A DNA stretch of 64,000 bases. It comes from Candidatus Multivorans sp. GTDB taxonomy: Bacteria; Acidobacteriota; Thermoanaerobaculia; Multivoradales; Multivoraceae. This document shows positions 1 through 64,000 of the stretch, piece by piece. A program made the translations under genes and the position numbers. Position 1 is the stretch's first letter. Each line of letters starts with the position of its first letter. Under the pieces are notes generated by a model. It was not told where the DNA came from. It did not search any database and saw nothing but the letters and a program-made list of their open reading frames with translations. The stretch lies in contig OZ251997.1 of NCBI GenBank assembly GCA_965247095.1, forward strand, positions 3,520,001 through 3,584,000, read 5' to 3'.

Positions 1-528
1 CTTCTGCGCCGCGAGCCACGCATGCACTCCTGCCTTCAAGGCCTTGTGAGATTGGAACTTGCGGTCACTCTCCGGGATGGAGGCGATGTACTGCGTGGCC
101 AAGGGCCACAAGGGATCCTCTGCCGGTATCAGCTTCCTGACGAAGTCTTCCAGTTCGCCGTGCTTCCTGTTGTCCGGCATCAACCAGATGCCAACGCGAG
201 GCCAGATGCCAACGCGAGGCCTGCCCTCGATCACTGTACCGGTCGGGCCGGGGGGCTTTGGTGTTCGGATGCCGATCTTGTGTAACTCGTCGACGATCTC
301 TTGCCACCGACTCCTCACGTTCTCGTCGGCATCTGCCAGGATGCCGACGGCCCGTCGACCTGACGTTTTGATTTCCCCGGTAATGCCCGAACGAAGCCTG
401 GGGAAGCCTCCCCTGCTCTCGGTGCTGAAGTTCTCCGCGATTCCGCAACGCCTACTGAAGTGCCGAACGAAGTGCTCGTCGTCTGTCCCCTCCACGAGGA
501 GGATGCGCGGTGGCGAGTCTCTGGGCAT
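1..528 (-). CDS. DUF3226 / TOPRIM-like protein, partner of upstream AAA ATPase (3' end outside window)
   Basis: Not in the ORF track because it runs off the edge. Manual translation from ATG at 528 gives MPRDSPPRILLVEGTDDEHFVRHF...GIWLMPDN...GVHAWLAAQK, with a TOPRIM-like VEGxDD motif. It starts 3 nt after the AAA gene stop. Confidence 0.75.
   Translation of the reverse strand, partial: MPRDSPPRILLVEGTDDEHFVRHFSRRCGIAENFSTESRGGFPRLRSGITGEIKTSGRRAVGILADADENVRSRWQEIVDELHKIGIRTPKPPGPTGTVIEGRPRVGIWPRVGIWLMPDNRKHGELEDFVRKLIPAEDPLWPLATQYIASIPESDRKFQSHKALKAGVHAWLAAQK
184..219. repeat. Exact 18-bp tandem duplication (ccagatgccaacgcgagg x2), in frame within the DUF3226 gene
   Basis: 184-201 and 202-219 are identical, giving PRVGIW-PRVGIW. 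Confidence 0.9.
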
Positions 529-531
529 CCT

Positions 532-1667
532 CTACCTGACTTCAATGCCCTGATCGGCGGCCGTTTCCAGCTCTTCCTCGGAGTACTCGACCGCGCGAAT
601 CCCTTCCTCGTCGCGTTCGAGTCGAACGAGGGCGCCGTCGATGTCTTCGGATTCCACTGCCGCCCGGGCAAAGCCCTTCACGCAGTCCCAGCTATGGGTG
701 GTTGCGAGGACCTGTACGTTTCCCTCGTGAGCTGCGCGCAGGACCATGCGCCAGTACGCCGTTTGGACTGCGTAGTGGAGGCCGTTCTCTGCTTCGTCGA
801 TGACCAGGATGCCGTCGCGACTGTTGGTCAGCGCCAAAGCGACGCCGAACATTCGCGTTGCGCCGTCGCCGAGGCTTTTCAGGGGGACGGGTCGGGCATG
901 CGCCCGCAGCTTCACGACCACGCGCCTGCTAAGGCGCGGCCGTGGCCCATCGCTACCGACTAGGGCGACTCGCTCGATCTCGTCTCCGAGAATCGGTCGC
1001 AGGGCCTGTACCGAGAAGTCCTCGTCCTTGGTTAGTGCGACGTTGTCCCAGAATCGAGCCAAGTCGTTGTTGTTCACCACATCTGGGCCCAGGGACTCAC
1101 ACTCGACGGCTTCCGGCCACTCGCTCTCGGCACGCCGACTGCGGAAGTAGGAAGATCCACGGAAGGTGCCGCGTCGTTCGCCCCGTCCCATCCAAGGCAG
1201 GAACATCTCACTATCTCGGAACCGGATCTTCAGAGCCTGACCATCGGAGTCGGCCGATAGGTCCGCAAGGAGCTTCATCTGGTCTTCCGACCAGTCCCCC
1301 GGCATCGATTCCTCGACTGTCAACTTGTCCTTTCCGGTTTCCGGGCCGATCGCGATGGCTGCCGCCCGTGTCGTGCCCCGGCCGTGAAACAGAGCGGCAA
1401 GGTCAGCGAAGACCAACGGATGTCGGTCCTCGTCGGAGGCAGCTACGCCGAACTCCTCGCGTCCATCCAACAAGTCGTGCAGGACTTTCGGGCGTCCTCG
1501 GGCGGCATAGGTCCGCACGGCATCAAGCACTGTGGTTTTGCCGACGCCGTTTTGCCCAGCGAGCAACGTGACGCGGCCAAGGCGACGAATCGATAGGCAG
1601 TCGAGCCCTCGAAACCCGAGACCGACAGGCTGGGAAGGTGTAGGCCGTCGTTCTTCTTGGGGTCCAT
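532..1667 (-). pseudogene. AAA_15/AAA_21-type ABC-like ATPase with a single-base frameshift near 1611 (or a sequencing error)
   Basis: Walker A GQNGVGKT, signature LKSLGDG, Walker B LVIDEAENGLH, H-loop ATTHS. The N-terminus MDPKKNDGLHLPSLSVSGF (ATG 1667) joins the main frame as ...GFRGLDCLSIRRLGRVTLLAGQNG if one base is restored. Confidence 0.75.
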
Positions 1668-1779
1668 CGTCGGCAGCTTGCTCTAGTGTTCCGCGGCGCC
1701 GATGCTAGCGGAGGATTCGATCGGGTCAACTCCTCACCAACCGACCCGCGAGCCCGACGGTCGGCCTCGACCCCGGTGC

Positions 1780-2958
1780 CTAGCCAAGGGCCTCGGGCCT
1801 CACGACCACCGGCACACCGCCGTAGCGCCCGCCCAGGTAGCCGCGCATCAGGGCTTCGTCCTTCCGTGGACGGTACTCCGACAGTGGCGTCAAACTTGCC
1901 GCTTCCGTCAGCCGGTCCTTCTCCGTGAGCCACACTTGGCCACGGTCCAGCTCTTCCTGGAGCAGGGTGACATCGTGAACGGTCGTCACTAGCTGGCCTC
2001 TACACCGGTTCGCTCCGGCCTGCTGGTTGAAACGCTGCACGAGCGCGGCGACCAGGAAAGGGTGGAGGCTGCGGTCCAGTTCATCGATGACGACCACCCG
2101 GTCGTGTTCGAGAACGTATCCGGCCAGGGCGAAAAAGCGTTGGGTTCCGGCCGACTCCGCCTCCAGTGCCAGGCTGTGCCACTCGCCGCTGCCGCCGGGC
2201 CGGTGAACCAGTTGCAACTCTTCCTTCTCTATGTGCACGTCGTCGAAGGCCATGTCCGCGGCTCTCAGCAACTCCAGCACGCGCCGTTTCGTTTCTTGGT
2301 CTTTGTCAACCGCCCTGGCCGTGTAGACGGGGGGCAAACCGCCGGGGCCGATAGTTCGCAGTTCGCGGAACCAGTCGACGACCGGTCGAAAAGTCTCGCT
2401 GTTCAACTGCACCGCCGTTGACAGGAACAGCGCGTTGGGCCGGGTGTTGTCCCGCCACACGCTCTTTGAGCCGCGAACCGATGGGCCGAACGCATATTCC
2501 TCCTTGCCCGTGTCGGGATCGGTGAAGCGATCCAGCAGCCGGCGCATCCTTCCGCCTGGCGGCCACGCGAGCAACCACTCGCGGTGCACGCGAACAGCGT
2601 CCACCGCGAAGCCGTACTGGTACAGCGTGCCGTCCTGAATGAACGCCGTCTCGAACACCGTCGGGCTCTCCCGGCTCTGGTCATCGAACAGGAAGGGCTC
2701 GTGGGGAATCGCTTCTCCGGCCTGGTTCTCCTTGGACGAGTTCAGGACGAAGTGTCGCGCGAAGCGGAGGCCCTCGACGAACCGGGACTTGCCGCTGCCG
2801 TTGGGACCGTAGAGCGCAGCGACGCGGTTGAGCCGTGGCGCCTGCCGTACGTCCGTGTCGAAGGCGAAGCGGTCAGCCGTTCCCTTGACGGCCTCCATGC
2901 TTAGCTCTTGCTGGTCCCGGAAGCAGGCCCTGTTGGTGATGGAAAAGGCGACAAGCAT
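1780..2958 (-). CDS. AAA_21 family ATPase (RloA/AbiEii-associated type)
   Basis: MLVAFSITNRACFRDQQELSM start, Walker A GPNGSGKS, ESAGTQR signature, Walker B IDELDRSLH, C-terminal YLGGRYGGVP. Confidence 0.85.
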   Translation of the reverse strand: MLVAFSITNRACFRDQQELSMEAVKGTADRFAFDTDVRQAPRLNRVAALYGPNGSGKSRFVEGLRFARHFVLNSSKENQAGEAIPHEPFLFDDQSRESPTVFETAFIQDGTLYQYGFAVDAVRVHREWLLAWPPGGRMRRLLDRFTDPDTGKEEYAFGPSVRGSKSVWRDNTRPNALFLSTAVQLNSETFRPVVDWFRELRTIGPGGLPPVYTARAVDKDQETKRRVLELLRAADMAFDDVHIEKEELQLVHRPGGSGEWHSLALEAESAGTQRFFALAGYVLEHDRVVVIDELDRSLHPFLVAALVQRFNQQAGANRCRGQLVTTVHDVTLLQEELDRGQVWLTEKDRLTEAASLTPLSEYRPRKDEALMRGYLGGRYGGVPVVVRPEALG

Positions 2959-3283
2959 GGGTAGCTCCAGTGAATAAGATGGCAAGTTTACCTGAATCCC
3001 GCAAGAATAGCGAGTTGTTTGCCCTCTGATGCGCGATTAGACGATCACCGCTTCGCGACGGCGTTTTCTCTGAAGCGGGTCAGAAGACCCGCGCACCCAG
3101 TTGCGCCACCGTCGGGGTGGCGACGCTCTCTACTGCAGTTGGGCCCGCATCCGGCGCGCACGAGCCTCGCATCCGGTGCCGCGACCCGCACGCCCCGGCC
3201 CCACCGTCAAACATCCTTGCCCGTTGCGGCGCCCCGCCGCGAACGCTACTCTCCCCAATGCCCCGCCTCTTCCAAGTCACCAC

Positions 3284-4462
3284 TTGGCCGGCCCGCGCAA
3301 TATCGCACTCTGCTTCGACGGCACCTGGAACAGCGACGACAGTGCGTCGCCCACGAATGTCGTCAAAACGAGCCAGGCGCTGCTGCCGCAGACGGCGACG
3401 GGCACATGGCAGCTTGGCTACTACGACCGCGGCGTCGGCACCGGGCGCTTCGACCGGGTGCGGGGCGGGGTGGTGGGGCTGGGCCTCGCCCGGAACGTGG
3501 AACTGGCCTACGTCTGGCTGAGTTCGAACTACCGCCCGGGCGACCGGCTCTTCCTGTTCGGCTACAGCCGCGGGGCCTACACGGCGCGCAGCCTGGCCGG
3601 GTTGCTCGGCCTCTGCGGCGTTCCCGACCCGGAGCGCAGCGCCGCCGCCGGCCTCGGCGTGGCGGATGTCGCGCTCCAGGGCATGGCGATCTATCGCCTG
3701 CTGCCCGGCGCCGACCGCAGCGAACGCGCCGCGTGCCACGTGGAGACCTTCGCCGTGACCGCGGGCGCGGCCGGCCGCCTGGGGCTGCCCGCCGCCGGCC
3801 CCCCGTGCGCGGTCCACTTCATCGGCGTCTGGGACACGGTCGGCGCCCTCGGCGTGCCGGTGACCTGGCTGAACTGGATCGGCGCCCGCCGCCACCGCTT
3901 CCACGACGTGCGGCTCGACCGGCACATCCGGAATGCCTGCCACGCAGTGGCGATCGACGAGGGCCGCCGCCCCTTCGCCCCCAGCCTGTGGACGAACCGG
4001 CCGGCGCCCGGCCAGAACGTGGAGCAGCTCTGGTTCCCGGGCGTTCACAGCGATGTCGGCGGCGGGGGCCCGAGCACCGGGCTCTCCGACTGCGCCCTGC
4101 TCTGGATGTGGAGCAGGGCCCACGCCGCCGGCCTCGCCCTCTGGCCCCATCTCGTCCGCGCCGGCCTGGCGCCCAACGAACTCGGCCCGCGGGGCGACTC
4201 GATGTCCCTGGTCTACCGCCTCTGGGGCCGCTACGACCGGCCGATTGGCGAACGGCAGGAGAACGGCTGGCCCCTGGTTACGGGCGAGAAGGTTCACTAC
4301 TCCACCATGCGGCGCCTGGAGGCCCGGCAAACCAGCGCCTACTGCTACGGAACCGCCGGCCGCACCCTGCTTCCGGCCCTGGAGCGCGACCTGGTCCGCG
4401 TGGCGCCGCCGGCGCCGGGCGAGGAGTACCCCGGAGAGTTCGCCTGGGACATACCGCCGTGA
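3284..4462 (+). CDS. DUF2235 (Tle1-like) alpha/beta hydrolase / phospholipase
   Basis: Motifs ALCFDGTWN, TNVVK, YDRGVGT, GYSRG (GxSxG), GVWDTVGALG, HAVAIDE, WFPGVHSDVGGG. The start codon is uncertain (TTG 3284 chosen). Confidence 0.85.
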   Translation: MAGPRNIALCFDGTWNSDDSASPTNVVKTSQALLPQTATGTWQLGYYDRGVGTGRFDRVRGGVVGLGLARNVELAYVWLSSNYRPGDRLFLFGYSRGAYTARSLAGLLGLCGVPDPERSAAAGLGVADVALQGMAIYRLLPGADRSERAACHVETFAVTAGAAGRLGLPAAGPPCAVHFIGVWDTVGALGVPVTWLNWIGARRHRFHDVRLDRHIRNACHAVAIDEGRRPFAPSLWTNRPAPGQNVEQLWFPGVHSDVGGGGPSTGLSDCALLWMWSRAHAAGLALWPHLVRAGLAPNELGPRGDSMSLVYRLWGRYDRPIGERQENGWPLVTGEKVHYSTMRRLEARQTSAYCYGTAGRTLLPALERDLVRVAPPAPGEEYPGEFAWDIPP

Positions 4463-4542
4463 CGGCCGGCTGCGCCACACCCCCGCCAGCGGACCCCCTA
4501 ACCCCAATCCCCTCAATAATTTGACTCCCACACCCCCGCCCC

Positions 4543-4571
4543 TTGACGTATTCCCCCGAAGGCCCTATAGT
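4543..4571 (+). promoter_or_regulatory. Sigma70-type promoter TTGACG-N17-TATAGT
   Basis: -35 at 4543-4548, exact 17-bp spacer, -10 at 4566-4571, in an AT-richer intergenic patch. Confidence 0.75.
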
Positions 4572-4577
4572 GTTGAG

Positions 4578-4920
4578 CCTCGGAGGAACTGAATTGGCAG
4601 GAAGGCCTTGTCGATCCGCCCGCGCCCCCGGCGTTCTGCGACGTGTAGCGCGACTGGATCTATTCGGCCGTTTCGGCTAGGGTTCCACCTACGATTGGAC
4701 AGACGGCCTTGAAGTCTTTTATCGGGAGGTGATGCGCAGCATCAGCGTGTGACGGTCGGCGGCTCGGTTCAGCCGGGATTCTGATCGTCCAGAGAGAAAC
4801 GTCAGCGGCCATGGCAGCGCGGAAACTCCGCATCGCCGATGGCCTGATCTTCGGATCGAAAGAACAACCGGGCCGGCAAACGGCCCGCCCGGTAAACGAA
4901 CGGCGGCTCAAGGCCGCTCA
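4578..4920 (+). ncRNA. Candidate long structured 5' leader / cis-regulatory RNA
   Basis: No convincing ORF between the promoter and the RBS at 4921. Successive stems: GGCCAT(4807)..ATGGCC(4844), GATC-TTCG-GATC (4846-4857, cUUCGg), GGGCCG-GCAAA-CGGCCC (4870-4886), GCGGC-TCAAG-GCCGC (4903-4917). Confidence 0.5.
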
Positions 4921-4936
4921 AGGAGAAAACAAACTG

Positions 4937-5941
4937 ATGAAGCTGATGAAGCACATCATGATCGCGCTGGTACTCTGCGCGATTCCTGCGATGGCCTTCG
5001 GTCAGATCGGCTCAGCCGATCCGGCCATGGTCAATGTCGACTGTCCGGACGACGAGTGCCACACGGCCCCCATCTTCAAGGGACAGGGCGGTTTTGTGGG
5101 CGCGGCCGCCATGGACGAGAGCGTAGTCACGGTGATCGTGAGTTGCGGCGCCGTGACGACAAGCATGGAGGCGAACCAGGACGACGAGGGCATCGTCCGT
5201 CAGTTGTTCACCTATGACAACGGTCTCGCATGCGATGACGGCGGCTCGATCGACATCAGCGGCCTTGCAGACGGCGGCTGGTACTGGATCCAGGATGAAA
5301 CGAACGCGGCGGTGTCCAGCTTGTACGCCAAGGACACCCTGGGCGACGACATAACCATGCCGACCAATCCGGGCGGCGTCGAGATGACGGTGGAGGCTTA
5401 TGCAACCTACGTCAGGGACCCGAACAGTGGTCGTGTCGGGATCATCCCGCACGTCCTGCCGATGCCGCCGATGCCGGCGTGCAGTCCCGACCTGCAGAAC
5501 AACTGCATGGTGAATGCTGCCTACAGCCTGGCTCTCACTGACGATGCGGACGAGGCAGTTGGTGATGCGGTGGAGCGCGGTGCGGCCCCGGTCGTGGTCA
5601 CGCCAAGTGTCGCGGCGACTGGCAACTTGGAGGATGGCACTGGAGAGGCCTTCTCGGCCACAATCGGGGGGGGACTTACAAACGGAGTCACACAAGCGAC
5701 CGGGACAGTCACCATTGCCGCAGCGGGCGCTAGTGACGATCGCTGTCTCGCCACCAACATCGACAGAGGTACCCCGATCATGGTCACCGTCAGCGCCGAT
5801 ACTTCCGGTGCAACCGGGTACATCCCCGAAGTGGGGGCTCTCGCCGATCGGTCGTTCATGGTCACCTGCCCCCCCGTGGCGGCAGCGTCGAACCAGGGCG
5901 TGGACCTCGTTCCCGAGAACCCGTTCCCGGTCGGCCGGTAA
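4937..5941 (+). CDS. Secreted acidic Cys-paired protein, paralog 1 (putative major surface/filament subunit)
   Basis: RBS AGGAGA at 4921; signal peptide MKLMKHIMIALVLCAIPAMAFG; motifs CPDDECH, GQGGFVG, GGWYWI, SGRVGIIPH; C-terminal tail VPENPFPVGR. Confidence 0.8.
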   Translation: MKLMKHIMIALVLCAIPAMAFGQIGSADPAMVNVDCPDDECHTAPIFKGQGGFVGAAAMDESVVTVIVSCGAVTTSMEANQDDEGIVRQLFTYDNGLACDDGGSIDISGLADGGWYWIQDETNAAVSSLYAKDTLGDDITMPTNPGGVEMTVEAYATYVRDPNSGRVGIIPHVLPMPPMPACSPDLQNNCMVNAAYSLALTDDADEAVGDAVERGAAPVVVTPSVAATGNLEDGTGEAFSATIGGGLTNGVTQATGTVTIAAAGASDDRCLATNIDRGTPIMVTVSADTSGATGYIPEVGALADRSFMVTCPPVAAASNQGVDLVPENPFPVGR

Positions 5942-6008
5942 GGGAACAACAGGGTCTTGTGGCCTGAGGGTCTTCAAGAGACCTCTCGGGACATAGAGAA
6001 CCACTTTT

Positions 6009-6064
6009 GAGCGGCGCCTCCGCGTCGGGTATTCGCCCGGTGCGGAGGTTGCCGCTCTTCTTCT
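6009..6064 (+). terminator. Long hairpin followed by a T-rich tail after paralog 1
   Basis: GAGCGGCGCCTCCGCGTCGGGT-ATTC-GCCCGGTGCGGAGGTTGCCGCTC followed by TTCTTCT. Confidence 0.65.
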
Positions 6065-6181
6065 ATCTGGCGACCCTCGGCCCGCTAATGCTCCGCTAAT
6101 GCTGTAGAGTCCCAGGTCCCCAGGTCCGATCTGCCGGGATCGCGTCCGTGAGTGCCGGCAGGCGCCAAGGAGAACGAACAG

Positions 6182-6385
6182 ATGAGGACCCTCTTTGTCG
6201 GCGTGTTGCTCGGCGCCGTTCCGGCGGTGGCGGTGAGCCAGGTCGGTGAGGCCGAACCGGCGACCGTCGCGGCCGGGGGCCCCTGCGTCGGGCAGGAGAA
6301 CGTGTCCAACCACGGCCCGCCGCGCCCTCGTGGCGTCATCGTTGCCGGATCCAGGGTCGTGCGACGGCCCCGAACGGGGGTTTGA
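6182..6385 (+). pseudogene. N-terminal remnant of another paralog of the secreted family
   Basis: Upstream caaggagaacgaacagATG mirrors caaggagaaaacaaactgATG of paralog 1. The signal peptide is followed by QVGEAEPATV (paralog 1: QIGSADPAMV), then similarity is lost. Confidence 0.55.
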
Positions 6386-7410
6386 CGCGGTTGAAGCAGA
6401 TCTTCGCTCATCTCCTGGTCGGTACGGTTCCCGCACTGGCGTTGGGCCAGAGCGTCAACGTCGTGTGCCCTGCCGATGCCTGTCACTTCGCACCCTACTT
6501 CCGGGGTGAAGGCGGCTTCGTTGGCGAGCGGGCGCCGACTCACGTGGACGACGGTGGCGAGCCGCTGCCGATCCGATTCGTGCTGGATTGCGGGCGGGTG
6601 ACGGTGTCCGGCGAGTTCGAGCCGGACGCGGACGGAATTGTGCGCCAGCTACTGACCGGGCGACAAGGTCTGGCCTGCTGGGGGGACGGCGGTACCTTCG
6701 AGCTTCAAGGTCTCCGCGACGGGGGGTGGTACTGGATCAACGATAGGAGGAACTCCGCGGTCTCCACCCTGTTGAGGCTGGGCGCCCGCGACAATCCGGA
6801 GACGATCCCGCTCGACCCCGGCGGCGTGACGATGAGGACGATCCGTAAGGGCGCCGCGACCTACGTGAAGGACGAGTTGAGCGGCCGCGTCGGCATCGTC
6901 CCGCACATCCTGCCCGTGGCGGAGATTCCGGGTTGCAGCGGTGAGGCGACCGAGGGTGAGGCTTGCGTCCTGGGGTCGCCGGAGGATTGGTCTCTCGTGC
7001 TGACGACGGGCAATAGCGATGCGCCCGTCGGATCGGAGGCGATCGAGCGGGGAGCGAACGTGTCGGTCAAGGTCAGCCTGGTGGGACGCAACTTCGTCAG
7101 GACGGGGACCGTGGTGACGGACATCTCTCTCTCCGGCGGCGCGCGCGGCGGGACGATCCTGAGCGCCCCGGAAGCAGTGACCGTCTCGGGTACTTCGCCG
7201 GACCCCGTCGAGGGCGGCGAGGTGGCGTGGACGGTCCTGGTGGCCGCCGACCCGGACCGCTGCGCCGCGACGCATCCGGACCGGTTCATCGAGCAGGCCG
7301 TTGTGGTTACGGCTTCTGCCGCGTTGACGGGCGCTCTTCCGGCCTTCGCCGCCGGTGAGGGTCCATCGGCCGGCTTCACGATCAACTGCCCGGATTCGGG
7401 CAGCCCGTAG
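6382..7410 (+). CDS. Secreted Cys-paired protein, paralog 2 (lacks the VPENPFPV tail)
   Basis: Signal peptide; CPADACH, GEGGFVG, GIVRQL, GGWYWI, SGRVGIVPH, ERG, FTINCP shared with paralogs 1 and 3. Confidence 0.8.
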   Translation: MTRLKQIFAHLLVGTVPALALGQSVNVVCPADACHFAPYFRGEGGFVGERAPTHVDDGGEPLPIRFVLDCGRVTVSGEFEPDADGIVRQLLTGRQGLACWGDGGTFELQGLRDGGWYWINDRRNSAVSTLLRLGARDNPETIPLDPGGVTMRTIRKGAATYVKDELSGRVGIVPHILPVAEIPGCSGEATEGEACVLGSPEDWSLVLTTGNSDAPVGSEAIERGANVSVKVSLVGRNFVRTGTVVTDISLSGGARGGTILSAPEAVTVSGTSPDPVEGGEVAWTVLVAADPDRCAATHPDRFIEQAVVVTASAALTGALPAFAAGEGPSAGFTINCPDSGSP

Positions 7411-7509
7411 CCGCATCGTCGGTGCGAGCCTTCTGGCCTGCCCATCCGGGGGCTGGGCCATGTCGAGTCCGTGTGCGCCCATAGGCGGTGCATCTAGCTG
7501 ACGTGATAT

Positions 7510-8027
7510 ATCGATGGTTTGAAGGCCGGCGGCTGGTACTGGATCGACGACGTGACGAGCTCGGCGCTTACGGCCCTGATCCCGAAGGACATCCTCGGAA
7601 ACGACCAGATGGAGCCCACCGATCCGGACGGGGTCACGCTCCGTACCGCGGAGGACGGCGTCGCCACTTTCGTCAAGCACACGCCGAGCGGGCGGGTCGG
7701 CATCATCCCCCACATCGTTCCCGAGAAGCCGCTCCCCGGTTGCACCGGCGCGGTGGGAGAGGCCTCGGCCGCCGACTGCCATCTGGGGTCACCGTCACCC
7801 TGATGGGAGCGAAGTTCCTCACCAGCGGCACGGTCTACGCGACGGCGGTCGCCGACTTCCATTCCAGCGTGCAGGCGGTCTCCATCTCGGTCGCCACCGT
7901 CGAGGAGGTCATCCCGCCGCTCGACGCAGGTGGCATCGAGATGACATTCACGATCAACTGTCCATATAGCTCGGCGGCAAGCATGGGCGCGGCACTTGTG
8001 CCCGAGAACCTGTTCCCGGTGGACAAG
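7510..8027 (+). pseudogene. Paralog 3 of the secreted family: 5'-truncated, internal deletions, frameshift near 7790
   Basis: One frame gives IDGLKAGGWYWIDD...SGRVGIIPHIVP...CHLGS; another continues VTVTLMGAKFLTSGTV...FTINCPYSSAASMGAALVPENLFPVD. Confidence 0.75.
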
Positions 8028-8347
8028 GAGGCGCATCGACGGCTCTTGGCGGGCCGCCTTCGGGCCGCCGCACGCGGTGTTTGCGACGCCCCCCAAATCG
8101 CTGGAAACAAACGGCTTCCAGAAGCAATATAAGAACCGGGACGGTTTTCCGTCTTAGTCTGTAGAAGCGCTACTTCCACGCAGACCTGCGGGTCACGGAA
8201 CTCCGGTCGACTTCTTCCGGGGTTCGCCGAGAGGCCGCAGCGAGCGGGAGGGCGTTTCGGGGGGTCGGCCTGTTCCGGAGAAAAGGGGCACCTCCAAGGG
8301 CCGGCACCCCGTCTCATCTGTGGAATAATCCGGGTTCCGCTGGCCCC

Positions 8348-8641
8348 GTGGAGCATAGAGTGGTGCATGAGGAACGCAACGGGCTCAGCCGAGTTGCCGC
8401 CTGGGTAGTTTGCCTGCTGGCGGCTGTGCCGGCTTCCGCAACGCTCTATCTGCTGACGCCGGACGAAACCCTGCTCGGGCAGGCCGACCTGGTGGTCTAC
8501 GGCGGCGTCCGGCTCGACGAGCAAACGGGAGATCCCGGCCAAGGTCGTCTACGCGGGCACGAACGAGCCCGGCAACGCGGCGCCTGCGATCACGGACACG
8601 GAGGCCTTCGCTTCCGCCTGTCTGGGATAATCACCGAGTGA
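8348..8641 (+). pseudogene. Truncated secreted-protein remnant (signal peptide plus N-terminal segment)
   Basis: AWVVCLLAAVPASA followed by TLYLLTPDETLLGQADLVVYG resembles N-termini of acidobacterial secreted proteins (from recall). Coding character is lost after about 55 codons. Confidence 0.35.
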
Positions 8642-8683
8642 GGATCCGCGCGAAGACACCAGGGCCTTCCCGGAGGGCTGCAA

Positions 8684-9481
8684 GTGGGTGATGCGTCTCT
8701 CGGCGGCCGGCGTCGCCGGCAGCACCTGTTCCTGCTGCGCGAGCTGGTGGTGCGGAACCTCCGGTCGCGTTACGCGGGTTCGGCACTGGGTCTCGTGTGG
8801 TCGCTGCTCAACCCGTTGTGGCAGCTCCTGCTGTTCACGTTCGTGTTTTCGTTCGTGCTTCGCTTCCCGCTCGATGGAGAGCAGACCGACAGCTTCGCTG
8901 TCTTCCTGTTCTGCGGGCTGTTGCCCTGGTTCGCGATCCACGAGGGGCTGAGCCGTTCCGCGTCGGCGATCACGGACAATCCCGACCTGATCAAGAAGAT
9001 GCGGCTGCCGGGGGAGCTGCTGGTGGCGTCCATGGTGCTCGGCGCCCTGCTCCACGCCGGGGTGGGCGCCCTGGCGTTCATCGTTGTCCTGGCCGTGATG
9101 GGGGAACTCTCCGTCGCCAGCCTTCCTCTGCTGCTGGTCGCTGTGCTCCTGCAGGTGGCGCTGACCTTCGGCCTTGGATTGGGTCTGGCGGGGGCGAACG
9201 TCTACATCCGGGACGTCGCGCAGGCCGCGGGCCTGATTCTGAATACGTGGTTCTACGTCACGCCGATCATCTACTCGGTGAACGTGGCCCGGAATGAGAC
9301 CCTTCGGCAGGTGCTGGAGCTCAACCCACTGACGGGTCTGGTCTACCTCTACCGGGCCGCGTTCCTCGGCGGAGGGCTTCGGGTCAGCCTGGTTCCGCTT
9401 CTTGCCTGCGCCGCCGGCGCTCTCATCCTGGGCGGCGCCCTGTTTGCCCGGTTGAAGGATGGTCTTGCGGATGAGATCTGA
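8684..9481 (+). CDS. ABC-2 type polysaccharide export permease (Wzm/TagG-like)
   Basis: RNLRSRYAGSALGLVWSLLNPL, FYVTPIIY, LNPL, about 6 TM helices. Confidence 0.9.
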   Translation: MGDASLGGRRRRQHLFLLRELVVRNLRSRYAGSALGLVWSLLNPLWQLLLFTFVFSFVLRFPLDGEQTDSFAVFLFCGLLPWFAIHEGLSRSASAITDNPDLIKKMRLPGELLVASMVLGALLHAGVGALAFIVVLAVMGELSVASLPLLLVAVLLQVALTFGLGLGLAGANVYIRDVAQAAGLILNTWFYVTPIIYSVNVARNETLRQVLELNPLTGLVYLYRAAFLGGGLRVSLVPLLACAAGALILGGALFARLKDGLADEI

Positions 9482-10544
9482 GGTGACTGGCGCTCTCAGC
9501 GACGCGGCCATTACGGCAGTCGTCGTCCACTACCGGACGCCTCGGCTCCTCGAGGCGGCGGTGGAGGCGCTCCAGGCGGACGCGCGGGCATCCGGTCTGC
9601 GCCTTGAGGTCATCGTGGTGGACAACGGCGCCCGGTCGGGCGGGCCGGCGGAGCACCTCGACCTGGCGCGTGTCAAGACGTGGGTCCTCGAGCCGCCTTC
9701 GAACCTGGGCTACGCGGGCGGGATCAATCTCGGCGCCCGCGCGCCGGCAGGCGATGTCGTGCTGCTGATGAACGCGGATGTCGTCGTGGAACCGGGGTGC
9801 CTGAGGGCGCTCGTCGAGGCGCTCGGCGAGGCCGACATCGCGGGCCCGAGGCTGTTCTGGGATCGCGGCTGCCGGCTGATGCTGCCGCCGCAGCAGGTCC
9901 GAACGCGGATCGCCGAACTGGACGCGGTCTGGGCCGAGCGATCGGCGGCCTGGGGCCGTTGGTACCGCCGCCGGTGGCGGCGTCGCGCCCGCGCTCTCTG
10001 GTCGGCCCGGGAACCTGTGCCCTGCTTCGAGCTGACCGGCGCCTGTCTGGCCACAACAAGGGACTGCTGGCGCCGGTTTGGACCGTTCGACGAGGGCTAC
10101 CGGCTCTACTTCGAGGAGACCGACTGGTTGCTTCGCGCGCGGGCGCTGGGCGCGAGGGCGGTCCTGGTTCCGGCCGCGCGCGCGGTTCACGCCTACGACC
10201 AGAGCGCCCAGCTTGAACCTCGCGCGCAGAGGTGGTTCGAGCAGTCGATGGCGCGCTTCCGCCGGCGCCGCTACGGCGCTTGGTTCGCGGCGCTGCTGCG
10301 GCTCCTCGAACGCTTGCCCCGGCGCTTCGCCGATCCGCCGCCGCTTCCGGACGGGCCAGTGGACGGCGAGGCCTGGCTCGAGGTCACGCCCCTGCCGCTG
10401 GGTGTCCCCGCTGCGGGCTGCCGCCTTGACGGTGGCGGCGTGCCCCACTACGAGTTGCCGCCGGATGTCGTGGAGGGCGCCAGGTCCGAGCTGTGGATGC
10501 GCGTCAGCGACGGCGCCGGCCGGGATCTCGCCGGGCCGAAGTAG
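9471..10544 (+). CDS. Glycosyltransferase family 2
   Basis: VIVVDN, NLGYAGGIN, LLMNAD, GACL, GPFDEGYRLYFEETDW. Confidence 0.88.
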   Translation: MRSEVTGALSDAAITAVVVHYRTPRLLEAAVEALQADARASGLRLEVIVVDNGARSGGPAEHLDLARVKTWVLEPPSNLGYAGGINLGARAPAGDVVLLMNADVVVEPGCLRALVEALGEADIAGPRLFWDRGCRLMLPPQQVRTRIAELDAVWAERSAAWGRWYRRRWRRRARALWSAREPVPCFELTGACLATTRDCWRRFGPFDEGYRLYFEETDWLLRARALGARAVLVPAARAVHAYDQSAQLEPRAQRWFEQSMARFRRRRYGAWFAALLRLLERLPRRFADPPPLPDGPVDGEAWLEVTPLPLGVPAAGCRLDGGGVPHYELPPDVVEGARSELWMRVSDGAGRDLAGPK

Positions 10545-10554
10545 CATCGCGGGC

Positions 10555-11934
10555 GTGAACGCGAAGCGCGGCGCGCAGACAGCCGCTGCAGCGGTCGCGG
10601 CTTGGCATCGTTGCCTCGAACGCCGCCGTGCGGGGGTGGCGCCGGAGGGCGGTCTCGGCCAGGCCGTCGCGGCGGTGCTGCGCCGGGGCGGTGTGGAGAC
10701 CGTGCAGCCGGAGGGGTTTCGCCTGGTGATCGGCTCGGGGTCGGTCGGCGCCGCGGAGGAACTGCCGGATGAGGTGGCGATCGGGTGGGCGTACGCCGCC
10801 GCCGCCTGCGAGTCGGCGCCGAGCGGCTACGACCGGCTGATCGTCGATCTGCTCGAGGCGGGCTTCCGGCCGGTCGCCGAGCAAGCCGGTGTGCCGGCGC
10901 CCGTCGCGGGCGACGAGGCGGCGCCGCCGTTCCGCGTGGTGCGCGCGCGCCGCGACGGGTACCGTCTCCGCAGCTACCGGCCGGGGGACGAGGAGGCGAT
11001 TCTCGAGTTGTTCCGGGACAGCTTCCGGAGCGACCTTTGCCTGGAGCACTGGGCCTGGAAGTACCTCGACAACCCGCGGGGCGGGCCCCGGATCTCGCTC
11101 GCGTTCTCGCCCGGCGGCGAACTCGTCTGCCAGTACTGCGCGTACCCGGTGCGCTGGCACGGCCTGCCGCCGATGAGCCCCGCCGACAGCCACCAGATCG
11201 GGGACACGATGACGCGCCGCAGCGCCCGCGCCGTCGGCCGCGGGCCGACCAGCTTGCTCGCGCGATCGGCGAGGCACTTCTATCTCGTGAACTGCAAGGG
11301 CCGGATCGCGTTCAACTACGGCTTCAACACCGGCAACATCCTGAAGTTCTCCAACCGCTTCCTGGATGTGCGGCAGGTGGAGGACGTGCCCTACCGGGAG
11401 CTGCCGCCCGAGGCCCGGCTCGGCCGCAGCGCCCGGCACGGCCGCCGCTACGATCTGCGGCGGATCACGGAGCGTTCAGAGGTCGACGCCGGCTTCGATG
11501 CCCTGTTCGAGCGCGTGAGCGACCGCTACGGATTGCTGGTCGAACGCTCCGCCGAGTACCTGCGCTGGCGCTATCTCGACTGCCCGGCCGAGGGCCCCGA
11601 GTTGATCGCTGCCTACCGGCGGGGACGCCTGGCGGCGTGGGTGGCGGCGACGCGGCTGCCCGATCGGGTGGAATGGGGCGACGCCCTGGTCGATCCGGCC
11701 GAGCGGCCGGCCCTGCGCGCGCTGCTCGCCGAGATACGGGCGCCCGGTCTCCCGGTCGTCGGTTGGTTCAGCGACCGGCCCCGCTGGCTGTCGAAGGAGC
11801 TGGACGCTCTCGGCCTGGTCCGGCGTCCCGAGCCGCAGGGGCTGGTGACGGGGCTCGCGCCCTTCGTCCGCGGCGACGCCGTGTCGCTGCTCCGCCGGGG
11901 CTATTACACGAAGGGCGACAGCGATCTGTTCTGA
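10555..11934 (+). CDS. GNAT-fold acyltransferase-like protein of glycan-modification clusters
   Basis: LRSYRPGDEEAILELF, WAWKYLDNP, DTMT, YGFN, ERSAEYLRWRY, C-terminal GDSDLF. Start GTG 10555 inferred. Confidence 0.65.
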   Translation: MNAKRGAQTAAAAVAAWHRCLERRRAGVAPEGGLGQAVAAVLRRGGVETVQPEGFRLVIGSGSVGAAEELPDEVAIGWAYAAAACESAPSGYDRLIVDLLEAGFRPVAEQAGVPAPVAGDEAAPPFRVVRARRDGYRLRSYRPGDEEAILELFRDSFRSDLCLEHWAWKYLDNPRGGPRISLAFSPGGELVCQYCAYPVRWHGLPPMSPADSHQIGDTMTRRSARAVGRGPTSLLARSARHFYLVNCKGRIAFNYGFNTGNILKFSNRFLDVRQVEDVPYRELPPEARLGRSARHGRRYDLRRITERSEVDAGFDALFERVSDRYGLLVERSAEYLRWRYLDCPAEGPELIAAYRRGRLAAWVAATRLPDRVEWGDALVDPAERPALRALLAEIRAPGLPVVGWFSDRPRWLSKELDALGLVRRPEPQGLVTGLAPFVRGDAVSLLRRGYYTKGDSDLF

Positions 11935-12114
11935 CGTGCGCCGGCCGCGAGGGTCCGAGTTCGGCTGGGTGCAGTGCGGCACTGCACTATGACACGCGAT
12001 CTTCATGGGTACGTTAGAATCGGTCCGCTTCGACAGTTCCGGAACCCGTGGCTTGCTGGCTGTTAGAACGAACGGGTCAGTGCGGCCTTCGGCGGGCAGC
12101 TTTGGGAGTAGGTT

Positions 12115-12642
12115 GTGGCCGTCAGGATGAACGATACGCTGCTCGAGTTGATCGAGGGCGACATCACTGAACTGCAAGTCGACGCGATCGTCAATTCGGC
12201 AAACGAGGATCTGCAGCTTGGCGGCGGTGTCGCCGGCGCCGTGCGCGAGAAGGGCGGCGCCTCGATCCAGGACGAGTGCAACCGCATCGGCGGCACGCCG
12301 GTCGGCACGGCGGTGATGACCGGCGCCGGCATGCTGAAGGCGAAGCAGGTGATCCACGCCGTCGGTCCCCGCATGGGCGAGGGCGACGAGGACCGCAAGC
12401 TGGCCGCCGCGGTGCGGGCGTCGCTCGCTCTCGCCGATCGCAACGGCCAGCGCACGATCGCCATCCCGGCGATCTCCACCGGGGTGTTCGGGTACCCGGT
12501 CGACCGCTGCGCCCGCATCCTGCTGACGGAGGTTCATCGCTACCTCCAGGGCGGCACGAAGCTGGAGCGCGTCGTCGTCTGCCTGCACGGCGACGGGAAA
12601 TACCAGACGTTCCGCAACGAACTCCGCCGCGGCTTCCGCTAG
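12115..12642 (+). CDS. Macro domain protein (O-acetyl-ADP-ribose deacetylase, YmdB-like)
   Basis: GDIT, DAIVNSAN, GGGVAGA, VIHAVGP, IPAISTGVFGYP. Confidence 0.92.
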   Translation: MAVRMNDTLLELIEGDITELQVDAIVNSANEDLQLGGGVAGAVREKGGASIQDECNRIGGTPVGTAVMTGAGMLKAKQVIHAVGPRMGEGDEDRKLAAAVRASLALADRNGQRTIAIPAISTGVFGYPVDRCARILLTEVHRYLQGGTKLERVVVCLHGDGKYQTFRNELRRGFR

Positions 12643-13901
12643 GCCCCGAACTTCGCCAGCTTCCCCGCGTTCGCGAGCAACAGCCCCATCAACTCGCTCG
12701 CCGGAATCGTGCCCACGGCGCCGCGGATCGCCTCGACCTCGCTGAAGCGCGCGCAGTCGTCGACGAAGCACTGCTCCGACCACACAAGAAGCGGCACGGG
12801 GTGCCAACTGTGGGCCTTCATCGGCGCCGGGGTCGAGTGGTCGCCGGTGATGGCGAGCACGTCCGGACCCAGGTCGAGCAGGCGCGGCAGCAGGCCGTCC
12901 ACGGTCTCGATGACCTCCGCCTTGGCGGCGAGGTCGCCGTCCTCGCCGGCCATGTCGGTGCCCTTGACGTGGAGGAAGAAGTAGTCGAAGTCAGCCCAGC
13001 GCTCCTCGAGCCGGTCGAGCACCTGCTCGAAGGGCTTGCCGCAACCTATGACCTCCATGCCGCAGACCTTCGCCACGCCGCGGTAGAGCGGATAGCCGGC
13101 CAGGGCGGCCGCGCGCAGACGGTAAAGCTCGCCCACGCCCGGCAGCGCCGGCAGCCTGGAGAAGCCGCGGAGCAGGAACGTGTTCACGCGCTCTTCGGCC
13201 CGTAGCTCCCCTTGAAGCGCCTCGACCGCCGGCGCGATGCGGCGGGCCGTTTCCCGGGCCGCCTCGCCTGCGGCGCCTGGGCCCGCGGCCGCCTCGAGCG
13301 GCAGCGGCGGCACGCCGAGCTGCTGCGGGTCCGTGTCCAACAGCCCCGGATCGAGCGGCGGCGTCCCGTCGAGCGCCCGGAACAGGAGCACGAAGCGATA
13401 CGCCTCGCCCGGGTGGATCTCGACCCGGACGCCGTCGCCGAGCACCCCGCCGGCGGCCTCGATCCGGCGCGCGAGGAGCGCGCAGATCCGCTCGCCCTCC
13501 GCGGTCGGGATGCGCCCGGCGCGCCGGTCCAGGAGCAGGCCGGCGTCGTCGACGGTGGCGAAGTTGCCGCGCGCTGTGACCACCTCGGGCGGGAAGTCCA
13601 GGCCGAGACCGAGCGCCTCCAGCACGCCGCGGCCGATGTCCGCATCCGGCGAGGTCGGCTCGTACCCGAACAGGGCCAGGTGGCCCGGCCCGCTGCCCGG
13701 CGTGATGCCGGTACCGGCCGGCGCCAGGCGGCCCAGCGCCGAGCGCGCCGCCAGCCGGTCGAGGTTGGGGGTGCGGGCCTCGTCCAGGGCCGTCCGCGGT
13801 TGGACGGCCGTGCGCAGGTCTCCGACGCCGTCGAGCACCAGCAGCACGATCCGGCGCTCGTTCCGCTGCGCCAGGCGTGTCAAGAGTTCTTGACGCCTCA
13901 C
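12639..13901 (-). CDS. apgM: Cofactor-independent phosphoglycerate mutase, ApgM type
   Basis: LVLDGVGD, TPNLD, PGSGPGHLALFGY, HVKGTDMAGEDG, TGDHSTP, HSWHPVP. Confidence 0.88.
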   Translation of the reverse strand: MRRQELLTRLAQRNERRIVLLVLDGVGDLRTAVQPRTALDEARTPNLDRLAARSALGRLAPAGTGITPGSGPGHLALFGYEPTSPDADIGRGVLEALGLGLDFPPEVVTARGNFATVDDAGLLLDRRAGRIPTAEGERICALLARRIEAAGGVLGDGVRVEIHPGEAYRFVLLFRALDGTPPLDPGLLDTDPQQLGVPPLPLEAAAGPGAAGEAARETARRIAPAVEALQGELRAEERVNTFLLRGFSRLPALPGVGELYRLRAAALAGYPLYRGVAKVCGMEVIGCGKPFEQVLDRLEERWADFDYFFLHVKGTDMAGEDGDLAAKAEVIETVDGLLPRLLDLGPDVLAITGDHSTPAPMKAHSWHPVPLLVWSEQCFVDDCARFSEVEAIRGAVGTIPASELMGLLLANAGKLAKFGA

Positions 13902-14005
13902 GGCTAGCGCGGCAGTATCGTCGCCGCTTCGCGGCGCGTTTCCTCTCGGAAGCCGGCGGGGGCGCCGGCGCAGCCAGTTTCTGCCGCGCACCCTCCCAGG
14001 TCCGT

Positions 14006-14422
14006 TCAGGCTACGAAGTAGGCCGAAGAGCGGATCTGCACCCGCGTCCGCGGCTGAAAGCCGCCGCCGTGAAGCCGGAGCGCCGTATCCCCGGAGAGCA
14101 CCGGCAGGACGATCCAGCCGTCGAAGGTCTCGCCCCGTTGGTACGGGGACACCACCGGTTCCAGCTCGGCGAGCCGCGTCCAGTGACCGTCCTTGACGAA
14201 GTTCGCCCGCAGCTCGAGGTATGCCTTGTCCAGGTCGATGTTCTTGCCTTCCCGCGGGTGCCAGACCGAGACGACGAACCGCATCTCGTCGTAGCGGAGC
14301 GTGTCCACGCGCTCGCCCAACTCGTGCGCCAACGGGTAGACGAAGGCACCCATGCTGTCGGTCGCGAAAATCTCCGGCGTGGCCGTGAAGGCCACGTGGA
14401 GCGGCTGTACGTTCGGGCTCAT
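14006..14422 (-). CDS. Hypothetical protein (138 aa), now fused in frame to an upstream duplicated fragment
   Basis: MSPNVQPLHVAFTATPEIF... has coding-like composition. The longer track ORF includes the 14463-14652 repeat. Confidence 0.5.
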   Translation of the reverse strand: MSPNVQPLHVAFTATPEIFATDSMGAFVYPLAHELGERVDTLRYDEMRFVVSVWHPREGKNIDLDKAYLELRANFVKDGHWTRLAELEPVVSPYQRGETFDGWIVLPVLSGDTALRLHGGGFQPRTRVQIRSSAYFVA

Positions 14423-14462
14423 TCGGGGATCGCCGCCGAAGCGATGCAGGTTATCAGGCTGG

Positions 14463-14652
14463 CTTTGAAAGGCCCACAGGACGTAGCGACCGGCGTACTT
14501 CCGGCGGTACTCCTCAAAGTGCTCTTCGTAGAAAGCGACCTCTTCTGCGAGCGCCTTCTCGGTCATTGGGATCTCCTTTTCGACTAGCGACGATGTCGCC
14601 GTGTTCGTGAACTCGAACGAGAACACCCCCTCCGGCAACGACTCTAACCACA
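14463..14652. repeat. Internally deleted direct-repeat copy of 15766-16574
   Basis: 14477-14652 matches 16399-16574 (176 bp, 3 mismatches) and 14463-14479 matches 15766-15782 (ctttgaaaggcccacag). The two parts join at a shared CAG. Confidence 0.9.
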
Positions 14653-14674
14653 ACCCAGCGAAAGGAGATCCCCC

Positions 14675-15195
14675 ATGCAGGTACGACACCTGCCCCCCGA
14701 GGCGACGATCAGCGAGCGCGTCAAGGTGGTGCGGCAGTGGCGCCGGGCCATGTCGGCGGGTCTGACGTCCCGGGAAGCGGCTGACGCTGTGGGCGTGTCC
14801 CGAGCGACGCTGTACCGGTCGATCGCACCTCGAGATGGGCCGCCGCCCTGGCCGCCAGCCACGCCACCGCAGCCTCCGCCAAGCGGTTCCTCGACCACCT
14901 GGTCGAGCAGGCGCCGTTTGCGGTCCAGGCCATCCAGGTCGACGGCGGCAGCGAGTTCATGGCCGACTTCGAGCAGGCCTGCAAGCACCGAGGCATCGAA
15001 CTCTGCGTCCTGCCGCCTCGCTCACCACAGCTCAACGGCCGCGTCGAACGCCTCCAGGCCACCTTCCGGCACGAGTTCTACGCCACCTACCCTGTGCCCC
15101 ACCTGATTCAGCCGCTCAACCGATGCCTCCAGGACTTCGCTCACCACTACAACCACCAAAGACCACACCAGGCGCTCGGCGGCAGAACACCGTGG
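14675..15195 (+). mobile_element. IS481-like DDE transposase relic (HTH + rve core, middle deleted)
   Basis: HTH SREAADAVGVSRATLYR; integrase core IQVDGGSEF, PPRSPQLNGRVER, YNHQRPHQALGGRTP in a different frame. Confidence 0.8.
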
Positions 15196-15724
15196 CAGAG
15201 GACTGAGGGATCAGTACGAGAAAGCGCTTTTCTCGGCTGGTCTGGGGCGCCGCTATCACGACAAGCTAGAGCGTCACTACTCCGGCATGGGGTGGTGGAA
15301 CAGAGCCTTGTCCGTAGGAGCGGGCGGCGTGGCGGCTTTCGCCACGCACGATCGTTTCGACGACGAGGTCGGACTGGCGTTCCAGTTCGGCTCGGCGCTG
15401 ATCGTCGCTTTCCTGACGGCATGGCGGCGGGCTGCCGTGACGACCGAGCGCGTCTCGCTTCACAACCGCCTCAAGCGCCAGTTCGCCGAACTCGAACTGT
15501 TCCTCGACACCCATGATCCGTCGCTCGAGAGCCTCCGAGAAGCGAAGAAGAAGCGGGCCGAGATCGAGGACCAAGATCCCGAGACGCTTCGTCGCGTCCT
15601 GGCACGCATCTGTCACAACGAGCAACTGATGTCCTGGGGTGCGCCGAAGAATGAGTTCAGGCACGTTGGCTGGTTCCAGGCTCGCGCCGCCACGATGTTC
15701 AACACCCGCCTTCGGCCGAACTGA
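15191..15724 (+). CDS. SLATT-like 2-TM protein, native start probably removed by the adjacent IS relic
   Basis: The frame is open upstream of ATG 15287 (YEKALFSAGLGRRYHDKLERHY); two hydrophobic segments; LHNRLKRQFAELE...IEDQDPETLRRVLARICHNEQ pattern. Confidence 0.55.
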   Translation, partial: RGRGLRDQYEKALFSAGLGRRYHDKLERHYSGMGWWNRALSVGAGGVAAFATHDRFDDEVGLAFQFGSALIVAFLTAWRRAAVTTERVSLHNRLKRQFAELELFLDTHDPSLESLREAKKKRAEIEDQDPETLRRVLARICHNEQLMSWGAPKNEFRHVGWFQARAATMFNTRLRPN

Positions 15725-15791
15725 CGCCCCGCCCGCCCTCGTCGTCTACTTTGGTATGTAAGCCCCTTTGAAAGGCCCACAGTTGGCACAG

Positions 15792-16220
15792 CTAGTCGCC
15801 GTTCCGGGACTGGGTCGCCCAGCCCTCCTTGCCGTTGTAGACCAGGATTCCGTGGCGCAGGATGTCGCGACCGATGACCGCGACGTAGTCCAGGTTGGAG
15901 AGGTGAAAGCCGCGCCCGCGAAGGACCGTGAAGGTGCCGAAGCCGGTGATATCGACCTCTCCGAGCAGCAAAGGAACTTGGCCATCGTGTTGCCCTAGAA
16001 CGGTACTCAGTCGCCCGGTGCCGCTCTCGACCAACCCGGCCTGCCTGGCAGCCTTCAGGTCGAACGCCGTGACATCCGAGCCAGTATCGATGAGGGCTTC
16101 TCCCGTCACCGTTCCAGTGTGGACTCCAAGAGCCCGCCGCTCCCGCCTCAGATCCGGGGGAAGTCGAATCTCGACCTGGACGATGGCGCCGAAGTTCTCC
16201 CTAAGTTGGATTCTCGGCAT
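15792..16220 (-). CDS. Retropepsin-like (clan AA) aspartyl protease
   Basis: ALIDTGS catalytic motif and C-terminal VIGRDIL motif. Confidence 0.85.
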   Translation of the reverse strand: MPRIQLRENFGAIVQVEIRLPPDLRRERRALGVHTGTVTGEALIDTGSDVTAFDLKAARQAGLVESGTGRLSTVLGQHDGQVPLLLGEVDITGFGTFTVLRGRGFHLSNLDYVAVIGRDILRHGILVYNGKEGWATQSRNGD

Positions 16221-16488
16221 CGGAGGGTGTGAGGGTCTTCGTCACGATGGGCATCGCCACAATGGGAACGGCCGGTTCGCCGGCCTTGAGGACCAGGTAG
16301 CCGTGATCTTCCGTCCCCGTCTGCCACACTTGCCGGTAGCCGTCGTAGTTGGCCGCCAACTCATCCTCATACACGCCGATCAACTTGGGGCCGTGGATCA
16401 GGACGTAGCGACCGGGGTACTTCCGGCGGTACTCCTCAAAGTGCTCTTCGTAGAAAGCGACCTCTTCTGCGAGTGCCTTCTCGGTCAT
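16201..16488 (-). CDS. Small DUF5678-like protein coupled to the aspartyl protease
   Basis: RBS AAGGAG; MTEKALAEEVAFYEEHFEEYRRKYPGRYVLIHGPKLIGVYED; overlaps the protease start. Confidence 0.7.
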   Translation of the reverse strand: MTEKALAEEVAFYEEHFEEYRRKYPGRYVLIHGPKLIGVYEDELAANYDGYRQVWQTGTEDHGYLVLKAGEPAVPIVAMPIVTKTLTPSDAENPT

Positions 16489-16580
16489 TGGGATCTCCTT
16501 TTCGACTAGCGACGATGTCGCCGTGTTCGTGGACTCGAACGAGAACACCCCCTCCGGCAACGACTCTAACCACAGCCCTG

Positions 16581-16609
16581 TTGACAGGTGATAAGTGCCG
16601 CTTTACAGT
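16581..16609 (+). promoter_or_regulatory. Sigma70 promoter TTGACA-N17-TACAGT for a near-leaderless transcript
   Basis: Perfect -35, 17-bp spacer, ATG 10 nt after the -10 with no RBS; the -35 lies in the imperfect palindrome CTGT-TG-ACAG. Confidence 0.7.
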
Positions 16610-16618
16610 CGCTGGGCG

Positions 16619-19600
16619 ATGGCGAGACAGGAGGAGCCCAGGGCCGTCGGCGAACACATCAGGCGCAGGGTCATCCCGGTGGGGATGACGGTTACAGAGG
16701 CCGCCAAGAGACTGGGAGTGAGTCGGGTCGCGCTGTCCAACCTCCTTAACGACAGGGCCTCACTCTCGCAGCAAATGGCGCTTCGTCTGAAGACGGCCTT
16801 CGGTGCCGACCCGGAGGAGATCTTCCGAGTTCAGGCCGAGTCACAGAGCGGTCGGCGCCGCGAGGAGGAGCGGGCGATGGCCGTTCGGACCTACGTGCCG
16901 CCGTTTCTCACGATCAAGGCATCTCAGATAGACGCCTGGGCGGACCAGAGCGAGGAGGCACGGAGCCGCTTGCCGGTTCTGGTGCGGAGGTTGATTCGGT
17001 CGACAGGGCGAGACCTGCGCCAGTTGGACTTCCCGGGATACGGCGAAGGGCAGCGCCCGGGTTGGGACGGTCGGGTGGAGACCGGAGCCACCACACCTTG
17101 GATACCAGCGGGGGACTCCGGTTGGGAGTTGAGTACGTCCAGGGAACCGGCGCGCAAGGCCGACTCCGATTTCAAGAACCGGCTGGTTCTACCGGCGGAG
17201 GAGCGAGAAGAGACTACGTTCGTCTTCGTCTCGTCGCGCTGTTGGCCGAAGAAGAACCAGTGGGCAGAGCAGCGAAGGGCAGAGGGCCGTTGGAAGGACG
17301 TGCGGGCCCTGGATGCGAACGATCTCGAGCAGTGGCTGGAGGCGTCGATCGAGGGCCAGATCTGGCTTGCAGAGCAACTCAATCTACCTTCTCTCGAGGA
17401 TTGCGTGACCCTTGACCGAGCCTGGGAGCGATGGGCCGAGGTCAGCGCGCCGCCGATGCCGGAGGACATCTTCCGACCTTCGGTCGCTGGACATCTTGAG
17501 AAGCTCACCACTTGGCTGAAGGTAGCCAATCCGGAGCGCCCGTTCACTCTCGCGGCGGACTCGAAGGACGAGGCTCTTGCCTTCCTGGCATGCCTGTCCC
17601 GAGAAGAGCAAATTCCGGAGGAGTTCCGGGACCGCGCGGTCGTTATCAACTCGGCGAAGACCCTCCGAACCCTGGCCCAATCGACGTCGTCGTTCATCCC
17701 AATAGTCGGCGACGAAGAGACTGAGGGCGAACTCGCCCACTGGCGACATCACAGCATCGTCTGGCGGCCGCGCAATGCTGTAGGGGAACCCGATATGTCG
17801 CTCGGACCTCTGGGTTACGAGGCGTTCGAGAAATCCCTAACCGCCATGGGGTTTGAACGAAGGGACATCCATCGGTTGGCCCGGGAGTCGGGCCGATCGC
17901 CGACCATCTTGCGGCGCCGCCTCTCGGAGAACGACGCGATCAAGAGGCCGCGTTGGGCAAGGAAGAGTGAGATCGCACGGAAGTTGGTTCCGATGGCCCT
18001 CGTCGGGGCGTGGAAGGCCGATTCGAGAGCGGATTCGAAGGCCGATCGCGAGGTTCTCTCCACGTTGAGTAATCGCCCGTTCAGCGAGTTTGACGAGGAT
18101 GTCGTCGACTTGCTTCGGTTGGAAGACAGCCCCGTGTGGCTTGTCGGTAGACATGGTGGCGTCGTCTCGCAGATTGATGCGCTGTTTGCCGTTGGTCTGT
18201 ACGTGACGACTGCGGACCTGGACCTCTTCTTCGACCGAGCCGAGTTCGTGCTCTCGGAGCCCGACCCGGCCTTGGAGTTGGCAAGCGGCGAGAGATGGGC
18301 GGCAGCCGTCCACGGCAAAGTACGCCGCCACTCGGACTCATTGCGAGCCGGTGTATGCGAGACGCTCGTCCTGCTGGCAGTACATGGCAACACCCTGTTC
18401 CGAGGCGGGCTCGGAATCGACTTGGAAGCCCGCGTCGGCGATCTCGTCGGGCGACTCCTGACGCCGGAAGGAGGCGGGGCGCCGCTGAGCGCTGAGACGC
18501 TGATGTCCTATGACCGGGACCTCCCGAGGCTTGCCGAAGCTGCTCCGGACCAGTTCCTGCGGCTTCTGGAGGCGGACCTCCTGCGAGGGGACTCGGCCTT
18601 GTTCGAGCTCTTGGAGCCAGTCGCCCCGAGCATCTTCGCCGGTTGCCCACGGACCGGCCTTCTGTGGGCCCTGGAGTGCCTGGCGTGGAATCCGTCGAAC
18701 CTCCCGCGGGTCGCTCTGATTCTCGGCCAACTATCGACAAAGCCGATTGACGACAACTGGGTCAACCGGCCGATCAACAGTCTGGAGGCGATCTTCCGAT
18801 CCTGGATGCCGCAGACGGCGGCGTCCCCTAGTGCTCGGTTTCAGGCGCTTGAGCTGCTGTGCAGCCGCATCCCGGAAGTGGGTTGGCAAATCTGCATGGA
18901 GCAGCTCCGGCGCGGTCCGCGGACGGGGACTTACAGCCAGCAGCCGAGGTGGCGTGGCGATGCCGCGGACGCCGGAGACCCGGTTTCTCACGACGATCGG
19001 CGGGAGTTCGATCGCAGAACGCTTGAGTTGGCGCTGGAATGGCCGCGCCCGCGTGACGCCGACAAGCTCGGGGATTTGATCGACCTCCTCAGCGACATGT
19101 CCGACGAGAACCAGGGTCGGGTGTGGGCACTCATCGAAGAGTGGTTGAAACGTGAGCCGGGAGAGGAACAGAAGGCTGTCCTACGTGAGCGCCTCCGGCG
19201 CTTCGGCTACACCAGCGTCCGGCCCGCCTTCGCGGTCGAGCCCGCATTGACCGCGAGGGCGCAGGCGCTGTACGACCGCTTGGCGCCGGAAGATCCGGCG
19301 AGCCGCCACGCGTGGCTTTTCGCCGATCATTGGATTCACGAATGGCCCGAGGACTTCGATGACGCGATGGACTTCTCTGAGCGTGAGGAACGCATCAGGA
19401 ATCGGCGCACCGAGGCGATGACCGAGATCTGGTCGACTGAGGGCCTGAGAGGTGCCCTATCGCTCCTTCCCTCAAGCAACGCTGCCGACACGGTAGGCAT
19501 CTTCGCCTCGCGTTGCGTGCCCGGCCAGCACGCTCGGGCCGAAGTTCTCCGGGCCTGCCTTTCGGGTGACTTGCCTGCCGAGCTTGAGTTGGACGAGGCC

Positions 19601-20737
19601 AAGGTGGATGGATTCCTAGGAGGGTTCATCGGGGCAGTGGGAGAGGACTCGCGAGAGGAGTTGCTTCGCGGCCTTGCAGAGGAACTGCCTCGGGAACAGA
19701 TAGCTCGCCTCCTTCTTTGCGCTCCGTTCGGTCGGCAGACGTGGGGAATTCTGGAGCAGCAGGAGCGTGATGTTCGGGAAAGGTACTGGCGTGAAGTGAG
19801 TCCGCTACCTGGAACGGGAGTCACTGCGGACGAAGTCACCGCATTGACAGACCGCTTGCTCGACGCCGGTCGGCCCCGTGCCGCGTTCAATGCGCTTCAC
19901 CTGGCTTGGGACGGGGTCGAGACATCGCGGCTAAGGCGCCTGCTGAACGGGATCGTTGCCGGCAGTCCTGAGCCGGATGGCAGCATCAAGCTCGGCGCGT
20001 ATGACGTTTGCAGGGCGATCGAGTCCCTGAGCAAGAGGGCAGGGGTAGCCCGCGATGAGATGGCGGACTTGGAGTTCGTTTGCTCCGACCTGTTGGAGTT
20101 CGACGACTATGGCGTGCCGAACCTCGAGCGCCGAATCGCTGAAGACCCGAGCTACTTTGTTTGGCTTGTGGCGCTCGTCTACAAGCGGAAGGACGGCCGC
20201 GTGGATCCCGACGGATGGCCGGTGTCGAACCCGAAGAACAAGGCGTACTTCGGCAAGCTGGCTTTCTCCGTGCTTCTCAAAGTAGCGCGAATCCCGGGAA
20301 CAGAGGCCGGTGAAAGCGAGATCGATGCTAAAGCTCTCCGAGGCTGGGTGTCCGAAGTGAGACGACAGAGCACCGAGTGTGGTCGGGTCGAAGCTGCCGA
20401 CATTTGCATTGGCCAGCTTTTCGCCCAGAAGCCACCTGAGAACGGAAGCTCATGGCCTAGTCGCCCCATCTGCGAGGCCATGGAAGCTGTTGCGACGGAG
20501 AGCATTGCCAGTGGTTTCTATTCGGGCGTTGCCGACTCCCGCGGTGCCGTGATGCGCGCCGAAGGTGGCGGCCAGGAACGAGAACTGGCAGCCAAGTACC
20601 GAGCGTGGGCGGAACCTCTCTACTTCGAGTTCCCTTTCGTCGCGAGCCAAGTGCTGGAGCGAATCGCCAAGTCCTACGACCAGGAGGCGGCGTACTGGGA
20701 CTCGGAGGCGGAACTGGAGAAGCGGCTGGAGGACTGA
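16619..20737 (+). CDS. 1372-aa HigA/XRE-HTH fusion with a putative restriction-endonuclease-like domain and long helical C-terminus (candidate defence protein)
   Basis: N-terminal HigA-like TVTEAAKRLGVSRVALSNLLN...MALRL; then GWDGRV...GWELS (PD-(D/E)xK-like spacing); no intact Walker A seen. Confidence 0.75.
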   Translation: MARQEEPRAVGEHIRRRVIPVGMTVTEAAKRLGVSRVALSNLLNDRASLSQQMALRLKTAFGADPEEIFRVQAESQSGRRREEERAMAVRTYVPPFLTIKASQIDAWADQSEEARSRLPVLVRRLIRSTGRDLRQLDFPGYGEGQRPGWDGRVETGATTPWIPAGDSGWELSTSREPARKADSDFKNRLVLPAEEREETTFVFVSSRCWPKKNQWAEQRRAEGRWKDVRALDANDLEQWLEASIEGQIWLAEQLNLPSLEDCVTLDRAWERWAEVSAPPMPEDIFRPSVAGHLEKLTTWLKVANPERPFTLAADSKDEALAFLACLSREEQIPEEFRDRAVVINSAKTLRTLAQSTSSFIPIVGDEETEGELAHWRHHSIVWRPRNAVGEPDMSLGPLGYEAFEKSLTAMGFERRDIHRLARESGRSPTILRRRLSENDAIKRPRWARKSEIARKLVPMALVGAWKADSRADSKADREVLSTLSNRPFSEFDEDVVDLLRLEDSPVWLVGRHGGVVSQIDALFAVGLYVTTADLDLFFDRAEFVLSEPDPALELASGERWAAAVHGKVRRHSDSLRAGVCETLVLLAVHGNTLFRGGLGIDLEARVGDLVGRLLTPEGGGAPLSAETLMSYDRDLPRLAEAAPDQFLRLLEADLLRGDSALFELLEPVAPSIFAGCPRTGLLWALECLAWNPSNLPRVALILGQLSTKPIDDNWVNRPINSLEAIFRSWMPQTAASPSARFQALELLCSRIPEVGWQICMEQLRRGPRTGTYSQQPRWRGDAADAGDPVSHDDRREFDRRTLELALEWPRPRDADKLGDLIDLLSDMSDENQGRVWALIEEWLKREPGEEQKAVLRERLRRFGYTSVRPAFAVEPALTARAQALYDRLAPEDPASRHAWLFADHWIHEWPEDFDDAMDFSEREERIRNRRTEAMTEIWSTEGLRGALSLLPSSNAADTVGIFASRCVPGQHARAEVLRACLSGDLPAELELDEAKVDGFLGGFIGAVGEDSREELLRGLAEELPREQIARLLLCAPFGRQTWGILEQQERDVRERYWREVSPLPGTGVTADEVTALTDRLLDAGRPRAAFNALHLAWDGVETSRLRRLLNGIVAGSPEPDGSIKLGAYDVCRAIESLSKRAGVARDEMADLEFVCSDLLEFDDYGVPNLERRIAEDPSYFVWLVALVYKRKDGRVDPDGWPVSNPKNKAYFGKLAFSVLLKVARIPGTEAGESEIDAKALRGWVSEVRRQSTECGRVEAADICIGQLFAQKPPENGSSWPSRPICEAMEAVATESIASGFYSGVADSRGAVMRAEGGGQERELAAKYRAWAEPLYFEFPFVASQVLERIAKSYDQEAAYWDSEAELEKRLED

Positions 20738-20846
20738 ACCCGTGGGTCTGGGCTCGCTGCTTCGCGGCATCGCATTTGATGCCGGCGCACCGCCAGTTGT
20801 GCACACAACGACACGCCTGGCGTTGGCCGGTGCTACCGAAAGCGCG

Positions 20847-20976
20847 TTACTTCTTCTTCGGAGGCGGCGGAGGCCTGGCAGGCTTGATCTTCGCCGGTCT
20901 CGTCGGCTTCCCCGAGGGAGCCTTGCAGCAGCTCGTCGCGGCCTTCGCCAGCTCTCTTAGGCTTCTTGGATGGCAT
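20847..20976 (-). pseudogene. Small Lys/Pro-rich peptide ORF with a probable +1 frameshift
   Basis: RBS GGAGGG + ATG 20976 (MPSKKPKRAGEGRDELLQGSLG). Removing one G from a GGGG run gives KPTRPAKIKPARPPPPPKKK-stop at 20847. Confidence 0.35.
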
Positions 20977-21481
20977 ACCTGCCCTCCAGTAGCTGGTTGG
21001 CTTCCACGGTGGACCGCTCGTTCAGCCGCTGATTGGTCCGGAGGTCCACGTCGCCGGCTCGGCCGGTTGTACTCCCAATGTTGTCGGCCAGTTCCTTGAG
21101 CCGGGAGATGACCTCCTGCTCGCCGATCTCCTGCTCGTTGATCTCCTGCCACAGACGGCTGTAGTCGTCGGAGAGTCCCGCACAGGCCTGGCTGATGGCG
21201 AAGGATATGGCGGCTTTCCTGGCGTGGTCGCCCAGGAAGTCGACGGCTAGCAGGATTGCGGCGACCGCGCTGACACTCCAGATCACCCAGCCGGGGGCAT
21301 CCTGCAGTGCGCCAATGACGTTGCCCGAGACGGACAGAAAGATGAGAAGCCGGACGACTTGCCTCAGGAGTTGATAACGGTCGTAGAGCTTGTAGTAGTA
21401 GCGCTCTAGCCGGACCGCCTCAAGTTAGTCCAGCCACGCCTCGTTCCGCCGCGACTCACTGACTTCTGCTGTGGGCGCCAT
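20957..21481 (-). pseudogene. SLATT-like 2-TM protein with an in-frame TAA at codon 19
   Basis: RBS GGAGAG, ATG 21481 MAPTAEVSESRRNEAWLD*LEAVRLERYYYKLYDRYQ, then two TM helices; same frame as track ORF 20957-21286; stop at 21425-21427. Confidence 0.65.
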
Positions 21482-21562
21482 GGTGCTCTCCGTTGGGGCT
21501 GTCTTGTCCACATCCGTAGATCTGTCGTCGGTAGAGGATCCTAACAGCGGGTGTTGATGGCC

Positions 21563-22156
21563 TCACCCTCGCCGGAACGCCCTCACGTCACTGCCCGCCC
21601 CCTCGAACAACTGCCGCACCGTCGGCAACGGCAGGCCGACGACGTTGCTGTAGTTGCCGTCGATTTCGCTGACGAAGAGGGCGCCCAGGCCCTGGACGGC
21701 GTAGGCGCCGGCCTTGTCGTCGGGCTCGCCGGTGGCGGCGTACCAGTCGATCTGCTCGGGGGTCAGTTCGGCGAACAGGACGCGGGTGCTCTCGACGGCG
21801 TGCAGGGTGTCGCCGGCGGGGGGCTTGAGGGCGACGCCGGTGAGCACCAGGTGCCAGCGGCCCTGGAGCCGCTCCAGCATGTGGCGGGCTTGGTTGCGGT
21901 CGGCGGGTTTGCCCAGCACTTCGCGGTCAATCACCACGATGGTGTCGGCGGCCAGGACCCACTCGCCGTCCTGGGCACCGGCGTCGGCCTTCTCGCGGGC
22001 GAGGCGGCGCACGAGGTCGCGGGGCCGCTCGCCGTGACCGGGCGTTTCGTCGACGGTGGCGGGGCGTACCGTGAAGTCGAGGTCGAGGGACTCCAGGAGC
22101 TCGCGGCGGCGCGGGGAGGCGGAGGCGAGGACGAGGGGGCCGGGCGCCCTGCTCAC
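21563..22156 (-). CDS. maf: Maf-family nucleoside triphosphate pyrophosphatase
   Basis: LVLASASPRRRELL, AADTIV, GKP, DKAGAYAVQG, NVVGLP. Confidence 0.93.
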   Translation of the reverse strand: MSRAPGPLVLASASPRRRELLESLDLDFTVRPATVDETPGHGERPRDLVRRLAREKADAGAQDGEWVLAADTIVVIDREVLGKPADRNQARHMLERLQGRWHLVLTGVALKPPAGDTLHAVESTRVLFAELTPEQIDWYAATGEPDDKAGAYAVQGLGALFVSEIDGNYSNVVGLPLPTVRQLFEGAGSDVRAFRRG

Positions 22157-24723
22157 TGGAAGTAGCCCGGGATGGTCTGGACCTTCGGGCCGCGTTTGCC
22201 GCCGGCGCGGGGGTTGGCGAGCTTCACGTCGACCTTGCGGAAGGTGTCGGGTTCGCCTTCGGGGGACTCGAACACGAGCAGGTACTGGGAGCGGACTTCG
22301 GTCTCGATCCGTTCGTAGACGCGCGGCAACTCGGCGGCCGAGGAAATGAAGAAGCAGCGGCCGCCGGTCTCGTTGCAGAGCTGCTGCAGCCGGCCGCGGA
22401 ACAGCAGCTCGCGCGAGTCGATGTCGATGCCGATGCTGTAGATCGCCACCTGGGAACGGCGAGCGAACTCCAGCACGTCTTCGAAGCGGTACTTGCTGCT
22501 CGAGTCTCCGCCGTCGGTGAGCAGGATCAGGGCCCGCTTACCGCGCAGGCCGCCGAAGTAGTAGAGGGCGTAGAGGATGCTGTCGTAAAGCGCGGTCTCG
22601 CCTTCCGCGACGAGGTCGGCGAGACCACCGGCGAGGGTCTCGCTCGAGCCCGTGAAGCCGACGGCCAGCTCGGGCCGGTCGTTGAAGGTAATCAGGCAGG
22701 CGCGGTCCTGCGGACCGAGGACGAGTTCGAAGAAGTGGAGCGCCGCCTCCTCGGCCGCGTCGAGGCGGTCGATCATGGAGGTCGAGGTGTCGAAGAGGAT
22801 GCCGGCGTGGACGGGCAGGTTGGCGGCGTTGTCGAATCGCTGCAGTTCCTGCCGCTCTCCGTCGACGAGGACCTCGAAGTCCTCGCTGCCAAGCCCCCGA
22901 ACCGGATCGCCGGAACGGTCGGTGATGGAGACGTAGAGCTCGATCAGGGCGACCTCGACCTCCTCCACCAGGTTGCGGGAGTTGACGAAGACCACGTCCT
23001 CGGCCCAGGCGCCGCTCGCGAGGTGCGCCACGGCCCGAACGTAGGAGAGGGCCTCGCCGGGATCGATCTGGATCGGTTGCTCGAAGGGCGGCTGGTAGAG
23101 CGTCGCGGTGCGGGTGTCGTTGAGGAAGAACTCGACCCGGTCCAGCCGCTCGTGGCGTGGCGCCTCGACCTCGGCGACCGCGCGCACGCTCCGGGTGTGG
23201 GCGGCGCCGCGTTGGGGCGAGGTGAGGCGGACGGTGAAGCGGTGCGGACCCGAGTTGAGGATCACCTGGTCCGTGGCCAGGACGCTGCCCTGCCCATCGT
23301 AGGCGTCGACTCGCAGGGTGTGGGCCCGCGGCGCAGGCCCGATGTCGATCTCGACCTCGTAGGGTGGCCGCCGCTTGCTGAGCAGTTCGCGACCGTCGAT
23401 CGAGAAGGCCAGGTGATGGATATTCGAACCCTCGGCGTCGGCGCCGAGCCGAACCCGACCCGTGAGCAGACGTTCGGGCAGGGGGAGGATGCGTACCGTG
23501 TGGTCGTCCGACTCGACCTCGTGGGGGCCGGCCGTGTTCGTTTCGGCCAGCCAGTCCGGCAGGATGGCCGGGGCGGCTGCTGCCGCTGCCGCTGCCGCTG
23601 CCGCCGGCGCTGCCCCTGCCGCCGGCGTCCGCGGCACGAGCGGGACGTCGATGTCGGCGTCGGCGGCGAAGTAGAACCCGGTGTCCAGGTCGCGCACCTT
23701 GACCACCAGGCGATAGGCGCCCGGGCGCAGGTAGCGCTGCATGACCAGGGGAACCGCTCCGCCGTCGCCGGCGCCGGCCCGGTTCTGGGTCCGCGGCTCG
23801 AAGCGGTAGCGGAAGTTCTCGAACAGTTCGCCCTGCCGCAGCACCTCGCCGTCGAGCACGAAGCGCCTGCGGCCCTTCTCGGCCGCAGGCAACAGGGCCG
23901 GATCGATGCCGACGATCGCCTGGACCACGGTCCGGCTGCCTCTGCGGCCCGGGAACCGCATCGCGATCTCGGCCGGTAGCTGCAGGGCGCCGGCGGGCGC
24001 CTCCGTGCTGCGGTCGAGGAAGGCAAGCGCCCATTCGTCGTTCGCCTTCCCGGGCTCGGGTTCGCCGCCCATCGCCTCCCAGTCGAGCGCCAGCCCCAGC
24101 GCGGTCAGCACGTCGCCGCCACGCGCGCACTGGCGGCCGATCTCCGCGATCTGCGACGCGCGATCGGCCACGAGACCGGTGAAGGCGACGATGCCGGACA
24201 GCCCGTCGGCCGCCGTCCACAGCCGGTAGCCGCCGCCCTGGCGCAGGAAGACGAGGTAGAATTCGCCGCGCACGACCGGGCTGTGCGGGTAGTGCCAGAT
24301 CTCGAGCGTGCGGAGCAGCCGGCAGGTGGTGCGAATCGTGCGCTGCGGCGCCCCGTGCAGCAGCAGCGCCTCGAAACGGGCGCCTCGGTCGCCGCCGAAG
24401 CGCTCTTCGGCCGTCTCGCGGGCGCGGTCGAAACGCTCCCGGAACTCGTTCTGCGGCGTCTCGGGATAGGGGTCGCGAACGCTCCAGAAGCGCTTGACGA
24501 AGGCGTCGCGCTGGTAGTCGTGCCGCAGCTCGCCGAACACGCGACGCTCGGTGTCGGTCAGGATCGCAGAGGCGGCGTCGAGGAACTCGGCGTGGCGCCG
24601 GTCGAGGGTGGCGGTGGCTGCCTCCTGGGCAAGGGCGGCGGTGGCAGCGAGGCAGAGGGTGAGACTCGCGCACGCCGCTGCCTGCAGTGGCGCCGCTGCT
24701 GCAGCCCGCATCCGGCGCTTCAC
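22153..24723 (-). CDS. Secreted GWxTD-like + Ig-like + VWA domain protein
   Basis: Signal peptide; FWSVRDPYPETPQNEF; EIWHY; VWA MIDAS DTSTSM, TALYDS, LLTDGGD. Confidence 0.85.
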   Translation of the reverse strand: MKRRMRAAAAAPLQAAACASLTLCLAATAALAQEAATATLDRRHAEFLDAASAILTDTERRVFGELRHDYQRDAFVKRFWSVRDPYPETPQNEFRERFDRARETAEERFGGDRGARFEALLLHGAPQRTIRTTCRLLRTLEIWHYPHSPVVRGEFYLVFLRQGGGYRLWTAADGLSGIVAFTGLVADRASQIAEIGRQCARGGDVLTALGLALDWEAMGGEPEPGKANDEWALAFLDRSTEAPAGALQLPAEIAMRFPGRRGSRTVVQAIVGIDPALLPAAEKGRRRFVLDGEVLRQGELFENFRYRFEPRTQNRAGAGDGGAVPLVMQRYLRPGAYRLVVKVRDLDTGFYFAADADIDVPLVPRTPAAGAAPAAAAAAAAAAAPAILPDWLAETNTAGPHEVESDDHTVRILPLPERLLTGRVRLGADAEGSNIHHLAFSIDGRELLSKRRPPYEVEIDIGPAPRAHTLRVDAYDGQGSVLATDQVILNSGPHRFTVRLTSPQRGAAHTRSVRAVAEVEAPRHERLDRVEFFLNDTRTATLYQPPFEQPIQIDPGEALSYVRAVAHLASGAWAEDVVFVNSRNLVEEVEVALIELYVSITDRSGDPVRGLGSEDFEVLVDGERQELQRFDNAANLPVHAGILFDTSTSMIDRLDAAEEAALHFFELVLGPQDRACLITFNDRPELAVGFTGSSETLAGGLADLVAEGETALYDSILYALYYFGGLRGKRALILLTDGGDSSSKYRFEDVLEFARRSQVAIYSIGIDIDSRELLFRGRLQQLCNETGGRCFFISSAAELPRVYERIETEVRSQYLLVFESPEGEPDTFRKVDVKLANPRAGGKRGPKVQTIPGYFQ

Positions 24724-27311
24724 GGGTAGTAGCCCTTGAGCGTGCGGATCGCCACCCCCGGCGCCCGGGCGTCGATCTCGATTTCGCGGAAGCGGCGGTC
24801 GCCGCTGGTGTTGGTCGACTGGTAGGTGATCAGGTACCGGGAGCGCAGCTCGCCGAGGATCTGCCCGTAGACGCCGGCGAGTTCGCCGACGCTGCTGATG
24901 AAGAAGGATTGGCCGCCGGTGTGTTCGGCGAGGCGCGAGAGCGCCCGCTTGGCCGGCCCCGTCTGGCGTCCCAGCCCGATCGAGTAGATCGCGACCCCGG
25001 ATCGTTGCGCGTACTCGAGCGCCTGCTCGAAACTGAAGCGGCTGCTCTCGTCCTTGCCGTCGGAGAGCAGCAGCAGCGCCCGCTGGCCCTTGATCCCGTT
25101 CAGGTAGTAGAGGCCGAAGATGAGCGCGTCGTAGAGCGCGGTGCCCCGCTCGGCCTTGAGCCCCGCGAGCGAGCCGGCGAGCTTGACGGGGTCGTTCGTG
25201 AAGTCGGCGGCGAGGTACGGATGGTCGTTGAAGGTGACGAGGGCAGCCCGGTCGCGCGGGGTGATTTCGGACTGGAACAGGCCGAGGGCGGCCTGGCGGG
25301 CCGTGCCCAGGCGGTCGACCATGGAGGCCGAGACGTCGAGCATCACCTGGAGGTGGACCGGCAGGTCGGTGACCCGCTGGAAGCGCAGGATCTCCTGCGG
25401 CGTGTCGTCCTCGTGAATGGTGACCTGGTCGGCTCGCAGGTCCTCGTACGGACGGCCCGACCGGTGGAGCGCCGTGGCGTAGAGCTCGACGTACTGGATG
25501 TCGACGATCTCCAGGTAGTCCGGCGCGTTGACGTAGACGACGGCGTCGGTGGAGTTGCCGTCGACGAGGAAGGCGGCGGCGCGCAGGTAGGTGATCTCGT
25601 CGCCTGATGGCAGGTCGACCCGGTGGCTGAAGGGTTCCTGGTAGAGGGTGGCGATCGGCTCGTCGTTGAGGAAGAGCTCCAGGCGCTCGACCAGGCGCCC
25701 GTCCGGGACCGCGAGATCGACCTCGACCTGGACTTCGCCCTCGTACTTGACGCCCTCGCGCGGTTCGGCGAAGCGGAGCGCGAAGCGGTTGCGGCCGGAG
25801 TTCATGGAGATCTCGTCCGAGGCGATCTCGGCGCCGTCCACATCGTGGGCGGTGGCGCGCAGGAGGTGGACCCGGGGCACCGATCCCAGGTCGAGTTCGA
25901 CCGAGAACGGGGCCCGGCGCTTGCGGGCGACCTGGTTGTCGTCGAGCCAGAAGCGCATCTCGACGATGTCGCCGGTGGCCAGGGTGTCGAACCGCACCAG
26001 GCCGGTCTGGAGTTCACCGGGGGGCTCGAGGAGCTGCACCGTGGGCACTTCGCTGGTGAGCACCGCCTCCGCCTGGTCGATGATCTTCTGCACCGCCGGG
26101 TCGAGCTGACGGGTGTCGGGCGCCTCCAGCGTCGGCACCTCGAGCGGCTGCTCCAGGCGGGCGAAGCGGGCCCCGTTCAGGTCCTCGATCTTGAGCACGA
26201 GCCGGTAGCTGCCCGGTCGCAGCCTGCGTTCGAAGGAGAGCAGGATGGGCGCGTCGCCTGCGCCGCCATCGGCCGCGGCGTCACTGGCGCTGCCCAGGGG
26301 CAGGTCGTACTTGTAGCGGAAGTTCTCGAACAGCGCGTCTTCGCGCAGCACCTCGCCGGTGAGGAAGAAGTTGTAGCTCGACTGCCCGCCGAGCGTGTCG
26401 CGGTGGGCCGAGGACGGATCGACCTCGACCAGGGCCTCCACCACGGTGCGCGCCTGGTAGCGGGCCGGATAGCGGACCTCGAGGGTGGCGTCCAAGGGCT
26501 CGGCGTCCTCCGGTACGTCCGTGGTGTAGGCCTCGAAGGTGAGCGTCCACTCCGCCGAGGGCGCCTCGGGCGGCTCGATCAGGCGGCCCATCAGCATGGC
26601 GAACTCCATGCCGCCGGAGCGCAGCAGCCAGTTGATCGCGGACGCGGCGACGTCGCCGTCCTTGCAGCTCTGGATGTCGCCGCCCGCGGCCGCTGCGCTG
26701 ACGCCGAAGTCCAGGAGTCGTTCGACGCCGTCCGAGGGGTGCCAGAGTTCGTAGCGGGGCTGGTTGGCGCGCCGGTGAAAGAGCAGGAAGAACTCGTGAC
26801 CGACCCGGTCGCTGCGCTGGTAGAACCAGATCTCGATCGGCCAGGTGACCATGGTGCACTGGAACTTGAGCCGCCCCGAGGGTTCCCCGTTCAGGAGGAA
26901 CATGCGCGCCCGGTCCGAGCGCGGGCCCTCGAACTCCTGCTCGACGTAGAGCAGCCGCTCCTCCCATCGAGCCCGCAGCTCGTTGCGGGGCGTGTCGGGG
27001 TAGGGGTCGCGCACCCGCCAGAAGCGCTCGATCCAGGCGCGCCGCTGGTAGTCCTGGGTGATTTCTAGAAACGCCTCGCGTTCCCCGTCGGTGATCAGGT
27101 AGTGGACATCGTCGAGGAACTTCTTGAACTCCAGCGGCAGCGCCGCTTCGGTCGCCTCGAGGGCGGCTCGGCGTTCGCGCCTCTCCTTGCGGGTCTCCTT
27201 TCGCTCCTCCTGGGCGGCTGCCGGCGTGGTGTGCGCGGCGGGTGGCGTGGTGAGGGTGAAGAAGAGGCCCGTCGCCAAGGCCAGGATCGAGGCTCTGCGT
27301 GCTGCTTTCAT
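24720..27311 (-). CDS. Secreted GWxTD-like + Ig-like + VWA domain protein (tandem paralog)
   Basis: ATG 27311 MKAARRASILALATGLF; FWRVRDPYPDTPRNEL; SDRARMFLLNGEP; MIDAS DVSASM; LLSDGKD. Confidence 0.85.
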   Translation of the reverse strand: MKAARRASILALATGLFFTLTTPPAAHTTPAAAQEERKETRKERRERRAALEATEAALPLEFKKFLDDVHYLITDGEREAFLEITQDYQRRAWIERFWRVRDPYPDTPRNELRARWEERLLYVEQEFEGPRSDRARMFLLNGEPSGRLKFQCTMVTWPIEIWFYQRSDRVGHEFFLLFHRRANQPRYELWHPSDGVERLLDFGVSAAAAGGDIQSCKDGDVAASAINWLLRSGGMEFAMLMGRLIEPPEAPSAEWTLTFEAYTTDVPEDAEPLDATLEVRYPARYQARTVVEALVEVDPSSAHRDTLGGQSSYNFFLTGEVLREDALFENFRYKYDLPLGSASDAAADGGAGDAPILLSFERRLRPGSYRLVLKIEDLNGARFARLEQPLEVPTLEAPDTRQLDPAVQKIIDQAEAVLTSEVPTVQLLEPPGELQTGLVRFDTLATGDIVEMRFWLDDNQVARKRRAPFSVELDLGSVPRVHLLRATAHDVDGAEIASDEISMNSGRNRFALRFAEPREGVKYEGEVQVEVDLAVPDGRLVERLELFLNDEPIATLYQEPFSHRVDLPSGDEITYLRAAAFLVDGNSTDAVVYVNAPDYLEIVDIQYVELYATALHRSGRPYEDLRADQVTIHEDDTPQEILRFQRVTDLPVHLQVMLDVSASMVDRLGTARQAALGLFQSEITPRDRAALVTFNDHPYLAADFTNDPVKLAGSLAGLKAERGTALYDALIFGLYYLNGIKGQRALLLLSDGKDESSRFSFEQALEYAQRSGVAIYSIGLGRQTGPAKRALSRLAEHTGGQSFFISSVGELAGVYGQILGELRSRYLITYQSTNTSGDRRFREIEIDARAPGVAIRTLKGYYP

Positions 27312-27413
27312 GGGCGACGGGGGTCCTTGGACGGGCGGCGGTGCTCGACGGTCAAGCGTACCGCTTCGGGAGGACGGCGCACCCAGTGCGCCTGAACGTA
27401 CAATCTGCGCACC

Positions 27414-28565
27414 ATGCCCACCCCGCCCGTCTACCTCGACCACAACGCGACCACGCCGCTCGATCCGCGGGTGGGCGAGGCGATGGCGTCCTGGCTCGGG
27501 GCGCGGCACGGCAATCCGTCGTCGGTCCACGCCTTCGGACGGGCGGCGCGCGCGGCGGTCGAGTTGGCGCGCGCGCAGGTGGCGGAACTCGTCGGCGGGC
27601 AGCCGCCGGAGGTGGTGTTCACCGCCTCGGGCACGGAGGCGAACAACGCGGTTCTGCTCTCAGCCTTCGCCGGCGCCGGTGGCGGCGGCGGTGGTCACCT
27701 GGTGATCTCGGAACTCGAGCATCCGTCGATTCAGGCCGCCGCGGACCGGCTCGAGAGCCTCGGTATGGACGTGACCCGGCTCCGCCCGGGCGCTGACGGC
27801 GTGATCGAGGCCGGCTCGGTGGCGGCGGCGTTGCGCCCGGACACGCGGCTGGTGTGTCTGATGCTTGCGAACAACGAACTGGGTACGGTGCAGCCGGTGG
27901 CCGAGGCGGCGTCGGCGTGCCGGGCCCGGGGCGTGCCGCTCCTGTGCGACGCGGTGCAGGCGGCGGGCAAGCTCGCCATCGATGCCGGGGCCCTGGGGGC
28001 GGACTACCTCGTGGTCGCGGCGCACAAGTTCAACGGACCGGTGGGCGCGGCCGCGCTCTGGATCCGGGAGGGCGCCGCCTTCGAGCCGCTCATCCTCGGC
28101 GGCGGCCAGGAGCGTCGGCGGCGGGCCGGCACCGAGAACGTCGCGGCCCTGGTCGGCTTCGGCGCCTGCGCGGCGCTGGCGTCCGAGGAACTTGACGGGC
28201 GCATCGAGCGGCTGAGCCGGCTGCGCGAAGGGCTCGAGGCGGGCCTCGCCGGCATCCCGGACGCCCGCCTGCATTGCGCGTCGTCGCCGCGGCTGCCGCA
28301 CACAACCCACGTCGCCTTCCCGGGTCTGATCGGCGAGGAACTCGTCGTCCGTCTCGATCTCGCGGGCTTCGCGGTCTCGACCGGGGCCGCGTGCGCTTCG
28401 GGAGTCGTCGAGCCGAGCCGGACGCTGCTCGCGATGGGAGTTGAGGCGGCGGAGGCCCTGGCGTCGATCCGCATCAGCCTCGGTACGACGACCGACGAGG
28501 CGGAGATCCGGCGCTTCCTGCCGGTGCTGGAGCGCGAAGTGGAGGCGCTGCGCTCGTGCCCCTGA
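27414..28565 (+). CDS. iscS: Cysteine desulfurase (IscS/NifS type)
   Basis: YLDHNATTP, FTASGTEANN, EHPS, ANNELG, DAVQ, AHKF, RAGTEN, STGAACASG. Confidence 0.9.
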   Translation: MPTPPVYLDHNATTPLDPRVGEAMASWLGARHGNPSSVHAFGRAARAAVELARAQVAELVGGQPPEVVFTASGTEANNAVLLSAFAGAGGGGGGHLVISELEHPSIQAAADRLESLGMDVTRLRPGADGVIEAGSVAAALRPDTRLVCLMLANNELGTVQPVAEAASACRARGVPLLCDAVQAAGKLAIDAGALGADYLVVAAHKFNGPVGAAALWIREGAAFEPLILGGGQERRRRAGTENVAALVGFGACAALASEELDGRIERLSRLREGLEAGLAGIPDARLHCASSPRLPHTTHVAFPGLIGEELVVRLDLAGFAVSTGAACASGVVEPSRTLLAMGVEAAEALASIRISLGTTTDEAEIRRFLPVLEREVEALRSCP

Positions 28566-29752
28566 CCGCGGAGCCGGCGTCCCAGGCGGTGGCGGGATGG
28601 AACGCGGGCGTCTCGCCCGCATCCGGGTCGGCTCCCCTGACCGCGGTGGCGATGAGCGGCGGTCTCGACTCGTCGGTCGCGGCGCTGCTCCTGGAGCGCC
28701 AGGGGACACCGGTGGTCGGCCTGTCGATGCTGCTCTGGGACCGCTCGCAGCAGGTCCGGAACGGACGCTGCTGCGGCTCGCTCGACCTCGGAGACGCGCG
28801 GCGGGTGGCCGAGCAGATCGGTCTGCCGCACTACACGCTGCGCATGGACGGGGAGTTCCGCCGGCACGTCGTCGATCCCTTCGTGGACAGCTACGTGGAC
28901 GGCCGCACGCCGAGTCCGTGCATCTCCTGCAACACGGAGATCAAGTTCGAGGCCTTCTGGGAGCGGGCGCGGCGGCTGGGGGCCGGCCGGATCGCCACCG
29001 GCCACTACGCGCGCATCCGGCTGGGGTCGGACGGCAGCTACGAACTCCATACCGCGGCCGACCGGTCGAAGGACCAGAGCTACTTCCTGTTCGAACTGAA
29101 CCAGGAGCAACTGGCGCGCGCAGCGTTCCCGCTGGGCGAACTGACCAAGACGGAAGTGCGCGAGCTGGCCCGGGAGGCCGGGCTGGCGGTGGCGGAGAAG
29201 GGCGAGAGCATGGAGATCTGCTTCGTCGACCGCGGCGTGCAGGAGTTCATCGAGAGCGAGCGGCCGGACCTGCCGCAGGCGCCTGCACGGGTGACGGCGA
29301 GCGACGGCGAGGAGCTGGGCGCGGCCGCGCCGTACTACCGCTACACGGTCGGCCAGCGCCGCGGCCTGGGTGTCGCCGCCGGCCGCAGGCTCTACGTGCT
29401 CGACGTGCAGCCGGAGCGGAACCGGCTCGTGGTCGGCGGCCGCGACGAGCTCCTGGCGCCGGGTCTGATCGGCCGCGGCCCGCACTGGATCGCCGGGGCG
29501 CCGCCGCGCCCGCCGGCCGGCGCCGCCGCCGGCTCGGGGGTCGAGGTCGAGGTGCGGATCCGGTCGCGCCATTCCGGGGTCGCGGCGACGGTCGAGAGCG
29601 CATCTGGCGCGGACGGCGGCGCCGGCGTCTGCAGGGTCGACTTCAGCGAACCCCAGGCCGGCGTCGCCCCCGGCCAGGCGGCGGTTTTCTACCGCGGCAC
29701 GCAGGTCCTCGGCGGCTGCTGGATCGAGCGGCGCCTGGACGTCAGCGGGTAG
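28556..29752 (+). CDS. mnmA: tRNA 2-thiouridylase MnmA
   Basis: AMSGGLDSS, TPSPCISCN, ATGHYAR, KDQSYFL, ESMEICF, YTVGQRRGLG, PGQAAVFY. Confidence 0.95.
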   Translation: MPLTAEPASQAVAGWNAGVSPASGSAPLTAVAMSGGLDSSVAALLLERQGTPVVGLSMLLWDRSQQVRNGRCCGSLDLGDARRVAEQIGLPHYTLRMDGEFRRHVVDPFVDSYVDGRTPSPCISCNTEIKFEAFWERARRLGAGRIATGHYARIRLGSDGSYELHTAADRSKDQSYFLFELNQEQLARAAFPLGELTKTEVRELAREAGLAVAEKGESMEICFVDRGVQEFIESERPDLPQAPARVTASDGEELGAAAPYYRYTVGQRRGLGVAAGRRLYVLDVQPERNRLVVGGRDELLAPGLIGRGPHWIAGAPPRPPAGAAAGSGVEVEVRIRSRHSGVAATVESASGADGGAGVCRVDFSEPQAGVAPGQAAVFYRGTQVLGGCWIERRLDVSG

Positions 29753-30602
29753 CGGGCGCCAGCCCGATCCGGAGATCGGACCAGATCCAGCCCGGCTGCG
29801 CGGGCTCGTTCTCGTACTCGCCCCGGAAGCCGAAGCCGACCGCGATCTTCTGGCCGGAGGCGAAGGGAATCTCGTCGATGTTCGGCGTGCCCGCGGCCCG
29901 CATCACCTCGGCGCCGCTCGAGTCGGCCAAGGTGAGGACGATCCGCCCGCCGCCGGCGTCGAAGTCGAAGCGGACGTCGTAGATCTCGCCGGCCTGCATC
30001 AGGTAGCGCTCGACGACCCGCTGCTTGCTCGTGTGTTTGACGCCCCAGTCGGTGCGGTAGAAGACCTGCGGCGGACCGCCCGGCCCCCTGGCGACGCCGA
30101 AACCGAACAGGTCGACGTGCTTGTCGCGGGCGAACCAGAACAGGTTCTGGTTGCGGGAGGGGACCTCATTCCAGCCGCCGTGGCGCACCCGGAAGCGGAA
30201 GACCACGCGCCGGTAGGTCCCGGGCGGTATGTCGAGCCGGGTCTCGAAGTCGGACCGCTCCGAGGTGGCGCGGTGGAACTCGCCGGCGAGGGCGAGGCGG
30301 ACGGCGCCGCCGTCGCTGACGACGGTCTCGGGTGCGAGGGGTAGATCGCCTGCGCGCGGTTCGCCCGGTTCGGCCTGGTCGAGGACCTGCACGCCCTCGT
30401 GCCTGCAGGCCGCGGCATTGGCCATCCACTGGGCTCGCCGGCAGAGGTCGAGGAAGGCGTTGCGTTCGCTGCAGTCCGGCAAGCGGCCGGCGATCTCGAC
30501 CACCGCCGTGGTCATCGTCTCGGCAATCTGCCCCTGGAGTTCGATGCTCCCGGCGCTGGGCTGGTGGTGTCTAAAGGCCTCGACGATCTGGTCCCTGTTC
30601 AT
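29742..30602 (-). CDS. Hypothetical protein: N-terminal Acb2/Tad1-hairpin-like helical domain + C-terminal beta-rich domain
   Basis: RBS GAGGAG, ATG 30602; N-terminal FRHHQP...LPDCSERNAFLDLCRRAQWMANAAACR; alternating beta-strand pattern in the C-terminal half. Confidence 0.6.
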   Translation of the reverse strand: MNRDQIVEAFRHHQPSAGSIELQGQIAETMTTAVVEIAGRLPDCSERNAFLDLCRRAQWMANAAACRHEGVQVLDQAEPGEPRAGDLPLAPETVVSDGGAVRLALAGEFHRATSERSDFETRLDIPPGTYRRVVFRFRVRHGGWNEVPSRNQNLFWFARDKHVDLFGFGVARGPGGPPQVFYRTDWGVKHTSKQRVVERYLMQAGEIYDVRFDFDAGGGRIVLTLADSSGAEVMRAAGTPNIDEIPFASGQKIAVGFGFRGEYENEPAQPGWIWSDLRIGLAPATR

Positions 30603-30725
30603 GTCTCCTCCAGGTCTCACTCTCCGCGTTCGGAGGGCAAGACCTGGTGAGGTCTTGTCGAGGGGCTGCTACCGGCCCGGATCTCGCCCGTTTTGTTGGA
30701 CCTCGTACTTTGCCACATCAGGCGA

Positions 30726-31454
30726 CTACCGTCGACGGCCACACCCGCCGACCACGACCGTCACCTCGCCGCGCAGCTTCGGGAGCTCCCGAACCTCGCC
30801 GGCGAGTTCGCCGAGCGGACCGCGCAGCACCTCCTCGTGCAGCTTGGTCAACTCGCGCGCCAGCGCCGCGTCGCGGTCGGGGCCGAAGGCGTCGGTGGCA
30901 TCGGCGAGCGAGGCGGCGGCGCGCTGCGGCGACTCGAAGAACACGACGGTGTGGGCGAGGGCGGCGTGGGAGGCGAAGAAACGTCGCCGTCGGCCCTGCT
31001 TTGGCGGCGGGAACCCGAGGAAGGTGAACGGGTAGGGCGGCAGCCCGGAGACCACCAGCGCGGCCAGGATCGCCGAGGGGCCGGGCAGCGCCTCGACCGC
31101 GAGGCCCTGCTCCACCGCGGCCCGCACCAGGCGGAATCCCGGATCGGAGACGAGCGGGGTGCCGGCGTCGGAGACCAGGGTCACGGCGCCGCCGTCTTCG
31201 AGCAGGCGCAGCACGCGGCCGATCTGGCGGTCCTCGTTGTGGTCGTGAAGCGGCAGCAGCGGCGGCCGGCCCGGGCCGCTGGCGCCGAAACTCTCGAACA
31301 GCCGGCCGGTGCGGCGGGTGTCTTCGCAGGCGACGAGGTCGGCCGAGAGCAGCGCTTCCCGGGCGCGCGGGGAGAGGTCGGCCAGGTTGCCGATCGGCGT
31401 CGCCACGATCCGCAGCCGGCCGGCGGGGGCCGCCGCCGGTTTGGGGGCACTCAC
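30726..31454 (-). CDS. rsmI: 16S rRNA C1402 2'-O-methyltransferase
   Basis: VATPIGNLADLSPRA, ACEDTR, VSDAGTPLVSDPG, FESPQR, ARELTKLHEE. Confidence 0.95.
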   Translation of the reverse strand: MSAPKPAAAPAGRLRIVATPIGNLADLSPRAREALLSADLVACEDTRRTGRLFESFGASGPGRPPLLPLHDHNEDRQIGRVLRLLEDGGAVTLVSDAGTPLVSDPGFRLVRAAVEQGLAVEALPGPSAILAALVVSGLPPYPFTFLGFPPPKQGRRRRFFASHAALAHTVVFFESPQRAAASLADATDAFGPDRDAALARELTKLHEEVLRGPLGELAGEVRELPKLRGEVTVVVGGCGRRR

Positions 31455-31458
31455 GGCG

Positions 31459-33708
31459 TCAGCCCGCGGACCCGTAGAGGTCGTGGTACTGGGCCACGTT
31501 GTGGAGCACGTGCTCCAGGTAGTTCCTGGTCTCGCTGAAGCCGACCTTCGTGAAGAACTCGTCGGCGTCGCTGGTGTAGCAGTGACGGCGCCAGAGGCCG
31601 GCCTGCGCTTCGCCGGCGTTGTAGGCGGCGATCATGATGTGCTGTTCGTTGCCGAACAGGGCGCGCAGCTCTGCCAGATGCGCGGCGCCGAGTTCGATCG
31701 CGAGTGAGGGATCTTCCAGGTCGCGCGGCGTGCGCAGGGGCCTGCCGGAGCTGGCCGCGAGCCGCGCCGCGGTGGGGTAGACGAACTGCATCAGGCCCCG
31801 CGCCGAGGCCGCCGACACCGCCTGGTGATCGAACCGGCTTTCCTGGCGCATGATCGCCGCCATCAGGAAGGGGTCGAGGCCGCGCCGCGCGGCGGCGGAG
31901 TCGATCATGTCGCCGTAGGCTCTCGGGTAGAGGACTCTGCGGAGGGTGAGCGGGTGGAGCGGCGCCGGGATCCGGCTCGGCGCGCGCTGAGCGAGGATCT
32001 CGGCGATCAGGAGCGCACGCCGCGGCCGGCTCTTGGCGAGGCCCTCGGCCGCCGTCAGGGCGAGACGCGGGCTCGCCACCGGGAAGTGCCGGTCCACGAC
32101 CTCGACTGCGTCTCCCCACAGGCCGAGCGCCAGCATCAGCTCCTGCGGACCTGTGACGGGCCGGGTCCACAGCGGCCAACTGTCGGTCGGCACCCCGCGA
32201 AGCGTCAGGAAGGAACGCACGTCCAACTCGGCGGCCAGCCGGCCCTGGAGGACCTGCCGCGCGGCCTCGGCGTTGTCGCCGCGCCGACCGTAGAGCAGCC
32301 AGGCGCGGTAGAGCATGGAGGGGTTCTGGGAACGCGCCATTTCGCCCGCGAGCCGTTGGGCGTGAACCCGGAGCGGCTCGGCGGCAAGACGCCTCGCGGC
32401 CTCCTGCGCCAGGGGGTAGTACGGGTCGGCCGCGAGCACGTCGGTGTAGTGCTCGATGGCGCGGTCGAGACCGCCGCGGGCTTCAAGCAGCCGGCCCTGC
32501 CAGTAGCGCACCTCGAGCGCGACACTACGACTCGTGCGGGCGGCGTCGGCCAACCAGTCCCCGGCTCGGTCGAGGCGTCCCTGGACGATGTCCGAAACGG
32601 CGAGAAACAGGCTGCCGCGGGCGACCACGGCGCGGTCGCTCTGGAGCTGCAGCAGCACGGGATAGAGTTCGAGCGCCTGGTCCTCGAGCCCGCGCCGCCA
32701 GTCGAGGCGCATGGCGCCGAGCAACGCCGCGGCCGCGAAGTTGCCCTGGGGCTCGGCCAGGTAGGTGCGGCGGAAGGTGTTGGAGGCGGCCTCCCAGTTG
32801 CCGAACAGCTCTTCCGACTTCGCCTTGTGGTAGAGCGCCTGTGCCGAATGGCGCGCCGAGCTCACATTCGTGGCCAGCACTTCGTAGTGCCGGGCCGCGT
32901 CCTCCAGGCGGCCCTGCCAGAAGTGGCTGCGCGCCCACCGGTAATGGATCTCGAAGTCGGAGTTCGTCCGAACCTCCAGGTCGATCACGATCCGGCCCAG
33001 CAGTTGATTGGAGCGGTCGAACGCGCGATGTTCGTGGAATGTCGTGCCGAGCAGCAACAGTTCCTGCGGGTTCTCGAGCTCCGGACGCAGGCCGTGCAGC
33101 CGTTCGGCGGCCTCGAAGGCCACGACGTCGTTCGACCGCTCCTCGAGCAGGGCGACCAGGTCGAGAGCCCCCTCGTCCAGCTCGCCGGCCGCGAGCCGGC
33201 ACTTGGCGCGGCTCAGGCTCAGCAGGCGGCGTTCGGCTGCGGGCATGCGGGAAATGGTGATTCCGCGCAGCAGCCGGCAGTCCCCGCCCAGGTCGAGACT
33301 CGACGCGAGCAGTTCGGCAGCCGGCCGCACCAGGACCCGCGGTGGCCGGTTGCCGAGGAGCGTCGCCGAGACGCCGGCCGCGATCTCCGGGGAGCCGAGG
33401 CGGGTCTGGGCTACCGCCAGGCGGTAGCGTGCCCAGGGTTCGAGCGGCGGAGTTTCGGTCAGGCAGGTGGCGAACGCCTCGGAGGCGTCATCGAGCCGCC
33501 CGAGTCCTTCCAGCAGCCTTCCCTCCAGGTAGCACATGCCGTACCGGGCTGCGATGTCCGGCTGCTCGCTGCGTATTCGTTGCGTCTCTTCGAGGGCGGC
33601 CCGGTGCTGCCCGTCGGACTGGAGCTCGACCAGGCGGATGCGCGGATCGTCGTCGGCCGCCAGCACCAGCAGCGGCAGCGTCCAGGCGATCATGACTGAC
33701 GCGGCCAT
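31459..33708 (-). CDS. TPR-containing soluble lytic transglycosylase
   Basis: C-terminal SLT motifs AIMRQESRF, ARGLMQF, AAYNAG, ETRNY; TPR-like helices; start at MAASVMIAW (33708) inferred. Confidence 0.85.
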   Translation of the reverse strand: MAASVMIAWTLPLLVLAADDDPRIRLVELQSDGQHRAALEETQRIRSEQPDIAARYGMCYLEGRLLEGLGRLDDASEAFATCLTETPPLEPWARYRLAVAQTRLGSPEIAAGVSATLLGNRPPRVLVRPAAELLASSLDLGGDCRLLRGITISRMPAAERRLLSLSRAKCRLAAGELDEGALDLVALLEERSNDVVAFEAAERLHGLRPELENPQELLLLGTTFHEHRAFDRSNQLLGRIVIDLEVRTNSDFEIHYRWARSHFWQGRLEDAARHYEVLATNVSSARHSAQALYHKAKSEELFGNWEAASNTFRRTYLAEPQGNFAAAALLGAMRLDWRRGLEDQALELYPVLLQLQSDRAVVARGSLFLAVSDIVQGRLDRAGDWLADAARTSRSVALEVRYWQGRLLEARGGLDRAIEHYTDVLAADPYYPLAQEAARRLAAEPLRVHAQRLAGEMARSQNPSMLYRAWLLYGRRGDNAEAARQVLQGRLAAELDVRSFLTLRGVPTDSWPLWTRPVTGPQELMLALGLWGDAVEVVDRHFPVASPRLALTAAEGLAKSRPRRALLIAEILAQRAPSRIPAPLHPLTLRRVLYPRAYGDMIDSAAARRGLDPFLMAAIMRQESRFDHQAVSAASARGLMQFVYPTAARLAASSGRPLRTPRDLEDPSLAIELGAAHLAELRALFGNEQHIMIAAYNAGEAQAGLWRRHCYTSDADEFFTKVGFSETRNYLEHVLHNVAQYHDLYGSAG

Positions 33709-33828
33709 ACGAAACGATAACCGGAAAGCAGGATCCGGCATTCCGGCGCACCGGTGGCGCCGCACCGGTGGCGGCCCGTTGGCGCCGTCCGTGGCAGGAT
33801 AGGGAATCGACTGGAGGATCTTTGGGCC

Positions 33829-34914
33829 ATGCTCGACAAGCTCGAACAGATAGAGCACACCTTCGACGAGCTGACGGCCAAGCTCGCCGATCCCGACTTG
33901 CTCGCCAGCCCCGGCGCTTTTCGGGACACGAGCCGGGCGCTGGCGGAGCTGAACCCGGTCGTCGAGCTCTTCCACCGGTACAAGAAGACCCGGGAGGAAC
34001 TCGATCAGACCGCGGAGCTCCTGAGCGAACTCGACCGCGACGACGATCTGTTCCCCATGGCGACCGAGGAGCAGCGGTTGCTGCAGGCGACGCTCGACGC
34101 GCTCGAGGAGAAGGTGAAGCAGGAGCTGACGCCCAAGGACCCGGACGAGAAGCGCAACGCCGTGCTCGAGATCCGCGCCGGGACCGGCGGCGACGAGGCG
34201 ACTCTGTTCGCCGCGGAGCTCTTCCGCATGTACAGCCGCTTCGCCGACGCGCACGGCTGGAAGGTCGACATCCTCGACCTCTCCGAGTCCGGCATTCGCG
34301 GCGTCAAGGAGGTGTCGGCGATCGTCGAGGGCCGGGGCGCGTTCGCCACCCTGCGCTACGAGGCGGGCGTCCACCGCGTGCAGCGCGTGCCGGAGACGGA
34401 GGCCTCCGGGCGCATCCACACGTCGGCGGTCACCGTCGCCGTGCTGCCCGAGGCGGAGGACATCGAGATCGAGATCGCACCCTCGGACCTGCGGGTGGAC
34501 ACCTACTGCGCGTCCGGCCCAGGCGGCCAGGGCGTCAACACGACCTACTCGGCGGTGCGCCTGACCCATCAGCCCACGGGCCTGGTCGTCACCTGCCAGG
34601 ACGAGCGGAGCCAGATCAAGAACAAGGCGAAGGCGATGCGGGTGCTCAAGAGCCGCCTGCTCGAGATGGAACAGGCGCGGGCCGAGTCCGAGATCGGCGC
34701 GGAGCGCCGGCGGATGGTCGGCCGCGGCGACCGCTCCGAGAAGATCCGGACCTACAACTTTCCGCAGAACCGGGTCACCGACCACCGCGCCGGGTTGTCG
34801 GTCCACAAGCTGCCTTCGATTCTCGAAGGCGACCTCGACCCGCTGATCGTCCCGCTGCACCGGCACTTCGAAGCGGAGCGGCTGCAGCAGTCGGGCGACA
34901 GCGGAGCGATCTGA
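33829..34914 (+). CDS. prfA: Peptide chain release factor 1
   Basis: [22 protein letters not shown] (PxT), SGPGGQGVN (GGQ), [14 protein letters not shown]; RBS GGAGGA. Confidence 0.97.
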
Positions 34915-34931
34915 CTCCAGGTTGCCTGCTG

Positions 34932-35795
34932 GTGCCCGACGACCGCAGGCCCCTGCCGGGGGCCGCTCGAATCGTCGATCTGCTCGACCTGGGCTCAGGA
35001 CACCTGCGCGGTTCCGTCGACAAGCCGCGCCGGGAGGCGGCGCTGCTGCTCGGCGAGGTTCTGGGGCTCGACGAGGCGCAGCTCTACGCCCGCTCGGACG
35101 ACGATGTCCCCAAGTCTGCCGCGCTGAGCTACGCGGACCTGATCCGGCGCCGCGCGGATCGGGTACCGATGGCCTATCTGGTGGGCCGGCGCGAGTTCTA
35201 CGGCCGCAGCTTCGAAGTCGATCCGCGGGTCCTGATTCCACGGCCGGAGACGGAACATGTGGTGGAGGCGGTCCTGGACCATGTCGTTGACGGCAGCCGT
35301 GTGCTCGACCTGGGCACCGGATCCGGCTGTATCGCGGTCACCGTGGCGCTGGAGCGCCCGGACGCCTCCCTGGTTGCAACGGACCTTTCGTTCGGTGCGC
35401 TTACGGTGGCGGCATCGAACTGCCGCCGGCACGGGGTCGACGGCCGGGTGCGCCTGGTTTCTGTCGACCTGCTGTCGGCCCTTCGGCTGCAGGCGTTCGA
35501 TGTCGTCGTCTCGAACCCGCCCTACATCGGCCTGGACGAATGGAACTCCCTGATGCCCGAAGTCCGCGATCACGAGCCGCCGGAGGCGCTGTTCGCCGGC
35601 GACGGGCTCGACTTCTACCGGCGCCTATTGGCTGCCGGGGACGGGTTCGCCGCCGGTCAGCAGCTCCTGGTGGAGATCGGGAAGGGCCAGCTCGACGGCG
35701 TGGTGGAGTTGGCGGAGGGCGGCGGGTTCGCGGTCGAGGCCGTGGTCGCGGACCTGGCCGGGATCCCGCGGGTTGTCCGTCTGCGGCGGGGGTAA
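34932..35795 (+). CDS. prmC: Release factor glutamine methyltransferase
   Basis: VLIPRPETE, LDLGTGSG, SNPPY; follows prfA. Confidence 0.93.
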   Translation: MPDDRRPLPGAARIVDLLDLGSGHLRGSVDKPRREAALLLGEVLGLDEAQLYARSDDDVPKSAALSYADLIRRRADRVPMAYLVGRREFYGRSFEVDPRVLIPRPETEHVVEAVLDHVVDGSRVLDLGTGSGCIAVTVALERPDASLVATDLSFGALTVAASNCRRHGVDGRVRLVSVDLLSALRLQAFDVVVSNPPYIGLDEWNSLMPEVRDHEPPEALFAGDGLDFYRRLLAAGDGFAAGQQLLVEIGKGQLDGVVELAEGGGFAVEAVVADLAGIPRVVRLRRG

Positions 35796-35821
35796 CAGCT
35801 CGGGCCTCAGGGGCTACGTGG

Positions 35822-36511
35822 TCAGCAGAACTTGCGCCCCACCACCACCGCGATCCCTGCCTCCCGCCAGACGCACTCGGCGTCGAATCCCGCCGCCGCT
35901 ACGGCCGCCAGCTCCTCCTCGAGCGGGAAATACGTGTCCTCCGCCGACCATTCCTCGAAGTGCTCGAACGCGCGCCGCTCGTCGATGCCCTGCGCCACCA
36001 TGTGGTCCGCCCAGGCGCGCCAGGTCGCCTCGGCGGCGGTAGGTTCGGCCGGCATCGTCGCGTCGGCGTTGACGAAGACGCCGCCCGGTTCGAGTGCTTC
36101 GTGTATCTGCCGGTAGAGCGCCCTCTTCTTGTCCAGGGTCGGTATGTGGTGCAGCGCCAGGGACGCCGCCGCACCGTGGCAGCGGGGCAACGCTTCGAGG
36201 AACGATGCCTCCACAAAGAGCGCCCGGGGGCCGAACCGCGCCAGCCTTGTCTTGGCCTGCGCGAGCATCTCGCCGTCGATGTCGATCAGCTCGACGGCGC
36301 CGCCGCCGCCGACTTCGAGGATCGCCTCGGCCAGAGCGCCGGTTCCACCGCCGAGGTCGAGCACGCGGCCCGAGGCGACCGGCGCCAGTTCGCGGGCGGC
36401 GGCGCGAAGCATTTCCTCGTAGCCGGGGATGAACTGGCGGATCGTCGCGTCGTAGGCGTTGATGGCGACCCGCAGGTGACGGCGAACGGAGTGAGGCGCG
36501 GCGCCGGTCAT
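35822..36511 (-). CDS. Class I SAM-dependent methyltransferase (CmoA-like)
   Basis: YDATIRQFIPGYEEM, VLDLGGGTG, SLALHH, LEPGGVFVNAD. Confidence 0.85.
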   Translation of the reverse strand: MTGAAPHSVRRHLRVAINAYDATIRQFIPGYEEMLRAAARELAPVASGRVLDLGGGTGALAEAILEVGGGGAVELIDIDGEMLAQAKTRLARFGPRALFVEASFLEALPRCHGAAASLALHHIPTLDKKRALYRQIHEALEPGGVFVNADATMPAEPTAAEATWRAWADHMVAQGIDERRAFEHFEEWSAEDTYFPLEEELAAVAAAGFDAECVWREAGIAVVVGRKFC

Positions 36512-36562
36512 GGGGTTAGAGTGTACGGATCCGCACGGCCTGGTGCAGGAGAGGAGAAGCCG

Positions 36563-37957
<1,395 letters not shown>

Positions 37958-37992
37958 TGGCGCCTCGGCGCGCCCTGAGGGAGAGAAGTGAC

Positions 37993-38874
37993 ATGAGCAG
38001 AACGTTGAAGTCCGGTTTGATCCAGATGTCGCTGCCGGAGGGGGACTGGGGCAGCGCCACGGGGCCGGAGGACATCGCCGCGACCGTGGAGGCGATGACC
38101 GCCAAGCACATCCCCTACATCGAGGATGCGGGCGCCCAGGGTGTCCAGGTTCTTTGTCTGCAGGAGGTGTTCAACACCCCCTACTTCTGTCCCAGCCAGG
38201 ACTCGGCCTGGTTTGCCGCGGCAGAATCGGTGCCGGGGCCGACCACCGAACGGATGGCGGAGTACGCGCGCAGGTACCGCATGGTGATGATCGTCCCCAT
38301 CTACGAACGGGAGACGGCGGGCATCCTCTACAACACCGCGGCGGTGATCGACGCCGACGGCGCCTACCTCGGCAAGTACCGGAAGACGCACATCCCGCAG
38401 ACCTCCGGCTTCTGGGAGAAGTACTTCTTTCGCCCGGGCAACCTCGGCTACCCGGTGTTCGACACCGCCTACGGCAGGATCGGCGTCTACATCTGCTACG
38501 ACCGCCACTTCCCGGAAGGCGCCCGGGCGCTCGGTCTGGCCGGCGCCGAGATCGTCTACAACCCCTCCGCCACGGTGGCCGGGCTTTCGGACCACCTGTG
38601 GACGATCGAACAACCCGCGCACGCGGTGGCGAACGGCTACTTCATGGGCTGCATCAACCGCGTCGGCACCGAAGCGCCCTGGGATCTGGGCTCGTTCTAC
38701 GGCAGCAGCTACTTCGTCGACCCGCGCGGCCGGATCGTGGCGCAGGCCTCCCGGGACGCCGACGAGCTCCTGGTCGCCGACCTCGACCTGAGCGTGATCG
38801 ACGAGGTCCGGTCCGTCTGGCAGTTCTACCGCGATCGGAGACCGGAGGCCTACGAGCAGATCGTCAAGCTTTAG
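37993..38874 (+). CDS. Nitrilase-family beta-ureidopropionase / N-carbamoyl amidohydrolase
   Basis: E-K-C triad: CLQEVF, YRKTHIP, ICYDRHFPE; co-oriented after hydA. Confidence 0.88.
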   Translation: MSRTLKSGLIQMSLPEGDWGSATGPEDIAATVEAMTAKHIPYIEDAGAQGVQVLCLQEVFNTPYFCPSQDSAWFAAAESVPGPTTERMAEYARRYRMVMIVPIYERETAGILYNTAAVIDADGAYLGKYRKTHIPQTSGFWEKYFFRPGNLGYPVFDTAYGRIGVYICYDRHFPEGARALGLAGAEIVYNPSATVAGLSDHLWTIEQPAHAVANGYFMGCINRVGTEAPWDLGSFYGSSYFVDPRGRIVAQASRDADELLVADLDLSVIDEVRSVWQFYRDRRPEAYEQIVKL

Positions 38875-38877
38875 CGA

Positions 38878-40253
<1,376 letters not shown>

Positions 40254-40257
<4 letters not shown>

Positions 40258-43106
40258 GGTCCTGGCACTTGCGGCTCTAGCGGCGACGAGACCATCTGTG
40301 GCAGGCGGACGGTGAATCGGCAGCCCGCGGGATCGAGGTTGGCGACGGAGAGGTCGCCGCCGTGCCGGCGCACGATCTCCTGGCTGATGGAGAGACCGAG
40401 GCCGGTGCCGCCGCTGGCCTTGCGAGTGGAGAAGAAAGGCTCGAATACACGTTCGAGGTGCTGTTCGCGAATGCCGGGGCCCGTGTCGTCGATGAATACG
40501 TTGATTTCGCCGTCCAGGTGCCATCCCGGCACCCGCTGACGGGTGCCGGGACTGGTTCGCGTTTGGCGCGAGGACGCGCCAACCGGGTTCCGCACCGCGA
40601 GGGTGAGCCTTCTCGGTCCCGAGCCTGCCTCCGTCATCGCGTCGACGGCATTCGCCAACAGGTTGGCGAGCACCTGGCCCAGCTCGGTGTCGTTGCCGAG
40701 CACCCAGACCGTGTTGTCGGGGTCGAGGTCGACGTGGACTTCGACGCCCGCCTCGGCGAAACGCTCGGCGAGCATGTCGCAGCTCTCCTGGATGACGGCG
40801 CCCAGGTCGACGGCGGCGGGCTCGTACCGGCCTCGGCGCGCGAAGTCCAGCAGCGTGTTCACGATGCGGGCGGCGCGGAAGGTCTGGCGCTCGACCTTGC
40901 GCAGCAGGCGCCGGCGCGGATCCCGTTCGGGAGTTTCGGCGAGCAGCATCTGGGCGTAGCTCGAGATGCCGGTCAGCGGCGTGTTCACCTCGTGGGCGAC
41001 GCCGGCGGCCATGGCGCCGATGGCCGCCAGGCGCTGGTTCTCGGCCAGTTTCCTCTTCATCGCTTCGCGTTCGGTGATGTCGAGGGCGACAACGACCCGA
41101 TGACCGGGGACGGCGCCCAGGAACTCGGCGACCGACAACTGCAGGTGCTGCTCGCGCCTCTTCGAGTCCTCAAACCGGACCTCGACGGGCGGGGCGCCCT
41201 GCTTCGGGAAGAACTGGAGCGGGATCAGTTCGTGGAGGGCCTGGCCCTCGAGGTCGCTCCGGCTGAGCCCGACCAGGGCCGCGAAGGCGACGTTCGCGGT
41301 CACGATGCGGCTTGTGGAGTCGACGACGGCGATGCCGGCGGGGGAGGACTCGATGATCTCGTCGCTGAACTGCTTGAGTTCGGAGACGCGGTCCAACTGC
41401 CGCCGGCTCTGTTCCAGCAATTGCGCGTTCTCGATCGCCAGCGCCGCCTGGTTCAACAGTTGGCGAATCAGCGCAAGGTCGTCGCTGGACAGCGGTGCGC
41501 CGCCGGTGTGGTGACCGACGTACAGTAGGCCGACCCGGCGATCGCGCACCTCCAGCGGGAAGACGTAGTGATAACCGAGGACCGACAGCCGCATCGGGGT
41601 GCTCTTCGCGGTGTCGGCGAGCGGCGCCGGCGCGAGCAGGAAGTGGGACTCGCTCCAGATCAAAGCGTCCACTTCACTGAGTTCGAGGGCGGGCGCTTCC
41701 GGTTCTTCTCTGACCGCGACGAGCTGGTCTCCCTCGACCAGGAACAGGTTGCTGTGCTCCAGGTCCAGCCCCTCTTCGAGCTCCTTCAGCATGATCGAGG
41801 CGAGCCGGCCGAGATCTCGTTCGTGGAGCAGTTCTTCGCCCAGCCGCTCCAGGGCGCGCCGGCTCTGCTGCGCCCGGTACTGGAGCCGCTGGAGGCTCGT
41901 GCCGATGGCCTGCCTTACCGGGATCGAGAGGGTGCCGATGACCAGGAGAGCGCTGGCGTTGAGGAAGCCCCTTGCTACGACCATGTCCGGGGGCACGCCG
42001 CGACGGATGAGCAAGCTGAGCAGGGAGAACCCGAGCACGGCCAGCAGCACGGTGAGCGCGTAGGTCGCGACATCGCGGGCGATAACGGCCACGTCCCAGA
42101 GCCGGTAGCGCAGCAGGGCGTAGGCGAAGCTCAGCGGCACCAGCGCCAGGGGCGCGGTGGCGGCGACGCTCAGCCAGGCGGGCGCCGGGAGCTGAAAGGA
42201 GAGGGGCACGACGTAGAGCAGCAGGAAGGGCAGGTAGCCGCCGGCGACGCCGAACGCGATCCACTGGGTCTGGCGGCCCTGTTCCCAACCGTGGCGGGAC
42301 AGCAGGCTGCGACCGAGGACCCCGGCCGCCGCCAGCGCATAGGCGACGAGCAGGAAGAGCTCGATGCGGTCCTGCATCTCCAGGGTGGCTGCGTTCAACC
42401 CGCCGGTGAGCATGCCGCTGCCGAAGATCTGGTCGAACTGCACCACCAGGAGCGCCATGGCCGGCAGGTAGAGCCAGGGCGCCGCGCGGCGCAGCCAGCG
42501 GGAGCGCGGCCGCGCCGGGAACACGAGGAAGAAGTGCAGTGTCAGCGGCGGCAGCAGGAGGCGGCAGACGCCGTCGACGAGGTAGAAGACGCGGTCGATG
42601 CCGTCGTAGGGGGCGGCCGGCGTCAACAGGTAGACGGCGGCCGACGTCAACGTCCAGAGGTGGAAGAGCAGGATCGGCCGGCTGCGCTGCCGGCTCAGTG
42701 TGTAGAGGCCGATCAGCAGGTAGGCGATCCCGGTCAGGGCGAGCGCGATGTAGGCCCAGTCCAGAGTCACCCCGGGCAGGCTGTGCCGGGCCGAGACCAG
42801 TTCGTCGTCCCGAAGCACCTCCAGGTCGCTCTCGCTGCAGCAGCGCAGCAACCGGTCCAGCTCGTCGGCGGACAGCGCCCGTTCGCCGTTGACCAGGACG
42901 ATGATGTCGCCGATCTGGAGGTCGGAGGCCTCGTTCGCCGACGCCACCCGCAGTCCGCTGTCGGTCGCCTCGGCCACCAGGCCGATCGTCTGGAAGGAAG
43001 CCACCTTGCGGCCGACGGAGAACCCGCCCAGGCCGACGACCAGAATGGTCAGCAGGAGCAACGCCGCAGTGAGGCCGAGTCGGGCTGGTCGGGACTCGAT
43101 GCGCAT
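40254..43106 (-). CDS. Multi-TM sensor histidine kinase (PDZ-like, GAF, PAS, HisKA, HATPase)
   Basis: AHEVNTPL H-box, NLLANAVDA, DTGPGI, FEPFFST, GTGLGL; overlaps the regulator start. Confidence 0.9.
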
Positions 43107-43194
43107 CGGGGATCTCGCGGGTCGTGGTGTGTGGCTTCTTCGCCTCAGGCGGGGCCTCAGGCTACTGTTCTCGGGGCCGATTCAGTATCTAGAA

Positions 43195-43210
43195 AGCACG
43201 TGCTGTGCCA
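43195..43210 (-). promoter_or_regulatory. Candidate sigma54 -24/-12 promoter upstream of the kinase-regulator operon
   Basis: Minus strand TGGCACAGCACGTGCT has GG-N10-GC spacing. Confidence 0.5.
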
Positions 43211-43456
43211 CCGGGCGCCGACCCTTGCCCCTTGATTCTAGGGCAGGTTAACCCATTTGGGGGTCAAGGTGGGTTCAATCTGTTGGTTTTTGGACGGTTT
43301 GTTGAACTGCCCGTACCCAAGGGAACGGGTTCTTGGATTGCAGCAGGGCGTTGCAGCAACGCGACGGCGGTGCTCCGGGTGCGCGGGCTGTTGCGCGGGT
43401 CTTCTGACCCGCGATCCGCGCGATGCCGCGAAGCGGCGAGCCCAGTGACTCGCCTG

Positions 43457-45511
43457 CTAGAAGCGGACCGCGATCCCCGCCACGACGCGGCGGCGGAGCT
43501 GGTCGGGGTCGTGGCTGGAACTGATCGGCACGTGTCCGCGGCTGAGCTGCATCTCGAGTTGCAGAGCCCAGTCCTGCAGGCCCGTGATCCAGGGCAGGCC
43601 CTGGGTCAGCACGACCTGGATGCGCTCCACGGAGAGCACGGTGTCGGGGCCGGCGGGCCGGAAGTCGGCGGCGTCGTGGGTCACGGGCGAGAGTTCCTGT
43701 TCGACCCAGCGGTAGGCGACCAGGACGCCGGTCGAGCTGCGCTCGAACTGGGTGTCGGCGCTTGCGACGAGGTAGCGGATCTCGTTGCGGAGACTGCCGC
43801 CGCCCTTGGCGCGCAGCAGGCCGCCGCCGCCGACGGCCGCCGAGGAACTGACGCGGGTCAGGATCTTCTCGCCCAGGCGCTGCTGCAGACCGAACTGGAG
43901 TTCCTCGACCTGATCGCCGTCGACCAGCAGCAGGCTCTCGAGCCGGTCGAAGATGTCGCGGCTGAAGTACAACCGGACGTTGTCGGCGAACTGACGCCGG
44001 TTGGCGCCGAACTCGAAGCGGTGGTCCTGGTTCTCCGATGCGCCGAGCCGACGGCTGAACTTGACCCGGTAGCAGTGCTCGTAGGTCGTGCCGCAGGTTT
44101 CGTCGTCCTGGTACTGCACCGGCAGGAAGTCGCGGAACAGAAGGTGTTCGGAGTCGACCCGCTGGCTCGCCGCGATCCTCGCCAGCCAGCGCGAACCGAG
44201 TTCGACCACGAAGCCGGCCTCAGGCGTGAACGAGAGACTGCCGTCGCTCAGGGTGCTGAACATCCCGTACTCGAGGATGACGGTGGGCTGGATCTCCCAT
44301 TTGCCCTGACCGAAGACGTCGAAGCGCTGGTGGGAATCCTCGCCCCAACTGGTAAGCCGGCCGTTGCCGTAGGCCTGACGTTCGCGGTAGCTGATGCCGG
44401 TCTCAAGCGACGTGGTGGCGGTGATCTGCCGTTCGTAGGCGCCGCGGAACTCCAGGGTCGTCGACGACAGCGGTGAATCGATCGCGGCCAGCGCCTGGCT
44501 GTGGACCCCGCTGGGGCCGGCGTAGAGATCGCCGAAGCCGTGGTGGAAGTTGTTGTCCGCGGTGTAACGGGCCTCGAAGTGCGAGGCGCCGCCGCCGGCC
44601 GCCCGTTCCACGCGCACGCCGTAGCTCTCCAGACCGGCGGCCACGGCGGGATCCCAGTCGTCCCAGACCCCGGCCTGGGCACCCTGGAAGCGGTGCCGCT
44701 GCGAGGTGAACTGGATGCTGGAGCCCCGGTGGTTCACGTCGAGGGCGAAAGCCTGGCTGTCGCCGAGCGGTTGCTGCGCCGTACCGGTACGGAAGGCCTG
44801 GCGCTTGAACTCGCGCATATCGGAGCGGAGGGCGAGTTGCGTTTCGCCGAACTGGCTGCGGAGATCGAGCTGCCTGCCCAGAACCCGGGCGCCGGCATCG
44901 CCGGTCTCTTCGATGCCGGAGAGGGTCCGGAGCTCGGCCTCGAATCGCTCTCGCTGGATCGCCGTCTCGAGCGCCCAGCCCTGGTCGTCGGCAATCGCCT
45001 CGGCGATCTGGATCTGGCGCAGCACGTCGCTGGGGATGCGCGCGCGGACCGACCAGAAGTCCTCGTCGTTCTCGTCGCCGTCGTTGCCGGAGCGGCGCCC
45101 CCGGGCGCCCAGCTCGAAGTCGAGCGACTGGACCGATTCGCTCGTGGTCCGGGTCAGTTCCGCCACCGCGGGAACGTAACCCGGCCGGTGGGCGATCACC
45201 CGGTAGATGCCGGCGGGCAAGGGCTGGAAGGCGTAGCGCCCGAAGCGATCGGTCGTCGTCCGGAGCTTGCTGCTGTCGGCGACGTCGTACACGTAGACCT
45301 GGGCCGCGGGCAGCGGCGCCTTGCCGGCATTGACGCGGCCGACCAGCCGCCCCGCCGTCGGATCGCCGAGGCTGGGCACGTCGAGGCCCGCCCGGACGGG
45401 CGCGGCGGCGAACAGCGCGACCGCGGCGACCGGCGCCAGGACTCCAGCCGAGAGCAGGCGCGCGCGCGTCACGGTCGACCGGGAGTCACCGGGATGGTTC
45501 CGGCAGTTCAT
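43457..45511 (-). CDS. Outer-membrane protein with N-terminal carboxypeptidase-regulatory-like domain
   Basis: Signal peptide; TTTDRFGRYAFQPLPAGIYRVIA; amphipathic beta-strands; terminal Phe (GIAVRF). Confidence 0.7.
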   Translation of the reverse strand: MNCRNHPGDSRSTVTRARLLSAGVLAPVAAVALFAAAPVRAGLDVPSLGDPTAGRLVGRVNAGKAPLPAAQVYVYDVADSSKLRTTTDRFGRYAFQPLPAGIYRVIAHRPGYVPAVAELTRTTSESVQSLDFELGARGRRSGNDGDENDEDFWSVRARIPSDVLRQIQIAEAIADDQGWALETAIQRERFEAELRTLSGIEETGDAGARVLGRQLDLRSQFGETQLALRSDMREFKRQAFRTGTAQQPLGDSQAFALDVNHRGSSIQFTSQRHRFQGAQAGVWDDWDPAVAAGLESYGVRVERAAGGGASHFEARYTADNNFHHGFGDLYAGPSGVHSQALAAIDSPLSSTTLEFRGAYERQITATTSLETGISYRERQAYGNGRLTSWGEDSHQRFDVFGQGKWEIQPTVILEYGMFSTLSDGSLSFTPEAGFVVELGSRWLARIAASQRVDSEHLLFRDFLPVQYQDDETCGTTYEHCYRVKFSRRLGASENQDHRFEFGANRRQFADNVRLYFSRDIFDRLESLLLVDGDQVEELQFGLQQRLGEKILTRVSSSAAVGGGGLLRAKGGGSLRNEIRYLVASADTQFERSSTGVLVAYRWVEQELSPVTHDAADFRPAGPDTVLSVERIQVVLTQGLPWITGLQDWALQLEMQLSRGHVPISSSHDPDQLRRRVVAGIAVRF

Positions 45512-45546
45512 GTCAGCCAGTCACTATAGCGGATGAGTTGGCCGCT

Positions 45547-46284
45547 TCAGTCAAGCGTGCGCGCCGGCACGAAGACGATGACCCCCGACGCGCCCGCGGC
45601 CCGCAGGCACCGGGCGGCCCGACCGGCCGTGGCGCCCGTGGTGACGACATCGTCGACCAGGAGGACGACGCGGCCACGGACGTCGGCGGGGCGGGCGCAG
45701 TGGAACACGACGGTCGGGTTGGCCAGCCGCTGGCGCCGGCTCCGTCCGACCTGGGGCCGGCCCAGGGTCCGCCGCCGCAGCACGGAGCGCAGGGGGCGCT
45801 CGAGCTGCCTGGCCAGCGGGCGGGCGATCGACTCGGCATGGTTTCGGCCGCGGACGAGGCGGCGGCGCCAGTGCATCGGCATCGGGACGATCAACTCCGC
45901 GCGGCGCAGTTCCATTCCCAGCACGCCCACCGCCTCGGCCGCGATGTGGCGCCCCAGGTAGTCGAGGCGGTGGTGCTTCAGTCCCAGGATCACCTGGTCG
46001 ATCGGCGACCGGTACGCCCAGAGCCAGAAGAAGGCGTCGCAGCCCTCCAGCCGGTCACCGGCCGCGGCGCCGCGCGGAGGCGGCTCAAGCAGGCGGCGGC
46101 AGTCCGGGCACAGGCTGAGCTGCCGCTGGGCCGGAGCGGAGCAGGCGAGACAGACCCGGGGCAGGAGCAGGTGAAGGGCGAACGCAAGGAGCCGCCGCGC
46201 GCAGTTCGTGGCGCTCCGGCCGAGGCGGAGCGCCGCGGCCCGGGCCAGCCGCGAACCTGTCCGTGCGCCCGTCATCGGGCGCAC
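45547..46284 (-). CDS. comF: ComF family phosphoribosyltransferase-like protein
   Basis: CLAC/CPDC zinc ribbon, VPMPMH, RGRNH, LLVDDVVTTGAT. The true start is probably downstream of 46284. Confidence 0.85.
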   Translation of the reverse strand: MRPMTGARTGSRLARAAALRLGRSATNCARRLLAFALHLLLPRVCLACSAPAQRQLSLCPDCRRLLEPPPRGAAAGDRLEGCDAFFWLWAYRSPIDQVILGLKHHRLDYLGRHIAAEAVGVLGMELRRAELIVPMPMHWRRRLVRGRNHAESIARPLARQLERPLRSVLRRRTLGRPQVGRSRRQRLANPTVVFHCARPADVRGRVVLLVDDVVTTGATAGRAARCLRAAGASGVIVFVPARTLD

Positions 46285-46287
46285 GGA
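46260..46287. repeat. REP-like palindrome, copy 1
   Basis: TCCGTGCGCCCG-TCAT-CGGGCGCACGGA is a perfect inverted repeat; near-identical copy at 57936. Confidence 0.7.
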
Positions 46288-46456
46288 AGGACGTTTTGGC
46301 GCCGAGATCCGTAGAACGAGGTAGGCAATCTTCCGGTGGGTGGGCCGTTCTGGGTCATTCCTGCCGACAAGGACGGATTTCGCCCGCCCTTTTGGGGTGC
46401 TGGGTGTTGTGGGGTGCTGGTTGCTAGAGTCCCGGCGCGCCTATAAGGAGATTCAC

Positions 46457-47035
46457 TTGACCGCATCGGATCCTCAGTCCCGTCCCGGGCGCGTGCGCCA
46501 GTGGGCGCCGCGACGCGCTTGCCGCCCCGTCGTCCTGTTGCTGGCGACGGTCCTCCTGCTGCTCGCCGGCGTGGGCACGGTCGCAGCCCAGGAGCGGTAC
46601 AGCTACACCGTCACGCTCAGCCCGACGATCGGCGGCAGTTTCAGCGAGGGAACCGACAACGGAGGCGTCCAGGCCGCGTTCTCCTGGCGCACGCAGCCGC
46701 GCACCGCGGTCGGGATTCGTCTCGGCAGCATCGGTCTCAGCGACGATCAGGTGGGCTCTTTTTTGAGCCCGACCTTCCGCTACGTGACGATCGCGGGCGA
46801 GTACCGCTTCCAGGAGCTCTACTACCAGTCCGGTGTGTTCTTCGGCCTCGGCCTCTACCAGCTCGGCAACGGCGTGGACTCGGAGGAGGGCGCCGGCCTG
46901 ACGCTCGGCGTCTCCGGCGACTTCCCGATCAACGAGCGTCTGTCGGTGATCGTGGAGCTCTCGGGCCACTACGCGGACATCGATGCCGCCGGCACCTACG
47001 CCGCCGTCCACGCGGGCGTGGCGTACCAGTTCTAG
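46457..47035 (+). CDS. Small outer-membrane beta-barrel protein
   Basis: RBS AAGGAG + TTG; signal peptide ending AAQ; amphipathic strands; C-terminal GVAYQF. Confidence 0.75.
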   Translation: MTASDPQSRPGRVRQWAPRRACRPVVLLLATVLLLLAGVGTVAAQERYSYTVTLSPTIGGSFSEGTDNGGVQAAFSWRTQPRTAVGIRLGSIGLSDDQVGSFLSPTFRYVTIAGEYRFQELYYQSGVFFGLGLYQLGNGVDSEEGAGLTLGVSGDFPINERLSVIVELSGHYADIDAAGTYAAVHAGVAYQF

Positions 47036-47127
47036 GAGCGTTCCAGGAGCCAAGGGCCGGGCGGATCGTCGCCCCGATTGGCAGCTTGCGCCGGAGACTG
47101 CTGCCAACTGATATGTTCGCCGCTGTC

Positions 47128-47484
47128 ATGCCTCTCTACGAGTACCAGTGCAGGGAGTGCGAGGCCACGCTGGAGGCGATCCAGGCGTTCGCCGCGCCGC
47201 CGCTTGAGGAGTGTCCGGAGTGCGGCCGGAGCAGCCTGAAGAAGCTGCTCTCCGCGCCCGCAATCCAGTTCAAGGGCAGCGGCTGGTACGTGAACGACTA
47301 CGCCCGCAAGGACAAGAGTGCGGCCGGGGAAGCCAAGTCCGACGGCGCTGCGGCGAGCGGCAACGGCTCGGGCAGCAACGGCAAGTCCGAGGCGAAGGAG
47401 TCGTCCTCGGACTCGGGCAAGAAGGCCGGCGCCTCGACCTCCTCCGCGAAGAGCGACGGTTCCAAGGCCGCCGCGGCCTCGTAG
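47128..47484 (+). CDS. FmdB family zinc-ribbon protein
   Basis: MPLYEYQCREC...CPECG...FKGSGWYVNDY plus a low-complexity S/K/A tail. Confidence 0.9.
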   Translation: MPLYEYQCRECEATLEAIQAFAAPPLEECPECGRSSLKKLLSAPAIQFKGSGWYVNDYARKDKSAAGEAKSDGAAASGNGSGSNGKSEAKESSSDSGKKAGASTSSAKSDGSKAAAAS

Positions 47485-47532
47485 CGGCGTCCGGCGCGCC
47501 GTCCTCCAAAGCTGCCGGGCGTTGCTGGCGCC

Positions 47533-47588
47533 GTGGCGGAAGCGCATGGGAATCGAACCCACCCCCGGTGACGCATTACGCCCCGGAC
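47533..47588 (-). repeat. Duplicate of the tRNA-Sec 3' half (att-like site)
   Basis: 56 bp matching 47610-47665 with one mismatch; includes the variable arm, T-arm and CCA. Confidence 0.9.
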
Positions 47589-47610
47589 CAGCGACTTGTG
47601 AAGACGCCGG

Positions 47611-47710
47611 TGGCGGAAGCGCATGGGAATCGAACCCACCCCCGGTGACGCATCACGCCCCGGACAACGGTTTTGAAGACCGCAGGAGGCACCAGCCCCC
47701 GAGCGCTTCC
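47611..47710 (-). tRNA. selC: tRNA-Sec (anticodon TCA)
   Basis: GGAAGCGC...CGGTCTTCAAAACCG...long variable arm...GGTTCGATTCC...GCGCTTCCGCCA; 8-bp acceptor stem. Confidence 0.93.
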
Positions 47711-47777
47711 GCCGGGCAGCATATCCTCCGCCCACCGGTTCAGCGCCGGACTCCACGACCGAAACAGGAGCGCAACG

Positions 47778-48380
47778 ATGAGGATCCTGACCGCCAACCC
47801 ACTGCCCCGCGTGCCGGCGCTCGGTCTGACGCTCCTGCTTCTGGCCTGCGGCCCCGACGCGCCCGCCCAGGGAAACGCCGGCGCCGAGGAGGGAGCGCGG
47901 GCCGTCGAGCTGTCGGCGCCGGTCGGCGCCAACGGCATCTCGATCGCACTGCCGGCGGCGTGGAACCGGGTCGAACCCCGATCGCAAATGCGCATGCTGG
48001 AGGCGGAGATTCCCGGTTCGAGCGGTTCGGGCGAGATCTCGATGTACTACTTCGGGCCCGGCGGCGGCGGCGGCGCGGCGGCGAACGTCGAACGCTGGAA
48101 GAGCCAGGTCGTCCTCGAAGCCGGCGCGCCCGAGCCCATCACCCAGAGCCGGGAGAGCAATGGCGTCCGCCGCATCTGGATCGAGCTCGAGGGCACGGTC
48201 AAGGCGAGCACGATCGGGAGCTTCCCGACCACGGACCAGCCGAACTTCGCGCTCTACGGCGCGGTCATCGAAGCGCCCGGCGGCCCCTGGTTCCTGCGCG
48301 CCGTCGGGCCCGCCGCGACGATGCGAGAGCAGCGTCAGGCGTTCCTGGCGATGCTCGACAGCGCCAGCCCGGAGGGCTGA
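47778..48380 (+). CDS. Hypothetical lipoprotein
   Basis: RBS AGGAG; lipobox LLLAC; GGGAAANVERWKSQ, GPWFLRAVGP. Confidence 0.75.
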   Translation: MRILTANPLPRVPALGLTLLLLACGPDAPAQGNAGAEEGARAVELSAPVGANGISIALPAAWNRVEPRSQMRMLEAEIPGSSGSGEISMYYFGPGGGGGAAANVERWKSQVVLEAGAPEPITQSRESNGVRRIWIELEGTVKASTIGSFPTTDQPNFALYGAVIEAPGGPWFLRAVGPAATMREQRQAFLAMLDSASPEG

Positions 48381-48409
48381 GGGCGGCTGCGGCTTCAGGC
48401 CGACCGGAA

Positions 48410-48485
<76 letters not shown>

Positions 48486-48528
48486 ACGGTTCGGCGGCGC
48501 GCGAGTGTAGCAGCAGGCTACGGGCCTG

Positions 48529-49800
48529 TTAGCCGGTAGCCTGGCCGCTTGCGATGAGCGGATGCCGGCGTTGCGGCCACTCCAACAACGGCAGCACCTC
48601 GCACCACTCGCCGGCAGCGGCCGGGGCACTGAACTTCTGCACCCGCACGAGGCCGGCGCCGGCGCCGTAGGCGACCAGGTCGTGGGAACCGAGCGGCGGC
48701 CGGGGGTCGGCCAGCACCATCCCTGACTCGATCCGGAGCCGGCAGGGCAGGAAACGGTCTCGCCACTTCGCGCCCGGCAGCTCGCCCTCGAGCCGTGCCC
48801 GCAGCGCGCCCTGCCAGAAGCCGTCGTCCCCTCCGGTCATGCGCCGCAACAGCGGCCGCACAAGCAGCCAGTACGTGACCATGGCCGAGGCGGGGTTGCC
48901 GGGCAGACCGAACACCCATCCCCGATCGTGGCGGGCGGCCACCAGGGGTTTGCCGGGCTGGATCGCGACCGCGTCGAACAGGATGCGGCAGCCGAGACCG
49001 GTGTTGCCCAGGACCTGCTCGACGAAGTCGAACTCACCCATGGAGACGCCGCCGGAGATCAGCAGCACGTCCGATTCCAGGCCGCGCTCGGCCTTGGCTT
49101 GCAGTTCGGCGGGATCGTCCCGCGCAATGCCGAGCGAGCGGGCCTCGATGCCGAGTTGCGAGAGCGCGGCCCGGAGGAAGTCCCGGTGCGAATCGCGGAG
49201 TTGCCCCGGACCGGGGTCCGCCTCGGCCGGCACGACCTCATCGCCGGTCGAGAGCGTGGCGACCGTCGGCCGGCGGTAGACCGGCGCTTCGTGGATGCCG
49301 TGGGTCGCCAGCACGCCCGCTCCGCCGGGTGTCAGCAGTTCCCCCGCTGCCAGCAGCAGCCCGCCGGACGCGGTGACCTCGGCCTGCCGGCGGATGTGGC
49401 TGTCTGCCGGCGCCGGTTCCACGATGCGGACCGCGCCCGTCGGGTCGTCCGTGCCATCGTCGGCCTCGAACTCGGTCTGCTCGATCGGGATCACCCGGTC
49501 CGCCCCGGCCGGCACGGGCGCTCCGGTCATGATCCGCATGGCTGCGCCGCGTCGAAGTTCCGCTCCCGGCGGGTCGCCCGCGGCGACGATTCCCTCGACC
49601 GGCAGGAGGGTTCCGGGCTCGACGTCCGCGCCGAGGGCGAAGCCGTCCATCGCGGAGACATCGTGGGCGGGAACGTCCACGGTCGCGGTCAGGTCTTCGG
49701 CCAGAACGCGGCCGATCGCGTCGGCGCGGGAGACTCGCTCGCCTTCGAGCGTCTGCGCCTGCGCGGCGATGGCGGTCCAGGCGTCCTCGGGCGACAACAT
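48529..49800 (-). CDS. moeA: Molybdopterin molybdenumtransferase
   Basis: SAMDGFA, IMTGAPVP, STGDEV, SGGVSMG, IQPGKP, GLPGNPASA. Confidence 0.93.
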   Translation of the reverse strand: MLSPEDAWTAIAAQAQTLEGERVSRADAIGRVLAEDLTATVDVPAHDVSAMDGFALGADVEPGTLLPVEGIVAAGDPPGAELRRGAAMRIMTGAPVPAGADRVIPIEQTEFEADDGTDDPTGAVRIVEPAPADSHIRRQAEVTASGGLLLAAGELLTPGGAGVLATHGIHEAPVYRRPTVATLSTGDEVVPAEADPGPGQLRDSHRDFLRAALSQLGIEARSLGIARDDPAELQAKAERGLESDVLLISGGVSMGEFDFVEQVLGNTGLGCRILFDAVAIQPGKPLVAARHDRGWVFGLPGNPASAMVTYWLLVRPLLRRMTGGDDGFWQGALRARLEGELPGAKWRDRFLPCRLRIESGMVLADPRPPLGSHDLVAYGAGAGLVRVQKFSAPAAAGEWCEVLPLLEWPQRRHPLIASGQATG

Positions 49801-49974
49801 GGCGCTCTTGTTATCCGAGCGGCCGCGGCGCCCTCAATGGCGGCCGCGGCCCATGAAGCCGGCCCAGTTCACGGTGCTGACTTGCCACCTCCCGCTCGGG
49901 GTCGGTGGCGAAGCGCCCAGACGCCGCGCACGACCGGCTCGTACCAGAATCCCCATAGGCAGTGAGGAGGAAGA

Positions 49975-51249
49975 TCAATAGGAGATGATCTCGGCGATGC
50001 GGTGGTTCTGAATCTGGCGCCGGATGACCTCAGAGGAAACGAGGAACTCATGGGCGAAATCATCAATCTGTTCGCTATCCACGCGCTGGGTGTTGATTCG
50101 ACTATCTAGCGAAGCGGAGGGAGCAAGAAACTCCGCTGCGAATGCCCGCGCCCGCGCCTGAGAGTCGGTTGCCACCGCACTGAGCAGGCTGAACTCGGCT
50201 GTAGGCCGTCCGAGGAAATCACCGAGTGCCCGAGCTTGGAGGAACCGAGTGCCTGTCTGTCGGCGTCGTGCTATTACGCATTGAGGAGTATCGGCTCCAA
50301 CGAGTCCATGAAGTCGCGCAGTCGGTACTTCTCTTGACTCGTAAGGGATGGCCAGTGGGCCGTTGTCAAGGTCGATGGAGCCACCATTGGCCCCGATCCT
50401 TTCTCGTACTGCGCGCGCCGTCTCGTAGCCCCAAGTCCACGGTTCAGGACCGAAAGTCGGCAGTTGCAACCCTTGGCGGATTCTTGGCCACTCGCTGCTT
50501 CTCTGCACTGCTTGGACGGTCCTCCTGGCATCCTCCAGCCAGTTGGTGATGGATGTCAACTCCAAGCCCTTGGCTACGGCTAGTGCATCCTCTCGAACAG
50601 ACGCGTCCGTACCGTTCCAGAAGCCTATGATGAGTTCCGCGACGTGATCTTCCACGTCAAAGGGGTCAACTCCGAAGAGCGCAGCAGCTCGACTGAATTC
50701 GAGTTCGCTGTCGTCAAGGTTGTTGATGGCGCTCCAGTTGCGGCTAAGGTCTTCGGCGGCAACCGCAGTTTCGGCATCTTCCTGGAGCCGGTTCAGCACG
50801 GCATCAATAAGTTTGCGGAACTCGGCTTCAAGCTCCTCTCGTTCGACTACTAGGCTTCCCTCTTGGAGGAAAGCGACTTGGGCGTACTGTAGGTCACTCC
50901 GAACCCACCTCAGTTGCATTCGGGTTTCCGAAGCGGGAGTGATGGTGAGTTCGGGCAATGCGAATCCACTTCCGGCCCAAGCCAGATTGTGTCGGGACGC
51001 GAACTCCGGATCCTGCCCTTCCATGTCTGCGACTTCGTACCGAATGTGGCACCAGTTGGCAACCAACCAGTCGGCAATGTTGAATAGCGGGATGATGACC
51101 GATTCCCGGTAGGTGTTGGTCAGGCGGTCAACGACTGCCGTGATTGCTGTCTTGTCCGCCGTGATGCGGAGTTCAGCCATAGTGAGCTCAGAGAGCCTGT
51201 CGGGTGACGAACCTGGATCGAACCAGTCAAACTCGAAGCGCACGGTCAT
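49975..51249 (-). CDS. Protein with a C-terminal degenerate ImmA/IrrE (DUF955)-like domain
   Basis: TRFLQARALGDFL sits where RFxxAHELGH would be; QARARAFAAEFLAP; FAHEFLVSSEVIRRQIQN HTH-like end; codon usage is more AT-rich than the flanks. Confidence 0.65.
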   Translation of the reverse strand: MTVRFEFDWFDPGSSPDRLSELTMAELRITADKTAITAVVDRLTNTYRESVIIPLFNIADWLVANWCHIRYEVADMEGQDPEFASRHNLAWAGSGFALPELTITPASETRMQLRWVRSDLQYAQVAFLQEGSLVVEREELEAEFRKLIDAVLNRLQEDAETAVAAEDLSRNWSAINNLDDSELEFSRAAALFGVDPFDVEDHVAELIIGFWNGTDASVREDALAVAKGLELTSITNWLEDARRTVQAVQRSSEWPRIRQGLQLPTFGPEPWTWGYETARAVRERIGANGGSIDLDNGPLAIPYESREVPTARLHGLVGADTPQCVIARRRQTGTRFLQARALGDFLGRPTAEFSLLSAVATDSQARARAFAAEFLAPSASLDSRINTQRVDSEQIDDFAHEFLVSSEVIRRQIQNHRIAEIISY

Positions 51250-51638
51250 GGGAGTCCTCGTACTCCCTCGTTTCGCTCCAAGGGGTATCCGTGGTACTCG
51301 CCCGAACCAGGTGATCCTTGGCGAGCTTCAAAGATGATCTCGCCTTCGCGGCGCCAGGCGTATCTCGGGTAACCGGCTTCCCATGCACCGGTATTGCCGG
51401 AGCGGATGGCATCTCGTAGCCACAGCTCGACAAGGTCGGGGCGCTCGGTCAAGTGGACAGGACAGAGCGAGGCCGTGGGGCGAGATCGTGGCGGTCCTGC
51501 AGGCGTTGGAATGCTCCGGTGGTAGGGACTTTCAACGTACTTACAGGACTCGGCGACTCGTGCCAAGTCCTTGCCTTTTGGTGCGGGCTTCACCTTGCGC
51601 GCCCTCACGCTACCGCGCTGAAATCTCGGTGGTCTCAA
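51246..51638 (-). CDS. Small basic protein with C-terminal YHGYP motif (putative RNase-like toxin)
   Basis: YVESPYH, C, GYPRYAW, FEAR, GEYHGYPL; 4-bp overlap with the downstream gene. Confidence 0.6.
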   Translation of the reverse strand: MRPPRFQRGSVRARKVKPAPKGKDLARVAESCKYVESPYHRSIPTPAGPPRSRPTASLCPVHLTERPDLVELWLRDAIRSGNTGAWEAGYPRYAWRREGEIIFEARQGSPGSGEYHGYPLERNEGVRGLP

Positions 51639-51750
51639 GGTCTCGCCTTTGAGGAATCGGAGAGTGGTCTCCGAGCATCAAGCAACGCATGGGGACGGCT
51701 TCGCCTTGCGGGCGCTCGGTCTCGTTGGCCGTGCGGCGATTATAGACCGG

Positions 51751-51860
51751 CTACGCAGCCTTGCCCGTCAGGCTCTTGTAGGTGAGTCGTCGGCCGATCA
51801 TCCCGATGAAGAGGAGCGTCATCTGTTCGATCGTGTCCAGCTCGCGAACGTTCTGGCGCT
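51751..51860 (-). mobile_element. IS1595-family transposase C-terminal relic
   Basis: Manual translation RQNVRELDTIEQMTLLFIGMIGRRLTYKSLTGKAA* matches the recalled IS1595 C-terminus (N.R..DT..QM....GM.G.RLTY..L). Confidence 0.7.
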
Positions 51861-51944
51861 TTGTTCTTGCGTCGCCATTTTCGCTGAGGACGGTGCACTA
51901 TAGGTTCGTACCGTCGGCTAGGGGCGCTCGTTGACACGGAGGCA

Positions 51945-53087
51945 TCACCCGATCTGCGTCAAAGCCGAGTACATCGGCAGGTACATCGAGATCACGATGG
52001 CGCCGATGATGATGCCGAGGACGCTGATCAGCGCGGGTTCGAGGAGCTTCATCATGCTGTCGACGTCGTTGTCGACCTCCTCCTCGTAGAAGTCGGCGAT
52101 GCGGGTGAGCATGGGGCTCAGGGTGCCGGTCTGCTCGCCGACGTAGACGATCTGGCAGAGCATGGCGGGGAAGATTTTCGCGTGGCGCAGCGACTGGTTG
52201 ATCGGACGGCCCTGTTCGACTTCCCGGCGCACCTTGCGGAGGGCGCCTGCGACCACGACGTTGCCGGCGGCGTCGGCGGCAATGGACAGCGCGCTCAGGA
52301 TCGGAATGCCCGAGGAGAGCAGGATGGACAGGGTGCGGCAGATGCGTCCGGTGGCGATCCGCAGCATGAGCTTGCCGACGACGGGCAGCCGCAGCAGCAG
52401 ACGGTCGGCCGCCTCCCGGCCCCGCCGCGTACGGAGCAGCCGGTTCGCGGCAAACCCGGCCGCAGCGGCGAGCGCGAGCAACACGAGCACGTAGGCGCCG
52501 ATGAACTCGCTGACGCCGACCACGAGCCGGGTCAGGAGCGGCAGGTCGCCGCCGATGTCGTCGAAGAGGTGCTGGAACACCGGGATCACCTTCCACAGGA
52601 TCAGGAACACGACCGCGGTGGCAACGGTGAGGATGGCGGCCGGATAGGTCAGGGCGGAACGCACCTGGTTGCGTAGCTTGGCGACCTTCTCGATGTGGCT
52701 CGCCAGCCGATCCATCACCGTGTTCAGAGCGCCGCTGGCCTCGCCCGACGCGACCAGGTTGACGTAGAGATCGCCGAAGACGCGCGGCCGGCTCTTCATT
52801 GCGTCGGCCAGGCCGGCGCCCGCTTCGACTTCCGAGCGGACCTCGAGCAGGATCGAGCGCAGGCCCGGGTGCTGGCCCTCGACGCTGAGGATCTCGAGGC
52901 TCTGGAGCAGGGGCAGGCCGGCGTCGAGCAGCACCGCGAACTGGCGGCTGAAGACGGCGAGCGTCTTCGGGCCGACGCGCTGGCCCGGCCGCCACCAGGC
53001 CGGGCGGCGAGCCTTCGGGGGTGCGTCCTCGTCGACCTTCGGGTCCGGTACGAGGGGCTCGTCGTCGTCGAGCCAGCGCGGGAGCAT
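51945..53087 (-). CDS. pilC: Type II secretion F-family / type IV pilus platform protein
   Basis: FSRQFAVLLDAGLPL, SGEASGAL, ALTYP, GEQTGTL, LLEPALI, MYLPMY. Confidence 0.9.
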   Translation of the reverse strand: MLPRWLDDDEPLVPDPKVDEDAPPKARRPAWWRPGQRVGPKTLAVFSRQFAVLLDAGLPLLQSLEILSVEGQHPGLRSILLEVRSEVEAGAGLADAMKSRPRVFGDLYVNLVASGEASGALNTVMDRLASHIEKVAKLRNQVRSALTYPAAILTVATAVVFLILWKVIPVFQHLFDDIGGDLPLLTRLVVGVSEFIGAYVLVLLALAAAAGFAANRLLRTRRGREAADRLLLRLPVVGKLMLRIATGRICRTLSILLSSGIPILSALSIAADAAGNVVVAGALRKVRREVEQGRPINQSLRHAKIFPAMLCQIVYVGEQTGTLSPMLTRIADFYEEEVDNDVDSMMKLLEPALISVLGIIIGAIVISMYLPMYSALTQIG

Positions 53088-53193
53088 CGGTCAATCTCTC
53101 CGGGAGGTTGCAGCCCGCGCCCGGGAAGCGGGCGAAGCGTGGCGTACGCCCGCGCGGCGCCCCGTGCCGTTCCCGCCGCGCCGCCGGGTTCGT

Positions 53194-53853
53194 CTATTCG
53201 GGCTGGGCTTCGTCCGCCGGCGGCTCGGGGATGGCCACTTCCGTTTCCCCGAGCAGCACCAACAACTGCGTAATGCGCCCGCGGCTGTCGCCGTCGTCGC
53301 CGGCCGGGTGCTGGGAGACCAGGGTGACGAGCCGGTTCTCCAGCGGATGCAGCATGAACAGCCGGATCTGCTGCTGGGTGACGGCGTCGTCGCCCAGGAA
53401 GCGTCCTCGGGTGTACCGGGCCGGCCCGAGCGGACCGATAATCTGCCGGCCCGCGAGGTGGACGCCTTCCGGCATCCCCTCGTAGAACGGCTTGTGGCCC
53501 TTCGCCACGTCGTCGATCTCGATGCCGAAATCGCTGGGCTCGCCGACTTCCAGCCAGATGCTGCCCGGCGGCCCGGCGGGCGTCTCCGTGGTCTCGAGTA
53601 GTTCGCAGGCGAGCTCGAACGGTAGCTCGCTCGGCTCGACGTGGGTGCAGCCGTCCGGCAGGGCGTTGAAGGCGAGCGCCTCCTCCTCCAGGACGATCCG
53701 CACCGGACCGGTTTCCTCCGGTTCCGCCGCGCTCTGACAGCCGATGAGTACAGTCGAGACACCTGTACAGACCAAGACGAAAACAGCGGTGCGGAACGCG
53801 GTGCCGAGGGGCCCGCGGCCCGGCGCAGCAGGGGTCAGGTGGCGCCTGAACAT
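53194..53853 (-). CDS. Hypothetical lipoprotein
   Basis: Hydrophobic segment ending LIGC; high-GC3 codon usage. Confidence 0.6.
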   Translation of the reverse strand: MFRRHLTPAAPGRGPLGTAFRTAVFVLVCTGVSTVLIGCQSAAEPEETGPVRIVLEEEALAFNALPDGCTHVEPSELPFELACELLETTETPAGPPGSIWLEVGEPSDFGIEIDDVAKGHKPFYEGMPEGVHLAGRQIIGPLGPARYTRGRFLGDDAVTQQQIRLFMLHPLENRLVTLVSQHPAGDDGDSRGRITQLLVLLGETEVAIPEPPADEAQPE

Positions 53854-53927
53854 GGCGGGGACAGTACCATGCGGACCACCGCCAAACCCTGCTGCGGGGT
53901 GGTGAATGACCTACGGAGGAAGTCACG

Positions 53928-55256
53928 GTGGATAGACCGATCGCACGCGTTCTCAACTTGATCGACGACGGCGAACAACGCCTGTGGAACCTGACGCCGG
54001 ACGAGGCCCGGAAACGGCTGCTGCGCGGCCCCGAGGCGGTCCTGGGCATCGACGGGTCGTTCGCGCTCGCCGCCCGCCGGGGAGTGGACATCGTCATGGC
54101 CCGCAGTCTCGACCGGCCGATGCGCTACTTCCTGGCCAAGGAGTCCTCCGGGCCGATGCTGGTCATCGCCCAGCGCATCGACGAGATCAGGGACTGTCTC
54201 GCTGGCGAGGGGTATCTCGACCAGTTCCACCCCACCTACACGCGGATGGTCCCGGCGCACCACGCCACGACGCTGCGCCTGATCGGCTGCCCCGACCCTA
54301 ACCCGACCCACGAGCGCTTCTTCGATCCGCCGCGCGGCACGTTGCCGCCGGATCTCGACCTGATCGGCGAGCGCTACGTCGAGGCCCTGATGTTCGAGCT
54401 CCGCGGCTGGCTGGCCGCCATGCCGCCGGAGCGGGCGCGGGCGCCGATCGGGGTCTGCTTCTCCGGCGGCATCGACAGCGGCGCCGTGCTGGTGGCGCTC
54501 AACCACGCTTTGCTCGAGGGCGGTTCGAGCGCCGCCCGGCTCAAGGCGTTCACGCTCCGGGTCGGTGACGGCGCCGGCGACGCCGCCCAGGCGCGCGAGT
54601 TCCTTCGGCGCGTGGACCTCGAGATGCTGGGCGAGGAGATCGCGGCCGGCGCCGAGGCGGTCGATCCGCTGCGGGCGGTCGAGGTGATCGAGGACTACAA
54701 GCCGCTCGACGTCGAGTGCGCCGCCGTCGGCCTGGCCCTGCTGCGCGGCATTCGGGCGCGCTATCCGGACTGGCGGCTCCTGGTGGACGGCGACGGTGGC
54801 GACGAGAACCTGAAGGACTACCCGCTGGAGGAGAACCACGAGCTGACGATCACCAGCGTCGTGGGCAACTCGATGCTCTACCAGGAGGGTTGGGGCATAG
54901 GCATGATCAAGCACTCCCAGACCTACTCGGGCGGCCTGGGGCGGGCCACCGTCCGCACCCACGCGCCAGCCCGGCTGCTCGGCTTCGAAGGCTTCAGTCC
55001 CTTCACCCGGCCGTCCGTGATCGCGGTGGCCGAGGCGATCCCGTTCGACACGCTGGTCGGCAGCTCGCACGAGACCCTGTACGAGCTCAAGGGCGAAGTC
55101 GTGCGGCGGGGCATGAAGCGGGTGCTCGGCATCGACTTCCCGGTCTTCCCCAAGCGCCGCTTCCAGGAGGGCGCGGCGTCGGAGGACGTGTTCGCCGCCG
55201 CCTTCGACCGTCCGCCCGAGCAGTACCGCCGCCACTTCCAGTCGCTCTACGGGTAG
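53928..55256 (+). CDS. Asparagine-synthase-related adenylating enzyme lacking the N-terminal catalytic Cys
   Basis: PP-loop FSGGIDSG, DGDGGDE, SPF, PKRRFQEG; RBS GGAGG. Confidence 0.8.
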   Translation: MDRPIARVLNLIDDGEQRLWNLTPDEARKRLLRGPEAVLGIDGSFALAARRGVDIVMARSLDRPMRYFLAKESSGPMLVIAQRIDEIRDCLAGEGYLDQFHPTYTRMVPAHHATTLRLIGCPDPNPTHERFFDPPRGTLPPDLDLIGERYVEALMFELRGWLAAMPPERARAPIGVCFSGGIDSGAVLVALNHALLEGGSSAARLKAFTLRVGDGAGDAAQAREFLRRVDLEMLGEEIAAGAEAVDPLRAVEVIEDYKPLDVECAAVGLALLRGIRARYPDWRLLVDGDGGDENLKDYPLEENHELTITSVVGNSMLYQEGWGIGMIKHSQTYSGGLGRATVRTHAPARLLGFEGFSPFTRPSVIAVAEAIPFDTLVGSSHETLYELKGEVVRRGMKRVLGIDFPVFPKRRFQEGAASEDVFAAAFDRPPEQYRRHFQSLYG

Positions 55257-55283
55257 CGGTTCCGGCTGGACCGGGGAGCGGGA

Positions 55284-56273
55284 ATGGGAAAGGGGTCCGA
55301 CGAGGCGCCGGGATTCGATCCGGCCGCCGTTCGGGCGCTTCGTCCGCCGAAGCCGGTGCTCGACCCCTGGCGGCCCCAGGGCGTGACGGTCGAGCTGGAG
55401 CGAGAGCCCGACGGTGCGCTCCGTGGGTCGGCGACCGTGTTCCTGACCGGGGCCGAGTGCCCGTTCACCTGCGTGTTCTGCGACCTGTGGCGGTACACCG
55501 CCTCTGGACCGACGCCGGAGGGAGCGCTGCCGGCGCAGTTGCGATCGGCCCTGGAACGGCTTCCCGGTCTTCTCAGTGAGGCCGGTCTCGACCGCTGCGA
55601 CCGGCTCAAGCTCTACAACGCGAGCAACTTCTTCGAGCCGCGCGCGGTGCCGGAGGCGGACCTGGAACCGATCGCGCGGCTTGCCGACGGCTTCGATCGG
55701 GTAGTCGTCGAGTGCCATCCGCGCCTCGTGGACGGCCGGGTGCGGCGCTTCGCCGACCGGCTCGAAGGTCGGCTGGAGGTGGCGATGGGCCTGGAGACGG
55801 TGCACCCGCAAGCCCTGCCGCGGCTCGGCAAGCAGTTGACGCTGGACCAGTTCGACCGGGCCGCGGCGCGTCTGCTCGAGGAGGGCATCGACCTGCGGGC
55901 GTTCGTGCTCGTGGGCGTGCCGTTCGTGCCGGCGGAGGAGCAGGCGCAGTGGGCTGCCGCGAGTGTGCGACACGCGGCGAGGGCCGGCGCCCGGTCGGTG
56001 GCGCTGATTCCGGTGCGGGGCGGCAACGGGGAACTGGAGCGGCTCGAGCGGCTCGGCTGGTTCGAGCCTCCCGACCTGGCCCTGGTGGGGGAGTCGCTGG
56101 CGTGCGGGCTCGAGACGGTCGCTCGGAGGGCGGCGGTGCAGGTCGACCCCTGGGATCTCGACCGCATCGCTTCGACCTGCGGCGCCTGCCGGGCCTCCCG
56201 CATCCAGGCGATCCGGGAGATGAACCGCACCGGCGAACCGCGGCGGACGGCGTGCGATGACTGCGGCGACTAG
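55284..56273 (+). CDS. Radical SAM protein, RaSEA/TIGR01210-like
   Basis: CPFTCVFC (CxxxCxxC), LKLYNASNFF, VVECHP, EVAMGLET, C-terminal CGAC...CDDC. Confidence 0.8.
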   Translation: MGKGSDEAPGFDPAAVRALRPPKPVLDPWRPQGVTVELEREPDGALRGSATVFLTGAECPFTCVFCDLWRYTASGPTPEGALPAQLRSALERLPGLLSEAGLDRCDRLKLYNASNFFEPRAVPEADLEPIARLADGFDRVVVECHPRLVDGRVRRFADRLEGRLEVAMGLETVHPQALPRLGKQLTLDQFDRAAARLLEEGIDLRAFVLVGVPFVPAEEQAQWAAASVRHAARAGARSVALIPVRGGNGELERLERLGWFEPPDLALVGESLACGLETVARRAAVQVDPWDLDRIASTCGACRASRIQAIREMNRTGEPRRTACDDCGD

Positions 56274-57867
56274 CGCGGCAGAACGCCGCGAGATCGTGAT
56301 CGCCGGCGGGGGGTTCGCCGGGTCCATCCTGGCGCGAGCACTCCATGCCGACGGCCGCGACGTGCTGCTGCTCGAGCGCGGCCGCCACCCGCGGTTCGCG
56401 CTCGGCGAGTCGTCCACGCCGCTGGCCAACCTGGCCCTGGAGCGGCTGGCGGTCCACTACCGCTTTGAGGATCTGTGGACGCTGGCCGCCCACGGCCGCT
56501 GGCGGCGCGGGCTGCCCGAGGTCGGCGGGGGATTGAAGCGGGGCTTCTGCTTCTACTCCCACCGTCCGGGCCAGGCCTTCATGCCGGATGCCGCCGGCGG
56601 TCGCCGCCTGGTCGTCGCCGCGTCGCCGGACGACGATGCCGCCGACAACCAGTGGCTGCGCGCGGATGTGGACCGCTTCCTGTTCGAGCGCGCCCGGGCC
56701 GAGGGCGTGGACTGCCGGGAGGAAACGGCGGTCGAGGTGGTCTCGACGCCGGACGGCCCGCGAGGGGGACCGGTCCGGATCCGGGCCGGCGGCCGCGTCG
56801 TCGAGGCCGGCCTCCTGGTCGACGCGACCGGCGGATCGCCACTCGCCGAACAGTTGGGCGCCTGCTCGCTGCCGCCGCGGCTGCAGACGACCCTGGTGTA
56901 CTCGCATTTCGACGGCATCGCTCCCTTCGACCGCGGCGACGACTGGCCGGATTCGCCCTTTGGCGAGCGCTGGAGCGCCGCCCACCACCTGCTGGAGGAG
57001 GGTTGGATGTACCAGCTCCGCTTCGACGACGGTTCGGTGAGCGCCGGCGTCCTGCTCCCCGAGGACCGGCCCGCGGCCGCCGGCGCCCTCGAGCTCCTGG
57101 CCGCCGCCGGCTCAGGGGATCGCGCCGCCGCCGGTTCCGCCTTCGCCTCCCTGCTCGATCGCTACCCGTCGCTGTCGCGCCAGTTCGCCGAGCACCAGCC
57201 TCTACGGGACTTGGAGTCGCGCTCCGGCGTTGCCTACCGCCGCGACCGGGCCGTGGGTCCGGGCTGGCTGCTTCTGCCCCACAGTTACGCCTTCGCCGAC
57301 CCCATGTTCTCGACCGGCATCGCCTGGAGCCTGCTCGCCGTCGAGCGGATCGCCGGCCTCTGCAGCGGCGGTTTGCCCGCGGCGGGCGATCTCGACCGCT
57401 ACGGCCGGCTGCTGGCCGTCGAGGCGGACCACATCGACCGGCTGCTGGCCGCCGCCTACCGCCTGATGCCGGGCATGGAGCGCTTCACTGCCGCCGCGAT
57501 GGCCTACTTCGCGGCTGCGAGCTTCGACGAACTGCGCCAGCGGCTGCTCGACCCTCCGAACGAGGGCTGGTGCTGGCAGGGCTTCCTGGGCGCCGATGAC
57601 GCGCTCCGCCGCGGGCTGTTCGAGGAACTCGACGAGCGCTCGGCCAACCCCGCGGCGGCCCGGAAGCTGACGGACTGGATCGGGCCCGCGATCGAACCCC
57701 GCAACCTGATCGGCCTAGACGACCCGCGTCGCCGCAACGTCTACCCGGTCGACCTGGCGGGCATGGAGCGGCGACAGGAACAGATCGCGGCCGGTCTCGA
57801 AGTGGCGCCGGCGGAGCTCCGGCGGCGCTGGTCTCGGTTGCGGAGTCCGGACCGGATGCCGGGCTAG
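56257..57867 (+). CDS. Flavin-dependent halogenase-like enzyme
   Basis: GGGFAG, HPRFALGESSTP, conserved Lys in LKRGF, RADVD, DATG, FADPMFSTG; WxWxIP replaced by WMYQLRF. Confidence 0.75.
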   Translation: MTAATSAAERREIVIAGGGFAGSILARALHADGRDVLLLERGRHPRFALGESSTPLANLALERLAVHYRFEDLWTLAAHGRWRRGLPEVGGGLKRGFCFYSHRPGQAFMPDAAGGRRLVVAASPDDDAADNQWLRADVDRFLFERARAEGVDCREETAVEVVSTPDGPRGGPVRIRAGGRVVEAGLLVDATGGSPLAEQLGACSLPPRLQTTLVYSHFDGIAPFDRGDDWPDSPFGERWSAAHHLLEEGWMYQLRFDDGSVSAGVLLPEDRPAAAGALELLAAAGSGDRAAAGSAFASLLDRYPSLSRQFAEHQPLRDLESRSGVAYRRDRAVGPGWLLLPHSYAFADPMFSTGIAWSLLAVERIAGLCSGGLPAAGDLDRYGRLLAVEADHIDRLLAAAYRLMPGMERFTAAAMAYFAAASFDELRQRLLDPPNEGWCWQGFLGADDALRRGLFEELDERSANPAAARKLTDWIGPAIEPRNLIGLDDPRRRNVYPVDLAGMERRQEQIAAGLEVAPAELRRRWSRLRSPDRMPG

Positions 57868-57902
57868 GAGACTGCGCGGCAGAACGATCCGACCTGGGAA
57901 CC

Positions 57903-57963
57903 CGTGTGGCGCGACCCGCGCCACACGCGAACCACTCCGTGGGCCCGTCATCGGGCGCACGGA
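57903..57963. repeat. Two adjacent hairpins including REP-like palindrome copy 2 (57936-57963)
   Basis: CGTGTGGCGCG-ACC-CGCGCCACACG then TCCGTGGGCCCG-TCAT-CGGGCGCACGGA, between convergent genes. Confidence 0.7.
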
Positions 57964-58052
57964 TGGCACGCGGGCATCCTGCCCGCATCCGGCGCGAAGC
58001 GCCGGCCTCCGGTAGTTCTGCCGGGCTAGCGCGGTAGCGACTCTCTACCGCC

Positions 58053-58949
58053 TCAGGGAGGTCCGATCAGCTCGTTCACCGAGCTCTCGAAGCCGGTCTC
58101 GGGCCGGTCCCGCCGCAGTCGGCGGGCGGCGAGGCCTTCGACGATGCGCCGCGGCTGGATCGAGCGCAGCCGCAATCGGTGGGCATCGAGCAGGTCGGCG
58201 GAGAGGGCCAGGGCGGCGGCGCGGTCGCTGCGGTCTTCCAGGGCGCCGGCCGCTTCCGCCAGCGCGGCGGCGATCCGCGTCCAGCCCCGGCGCGCCCGAA
58301 TGTCCTCGAAGCCCCCTCCTTCGAGCAGGCGTTCGGCCAGGGCCGAGACCCACAGAGCGAAGGCGTCATCGGCCGGACGCTGGCGCCACAGGTCGACCAG
58401 GTCGGAGGCCAGTTCCTCGTCGGCGCCGGCGCCCGCGGCATCGCCGGCGCCGAGGTAGACGGTCAGCGACCGGCTGCGCAGGGTGGGCAGCAGCTCGCTG
58501 GCCGACGAGGCCAGCAGCAGGAAGTTCCTGGGCGACCTGTCGGCCGGCTCCTCGAGGGTCTTGAGCAGCACGTTCGCTCCCGCCGGATGCAGGGCCTCCG
58601 CTTCGACGATGACGAACACCTGGCCCCGGGCCTCGAACGGCGACACCTGGGCCGTCTGCAAGAGGGCTCTGACCTTGTCCACGGGGATGACCGTCTCTCT
58701 CTTCTTCGGATCGCGGCGCACAAACACGAAGTCGGGATGGAAGACGCCGTCGTCCTCGATGTCGATCCGCCGGCAGTGTCGGCACTCGCCGCAGGGCCGT
58801 GCTGCCGGCGCCCGTTCGCACAGCAGCGCCCGGGCGATCTCGCAGGCGAGGTCGAGCCGATGCGTCGCCTCGCCCCCGTGGAGGATCACCGAGGCGTACA
58901 GCCGGCCCGCGGCAGCAAGCCCTGGCAGTTGCGCCGCGGCCCGGCTCAT
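58053..58949 (-). CDS. holB: DNA polymerase III delta-prime-like subunit
   Basis: LLC...PCGECRHC, HPDF, ANVLLKTLEEP, LLPTLRSRS; follows tmk. Confidence 0.85.
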   Translation of the reverse strand: MSRAAAQLPGLAAAGRLYASVILHGGEATHRLDLACEIARALLCERAPAARPCGECRHCRRIDIEDDGVFHPDFVFVRRDPKKRETVIPVDKVRALLQTAQVSPFEARGQVFVIVEAEALHPAGANVLLKTLEEPADRSPRNFLLLASSASELLPTLRSRSLTVYLGAGDAAGAGADEELASDLVDLWRQRPADDAFALWVSALAERLLEGGGFEDIRARRGWTRIAAALAEAAGALEDRSDRAAALALSADLLDAHRLRLRSIQPRRIVEGLAARRLRRDRPETGFESSVNELIGPP

Positions 58950-59593
58950 GCGCCGGCCGCCCTGTCACGCTGCGGTGGATCGAGGATGTCGCCCAGCGCC
59001 TCCTCGACTGCCCCCGCCACCGTTTCGATCGGCGCCGCCGCGTCGATGACGCGGAAGCGCGCCGGTTCGCCCGCGATCCGCTCCCGGAACGCGGCATGGA
59101 CGCGGCGGTAGAAGGCCAGGCTCTCCCGGTCGATGCGGTCGGCGGCACGGCCGCGCCGCCGCCGCTGCGCCTCCTCGGGCGGCAGGTCGAAGAAGAGGGT
59201 GCGGTCGGGCGCGCGGCAGCCGGTGGCGAGCCGGTCCGCCTCGGCGATCGACTCCGGCTGTACGCCCCGGCCGCCGCCCTGGTAGGCGTAGGTGGAATCC
59301 GTGAAGCGGTCGCACAGAACGACGGCGCCGGCGGCCAGGGCCGGCTCGATGACTTCGATCAGGTGCTGGCGACGGCTGGCGAACACCAGCATCAGCTCGA
59401 CCACACCGTCGACCTGCGCCGCCTCCCTTCTCAGGAACAGCTCGCGCAACAGGTCGGCGAAGGGCGTGCCGCCCGGCTCCCGGGTGACTACGTGGGCGAC
59501 CCCACGCCGTTCGAGCCGCGCCGCCACGCGTTCGAGCTGCGTCGATTTGCCGCTGCCGTCGAGACCCTCGAAGGTGATGAACCGCCCGGTCAT
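58946..59593 (-). CDS. tmk: Thymidylate kinase
   Basis: FITFEGLDGSGKSTQ, TREPGGT, LCDRFTDSTYAYQG. Confidence 0.95.
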   Translation of the reverse strand: MTGRFITFEGLDGSGKSTQLERVAARLERRGVAHVVTREPGGTPFADLLRELFLRREAAQVDGVVELMLVFASRRQHLIEVIEPALAAGAVVLCDRFTDSTYAYQGGGRGVQPESIAEADRLATGCRAPDRTLFFDLPPEEAQRRRRGRAADRIDRESLAFYRRVHAAFRERIAGEPARFRVIDAAAPIETVAGAVEEALGDILDPPQRDRAAGA

Positions 59594-59649
59594 CCGGCCG
59601 CCATGCTAGCGCCGACACTCCGGTAGAGTGAGCCGCTGAGGAGGCGACG

Positions 59650-60735
59650 TTGAACACAGAGAATTCAGCACCGAAGAATCGGCCTGCCTGGAGAGTCCAC
59701 GCGGCGCTCTACGCGGTCCTGGTGGCGGTGATCGCGGTCCTGGTTCTGCGGCCCGAATCCGGGGTCTCGGCCCAGGAGGAGCCCTTGCAGGACCAGGCTG
59801 CGGCGCGGCTCGACGGCGTGGACATCGGCCATGGCGAGGCGCTGGATCGGGCGGCCGCGCAGTTGGACCAGTTGGAGCAGCAGCGCATCCAGTGCGACCT
59901 GCAGGTCAACTCCGAGCGGCACAGCCTGATCGAGCGGACGCTCGAGGGAATCGTGCGCGACCGCCTGGTTGTTGCCGGCGCCGAGAGCGAGGGTCTGGCG
60001 CCCGAAGTCTGGCGGGAGGCGGAGATGGAGCGCCTCCAGGCCGAGCTGTCGGACGAGGACATCGACGCCTTCTTTACCGAGAACCAAGGCCGCATCCGGG
60101 GTGAGCGGGAGGAACTCGAACCGCAGGTCCGGGTGTACCTGGCCCAGCAGCGGTTCGTGGAGTTTCTCGAGGACGGGCACGAGATCGAGTACCTCCTCGA
60201 GCCGTACCGCGTCGAGGTCGATCCCGGGACCGGGCCGGCACGGGGCGAGGCCGAGGCGCCGGTGACGATCGTGGAGTGGTCGGACTTCGAGTGCCCGTAT
60301 TGCAAGCGGGTTCTGCCAACCCTGGAACAGATCTTCGAGGAATACCCGACGGAGGTGCGCTTGGTGTTCCGTCACTTCCCGCTGCACGCGATCCATCCCA
60401 ACGCCCAGGCCGCGGCCGAGGCCGCGGTGTGCGCCCAGGACCAGGGCGCCTTCTGGGAGCTGCACGACCTGATGTTCGAGGAGCAAGGCGCGCTTGGTGT
60501 GGACGACCTCAAGGACAAGGCGGAGCGGGCCGGCCTCGACGCGGAGGCCTTCGCGGGCTGCATGGAGGCCGAGGACACGCCGGATCGCGTGGAGGCCGAC
60601 CGGCAGGCCGGGATCCTGGCCGGGGTCAACGGTACGCCGGCGCTATTCGTGAACGGCCGGCCGCTCGCGGGGGCGGTCGCCTATGAGGATCTGGCCGGCG
60701 TGGTCGAGGACGAGCTCGAGCGGGCGGGTGGCTAG
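59650..60735 (+). CDS. DsbA-family thioredoxin-fold protein with N-terminal helical domain
   Basis: EWSDFECPYC, FRHFPL, GVNGTPALFVNG; N-terminal TM/signal. Confidence 0.9.
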   Translation: MNTENSAPKNRPAWRVHAALYAVLVAVIAVLVLRPESGVSAQEEPLQDQAAARLDGVDIGHGEALDRAAAQLDQLEQQRIQCDLQVNSERHSLIERTLEGIVRDRLVVAGAESEGLAPEVWREAEMERLQAELSDEDIDAFFTENQGRIRGEREELEPQVRVYLAQQRFVEFLEDGHEIEYLLEPYRVEVDPGTGPARGEAEAPVTIVEWSDFECPYCKRVLPTLEQIFEEYPTEVRLVFRHFPLHAIHPNAQAAAEAAVCAQDQGAFWELHDLMFEEQGALGVDDLKDKAERAGLDAEAFAGCMEAEDTPDRVEADRQAGILAGVNGTPALFVNGRPLAGAVAYEDLAGVVEDELERAGG

Positions 60736-61432
60736 GGGCGCCGATCCGAGCGTTCCGGTCTTCGTGCCCTATAGGCCGCCTCGCGTCGAGCCCGGGGAAA
60801 TGGAGTGCCGGGCGGACCGGATCTTCGAGGAGTTCGACCGTCGGCGGAGCGTTCGCTTCTTCACCGACGAGCCGGTGCCCCGCCGGCTGATCGAACGGGC
60901 GATCGAGGCCGCGTCGACCGCGCCGTCGGGGGCGCATCGCCAGCCGTGGCGGTTCGTGGCGGTCAGCGACGCCGGGATCAAGGCACGGATCCGGGAGGCG
61001 GCGGAGGCCGAAGAGAAGCACAGCTATCTCGGTGGGCGCATGCCGGACGAGTGGCTGGAGGCGCTCAAGCCGCTGGGCACGGACTGGCGGAAACCGTTCC
61101 TGACCACGGTGCCCTGGATCGTCGTCGTGTTCGCCGAACTCTTCGGCTTCGACGAGCAGGGGGCGAAGCGGAAGAACTACTACGTCAAGGAGAGCGTCGG
61201 CATGGCCTGCGGCCTCTTCATCGCCGCCCTGCACGGGATGGGACTCGCCACCCTGACCCACACGCCGAGCCCGATGGCGTTCCTGAGCGAGATCCTCGAG
61301 CGGCCGCCGAACGAGAAGCCGTACATCCTGTTTCCGGTCGGCTACCCGGCGCCGGACTGCGAGGTGCCCGACCTGCGGCGCAAGGCGCTGTCCGAAGTGG
61401 CGGTGTGGCACCCGGGTGGCGGCGGCGACTGA
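60728..61432 (+). CDS. Nitroreductase superfamily, iodotyrosine deiodinase-like
   Basis: RRSVRFF, APSGAHRQPWRF, IREAAEAEE..SY, LGTDWRKPFL, YYVKESVGMACG, LTHTPSP. Confidence 0.85.
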   Translation: MARGADPSVPVFVPYRPPRVEPGEMECRADRIFEEFDRRRSVRFFTDEPVPRRLIERAIEAASTAPSGAHRQPWRFVAVSDAGIKARIREAAEAEEKHSYLGGRMPDEWLEALKPLGTDWRKPFLTTVPWIVVVFAELFGFDEQGAKRKNYYVKESVGMACGLFIAALHGMGLATLTHTPSPMAFLSEILERPPNEKPYILFPVGYPAPDCEVPDLRRKALSEVAVWHPGGGGD

Positions 61433-61442
61433 GCGGCGACAG

Positions 61443-61498
61443 CATGATGGTCTCATCCTGGCCGGCGGTGTCGGCTCGCGGTTCTGGCCGGTGAGCAG
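61443..61498 (+). repeat. Diverged tandem duplicate of the first 19 codons of manC
   Basis: Matches 61501-61557; over the 19 codons it differs by a 1-bp deletion and 5 synonymous changes. Confidence 0.85.
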
Positions 61499-61501
61499 GA
61501 C

Positions 61502-62557
61502 ATGATCGGTCTCATCCTGGCCGGCGGCGTAGGCTCCCGCTTCTGGCCGGTGAGCAGAAGGCGCCGCCCGAAGCAACTCCTCGATCTGCTCGGGGGCGGC
61601 GCCCTGGTGGCCGCCACCGCACGCCGGATCGAGCCGCTCTGCGGCGCGGACGGGATCTGGGTCTGCACCACGGAGGAGCTGGCGCCCGCGGTCGCGGCCG
61701 AGCTGCCGGGGCTTGCGGCGTCACGCATCCTGGGCGAGCCGAGCGGCCGCAACACGGCGCCGGCGATCGGCTGGGCGGTGTGTTCGATGCCGGTGGACGT
61801 ACGGGAGGACGTGATCGCGGTGTTTCCGTCCGACCACTGGGTCGCCGACGAGGAGGCGTTCCGCCTGGCGATTCGCCGGGGTGTGGAGGCGATCGAGCGC
61901 GGCGATCACGAGGTGGTCACCGTCGGCGTGGCGCCCGTGTGGCCCGAAACCGGCTACGGCTACCTGGAAGTTGCGGCGTCAGGGTCCCTGGGCAGCGTGG
62001 AGCGGGTGGTGCGGTTCACCGAGAAGCCGGACGCGGAGACGGCGGCCCGCTTCAAAGCCTCCGGCCTCCACTTCTGGAACGCCGGGATCTTCCTGTTCCG
62101 GGGTTCCGTTCTGCTCGATCTCTACCGCCGGCACCTGCCCGAGCTGGCCGCCGGCCTCGAGCGTCTGGCGGCGGAGGGCGTCGACCCGGAGCGCCGGCGT
62201 GCGATCTACGCCGGGTTGGAGTCGGTGTCGATCGACTACGGACTGATGGAGCGGTTGTCCTCGATCGGCTCTGTCGTCGCCGATTGCGGTTGGAACGACC
62301 TCGGCTCCTGGGCGTCTCTGGCGGAGGCGTTGCCGGCGGACAGCGATGGCAACCGGACGGTGGGCGACGCTTTCGCCGTCGATGCCCGCGACAACCTCCT
62401 GTTCGCCGACGCCGGCACCGTGGCGGCGATCGGCGTCGAGGGTCTGGCCATAGTCAGGACCGGCGACGCCGTGCTCGTCGTGCCGCGGGAGCGGGCGCAG
62501 GACGTGCGGCTTATTGTGGAGCAGTTGCAGGCCCTCGGCCGCCGGGAACTGCTCTGA
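61502..62557 (+). CDS. manC: Mannose-1-phosphate guanylyltransferase
   Basis: LILAGGVGSRFWPVSR, PKQLL, EPSGRNTAPA, PSDH, PETGYGYL, FTEKP, SIDYGLME, GWNDLGSW. Confidence 0.92.
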   Translation: MIGLILAGGVGSRFWPVSRRRRPKQLLDLLGGGALVAATARRIEPLCGADGIWVCTTEELAPAVAAELPGLAASRILGEPSGRNTAPAIGWAVCSMPVDVREDVIAVFPSDHWVADEEAFRLAIRRGVEAIERGDHEVVTVGVAPVWPETGYGYLEVAASGSLGSVERVVRFTEKPDAETAARFKASGLHFWNAGIFLFRGSVLLDLYRRHLPELAAGLERLAAEGVDPERRRAIYAGLESVSIDYGLMERLSSIGSVVADCGWNDLGSWASLAEALPADSDGNRTVGDAFAVDARDNLLFADAGTVAAIGVEGLAIVRTGDAVLVVPRERAQDVRLIVEQLQALGRRELL

Positions 62558-62571
62558 GCGCACTTCCCATC

Positions 62572-63294
62572 GTGGTCTGGGGCGGACCCGGCGCGCCGGC
62601 AACACAAGGCGCCGGCGCCGGGTTGCGCGACCTCGCGTCGTGCCGGTCCGAGTTGCTGGCGGCGCTTGAGGAGCGCTCGGACTGGGAGGTCGAACTCGGC
62701 TTCGGCAAGGGCCGGTTCCTGCTCGCGTCGGCCGCCGCCGAGCCCGGCCGTCCCTTCCTGGGCGTCGAGATCGTTTCGAAGTACTTCCGGCTGGCGGCGC
62801 GGCGGGCAGCAGCGCGAGGTCTCGGGAACCTCACCCTGCTCCGCGGCGAGGCGCTCTACCTGATCTCGACCCTGTTGCCCGGGGCGATGGCGCGCACCGT
62901 CCACATCTACTTCCCCGACCCGTGGCCCAAGAGCCGGCACCACCGCCGCCGGCTGCTCGACCCGCGCACCGTCGATCTTGTGCTGTCGCTGCTCGAGCCG
63001 TCCTCGGGACGGTTGTGCTTCGCCACCGACCACCTCGAGTACGGCGAGGCGGTGGTGGAGACGCTGGAGGTTCATCCGGCGGTCGAGGTCGAGCGTCTGC
63101 CCGGCGGCTGGCCCGAGGGGCCGCGCACGAACTACGAGGCGAAGTTCGAGGCGGAGGGCCGGCCCATCGTGCGGCTGGTGGCGCGGCTTCGGCCCGGCGC
63201 TGCCAGCCTGCTTCATCCGGGCGGCCGGGCGGCCATCATGGTCGCGCCGGCCGCGGCGGATCAGCTCGAGAGCGCGAGCCGCACCTCGTCGTAG
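62572..63294 (+). CDS. trmB: tRNA (guanine-N7)-methyltransferase
   Basis: ELGFGKG, LGVE, FPDPWPKSRHHRRRL, FATD, TNYE.KF. The start codon is uncertain. Confidence 0.85.
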   Translation: MVWGGPGAPATQGAGAGLRDLASCRSELLAALEERSDWEVELGFGKGRFLLASAAAEPGRPFLGVEIVSKYFRLAARRAAARGLGNLTLLRGEALYLISTLLPGAMARTVHIYFPDPWPKSRHHRRRLLDPRTVDLVLSLLEPSSGRLCFATDHLEYGEAVVETLEVHPAVEVERLPGGWPEGPRTNYEAKFEAEGRPIVRLVARLRPGAASLLHPGGRAAIMVAPAAADQLESASRTSS

Positions 63295-64000
63295 ACGGCG
63301 TCGCTGCAGTAAACCCGGTAGCGATCAATCCGCCTTAGGTGCCGCATGAAGTGGCTGGCTTCCTCGAGCGGCAGAAGCCGGCCGTCCGTCTGACGCACGG
63401 GCACCCGGCCGCGGCCGAGGCGGTGCGGGTCCTTGGCCGAGTTCGAGACTAGGAGACCTCTGCCGTAGCGCTCGCGCAGGGGTTCGAGGCGTCGTTCGAA
63501 CGCGGTCTTCTGCTCCGGCGCCAGGTGCTCATCGGTTTCGTGGGCGAGCCGGAAGTGGGCGCGGTCGGTGATGGCGCGCGCGTGCAGGCTGTCCGAACGC
63601 CGCATCCTGGACATCATCTCGCCGTCGTCGTCGGCCAGGAAGCGCTCGGGATCGCTGCTCCAGGCGATCCCCTGCTCGTGCAGCCACTCGTTCAGGTGGA
63701 GCTCCAGGGCCTTGCCGGTGACGTGGAAGTAGACCTGCGCGAACATGTAGTAGCGGGCCAGGATCAGGCTCTCGACCGCGTGCAGGCCCTCGGCGTCGAT
63801 GCCCAGGCGGTGTTCCCCGGTCGCGTCGTCGTAGAGGGGCCGCACCGTCGAGACCACCTGGTCGAGGTCGAAGTTGCCGTAGCGGACGCCGCAGAACAGC
63901 GAGTCGCGCAGCAGGTAGTCCATCTTGTCGACGTCGAGCTCGCCGCTGACGATGGGCGAGAGCAGGCGCTCCGGTCCGTCGAGACGGTCGCCGAGCAGCC
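63261..64000 (-). CDS. HD-domain phosphohydrolase (SAMHD1-like dNTPase family), 5' end outside window
   Basis: IVSGELDVDKMDYLLRDSLFCGVRYG, ARYYMFAQVYFH. Confidence 0.85.
   Translation of the reverse strand, partial: LLGDRLDGPERLLSPIVSGELDVDKMDYLLRDSLFCGVRYGNFDLDQVVSTVRPLYDDATGEHRLGIDAEGLHAVESLILARYYMFAQVYFHVTGKALELHLNEWLHEQGIAWSSDPERFLADDDGEMMSRMRRSDSLHARAITDRAHFRLAHETDEHLAPEQKTAFERRLEPLRERYGRGLLVSNSAKDPHRLGRGRVPVRQTDGRLLPLEEASHFMRHLRRIDRYRVYCSDAVYDEVRLALSS

Follow-up and report, generated by a model that had tools for sequence, protein, structure and literature searches.

Organization of the locus

The window analyzed here is a 64,000-nt stretch of one strand from Candidatus Multivorans sp. 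(GCA_965247095.1 OZ251997.1:3520001-3584000), and all positions refer to it. The locus at 4543-8030 comprises a promoter, a leader of ~360 nt, the gene of paralog 1 (P1), a double-hairpin terminator, the stump of a second gene, the gene of paralog 2 (P2), and an eroded copy of a tailed gene, all on the + strand. Each of the elements listed in an earlier note on this DNA (promoter, leader, ribosome-binding site, paralogs, terminator, remnant, and eroded copy) was found at its place.

P1 (4937-5941; 334 aa) occupies the first position of the array and is tailed. Its ATG at 4937 is preceded by the RBS AAGGAG (4920-4925). The Sec-type signal peptide (4937-5002) ends with ...AMAFG and is followed by an invariant Gln, with which the mature protein begins; there is no Cys at +1 and no lipobox. 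Further downstream are an N-terminal beta-sandwich domain (N-domain; about 5042-5461), an Ig-like C-domain (about 5504-5872), an Ala/Ser linker, and the tail LVPENPFP (5906-5929), so that the protein terminus reads LVPENPFPVGR. Mature P1 is a protein of 31.7 kDa with a pI of 4.05 and eight Cys residues; six Cys are invariant in the family.

The stump (6182-6385), which starts with the ATG at 6182, is the 5' part of a tail-less paralog, with a signal peptide and about 45 codons, and matches family residues 4-35 weakly. The paralog is intact in relatives, and the window lacks about 1.2 kb that in locus L009 carries the full gene of the stump between segments that align. P2 (6382-7410) is intact and tail-less, with the terminus ...TINCPDSGSP; judged against homolog P0044, TTG at 6391 is its likelier start. 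P1 shares 38% identity with P2 (E 2e-58). P2 shares 88% nucleotide identity with the third gene of L009, and its orthologs in L009 and L010 are likewise tail-less. The eroded tailed paralog (7507-8030) is split into frames 7507-7803 and about 7782-8030, in which family HMM positions 101-195 and 221-344, respectively, can be recognized. It has lost about 100 N-terminal residues, has a frameshift near 7800 and an internal loss, and its tail is mutated to LVPENLFPV; at the nucleotide level, the copy is 82-84% identical to the tailed gene that comes last in L017, L016, and L009. The motifs GGWYWI, SGRVGI(I/V)PH, CxxxxCH, GxGGFVG, GIVRQL, and the terminal CP, by which the earlier note had grouped these genes, are present as described there. 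The system is reduced in the source genome to P1 and P2; only two intact members are kept there, so the full array is dispensable.

Expression signals of P1

P1 is a self-contained unit with a conserved promoter, a structured leader, a strong RBS, and a conserved terminator. The sigma-70-type promoter TTGACG-17-TATAGT (4543-4571) matches the consensus at 10 of 12 positions and is the sole such site in 4300-8700 (shuffles average 0.5); of 30 homologous loci aligned, 29 keep both its hexamers, and transcription would start near 4578. The 5' leader of about 360 nt (4572-4936) is non-coding and partly structured; its ATG at 4811, upstream of that of P1, is not conserved among the aligned loci. An invariant core of the leader (4705-4745) includes, at 4724-4733 and some 200 nt ahead of the start codon, the perfect SD-like GGGAGGTGAT, which is the same in all 30 leaders compared. 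Also invariant is a hairpin with a UUCG loop, and another hairpin lies immediately 5' of the RBS. The consensus fold of the leader has 73 pairs with 97.1% of cells paired, and the number of compensatory cells is 37, as compared to 15.2 +/- 3.9 in shuffles. The leader has no match in Rfam. Of 41 genomes of the same genus, 36 have it, with a nucleotide identity of 73-95%; the source genome and most others contain one copy, and a search outside the genus gave no convincing match.

Downstream of P1, a two-hairpin intrinsic terminator extends over 5944-6066, in which a T-rich run follows the second hairpin (about 6009-6057); a scan for terminators detected a site at 6038-6054. The folding energy of the 5940-6075 region (MFE -68.8 kcal/mol, z -5.3) was equaled by none of 200 shuffles. 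In all 10 loci aligned, the second hairpin hardly varies, whereas the first persists as a hairpin of differing sequence. The layout proposed earlier, namely a promoter, the first gene, a terminator, and then further paralogs, is therefore real and conserved genus-wide. The earlier description of P1 as strongly expressed may hold as far as these conserved signals are indicative; codon usage lends it no support. The codon adaptation of P1 is at the 20th percentile, but this measure is weak here because the ribosomal-protein genes themselves reach only the 61st; the GC3 of P1 is at the 9th percentile.

A family restricted to one genus and its C-terminal tail

Neither Pfam, NCBIfam, and PHROG nor the PDB sequences contain a match to the family, which agrees with its earlier designation as undescribed; P1 and P2 have no Pfam match above the cut-off, and no SLH or CWB2 domain was detected in them with Pfam or NCBIfam. 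The family is hosted by one genus of Acidobacteriota, which we take to be associated with sponges and corals from our reading of MAG isolate labels. The N-domain (~140 aa) is encoded in all 41 other genomes of the genus (2-45 matches each) and in none of 15 genomes from 12 sister genera. Among 1.84 billion representative proteins, 224 contain it at E<=1e-3.

The tail, of the form (E/D)LVP(E/D)NPFP, ends 103 of the 120 homologs listed, so the conservation that the earlier note had asked of it is there, and we saw it solely on members of this family. The degree to which the promoter, terminator, and tail are preserved places the signals of the locus far beyond chance. The proteins terminate 2-6 residues past the motif and have neither a transmembrane helix nor a cluster of basic residues there. 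PEP-CTERM proteins, which are common in Acidobacteriota, are likewise secreted and carry a short, conserved proline-containing VPE.P motif close to the C-terminus. In contrast to them, the motif described here is followed by neither of the two elements and occurs on one family only, and exosortase (PF09721) has no match in the source genome, which is 98.96% complete. Assignment of the tailed proteins as PEP-CTERM/exosortase substrates was therefore rejected.

The N-domain as a portable module

Besides P1-type proteins, the N-domain occurs in long relatives from sister genomes, among them secreted proteases and a nuclease/phosphatase; 18 of 26 of these relatives carried known partner domains when scanned with Pfam: Peptidase_S8, M10, reprolysin-like, Exo_endo_phos with LTD and fn3, LRR, cadherin-like, Calx-beta, CARDB, and FGE-sulfatase. 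No glycoside hydrolase was found in these 26 proteins. The module, which usually forms a pair, is in tandem in 14 of 14 long relatives examined, at the N- or the C-terminus (N-terminal, e.g., in P0189, P0252, and P0218). The source genome has a module fusion of its own, a reading frame of 1214 aa that also encodes an EEP-like enzyme domain and fn3; in its homolog P0129 (1185 aa) the presence of Exo_endo_phos, LTD, and fn3 was confirmed with Pfam. Since the N-domain is found on either end of secreted enzymes and adhesins, we take it to be a module for anchoring or binding and regard P1 as the major S-layer-like protein of the surface. The surface-layer-like role put forward earlier is consistent with a module common to P1-type proteins and to secreted enzymes and adhesins.

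In the model of the P1 monomer, the N-domain is predicted with pLDDT >89 over residues 41-170. Its best fold match is TM1070 (1nc7; Z 9.0 over 94 aa, 7% identity), near the stated background of the tool, and it is followed by the N-terminal domain of a GH32 protein (6nob, Z 7.2), a carbohydrate-binding module (5aot, Z 7.0), and the sensory-rhodopsin-transducer fold (2ii7, Z 5.5); all these matches, at 7-11% sequence identity, are middling, and models that lack a true match typically reach a best Z of 7-8. A Foldseek search yielded no match at E<=1e-3, and at the sequence level the N-domain is not related to any solved structure. The C-domain resembles Ig-like domains, including those of the S-layer proteins Sap and SbsC (Z about 6). 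The fold search also gave weak matches with pilins and with chaperones of pili (Z 5.4-5.8). The last strand of the C-domain model is already placed before Cys-Pro, and the tail is disordered (pLDDT about 50).

Array order and allele replacement

The order of genes in the arrays is conserved: 24 of 27 leader-bearing arrays begin with a tailed gene followed by a non-tailed one, which makes the tail-less second gene noticed earlier a conserved feature of the system. The accessory paralogs behind the first gene keep a set order, with tail-less ones ahead of tailed ones. The array positions form separate clades, and the downstream genes are position-specific orthologs across species, while the leader-proximal genes belong to two non-orthologous lineages. 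The flanks and leader of L017 match those of the window at 94% identity and its tail-plus-terminator segment does so at 74.5%, while the gene body in between barely aligns. The body that follows the leader has been replaced between species. Gene conversion among paralogs was detected in L033 and L038; one homolog (P0011) is chimeric, and in another (P0123) a tailed and a tail-less protein are naturally fused. An allele of the family is also encoded on a viral contig, following the portal and terminase genes in turn. DNA runs contain a minor variant contig inside the C-domain of P1. DNA contigs on the window had no well-supported alternative joint, the single one being of low depth (4.27) with a side of 21 letters, and neither an invertible segment nor a recombinase was found at the window locus.

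Neighboring genes and export

The locus adjoins genes of an ABC-2 permease and a GT2 glycosyltransferase. Together with a Tle1-like hydrolase, these are the recurrent neighbors in 60 related loci, the permease being syntenic in 20 loci and the GT2 in 19. A Pfam scan of 20 ORFs (window 532-31454) revealed no chaperone, usher, sortase, or protease gene near the locus. We identified no pathway by which the proteins could cross the outer membrane, and the source genome has a single secretin. Classification of P1 as a T9SS cargo was rejected, as P1, P2, and the 26 relatives have no Pfam match of Por_Secre_tail type and the module is also N-terminal.

A putative surface coat and alternative explanations

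We consider it plausible, and hold tentatively, that this conserved locus serves as the main expression site for a surface-directed family restricted to the genus, in which P1 would be the main, S-layer-like coat protein and the other paralogs its accessory partners, with the N-domain as its anchor and the tail as a docking element. The family proteins are predicted to be Sec-exported, are acidic and disulfide-rich, and comprise two beta-sandwich domains. The N-domain would anchor them to a glycan of the cell envelope; we infer this from its carbohydrate-binding-module-like nearest folds and from the adjoining ABC-2 permease and GT2 genes, and binding to the matrix of an animal host could take place instead. 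P1 would then be an abundant coat protein that displays a variable Ig-like C-domain, and surface enzymes would share its anchor, as SLH and CWB2 proteins do in Gram-positive bacteria. The tail would act as an assembly or retention peptide docking on a partner subunit, with the conserved tail-less paralog as an acceptor-only partner, and diversification would be driven by phage or host recognition.

Representatives of SLH proteins are Sap/EA1 and BSL proteins of Bacillus anthracis, and those of CWB2 proteins are SlpA and Cwp proteins of Clostridioides difficile. The system described here resembles them in the use of one module in an apparently major stand-alone protein and, in multiple copies, on secreted enzymes and adhesins, as well as in the acidic mature protein and in the weak fold matches of the C-domain to Sap and SbsC. 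It differs in that P1 has no Pfam domain, eight Cys residues in about 32 kDa, which is unusual for S-layer proteins, and a proline-rich tail, and in that its organism is presumably diderm, judging by the phylum.

A different function of the tail, insertion of the tail of each subunit into the next one to form a filament with the tail-less paralog as an acceptor-only cap or base, builds on the donor strand suggested by the earlier note. The conserved succession of a major gene, a terminator, and minor paralogs, the intact body of the consistently tail-less gene 2, the P0123 fusion, a loose likeness by eye between the tail (G-x-E-L-V-P-E-N) and the last-strand motif of the N-domain (G-R-V-G-I-I-P-H), and the weak pilin and pilus-chaperone fold matches all fit it. 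Type V pili of Bacteroidia (FimA/Mfa1) likewise have subunits of two beta-sandwich domains with a C-terminal extension, and their operons mix subunits with and without a donor element; the present family differs from them in lacking a lipoprotein signal and a Pfam match, in its proline-rich tail, in its phylum, and in the occurrence of the N-domain on enzymes, which suits an anchor better than a polymer subunit. With three prolines in seven residues and a pLDDT of about 50, the tail is an unlikely donor strand of the classical kind in the model, where, moreover, the last C-domain strand precedes Cys-Pro. Neither known fimbrial class fits, because the signal peptide is not that of a lipoprotein and none of the 20 ORFs scanned encodes a chaperone, usher, sortase, or further assembly factor: chaperone-usher fimbriae were rejected for want of a PapD-like chaperone, an usher, and a fimbrial Pfam family in P1 and P2, and type V pili since an invariant Gln replaces the lipobox Cys at +1. 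We regard a pilus as unsupported and quite improbable. Also hard to accept is a family confined to the envelope interior, abundant there in a structural or buffering role, with the tail recognized by a periplasmic PDZ- or TPR-type factor or a protease. The sole Sec signal without an identified outer-membrane export route and the conserved disulfide cysteines, which suit the periplasm, speak for it, and we nevertheless find it very unlikely, as the partners (subtilases with a P-domain, LRR, cadherin-like, Calx-beta, and CARDB proteins) are typical of the cell exterior, to which the quick replacement of alleles and the phage-borne copy also point.

The same replacement of alleles would also fit a secreted lectin or adhesin for an animal host, in which the N-domain binds matrix glycans of a sponge or coral, P1 is made in abundance to bind the host, fusion enzymes are directed to the host matrix, and the invariant NPF of the tail is a short linear motif for interaction with the host. 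NPF is a ligand of eukaryotic EH domains, the family is limited to a genus presumed to be host-associated, the N-domain has a carbohydrate-binding-module-like fold, and the protease, FGE-sulfatase, LRR, and cadherin-like partners would suit contact with a matrix. However, EH domains are cytosolic, whereas the family protein is Sec-exported and no injection system was identified; the scanned partners include no glycoside hydrolase, and a phage-borne allele suits a bacterial surface structure better, so that we judge this function rather unlikely. The exchange of gene bodies between a conserved 5' arm (leader and signal peptide) and a conserved 3' arm (tail and terminator), the single leader in most genomes, the conversion between neighbors with the chimeric P0011, and the minor variant within the P1 C-domain also recall antigenic variation from an expression site and silent cassettes, of the sap or pilE/pilS type, with the downstream paralogs as donors by which the expressed gene would be replaced inside a lineage. 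In Campylobacter fetus, one promoter serves sap homologs with a conserved 5' part and a variable body, whose products are secreted by a type I system. The likeness extends to the conserved leader and N-terminal part, the variable body, the mostly single site, and recombination among paralogs; here, in contrast, the genes are tandem, co-oriented, position-specific orthologs with a Sec signal, and no inversion system was seen. The position-specific clades kept across species, together with their own signal peptides and intact frames, indicate that the downstream paralogs are functional genes and not silent cassettes, and with the absence of a recombinase or invertible segment at the window locus and of a well-supported alternative joint in the contigs, this makes antigenic variation from donors highly doubtful.

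Next to nothing is known about the surface structures that symbionts of sponges and corals, as yet uncultured, present where host recognition and phage attack meet, and P1 is a candidate for the major envelope protein of an entire symbiont genus. Results of our analysis also define a protein module that is new and portable, a short C-terminal motif, likewise new, for which no machinery is known, and a clear case of allele replacement at a fixed site. If P1 does form a surface coat, antibodies or probes directed to it would allow the cells to be seen and sorted in host tissue, and the tail and module would be entry points into protein display by diderm Acidobacteriota. It is conceivable, at a fairly low probability, that this genus of diderm symbionts has a sortase-independent surface display of its own, in which the new module anchors the major coat protein along with secreted enzymes and adhesins numbering in the dozens. 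Gene bodies, including phage alleles, would be swapped by recombination at a fixed landing pad composed of the promoter, the structured leader with its SD-like core as a stabilizer, and the terminator, all of them conserved. The tail, which lacks a transmembrane segment, would be a novel assembly or sorting signal that connects subunits carrying it to a tail-less paralog dedicated to accepting it.

The leader of P1 also invites comparison with known expression elements. S-layer genes have long 5' UTRs, and an mRNA stabilizer called STAB-SD is known from cry3A of Bacillus thuringiensis. The perfect SD-like GGGAGGTGAT far upstream within a long conserved 5' UTR is similar to it in an organism of a different phylum, and the leader core may stabilize the mRNA in a STAB-SD-like manner. 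As a conserved non-coding element, the leader is a possible genus marker or expression element.

Organization of the locus and its expression signals

The genome that carries the locus is a single contig of 4.62 Mb with a G+C content of about 68-70%, and all elements of the locus that the earlier note had listed, from the promoter to the broken last copy, were found in it. A scan of 4300-8700 returned one sigma-70-like site only, TTGACG-17-TATAGT (4543-4571), followed by a leader of about 360 nt, the ribosome-binding site AAGGAG (4920-4925) and the ATG, at 4937, of the first gene of the array, which encodes the 334 aa protein P1 (4937-5941). The region folded at 5940-6075 forms a strong two-hairpin terminator (-68.8 kcal/mol, z -5.3). 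Downstream of it lie a stump ORF (6182-6385), an intact paralog (P2) that ends at 7410, with the stop six residues past the conserved Cys-Pro, and a copy broken into two frames (7507-8030). P1 ends in LVPENPFPVGR, and the broken copy carries LVPENLFPV. The claimed paralogy is borne out by the 38% identity of P1 and P2 (E 2e-58) and by the presence in both of every motif quoted in support of it. Contigs from four DNA runs confirmed the locus, with minor strain variants. At 5618-5763, a part of the variable C-terminal domain of P1, a second contig with 14 differences and a depth of 17.8 beside 48.6 represents strain-level variation within the same sample.

The 457 nt that precede the start codon have counterparts with 73-95% identity in 36 of 41 genomes of the genus, usually in a single copy as in the genome studied here, and no convincing match outside the genus; no Rfam family matched within 4300-8700. 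Both promoter hexamers are kept in 29 of 30 aligned leaders, and a 41-nt core (4705-4745) is almost invariant. Within this core, some 200 nt ahead of the start, lies a perfect Shine-Dalgarno-like GGGAGGTGAT that is not followed by a conserved ORF and is possibly an mRNA-stabilising (STAB-SD-like) element. The consensus fold of the leaders comprises 73 pairs with 97.1% of cells paired, and 37 compensatory cells were observed vs. 15.2 +/- 3.9 in shuffles, none of 500 shuffles reaching 37; since the fold had itself been obtained from this leader alignment, the support by covariation is moderate. The clearest covariation concerns one nine-pair helix, and three predicted helices that overlap the promoter are to be ignored. 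The upstream ATG at 4811, which is the start used by gene callers, is not conserved among the 30 leaders and the region covaries as RNA, so a coding extension from this ATG was rejected. The codon adaptation index does not speak in favour of a high expression of P1, in a genome where ribosomal-protein genes reach only the 61st percentile and where this measure is, therefore, unable to rank expression.

Novelty and distribution of the family

The claim that the family is undescribed withstood our searches. Neither P1 nor P2 matched Pfam, NCBIfam or PHROGs, a profile search of PDB sequences gave chance rows only, tblastn against GenBank phages found no family match, and the ESM Atlas had no entry for P1 and nothing for its homolog P0029. 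The motif strings occur in the literature searched only in one unrelated plant paper; the species and family names were not found there, and the genus name combined with 'sponge' led only to a taxonomy paper. Further searches brought up no relevant title, and the passages of PMC6081418 that were searched contain nothing on the family.

A word-indexed search yielded 189 relatives, of which the few named ones are called 'hypothetical protein'. The profile search for homologs proposed in the earlier note, carried out with the approximately 140-aa N-terminal domain of the family (N-domain), gave only 224 matches at E<=1e-3 among 1.84 billion representative proteins. The N-domain is present in all 41 other genomes of the genus (2-45 matches each, and 6 in the genome studied here) and is missing from all 15 genomes examined for the remaining 12 genera of Multivoraceae. 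The related loci found in the species-representative collection all come from metagenome-assembled genomes labelled as Candidatus Multivorans or Multivoraceae, Thermoanaerobaculia, or with older names of Acidobacteria type; judging by isolate labels, we take them to be of sponge and coral origin. We are highly confident that these exported proteins form a real family, undescribed and restricted to the genus, whose expression site is conserved.

Protein anatomy and the C-terminal tail

In the alignment of 48 full-length members, the Gln at the first mature position and six cysteines are invariant, the GGWYW and GRVGI motifs recur, and Cys-Pro closes the folded part. Mature P1 is a 31.7 kDa protein with a pI of 4.05 and 8 Cys. 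Its AlphaFold2 model, based on the same alignment (mean pLDDT 78), consists of an all-beta N-domain (means of 10-residue blocks 89-95 across residues 41-170), an Ig-like C-domain at about 192-312 (block means 54-91, mostly 80-90), and a linker with a tail, for which pLDDT is about 50.

The tail is conserved in homologs, as had been claimed: among 120 homologs listed, 103 carry a strict P(E/D/G)NPFP not more than 6 residues from the end, and several of the remaining 17 have near-variants or extra residues. LLPDNAWSP and LVPENAFP are lineage variants. The back-translated motif, which occurs once in the genome studied here, in P1, was found in 37 of 41 same-genus genomes (1-6 matches each), while the reversed-motif control gave 0 matches and once 1. 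Twelve of 16 in-genus sites fetched are ends of family members, the 600-aa forms included, three are orphan tail fragments and one matches by chance, as do four sites outside the genus, which lie within unrelated frames. The matches differ at synonymous positions (Pro, Glu/Asp, Asn and Phe codons), which indicates that conservation acts on the peptide, and the explanation of the tail as a mere DNA recombination arm was rejected. A PEP-CTERM reading was also rejected, as no membrane-spanning stretch follows the motif and no exosortase was found in the genome. The tail thus appears to be private to the family and not a known sorting signal; we infer that it probably serves in assembly or retention, with the tail-less paralog as its presumed dedicated partner.

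The N-domain as a portable module

Envelope-anchoring modules such as SLH and CWB2 are common to a stand-alone protein and to many secreted enzymes and adhesins, in which they are found at the N- or the C-terminus and in more than one copy. The N-domain resembles them in each of these respects, being present both in a stand-alone protein with a strong set of expression signals and in secreted enzymes and adhesins. All 14 examined long relatives among the 224 have a tandem N-domain pair, either at the extreme C-terminus or just past the signal peptide. As the module can thus be N-terminal too, its assignment as a T9SS C-terminal domain was rejected. Known domains were detected in 18 of 26 long relatives scanned, namely, subtilase plus P-domain, matrixin, reprolysin-like peptidase, endonuclease/exonuclease/phosphatase with lamin-tail and fn3, LRR, cadherin-like, Calx-beta, CARDB and FGE-sulfatase; no glycoside hydrolase was found among the 26. 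A representative of such fusions in the genome studied here is a 1214-aa frame (L003, G000:C1:1505532-1509173, minus strand) with a nuclease/phosphatase-like domain, recognized by sequence motifs, and a complete tail-less family unit as its C-terminus. The Pfam domains Exo_endo_phos, LTD and fn3 were confirmed on its 1185-aa homolog P0129.

Two homologs, P0123 (785 aa) and P0124 (757 aa), each contain a pair of N-domains on a single chain, either as genuine proteins or through a lost stop codon. P0123 joins a tailed unit to a tail-less one that lacks a signal peptide of its own, which hints that the two types may act together; all homologs in the alignment built on this protein fell on its first unit. 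The C-terminal end of P0124 is a degenerate tail.

Array order and gene replacement

Related loci usually begin with the leader and a tailed gene, followed by a tail-less gene that ends exactly with ...VVCP and then by another tailed gene. Of the leader-bearing loci, 27 have two or more near-full genes, and 24 of these start with a tailed and then a non-tailed gene, the exceptions reading co, TTT and occ. Conservation of the 3' side, comprising the final ~90 nt of the gene plus the terminator, extends to all 10 loci aligned, regardless of the type of the preceding gene, so that the layout of first gene, terminator and further paralogs described in the earlier note is a conserved one. In a maximum-likelihood tree of 63 N-domains, the usual first, second and last genes form separate clades.

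The array studied here corresponds to the four-gene form of a related locus, L009 (tailed, tail-less, tail-less, tailed). Compared with L009, only the stump at 6182 is left of the second gene, P2 represents the third (88% nucleotide identity) and the fourth is eroded. Thus, the genome retains only P1, P2, the enzyme fusion elsewhere and two broken domain fragments (C1:4285821-4286477 and C1:3134556-3135287). The leader-proximal position is occupied by two non-orthologous lineages, and P1 falls in the 'last gene' super-clade, outside the usual first-gene clade. The closest relative, L017, is 94% identical across the upstream hydrolase gene, the leader and the signal peptide, 74.5% identical in the tail plus terminator and 88% in downstream genes, and has only short weak matches to the body of P1.

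Further exchanges are visible in other loci. The first two genes of L033, and likewise those of L038, are identical in the second half of the N-domain and differ in the first half, a pattern that indicates recent gene conversion. In the chimeric homolog P0011, a P2-like front is joined to a tailed back. On a 15-kb viral contig (L090, 12-6441), genes of the portal and large terminase are directly followed by a gene of a 525-aa tail-less member with a signal peptide and then by one encoding a repeat-rich protein of more than 600 aa, for which no family match was found. The gene of the 525-aa member shows 70% DNA identity to the first gene in L012, with 33 nt of the leader core retained upstream of it. 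Long forms (560-640 aa) adjoin a recurring ORF in eight bacterial loci (L014, L015, L022-L024, L026, L027 and L043). The L026 example of this ORF matches a phage-integrase Pfam family, and hence the long-form copies may be carried on integrated elements.

Possible function and genomic neighbourhood

Our tentative reading, which we hold to be possible but somewhat short of even odds, is that P1 is the major surface-coat protein, anchored by the N-domain, with the variable C-domain exposed. Four less probable rival explanations were considered. A pilus or donor-strand model, in which the tail would serve in polymerisation, has to be set beside the pilus proteins among the structural matches of the C-domain and beside the lack of any chaperone, usher, sortase or dedicated protease gene in the neighbourhood of the locus. 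Those matches are many Ig-like domains (Z 5-7), including cadherins and the S-layer proteins Sap and SbsC. For a host-directed lectin, the relevant matches are those of the N-domain, the best being TM1070 (Z 9.0, 94 aa, rmsd 2.9), the GH32 N-terminal domain (Z 7.2) and a carbohydrate-binding module (Z 7.0). All these matches come from an all-against-representatives search, in which best Z values of 7-8 are common without a true relationship, and Foldseek found nothing in PDB at E<=1e-3; they are marginal and serve as leads only.

According to a periplasmic protein model, P1 would be exported without reaching the surface; the genome encodes one secretin, and the N-domain likeness to envelope-anchoring modules is what the surface-coat reading draws on. 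In a programmed-variation model, the downstream paralogs would be donors that replace the gene behind the leader; the signs of conversion in other loci speak for it, and the clade-wise separation of genes by position in the tree speaks against it.

Upstream of the locus are a gene of a Tle1-like hydrolase and two adjacent genes of AAA_21 (AbiEii-like) ATPases (532-1566 and 1780-2985, minus strand), which could be a defence-type pair. Downstream are genes of an ABC-2 permease, a GT2 glycosyltransferase and products unrelated to secretion. The hydrolase, permease and transferase genes recur in synteny in 25, 20 and 19 related loci, respectively. Farther downstream, adjacent genes (22153-24723 and 24720-27530, minus strand) encode two large paralogs with bacterial Ig (Big_7) and von Willebrand A domains. 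Two stretches have a lower G+C content than the background of ~0.70, namely 50001-52000 (0.59) and 14001-22000 (0.63-0.645); the latter contains several ORFs without a family match and a gene of a 1380-aa protein (16595-20737) in which only an N-terminal HTH domain was recognized.

Follow-up and report, generated by a model that had tools for sequence, protein, structure and literature searches.

Why do three enzyme genes that belong to no described pathway stand coupled in one bacterial operon, and what could their products make together? The operon spans positions 53928-57867, on the forward strand, of the window, by which we mean the whole stretch of 64,000 nucleotides of Candidatus Multivorans sp. 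that was analysed. Its three plus-strand reading frames, for proteins of 442, 329 and 536 aa, have a high third-position GC (0.88-0.93), and the tight, overlapping arrangement reported in a preliminary description of this DNA holds: genes 1 and 2 are separated by 27 nt, and genes 2 and 3 overlap by 17 nt (Table 1). Gene 1 starts with GTG and has GGAGGA 7 nt upstream. Neither flank, 74 nt upstream and 185 nt downstream, contains a gene, and across the downstream gap lies holB in convergent orientation. Of the hairpins said to end the genes, those at the end of the operon were found, namely a perfect 11-bp stem (I1; 11 nt, 100%) and a 12-bp stem (I3; 12 nt, 92%), whereas an inverted-repeat search found no hairpin between genes 1 and 2. 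Because a consensus scan found no T-tract terminator at the hairpins 3' of gene 3, we only infer that they act as terminators.

Table 1. Features of the three-gene operon, in window coordinates
Feature	Position	Strand	Basis
Gene 1, Asn-synthetase-like ATP-dependent ligase without glutaminase site, 442 aa	53928-55256	+	Pfam, AF2, Foldseek, hhalign
PP-loop SGGIDS, residues 179-184	54462-54479	+	coordinates verified
DGDGGDE, residues 287-293, on AsnB SGEGSDE 346-352	54786-54806	+	hhalign; coordinates verified
Y298, on AsnB Y357	54819-54821	+	hhalign; coordinates verified
K409, on AsnB K449	55152-55154	+	hhalign; coordinates verified
Gene 2, radical SAM enzyme, distant RaSEA/Elp3 relative, 329 aa	55284-56273	+	Pfam, NCBIfam, AF2, Foldseek
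CxxxCxxC motif CPFTCVFC (C59, C63, C66)	55458-55481	+	invariant in 21/21 aligned members; coordinates verified
C-terminal CxxC...CxxC (C299, C302, C324, C327)	56178-56264	+	coordinates verified
Gene 3, flavin-dependent-halogenase-type flavoprotein, 536 aa	56257-57867	+	Pfam, PDB sequence search, NCBIfam
GGGFAG (GxGxxG), residues 17-22	56305-56322	+	coordinates verified
Lys94 in GLKRGF	56536-56538	+	on CtcP catalytic lysine; coordinates verified
WMYQLRF, degenerate WxWxIP	57004-57024	+	on CtcP GWMWIIPF; coordinates verified
Two GC-rich hairpins	57903-57963		inverted repeats I1 (57903-57927) and I3 (57936-57963), in the gap before holB

The genes are shown here to be genuine, to point the same way, and to be coupled and inherited together. 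Co-conservation, put forward earlier as something to check, is borne out by 80 related loci from species genomes of Acidobacteriota and Gemmatimonadota: the ligase gene lies upstream of, and co-oriented with, the radical SAM gene in all 80, at an estimated gap of no more than 150 nt in 72 of them (median -9 nt), and the flavoprotein gene directly follows the radical SAM gene in 72 of the 80. Overlapping gene ends are seen among these loci, no neighbour outside the trio is conserved, and eight rare fused forms represent both adjacent gene pairs. That the three genes are mere neighbours without a common function is close to refuted by this synteny, since their order and orientation are kept across two phyla while the other neighbours change. 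The operon is real, and the trio is retained by hundreds of uncultured bacteria of soil, water and sponges; a one-genome-per-species collection holds at least 599 pattern matches and, among those listed, 472 have a radical SAM relative encoded. No riboswitch, carrier protein, transporter or precursor peptide was found with the cassette, nor did it match a defence system.

The three family assignments proposed earlier (Asn_synthase, Radical_SAM and Trp_halogenase) all score above the Pfam cut-offs, and the chemistries that were suggested with them, amide ligation, radical cleavage and halogenation or oxidation, would follow from family membership. In gene 1 the Asn_synthase match covers residues 169-301 (38.7 bits, cut-off 21), and the AsnB family TIGR01536 scores 34.9 bits, under its curated cut-off of 267.1. 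By hhalign, residues 29-417 align to residues 105-458 of E. coli AsnB (probability 96.9), and AsnB residues 1-104 have no counterpart. The N-terminal Ntn glutaminase domain, with Cys first after Met, is absent, and none of 24 aligned N-termini of the ligase family has Cys at position 2, in agreement with the earlier view of an amidotransferase-less ligase. The synthetase half is intact, including the PP-loop: all 27 aligned family members share its S179, G180, G181, D183 and S184, and likewise G288, G290, G291, E293, Y298 and K409. Equivalents of AsnB D351, E352, Y357 and K449 are thereby present, and AsnB E348 is replaced by Asp. Here we take as given the roles of the named AsnB residues, the glutaminase Cys and those of the synthetase site. 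Database proteins that match the ligase number more than 8000, yet a search of 1.84 billion cluster representatives gave only 684 hits at E <=0.001; its family is an isolated one.

The AF2 model of the ligase (pLDDT 91) has beta-lactam synthetase as its top Foldseek match (1jgt_A, E 1.6e-12, TMq 0.58), followed by human ASNS, carbapenam synthetase, TsnB9 and AsnB, with 1q19_A matched at E 5e-11. The beta-lactam and carbapenam synthetases, which are the best structural matches and close lactams on carboxyethyl-arginine or carboxymethyl-proline, have an AS-B fold with an inactive N-domain and resemble gene 1 in pairing a PP-loop adenylation domain with a non-catalytic N-terminal domain, yet identity to them is only 11-17% and the stretch aligning to AsnB 1-104 is wholly missing from gene 1. 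These matches raise the alternative of a small-molecule pathway in which the ligase is a cyclase and closes an intramolecular lactam, after which the ring system would be tailored by the other two enzymes through C-C or C-H chemistry and halogenation. Lactam-making enzymes of the AS family have been reported (PMC13060819), and the closest solved relatives of the flavoprotein, described below, act on free small molecules. We nevertheless consider this reading unlikely: no lactam-precursor gene (crotonase, thiamine enzyme, NRPS or PKS) is conserved nearby and no other clavulanate or carbapenem gene lies near the cassette, in the window or the 80 loci; the ligase is just 16% identical to beta-lactam synthetase; and the reading leaves unexplained why all 80 loci pair the ligase with an obligate RaSEA-type enzyme.

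That enzyme, gene 2, was originally described as RaSEA-like, which stands as distant homology and falls as family membership. Its Pfam Radical_SAM match is 29.9 bits (cut-off 29.5), and its best NCBIfam match is indeed RaSEA (TIGR01210), in a nearly full-length alignment of residues 49-314 to profile positions 15-280 of 313, at 41.2 bits (E 1.1e-10) against a cut-off of 212.15. Next in NCBIfam comes YhcC/MnmL (TIGR01212; E 0.004), and E. coli YhcC itself is remote (hhalign probability 50 over 108 columns). The AF2 model (pLDDT 93) finds Elp3 structures best in Foldseek, 5l7l at 5.1e-08 and then 8pty_C and 6ia6; gene 2 shares this fold neighbourhood with Elp3 (TIGR01211) and is without the KAT domain that Elp3 has. 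Both cysteine features reported at the outset are in place, the CxxxCxxC motif and the extra C-terminal pairs; all 21 radical SAM sequences have C302, C324 and C327, and at least 90% of them have C299. The C-terminal pairs likely form a zinc ribbon or bind an auxiliary cluster, the identity of the metal being our inference, and neither Pfam nor NCBIfam gave a SPASM-type match. Every characterised relative of gene 2 that we encountered acts on tRNA, namely RaSEA, YhcC/MnmL and, as the nearest fold, Elp3.

Gene 3 matches Pfam Trp_halogenase at 54 bits (cut-off 21), and the FAD and lysine halogenase motifs noted before were all located, as was the non-canonical WMYQLRF. Its best solved relatives by phmmer are the tetracycline 7-halogenase CtcP (7xgb, 4e-32) and PltM (1.9e-27), phenol/pyrrole-type flavin-dependent halogenases that act on free small molecules and share with gene 3 the GxGxxG motif, the catalytic lysine and an FxDPxFSxG stretch. 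Lys94, which all 19 family members have, is paired by phmmer with residue 99 of the 7xgb chain; this position corresponds to Lys98, named as the catalytic lysine of CtcP (PMC12400496). The alignment to CtcP and PltM ends at residue 358-366 of 536, so that the C-terminal, substrate-side region is unrelated to theirs. WxWxIP is the canonical motif of flavin halogenases, and relative to it the window protein is degenerate. Its relatives follow W-[MLA]-[YW]-x-L-[PR], with WLWVLP at locus L054, WMYVLP at L049 and also WMYSLR, the first Trp and the Leu being invariant and the second Trp and the Pro variable. Because of this degeneracy gene 3 may act by halogenation or by hydroxylation. There is no flavin reductase gene in the cassette, and we found no support for a connection of the flavoprotein with oxygen lifestyle.

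In NCBIfam, gene 3 scores best against QhpG (NF049967, 60.8 bits), described as a monooxygenase of halogenase fold whose peptide substrate has been cross-linked by a radical SAM enzyme (PMC7876137). Together with reports that AS-like enzymes catalyse lasso peptide cyclisation and the conversion of peptide C-termini to amides or nitriles (PMC13060819), this match would suit the maturation of a ribosomal peptide or protein-derived cofactor whose precursor is encoded elsewhere, the ligase resembling a lasso cyclase or C-terminal amidase and the other two enzymes QhpD and QhpG. The QhpG cut-off of 240 bits is missed by a wide margin, 7CTQ (checked for QhpG) is absent from the PDB sequence matches of gene 3 at E <=1, and the window has no qhpC or qhpD neighbour. 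Moreover, the flanks leave no room for a precursor gene, the downstream one being filled by the hairpins, RRE, PqqD, protease and transporter genes are not conserved beside the cassette in the window or the 80 loci, and the radical SAM protein is without the SPASM-type match, all of which makes this reading very improbable. Membership in a lasso peptide cluster was rejected, as the flanks and the Pfam matches of the neighbours gave no precursor, leader protease or RRE.

The reading that we favour, if tentatively, is that the free-standing operon builds or modifies one compound by first attaching a donor and then trimming it. In the first step the ligase would adenylate a carboxylate of the substrate and couple to it an amine other than glutamine-derived ammonia, since it has no glutaminase site; most simply this would be the amino group of an amino acid. 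In the second, modelled on RaSEA, the radical SAM enzyme would abstract a hydrogen from the attached donor and break its C-N bond, so that the carbon skeleton of the donor departs and the substrate retains a primary amide (or amidine). In the third, the lysine-bearing flavoenzyme would halogenate or hydroxylate an electron-rich ring of the same scaffold, a step that would be dispensable in one lineage. The order of the three steps is a guess. The AS-type nearest folds of the ligase, beta-lactam synthetase first, and the catalytic lysine kept throughout the flavoprotein family are consistent with this scheme. As a counterpoint, PesC, an AS-type enzyme without glutaminase, is reported to be able to use free ammonia (PMC13060819), and by analogy our ligase could do so instead of taking an amino-acid donor, or could act as an intramolecular cyclase in the manner of beta-lactam synthetase, its top structural match.

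The closest precedent for donor attachment and trimming is the pair ArcS-RaSEA of Euryarchaeota, described as obligate partners: one enzyme attaches an amino acid as nitrogen donor, and the other, a small radical SAM enzyme with CxxxCxxC, trims it off. According to the source, ArcS uses lysine and not NH4+, Gln or Asn and shows activity only when complexed with RaSEA, which turns preQ0-Lys into archaeosine (PMC11298593). Gene 2 has RaSEA as its best family match and shares its CxxxCxxC motif, but its partner is an ATP-dependent AS-type ligase where that of RaSEA is the ArcTGT-like ArcS, and the cassette has a bacterial host and an extra flavoprotein. YhcC/MnmL is reported to take a carboxymethyl group off an amine on tRNA (10.64898/2026.05.18.725915), the same kind of N-dealkylation as proposed for gene 2. 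The transfer of RaSEA chemistry is a long reach, given 41 bits against 212 and the weak alignment to YhcC. For the other two enzymes, the late steps of ammosamide synthesis offer a precedent, in which the FAD halogenase Amm3 and the putative asparagine synthetase Amm20, described as a putative amidotransferase, are reported to turn one small aromatic carboxylic acid into a chlorinated primary amide (PMC12715798). Those steps belong to a large RiPP-derived cluster and involve no RaSEA-type enzyme, and we found no homology of context between that cluster and the cassette.

Within the donor-and-trim scheme, a free small aromatic or heteroaromatic acid has about an even chance of being the substrate, an RNA nucleoside a low one and a peptide or protein a lower one; a small aromatic metabolite is more likely than tRNA. 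A separate reading has the cassette hypermodify tRNA or rRNA, the ligase extending a carboxyl-bearing base, the RaSEA/Elp3-type enzyme trimming it on the RNA and the flavoenzyme oxidising or halogenating it. The tRNA substrates of the characterised radical SAM relatives point this way, as does the unusual conservation of the ligase: in comparison with the remoter loci (L037-L080) it keeps 60-70% identity, where the radical SAM enzyme has 49-62% and the flavoprotein 42-52%. The three proteins and the eight fused forms contain no RNA-binding domain (PUA, THUMP or TRAM), however, the proteins are all acidic (pI 5.3-5.7) and so lend no support to an RNA substrate, the nearest relatives of the flavoprotein act on free phenols, and of the 301 species sampled from the phylum only 26 carry the cassette. 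A link to 7-deazaguanine failed as well, and with it the idea that the cassette replaces QueC: Pfam finds neither QueC nor QueF in the own genome, where only a PP-loop match to QueC of 21.6 bits was seen, and among the 24 other genomes that carry the cassette, a true QueC is encoded in 16 and missing from eight. On this evidence RNA modification is very unlikely. A broader claim, that ligase and radical SAM enzyme are a bacterial, ATP-driven counterpart of ArcS-RaSEA and a general glutamine-independent route to primary amides or amidines, in which an amino acid is ligated and its skeleton then cut away radically, is decidedly unlikely; in its boldest form an RNA nucleobase would be halogenated by the flavoenzyme.

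The cassette is common and at the same time an orphan: as the preliminary description had supposed, no known pathway combines the three enzymes, and our searches of the literature, NCBIfam, PADLOC and PHROGs gave none that accounts for it. If the donor-and-trim scheme is true, the logic of archaeosine synthesis would be a general enzymatic strategy that includes bacteria, and a function would be found for a large group of proteins that metagenomes of soil, wastewater and sponges list as 'asparagine synthase-related' or 'radical SAM'. Were an RNA nucleobase the target of halogenation, it would be the first enzymatically halogenated RNA nucleoside, and if many Acidobacteriota and Gemmatimonadota instead make a halogenated metabolite with the cassette, this would be a natural organohalogen of wide occurrence.

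The cassette consists of three co-oriented genes, which code for an asparagine-synthetase-like ligase (P0001), a radical SAM protein resembling RaSEA and Elp3 (P0002) and a flavin-halogenase-type flavoprotein (P0003). Third-position GC is 0.88-0.93 in all three ORFs, high as in real genes, in a window of about 70% G+C. The ligase and radical SAM genes are spaced by 27 nt and the radical SAM and flavoprotein genes overlap by 17 nt, with Shine-Dalgarno-like purine runs preceding the starts of both the ligase and the radical SAM genes. The 185-nt gap 3' of the cassette contains two GC-rich hairpins, after which follow the convergent holB and tmk genes. When the coordinates were rechecked, all the motifs by which the preliminary description had defined an uncharacterised three-enzyme operon were present where it had placed them. 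No RNA element, riboswitches included, was found at the operon by Rfam, whose sole matches in the window are two tRNA genes elsewhere, one of them for selenocysteine; a plus-strand ORF overlaps the latter, and its start may therefore be miscalled.

Positions of the cassette genes and of other features in and near the window
Feature	Position	Strand	Remarks
tRNA-Sec gene	47615-47710	-	74.1 bits
ORF overlapping tRNA-Sec gene	47673-48380	+	
Second tRNA gene	48413-48485	-	
Low-GC segment	49975-51638	-	GC 0.59 against about 0.70; two ORFs, 424 and 130 aa
Probable lipoprotein gene, divergent	53194-53853	-	219 aa; signal peptide ends LIGC (lipobox); 74 nt upstream of cassette
P0001, ligase gene	53928-55256	+	442 aa ORF
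P0002, radical SAM gene	55284-56273	+	329 aa ORF
P0003, flavoprotein gene	56257-57867	+	536 aa ORF
tgt	G000:C1:3585330-3586376		about 1.3 kb beyond the window's end; queA elsewhere in this genome (G000)

Family searches with the divergent gene upstream of the cassette returned zero matches. Conservation next to the cassette is confined to the window's family, at 42-93% identity across those 36 loci, plus one weak 29% match in locus L069; it is a lineage-specific gene whose product is probably a lipoprotein. Further upstream, the low-GC segment carries two ORFs without a Pfam match that are present in just one of the 80 related loci (L017); lying between moeA and pilC, it was probably inserted recently.

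To place the cassette we scanned one genome per species, which gave at least 599 pattern matches, at least 472 of them encoding a P0002 relative, and retained the best 80. In all 80 of these best loci, out of at least 472, the ligase gene lies upstream of the radical SAM gene on the same strand, and in 72 the flavoprotein gene follows directly, so that the conserved order and orientation expected of a genuine three-gene unit were borne out. The estimated gap between the ligase and radical SAM genes is at most 150 nt in 72 of the 80 (median -9 nt), the largest being 0.85 kb (L069) and 4.3 kb (L019). Eight loci have no adjacent flavoprotein gene; two of these end at a contig edge, and six have at least 1.2 kb of downstream sequence. 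Among five searched genomes of those six, for which completeness is unstated, two carry a flavoprotein orthologue at another site and three lack one altogether. In a ligase tree of 76 rows, from which four loci with partial matches were excluded, four of the flavoprotein-less loci group together, and by its gene content one lineage evidently works with the two-gene core of ligase and radical SAM protein alone. Outside the window's own family the 80 loci share no other conserved neighbours; FG-GAP/ASPIC and GH97 genes recur only beside Gemmatimonadota loci.

The ligase tree also gathers 19 of 20 Gemmatimonadota rows into a single starred clade, and 3 changes of phylum label suffice on the tree, against 18.8 after shuffling, which together indicate that the cassette is mostly inherited within lineages. 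The ligase is carried by 26 of 301 sampled species genomes of the window's phylum (including G024, which is unpublished), and a profile built from ligase subfamilies at 30-36% identity recovered the same 26; a metagenome scan for such subfamilies gave only five weak, unrelated asparagine-synthetase matches. Evidence for the cassette spans Acidobacteriota and Gemmatimonadota, and a protein atlas hints at further carriers in Planctomycetota, Verrucomicrobiota and Myxococcota. A metagenome-assembled genome titled Deltaproteobacteria (L071, JAHZIX010000039.1) was considered as a third phylum, but in a GTDB-phylum tally that includes the unpublished G332 it falls in the window's own phylum and so gives no evidence for one. 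Its cassette lies beside holB, tmk and a DsbA-like gene, as in the window.

In the ligase, Pfam Asn_synthase covers just the PP-loop region (38.7 bits, residues 169-301), the NCBIfam asparagine synthase model scores 34.9 bits (cut-off 267), and a sequence search of solved structures returned no match. A confident structure model built from 27 relatives (pLDDT 91) is nearest in fold to beta-lactam synthetase (1jgt, E 1.6e-12), human and E. coli asparagine synthetase, carbapenam synthetase and TsnB9. Profile alignment to E. coli AsnB (probability 96.9) pairs residues 29-417 of P0001 with residues 105-458, which leaves the glutaminase domain's first hundred residues without a counterpart. These residues supply AsnB with its N-terminal cysteine and glutamine pocket, and none of 24 aligned N-termini of the ligase family has a cysteine after the methionine. 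P0001 shares the synthetase site of AsnB, with SGGIDS, DGDGGDE (SGEGSDE in AsnB), Y298 (Y357) and K409 (K449), and across 27 sequences each of these is invariant or almost invariant. R59, R66, F100, Y104 and P109 in the residual N-terminal half-domain are also invariant, indicating that it is under selection and more than a remnant. P0001 is predicted to form an amide by way of an adenylated carboxylate, but is unable to produce its own ammonia. It has more than 8000 close relatives among database proteins, yet just 684 out of 1.84 billion cluster representatives match it with an E of 0.001 or lower, and the family is, as far as these searches reach, isolated from known families.

All 21 relatives compared conserve C59-x3-C63-x2-C66 of the radical SAM protein, together with three of the four cysteines of its C-terminal CxxC...CxxC. 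The top family match is archaeal RaSEA, nearly full length but, at 41 bits, below the cut-off of 212, followed by a weak match to MnmL/YtqA; comparison with E. coli YhcC gave a probability of only 50 over 108 columns. Its structure model (pLDDT 93) is closest to Elp3 structures, with many radical SAM folds close behind. P0002 is distantly related to the RaSEA/Elp3 group and belongs to no named family.

Among solved structures, those closest to the flavoprotein in sequence are of the halogenases CtcP (4e-32) and PltM (1.9e-27). Lys94, invariant in 19 of 19 relatives, aligns to the catalytic lysine of CtcP, named Lys98 in the available text of PMC12400496. The WxWxIP-like stretch reads WMYQLR in P0003 and WMYVLP or WLWVLP in other lineages. 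Its top NCBIfam match is QhpG (60.8 bits, cut-off 240), which the accessible part of PMC7876137 describes as a halogenase-fold monooxygenase with a peptide substrate. Halogenation and hydroxylation are both possible activities for P0003.

PADLOC gave no match linking any of the three proteins to defence, nothing in a plasmid collection matched the operon, and the sole PHROGs match was a borderline one to the ligase (phrog_16728, E 0.0009, 19.1 bits, function unknown). Eight long fused forms, each a single sequence, join ligase to radical SAM protein or radical SAM protein to flavoprotein, one with FHA; none of the eight has gained a substrate-binding domain, and such fusions may have arisen from sequencing errors where gene ends overlap. 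A fusion of a P0002 relative to FHA domains (PF00498, PF16697), P0394 (661 aa), is a single sequence from one metagenome contig and may be a gene-calling artefact. A full-text literature search, with most subscription journals outside its coverage, yielded no paper on this gene combination. A preprint on sponge halogenase clusters (10.64898/2026.08.03.742642) was set aside as a description of the cassette: its accessible portion deals with a halogenase and AMP-binding enzymes, and asparagine synthase is unmentioned there.

Two roles were considered. The window's genome has TGT, QueA and a PTPS protein, no QueF, and QueC only as a 21.6-bit PP-loop match. TGT and QueA without QueC and QueF suggested that the cassette might provide a replacement route to 7-deazaguanines, but true QueC (E about 1e-70) in 16 of 24 other carriers rules out QueC replacement as its general role; the eight without it belong to the window's own order. 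The window's genome and the seven other carriers of its order all lack true QueC, and the queuosine gene set of the window's genome is typical of queuosine-precursor scavengers. Nothing supported the second idea, that the flavoprotein is an aerobic, oxygen-dependent counterpart of the radical SAM step; heme-copper oxidase genes are present in five of five genomes without an adjacent flavoprotein, including the three lacking any orthologue. Unlinked flavoprotein orthologues in genomes G302 and G304 adjoin htpG, mscL and Uma2 genes, an uninformative context.

The strongest constraint on function is a ligase unable to make ammonia and obligately paired with a RaSEA-type enzyme, and it is on this that our preferred, still tentative, scheme is built. 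According to the available text of PMC11298593, euryarchaeal ArcS uses no NH4+, Gln or Asn and instead adds lysine to preQ0, RaSEA turns the adduct into archaeosine, an amidine, and ArcS is active only within the RaSEA complex. Another P0002 relative, YhcC/MnmL, strips a carboxymethyl group from an amine in the accessible part of a preprint (10.64898/2026.05.18.725915). By analogy, the ligase would join a carboxylate substrate to the amine of an amino acid, the radical SAM enzyme would excise this donor to leave a primary amide or amidine, and the flavoenzyme would decorate the ring. The relatives of the flavoprotein and of the ligase point to a free small molecule as substrate, as does the acidic pI that the three proteins share; the relatives of the radical SAM protein favour RNA, and a peptide substrate would require its precursor to be encoded at another locus. 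The cassette is real, and what is added here on it comprises the AsnB residue mapping, the placing of Lys94 on Lys98 of CtcP, the YhcC comparison, the ligase tree and the two failed role tests.
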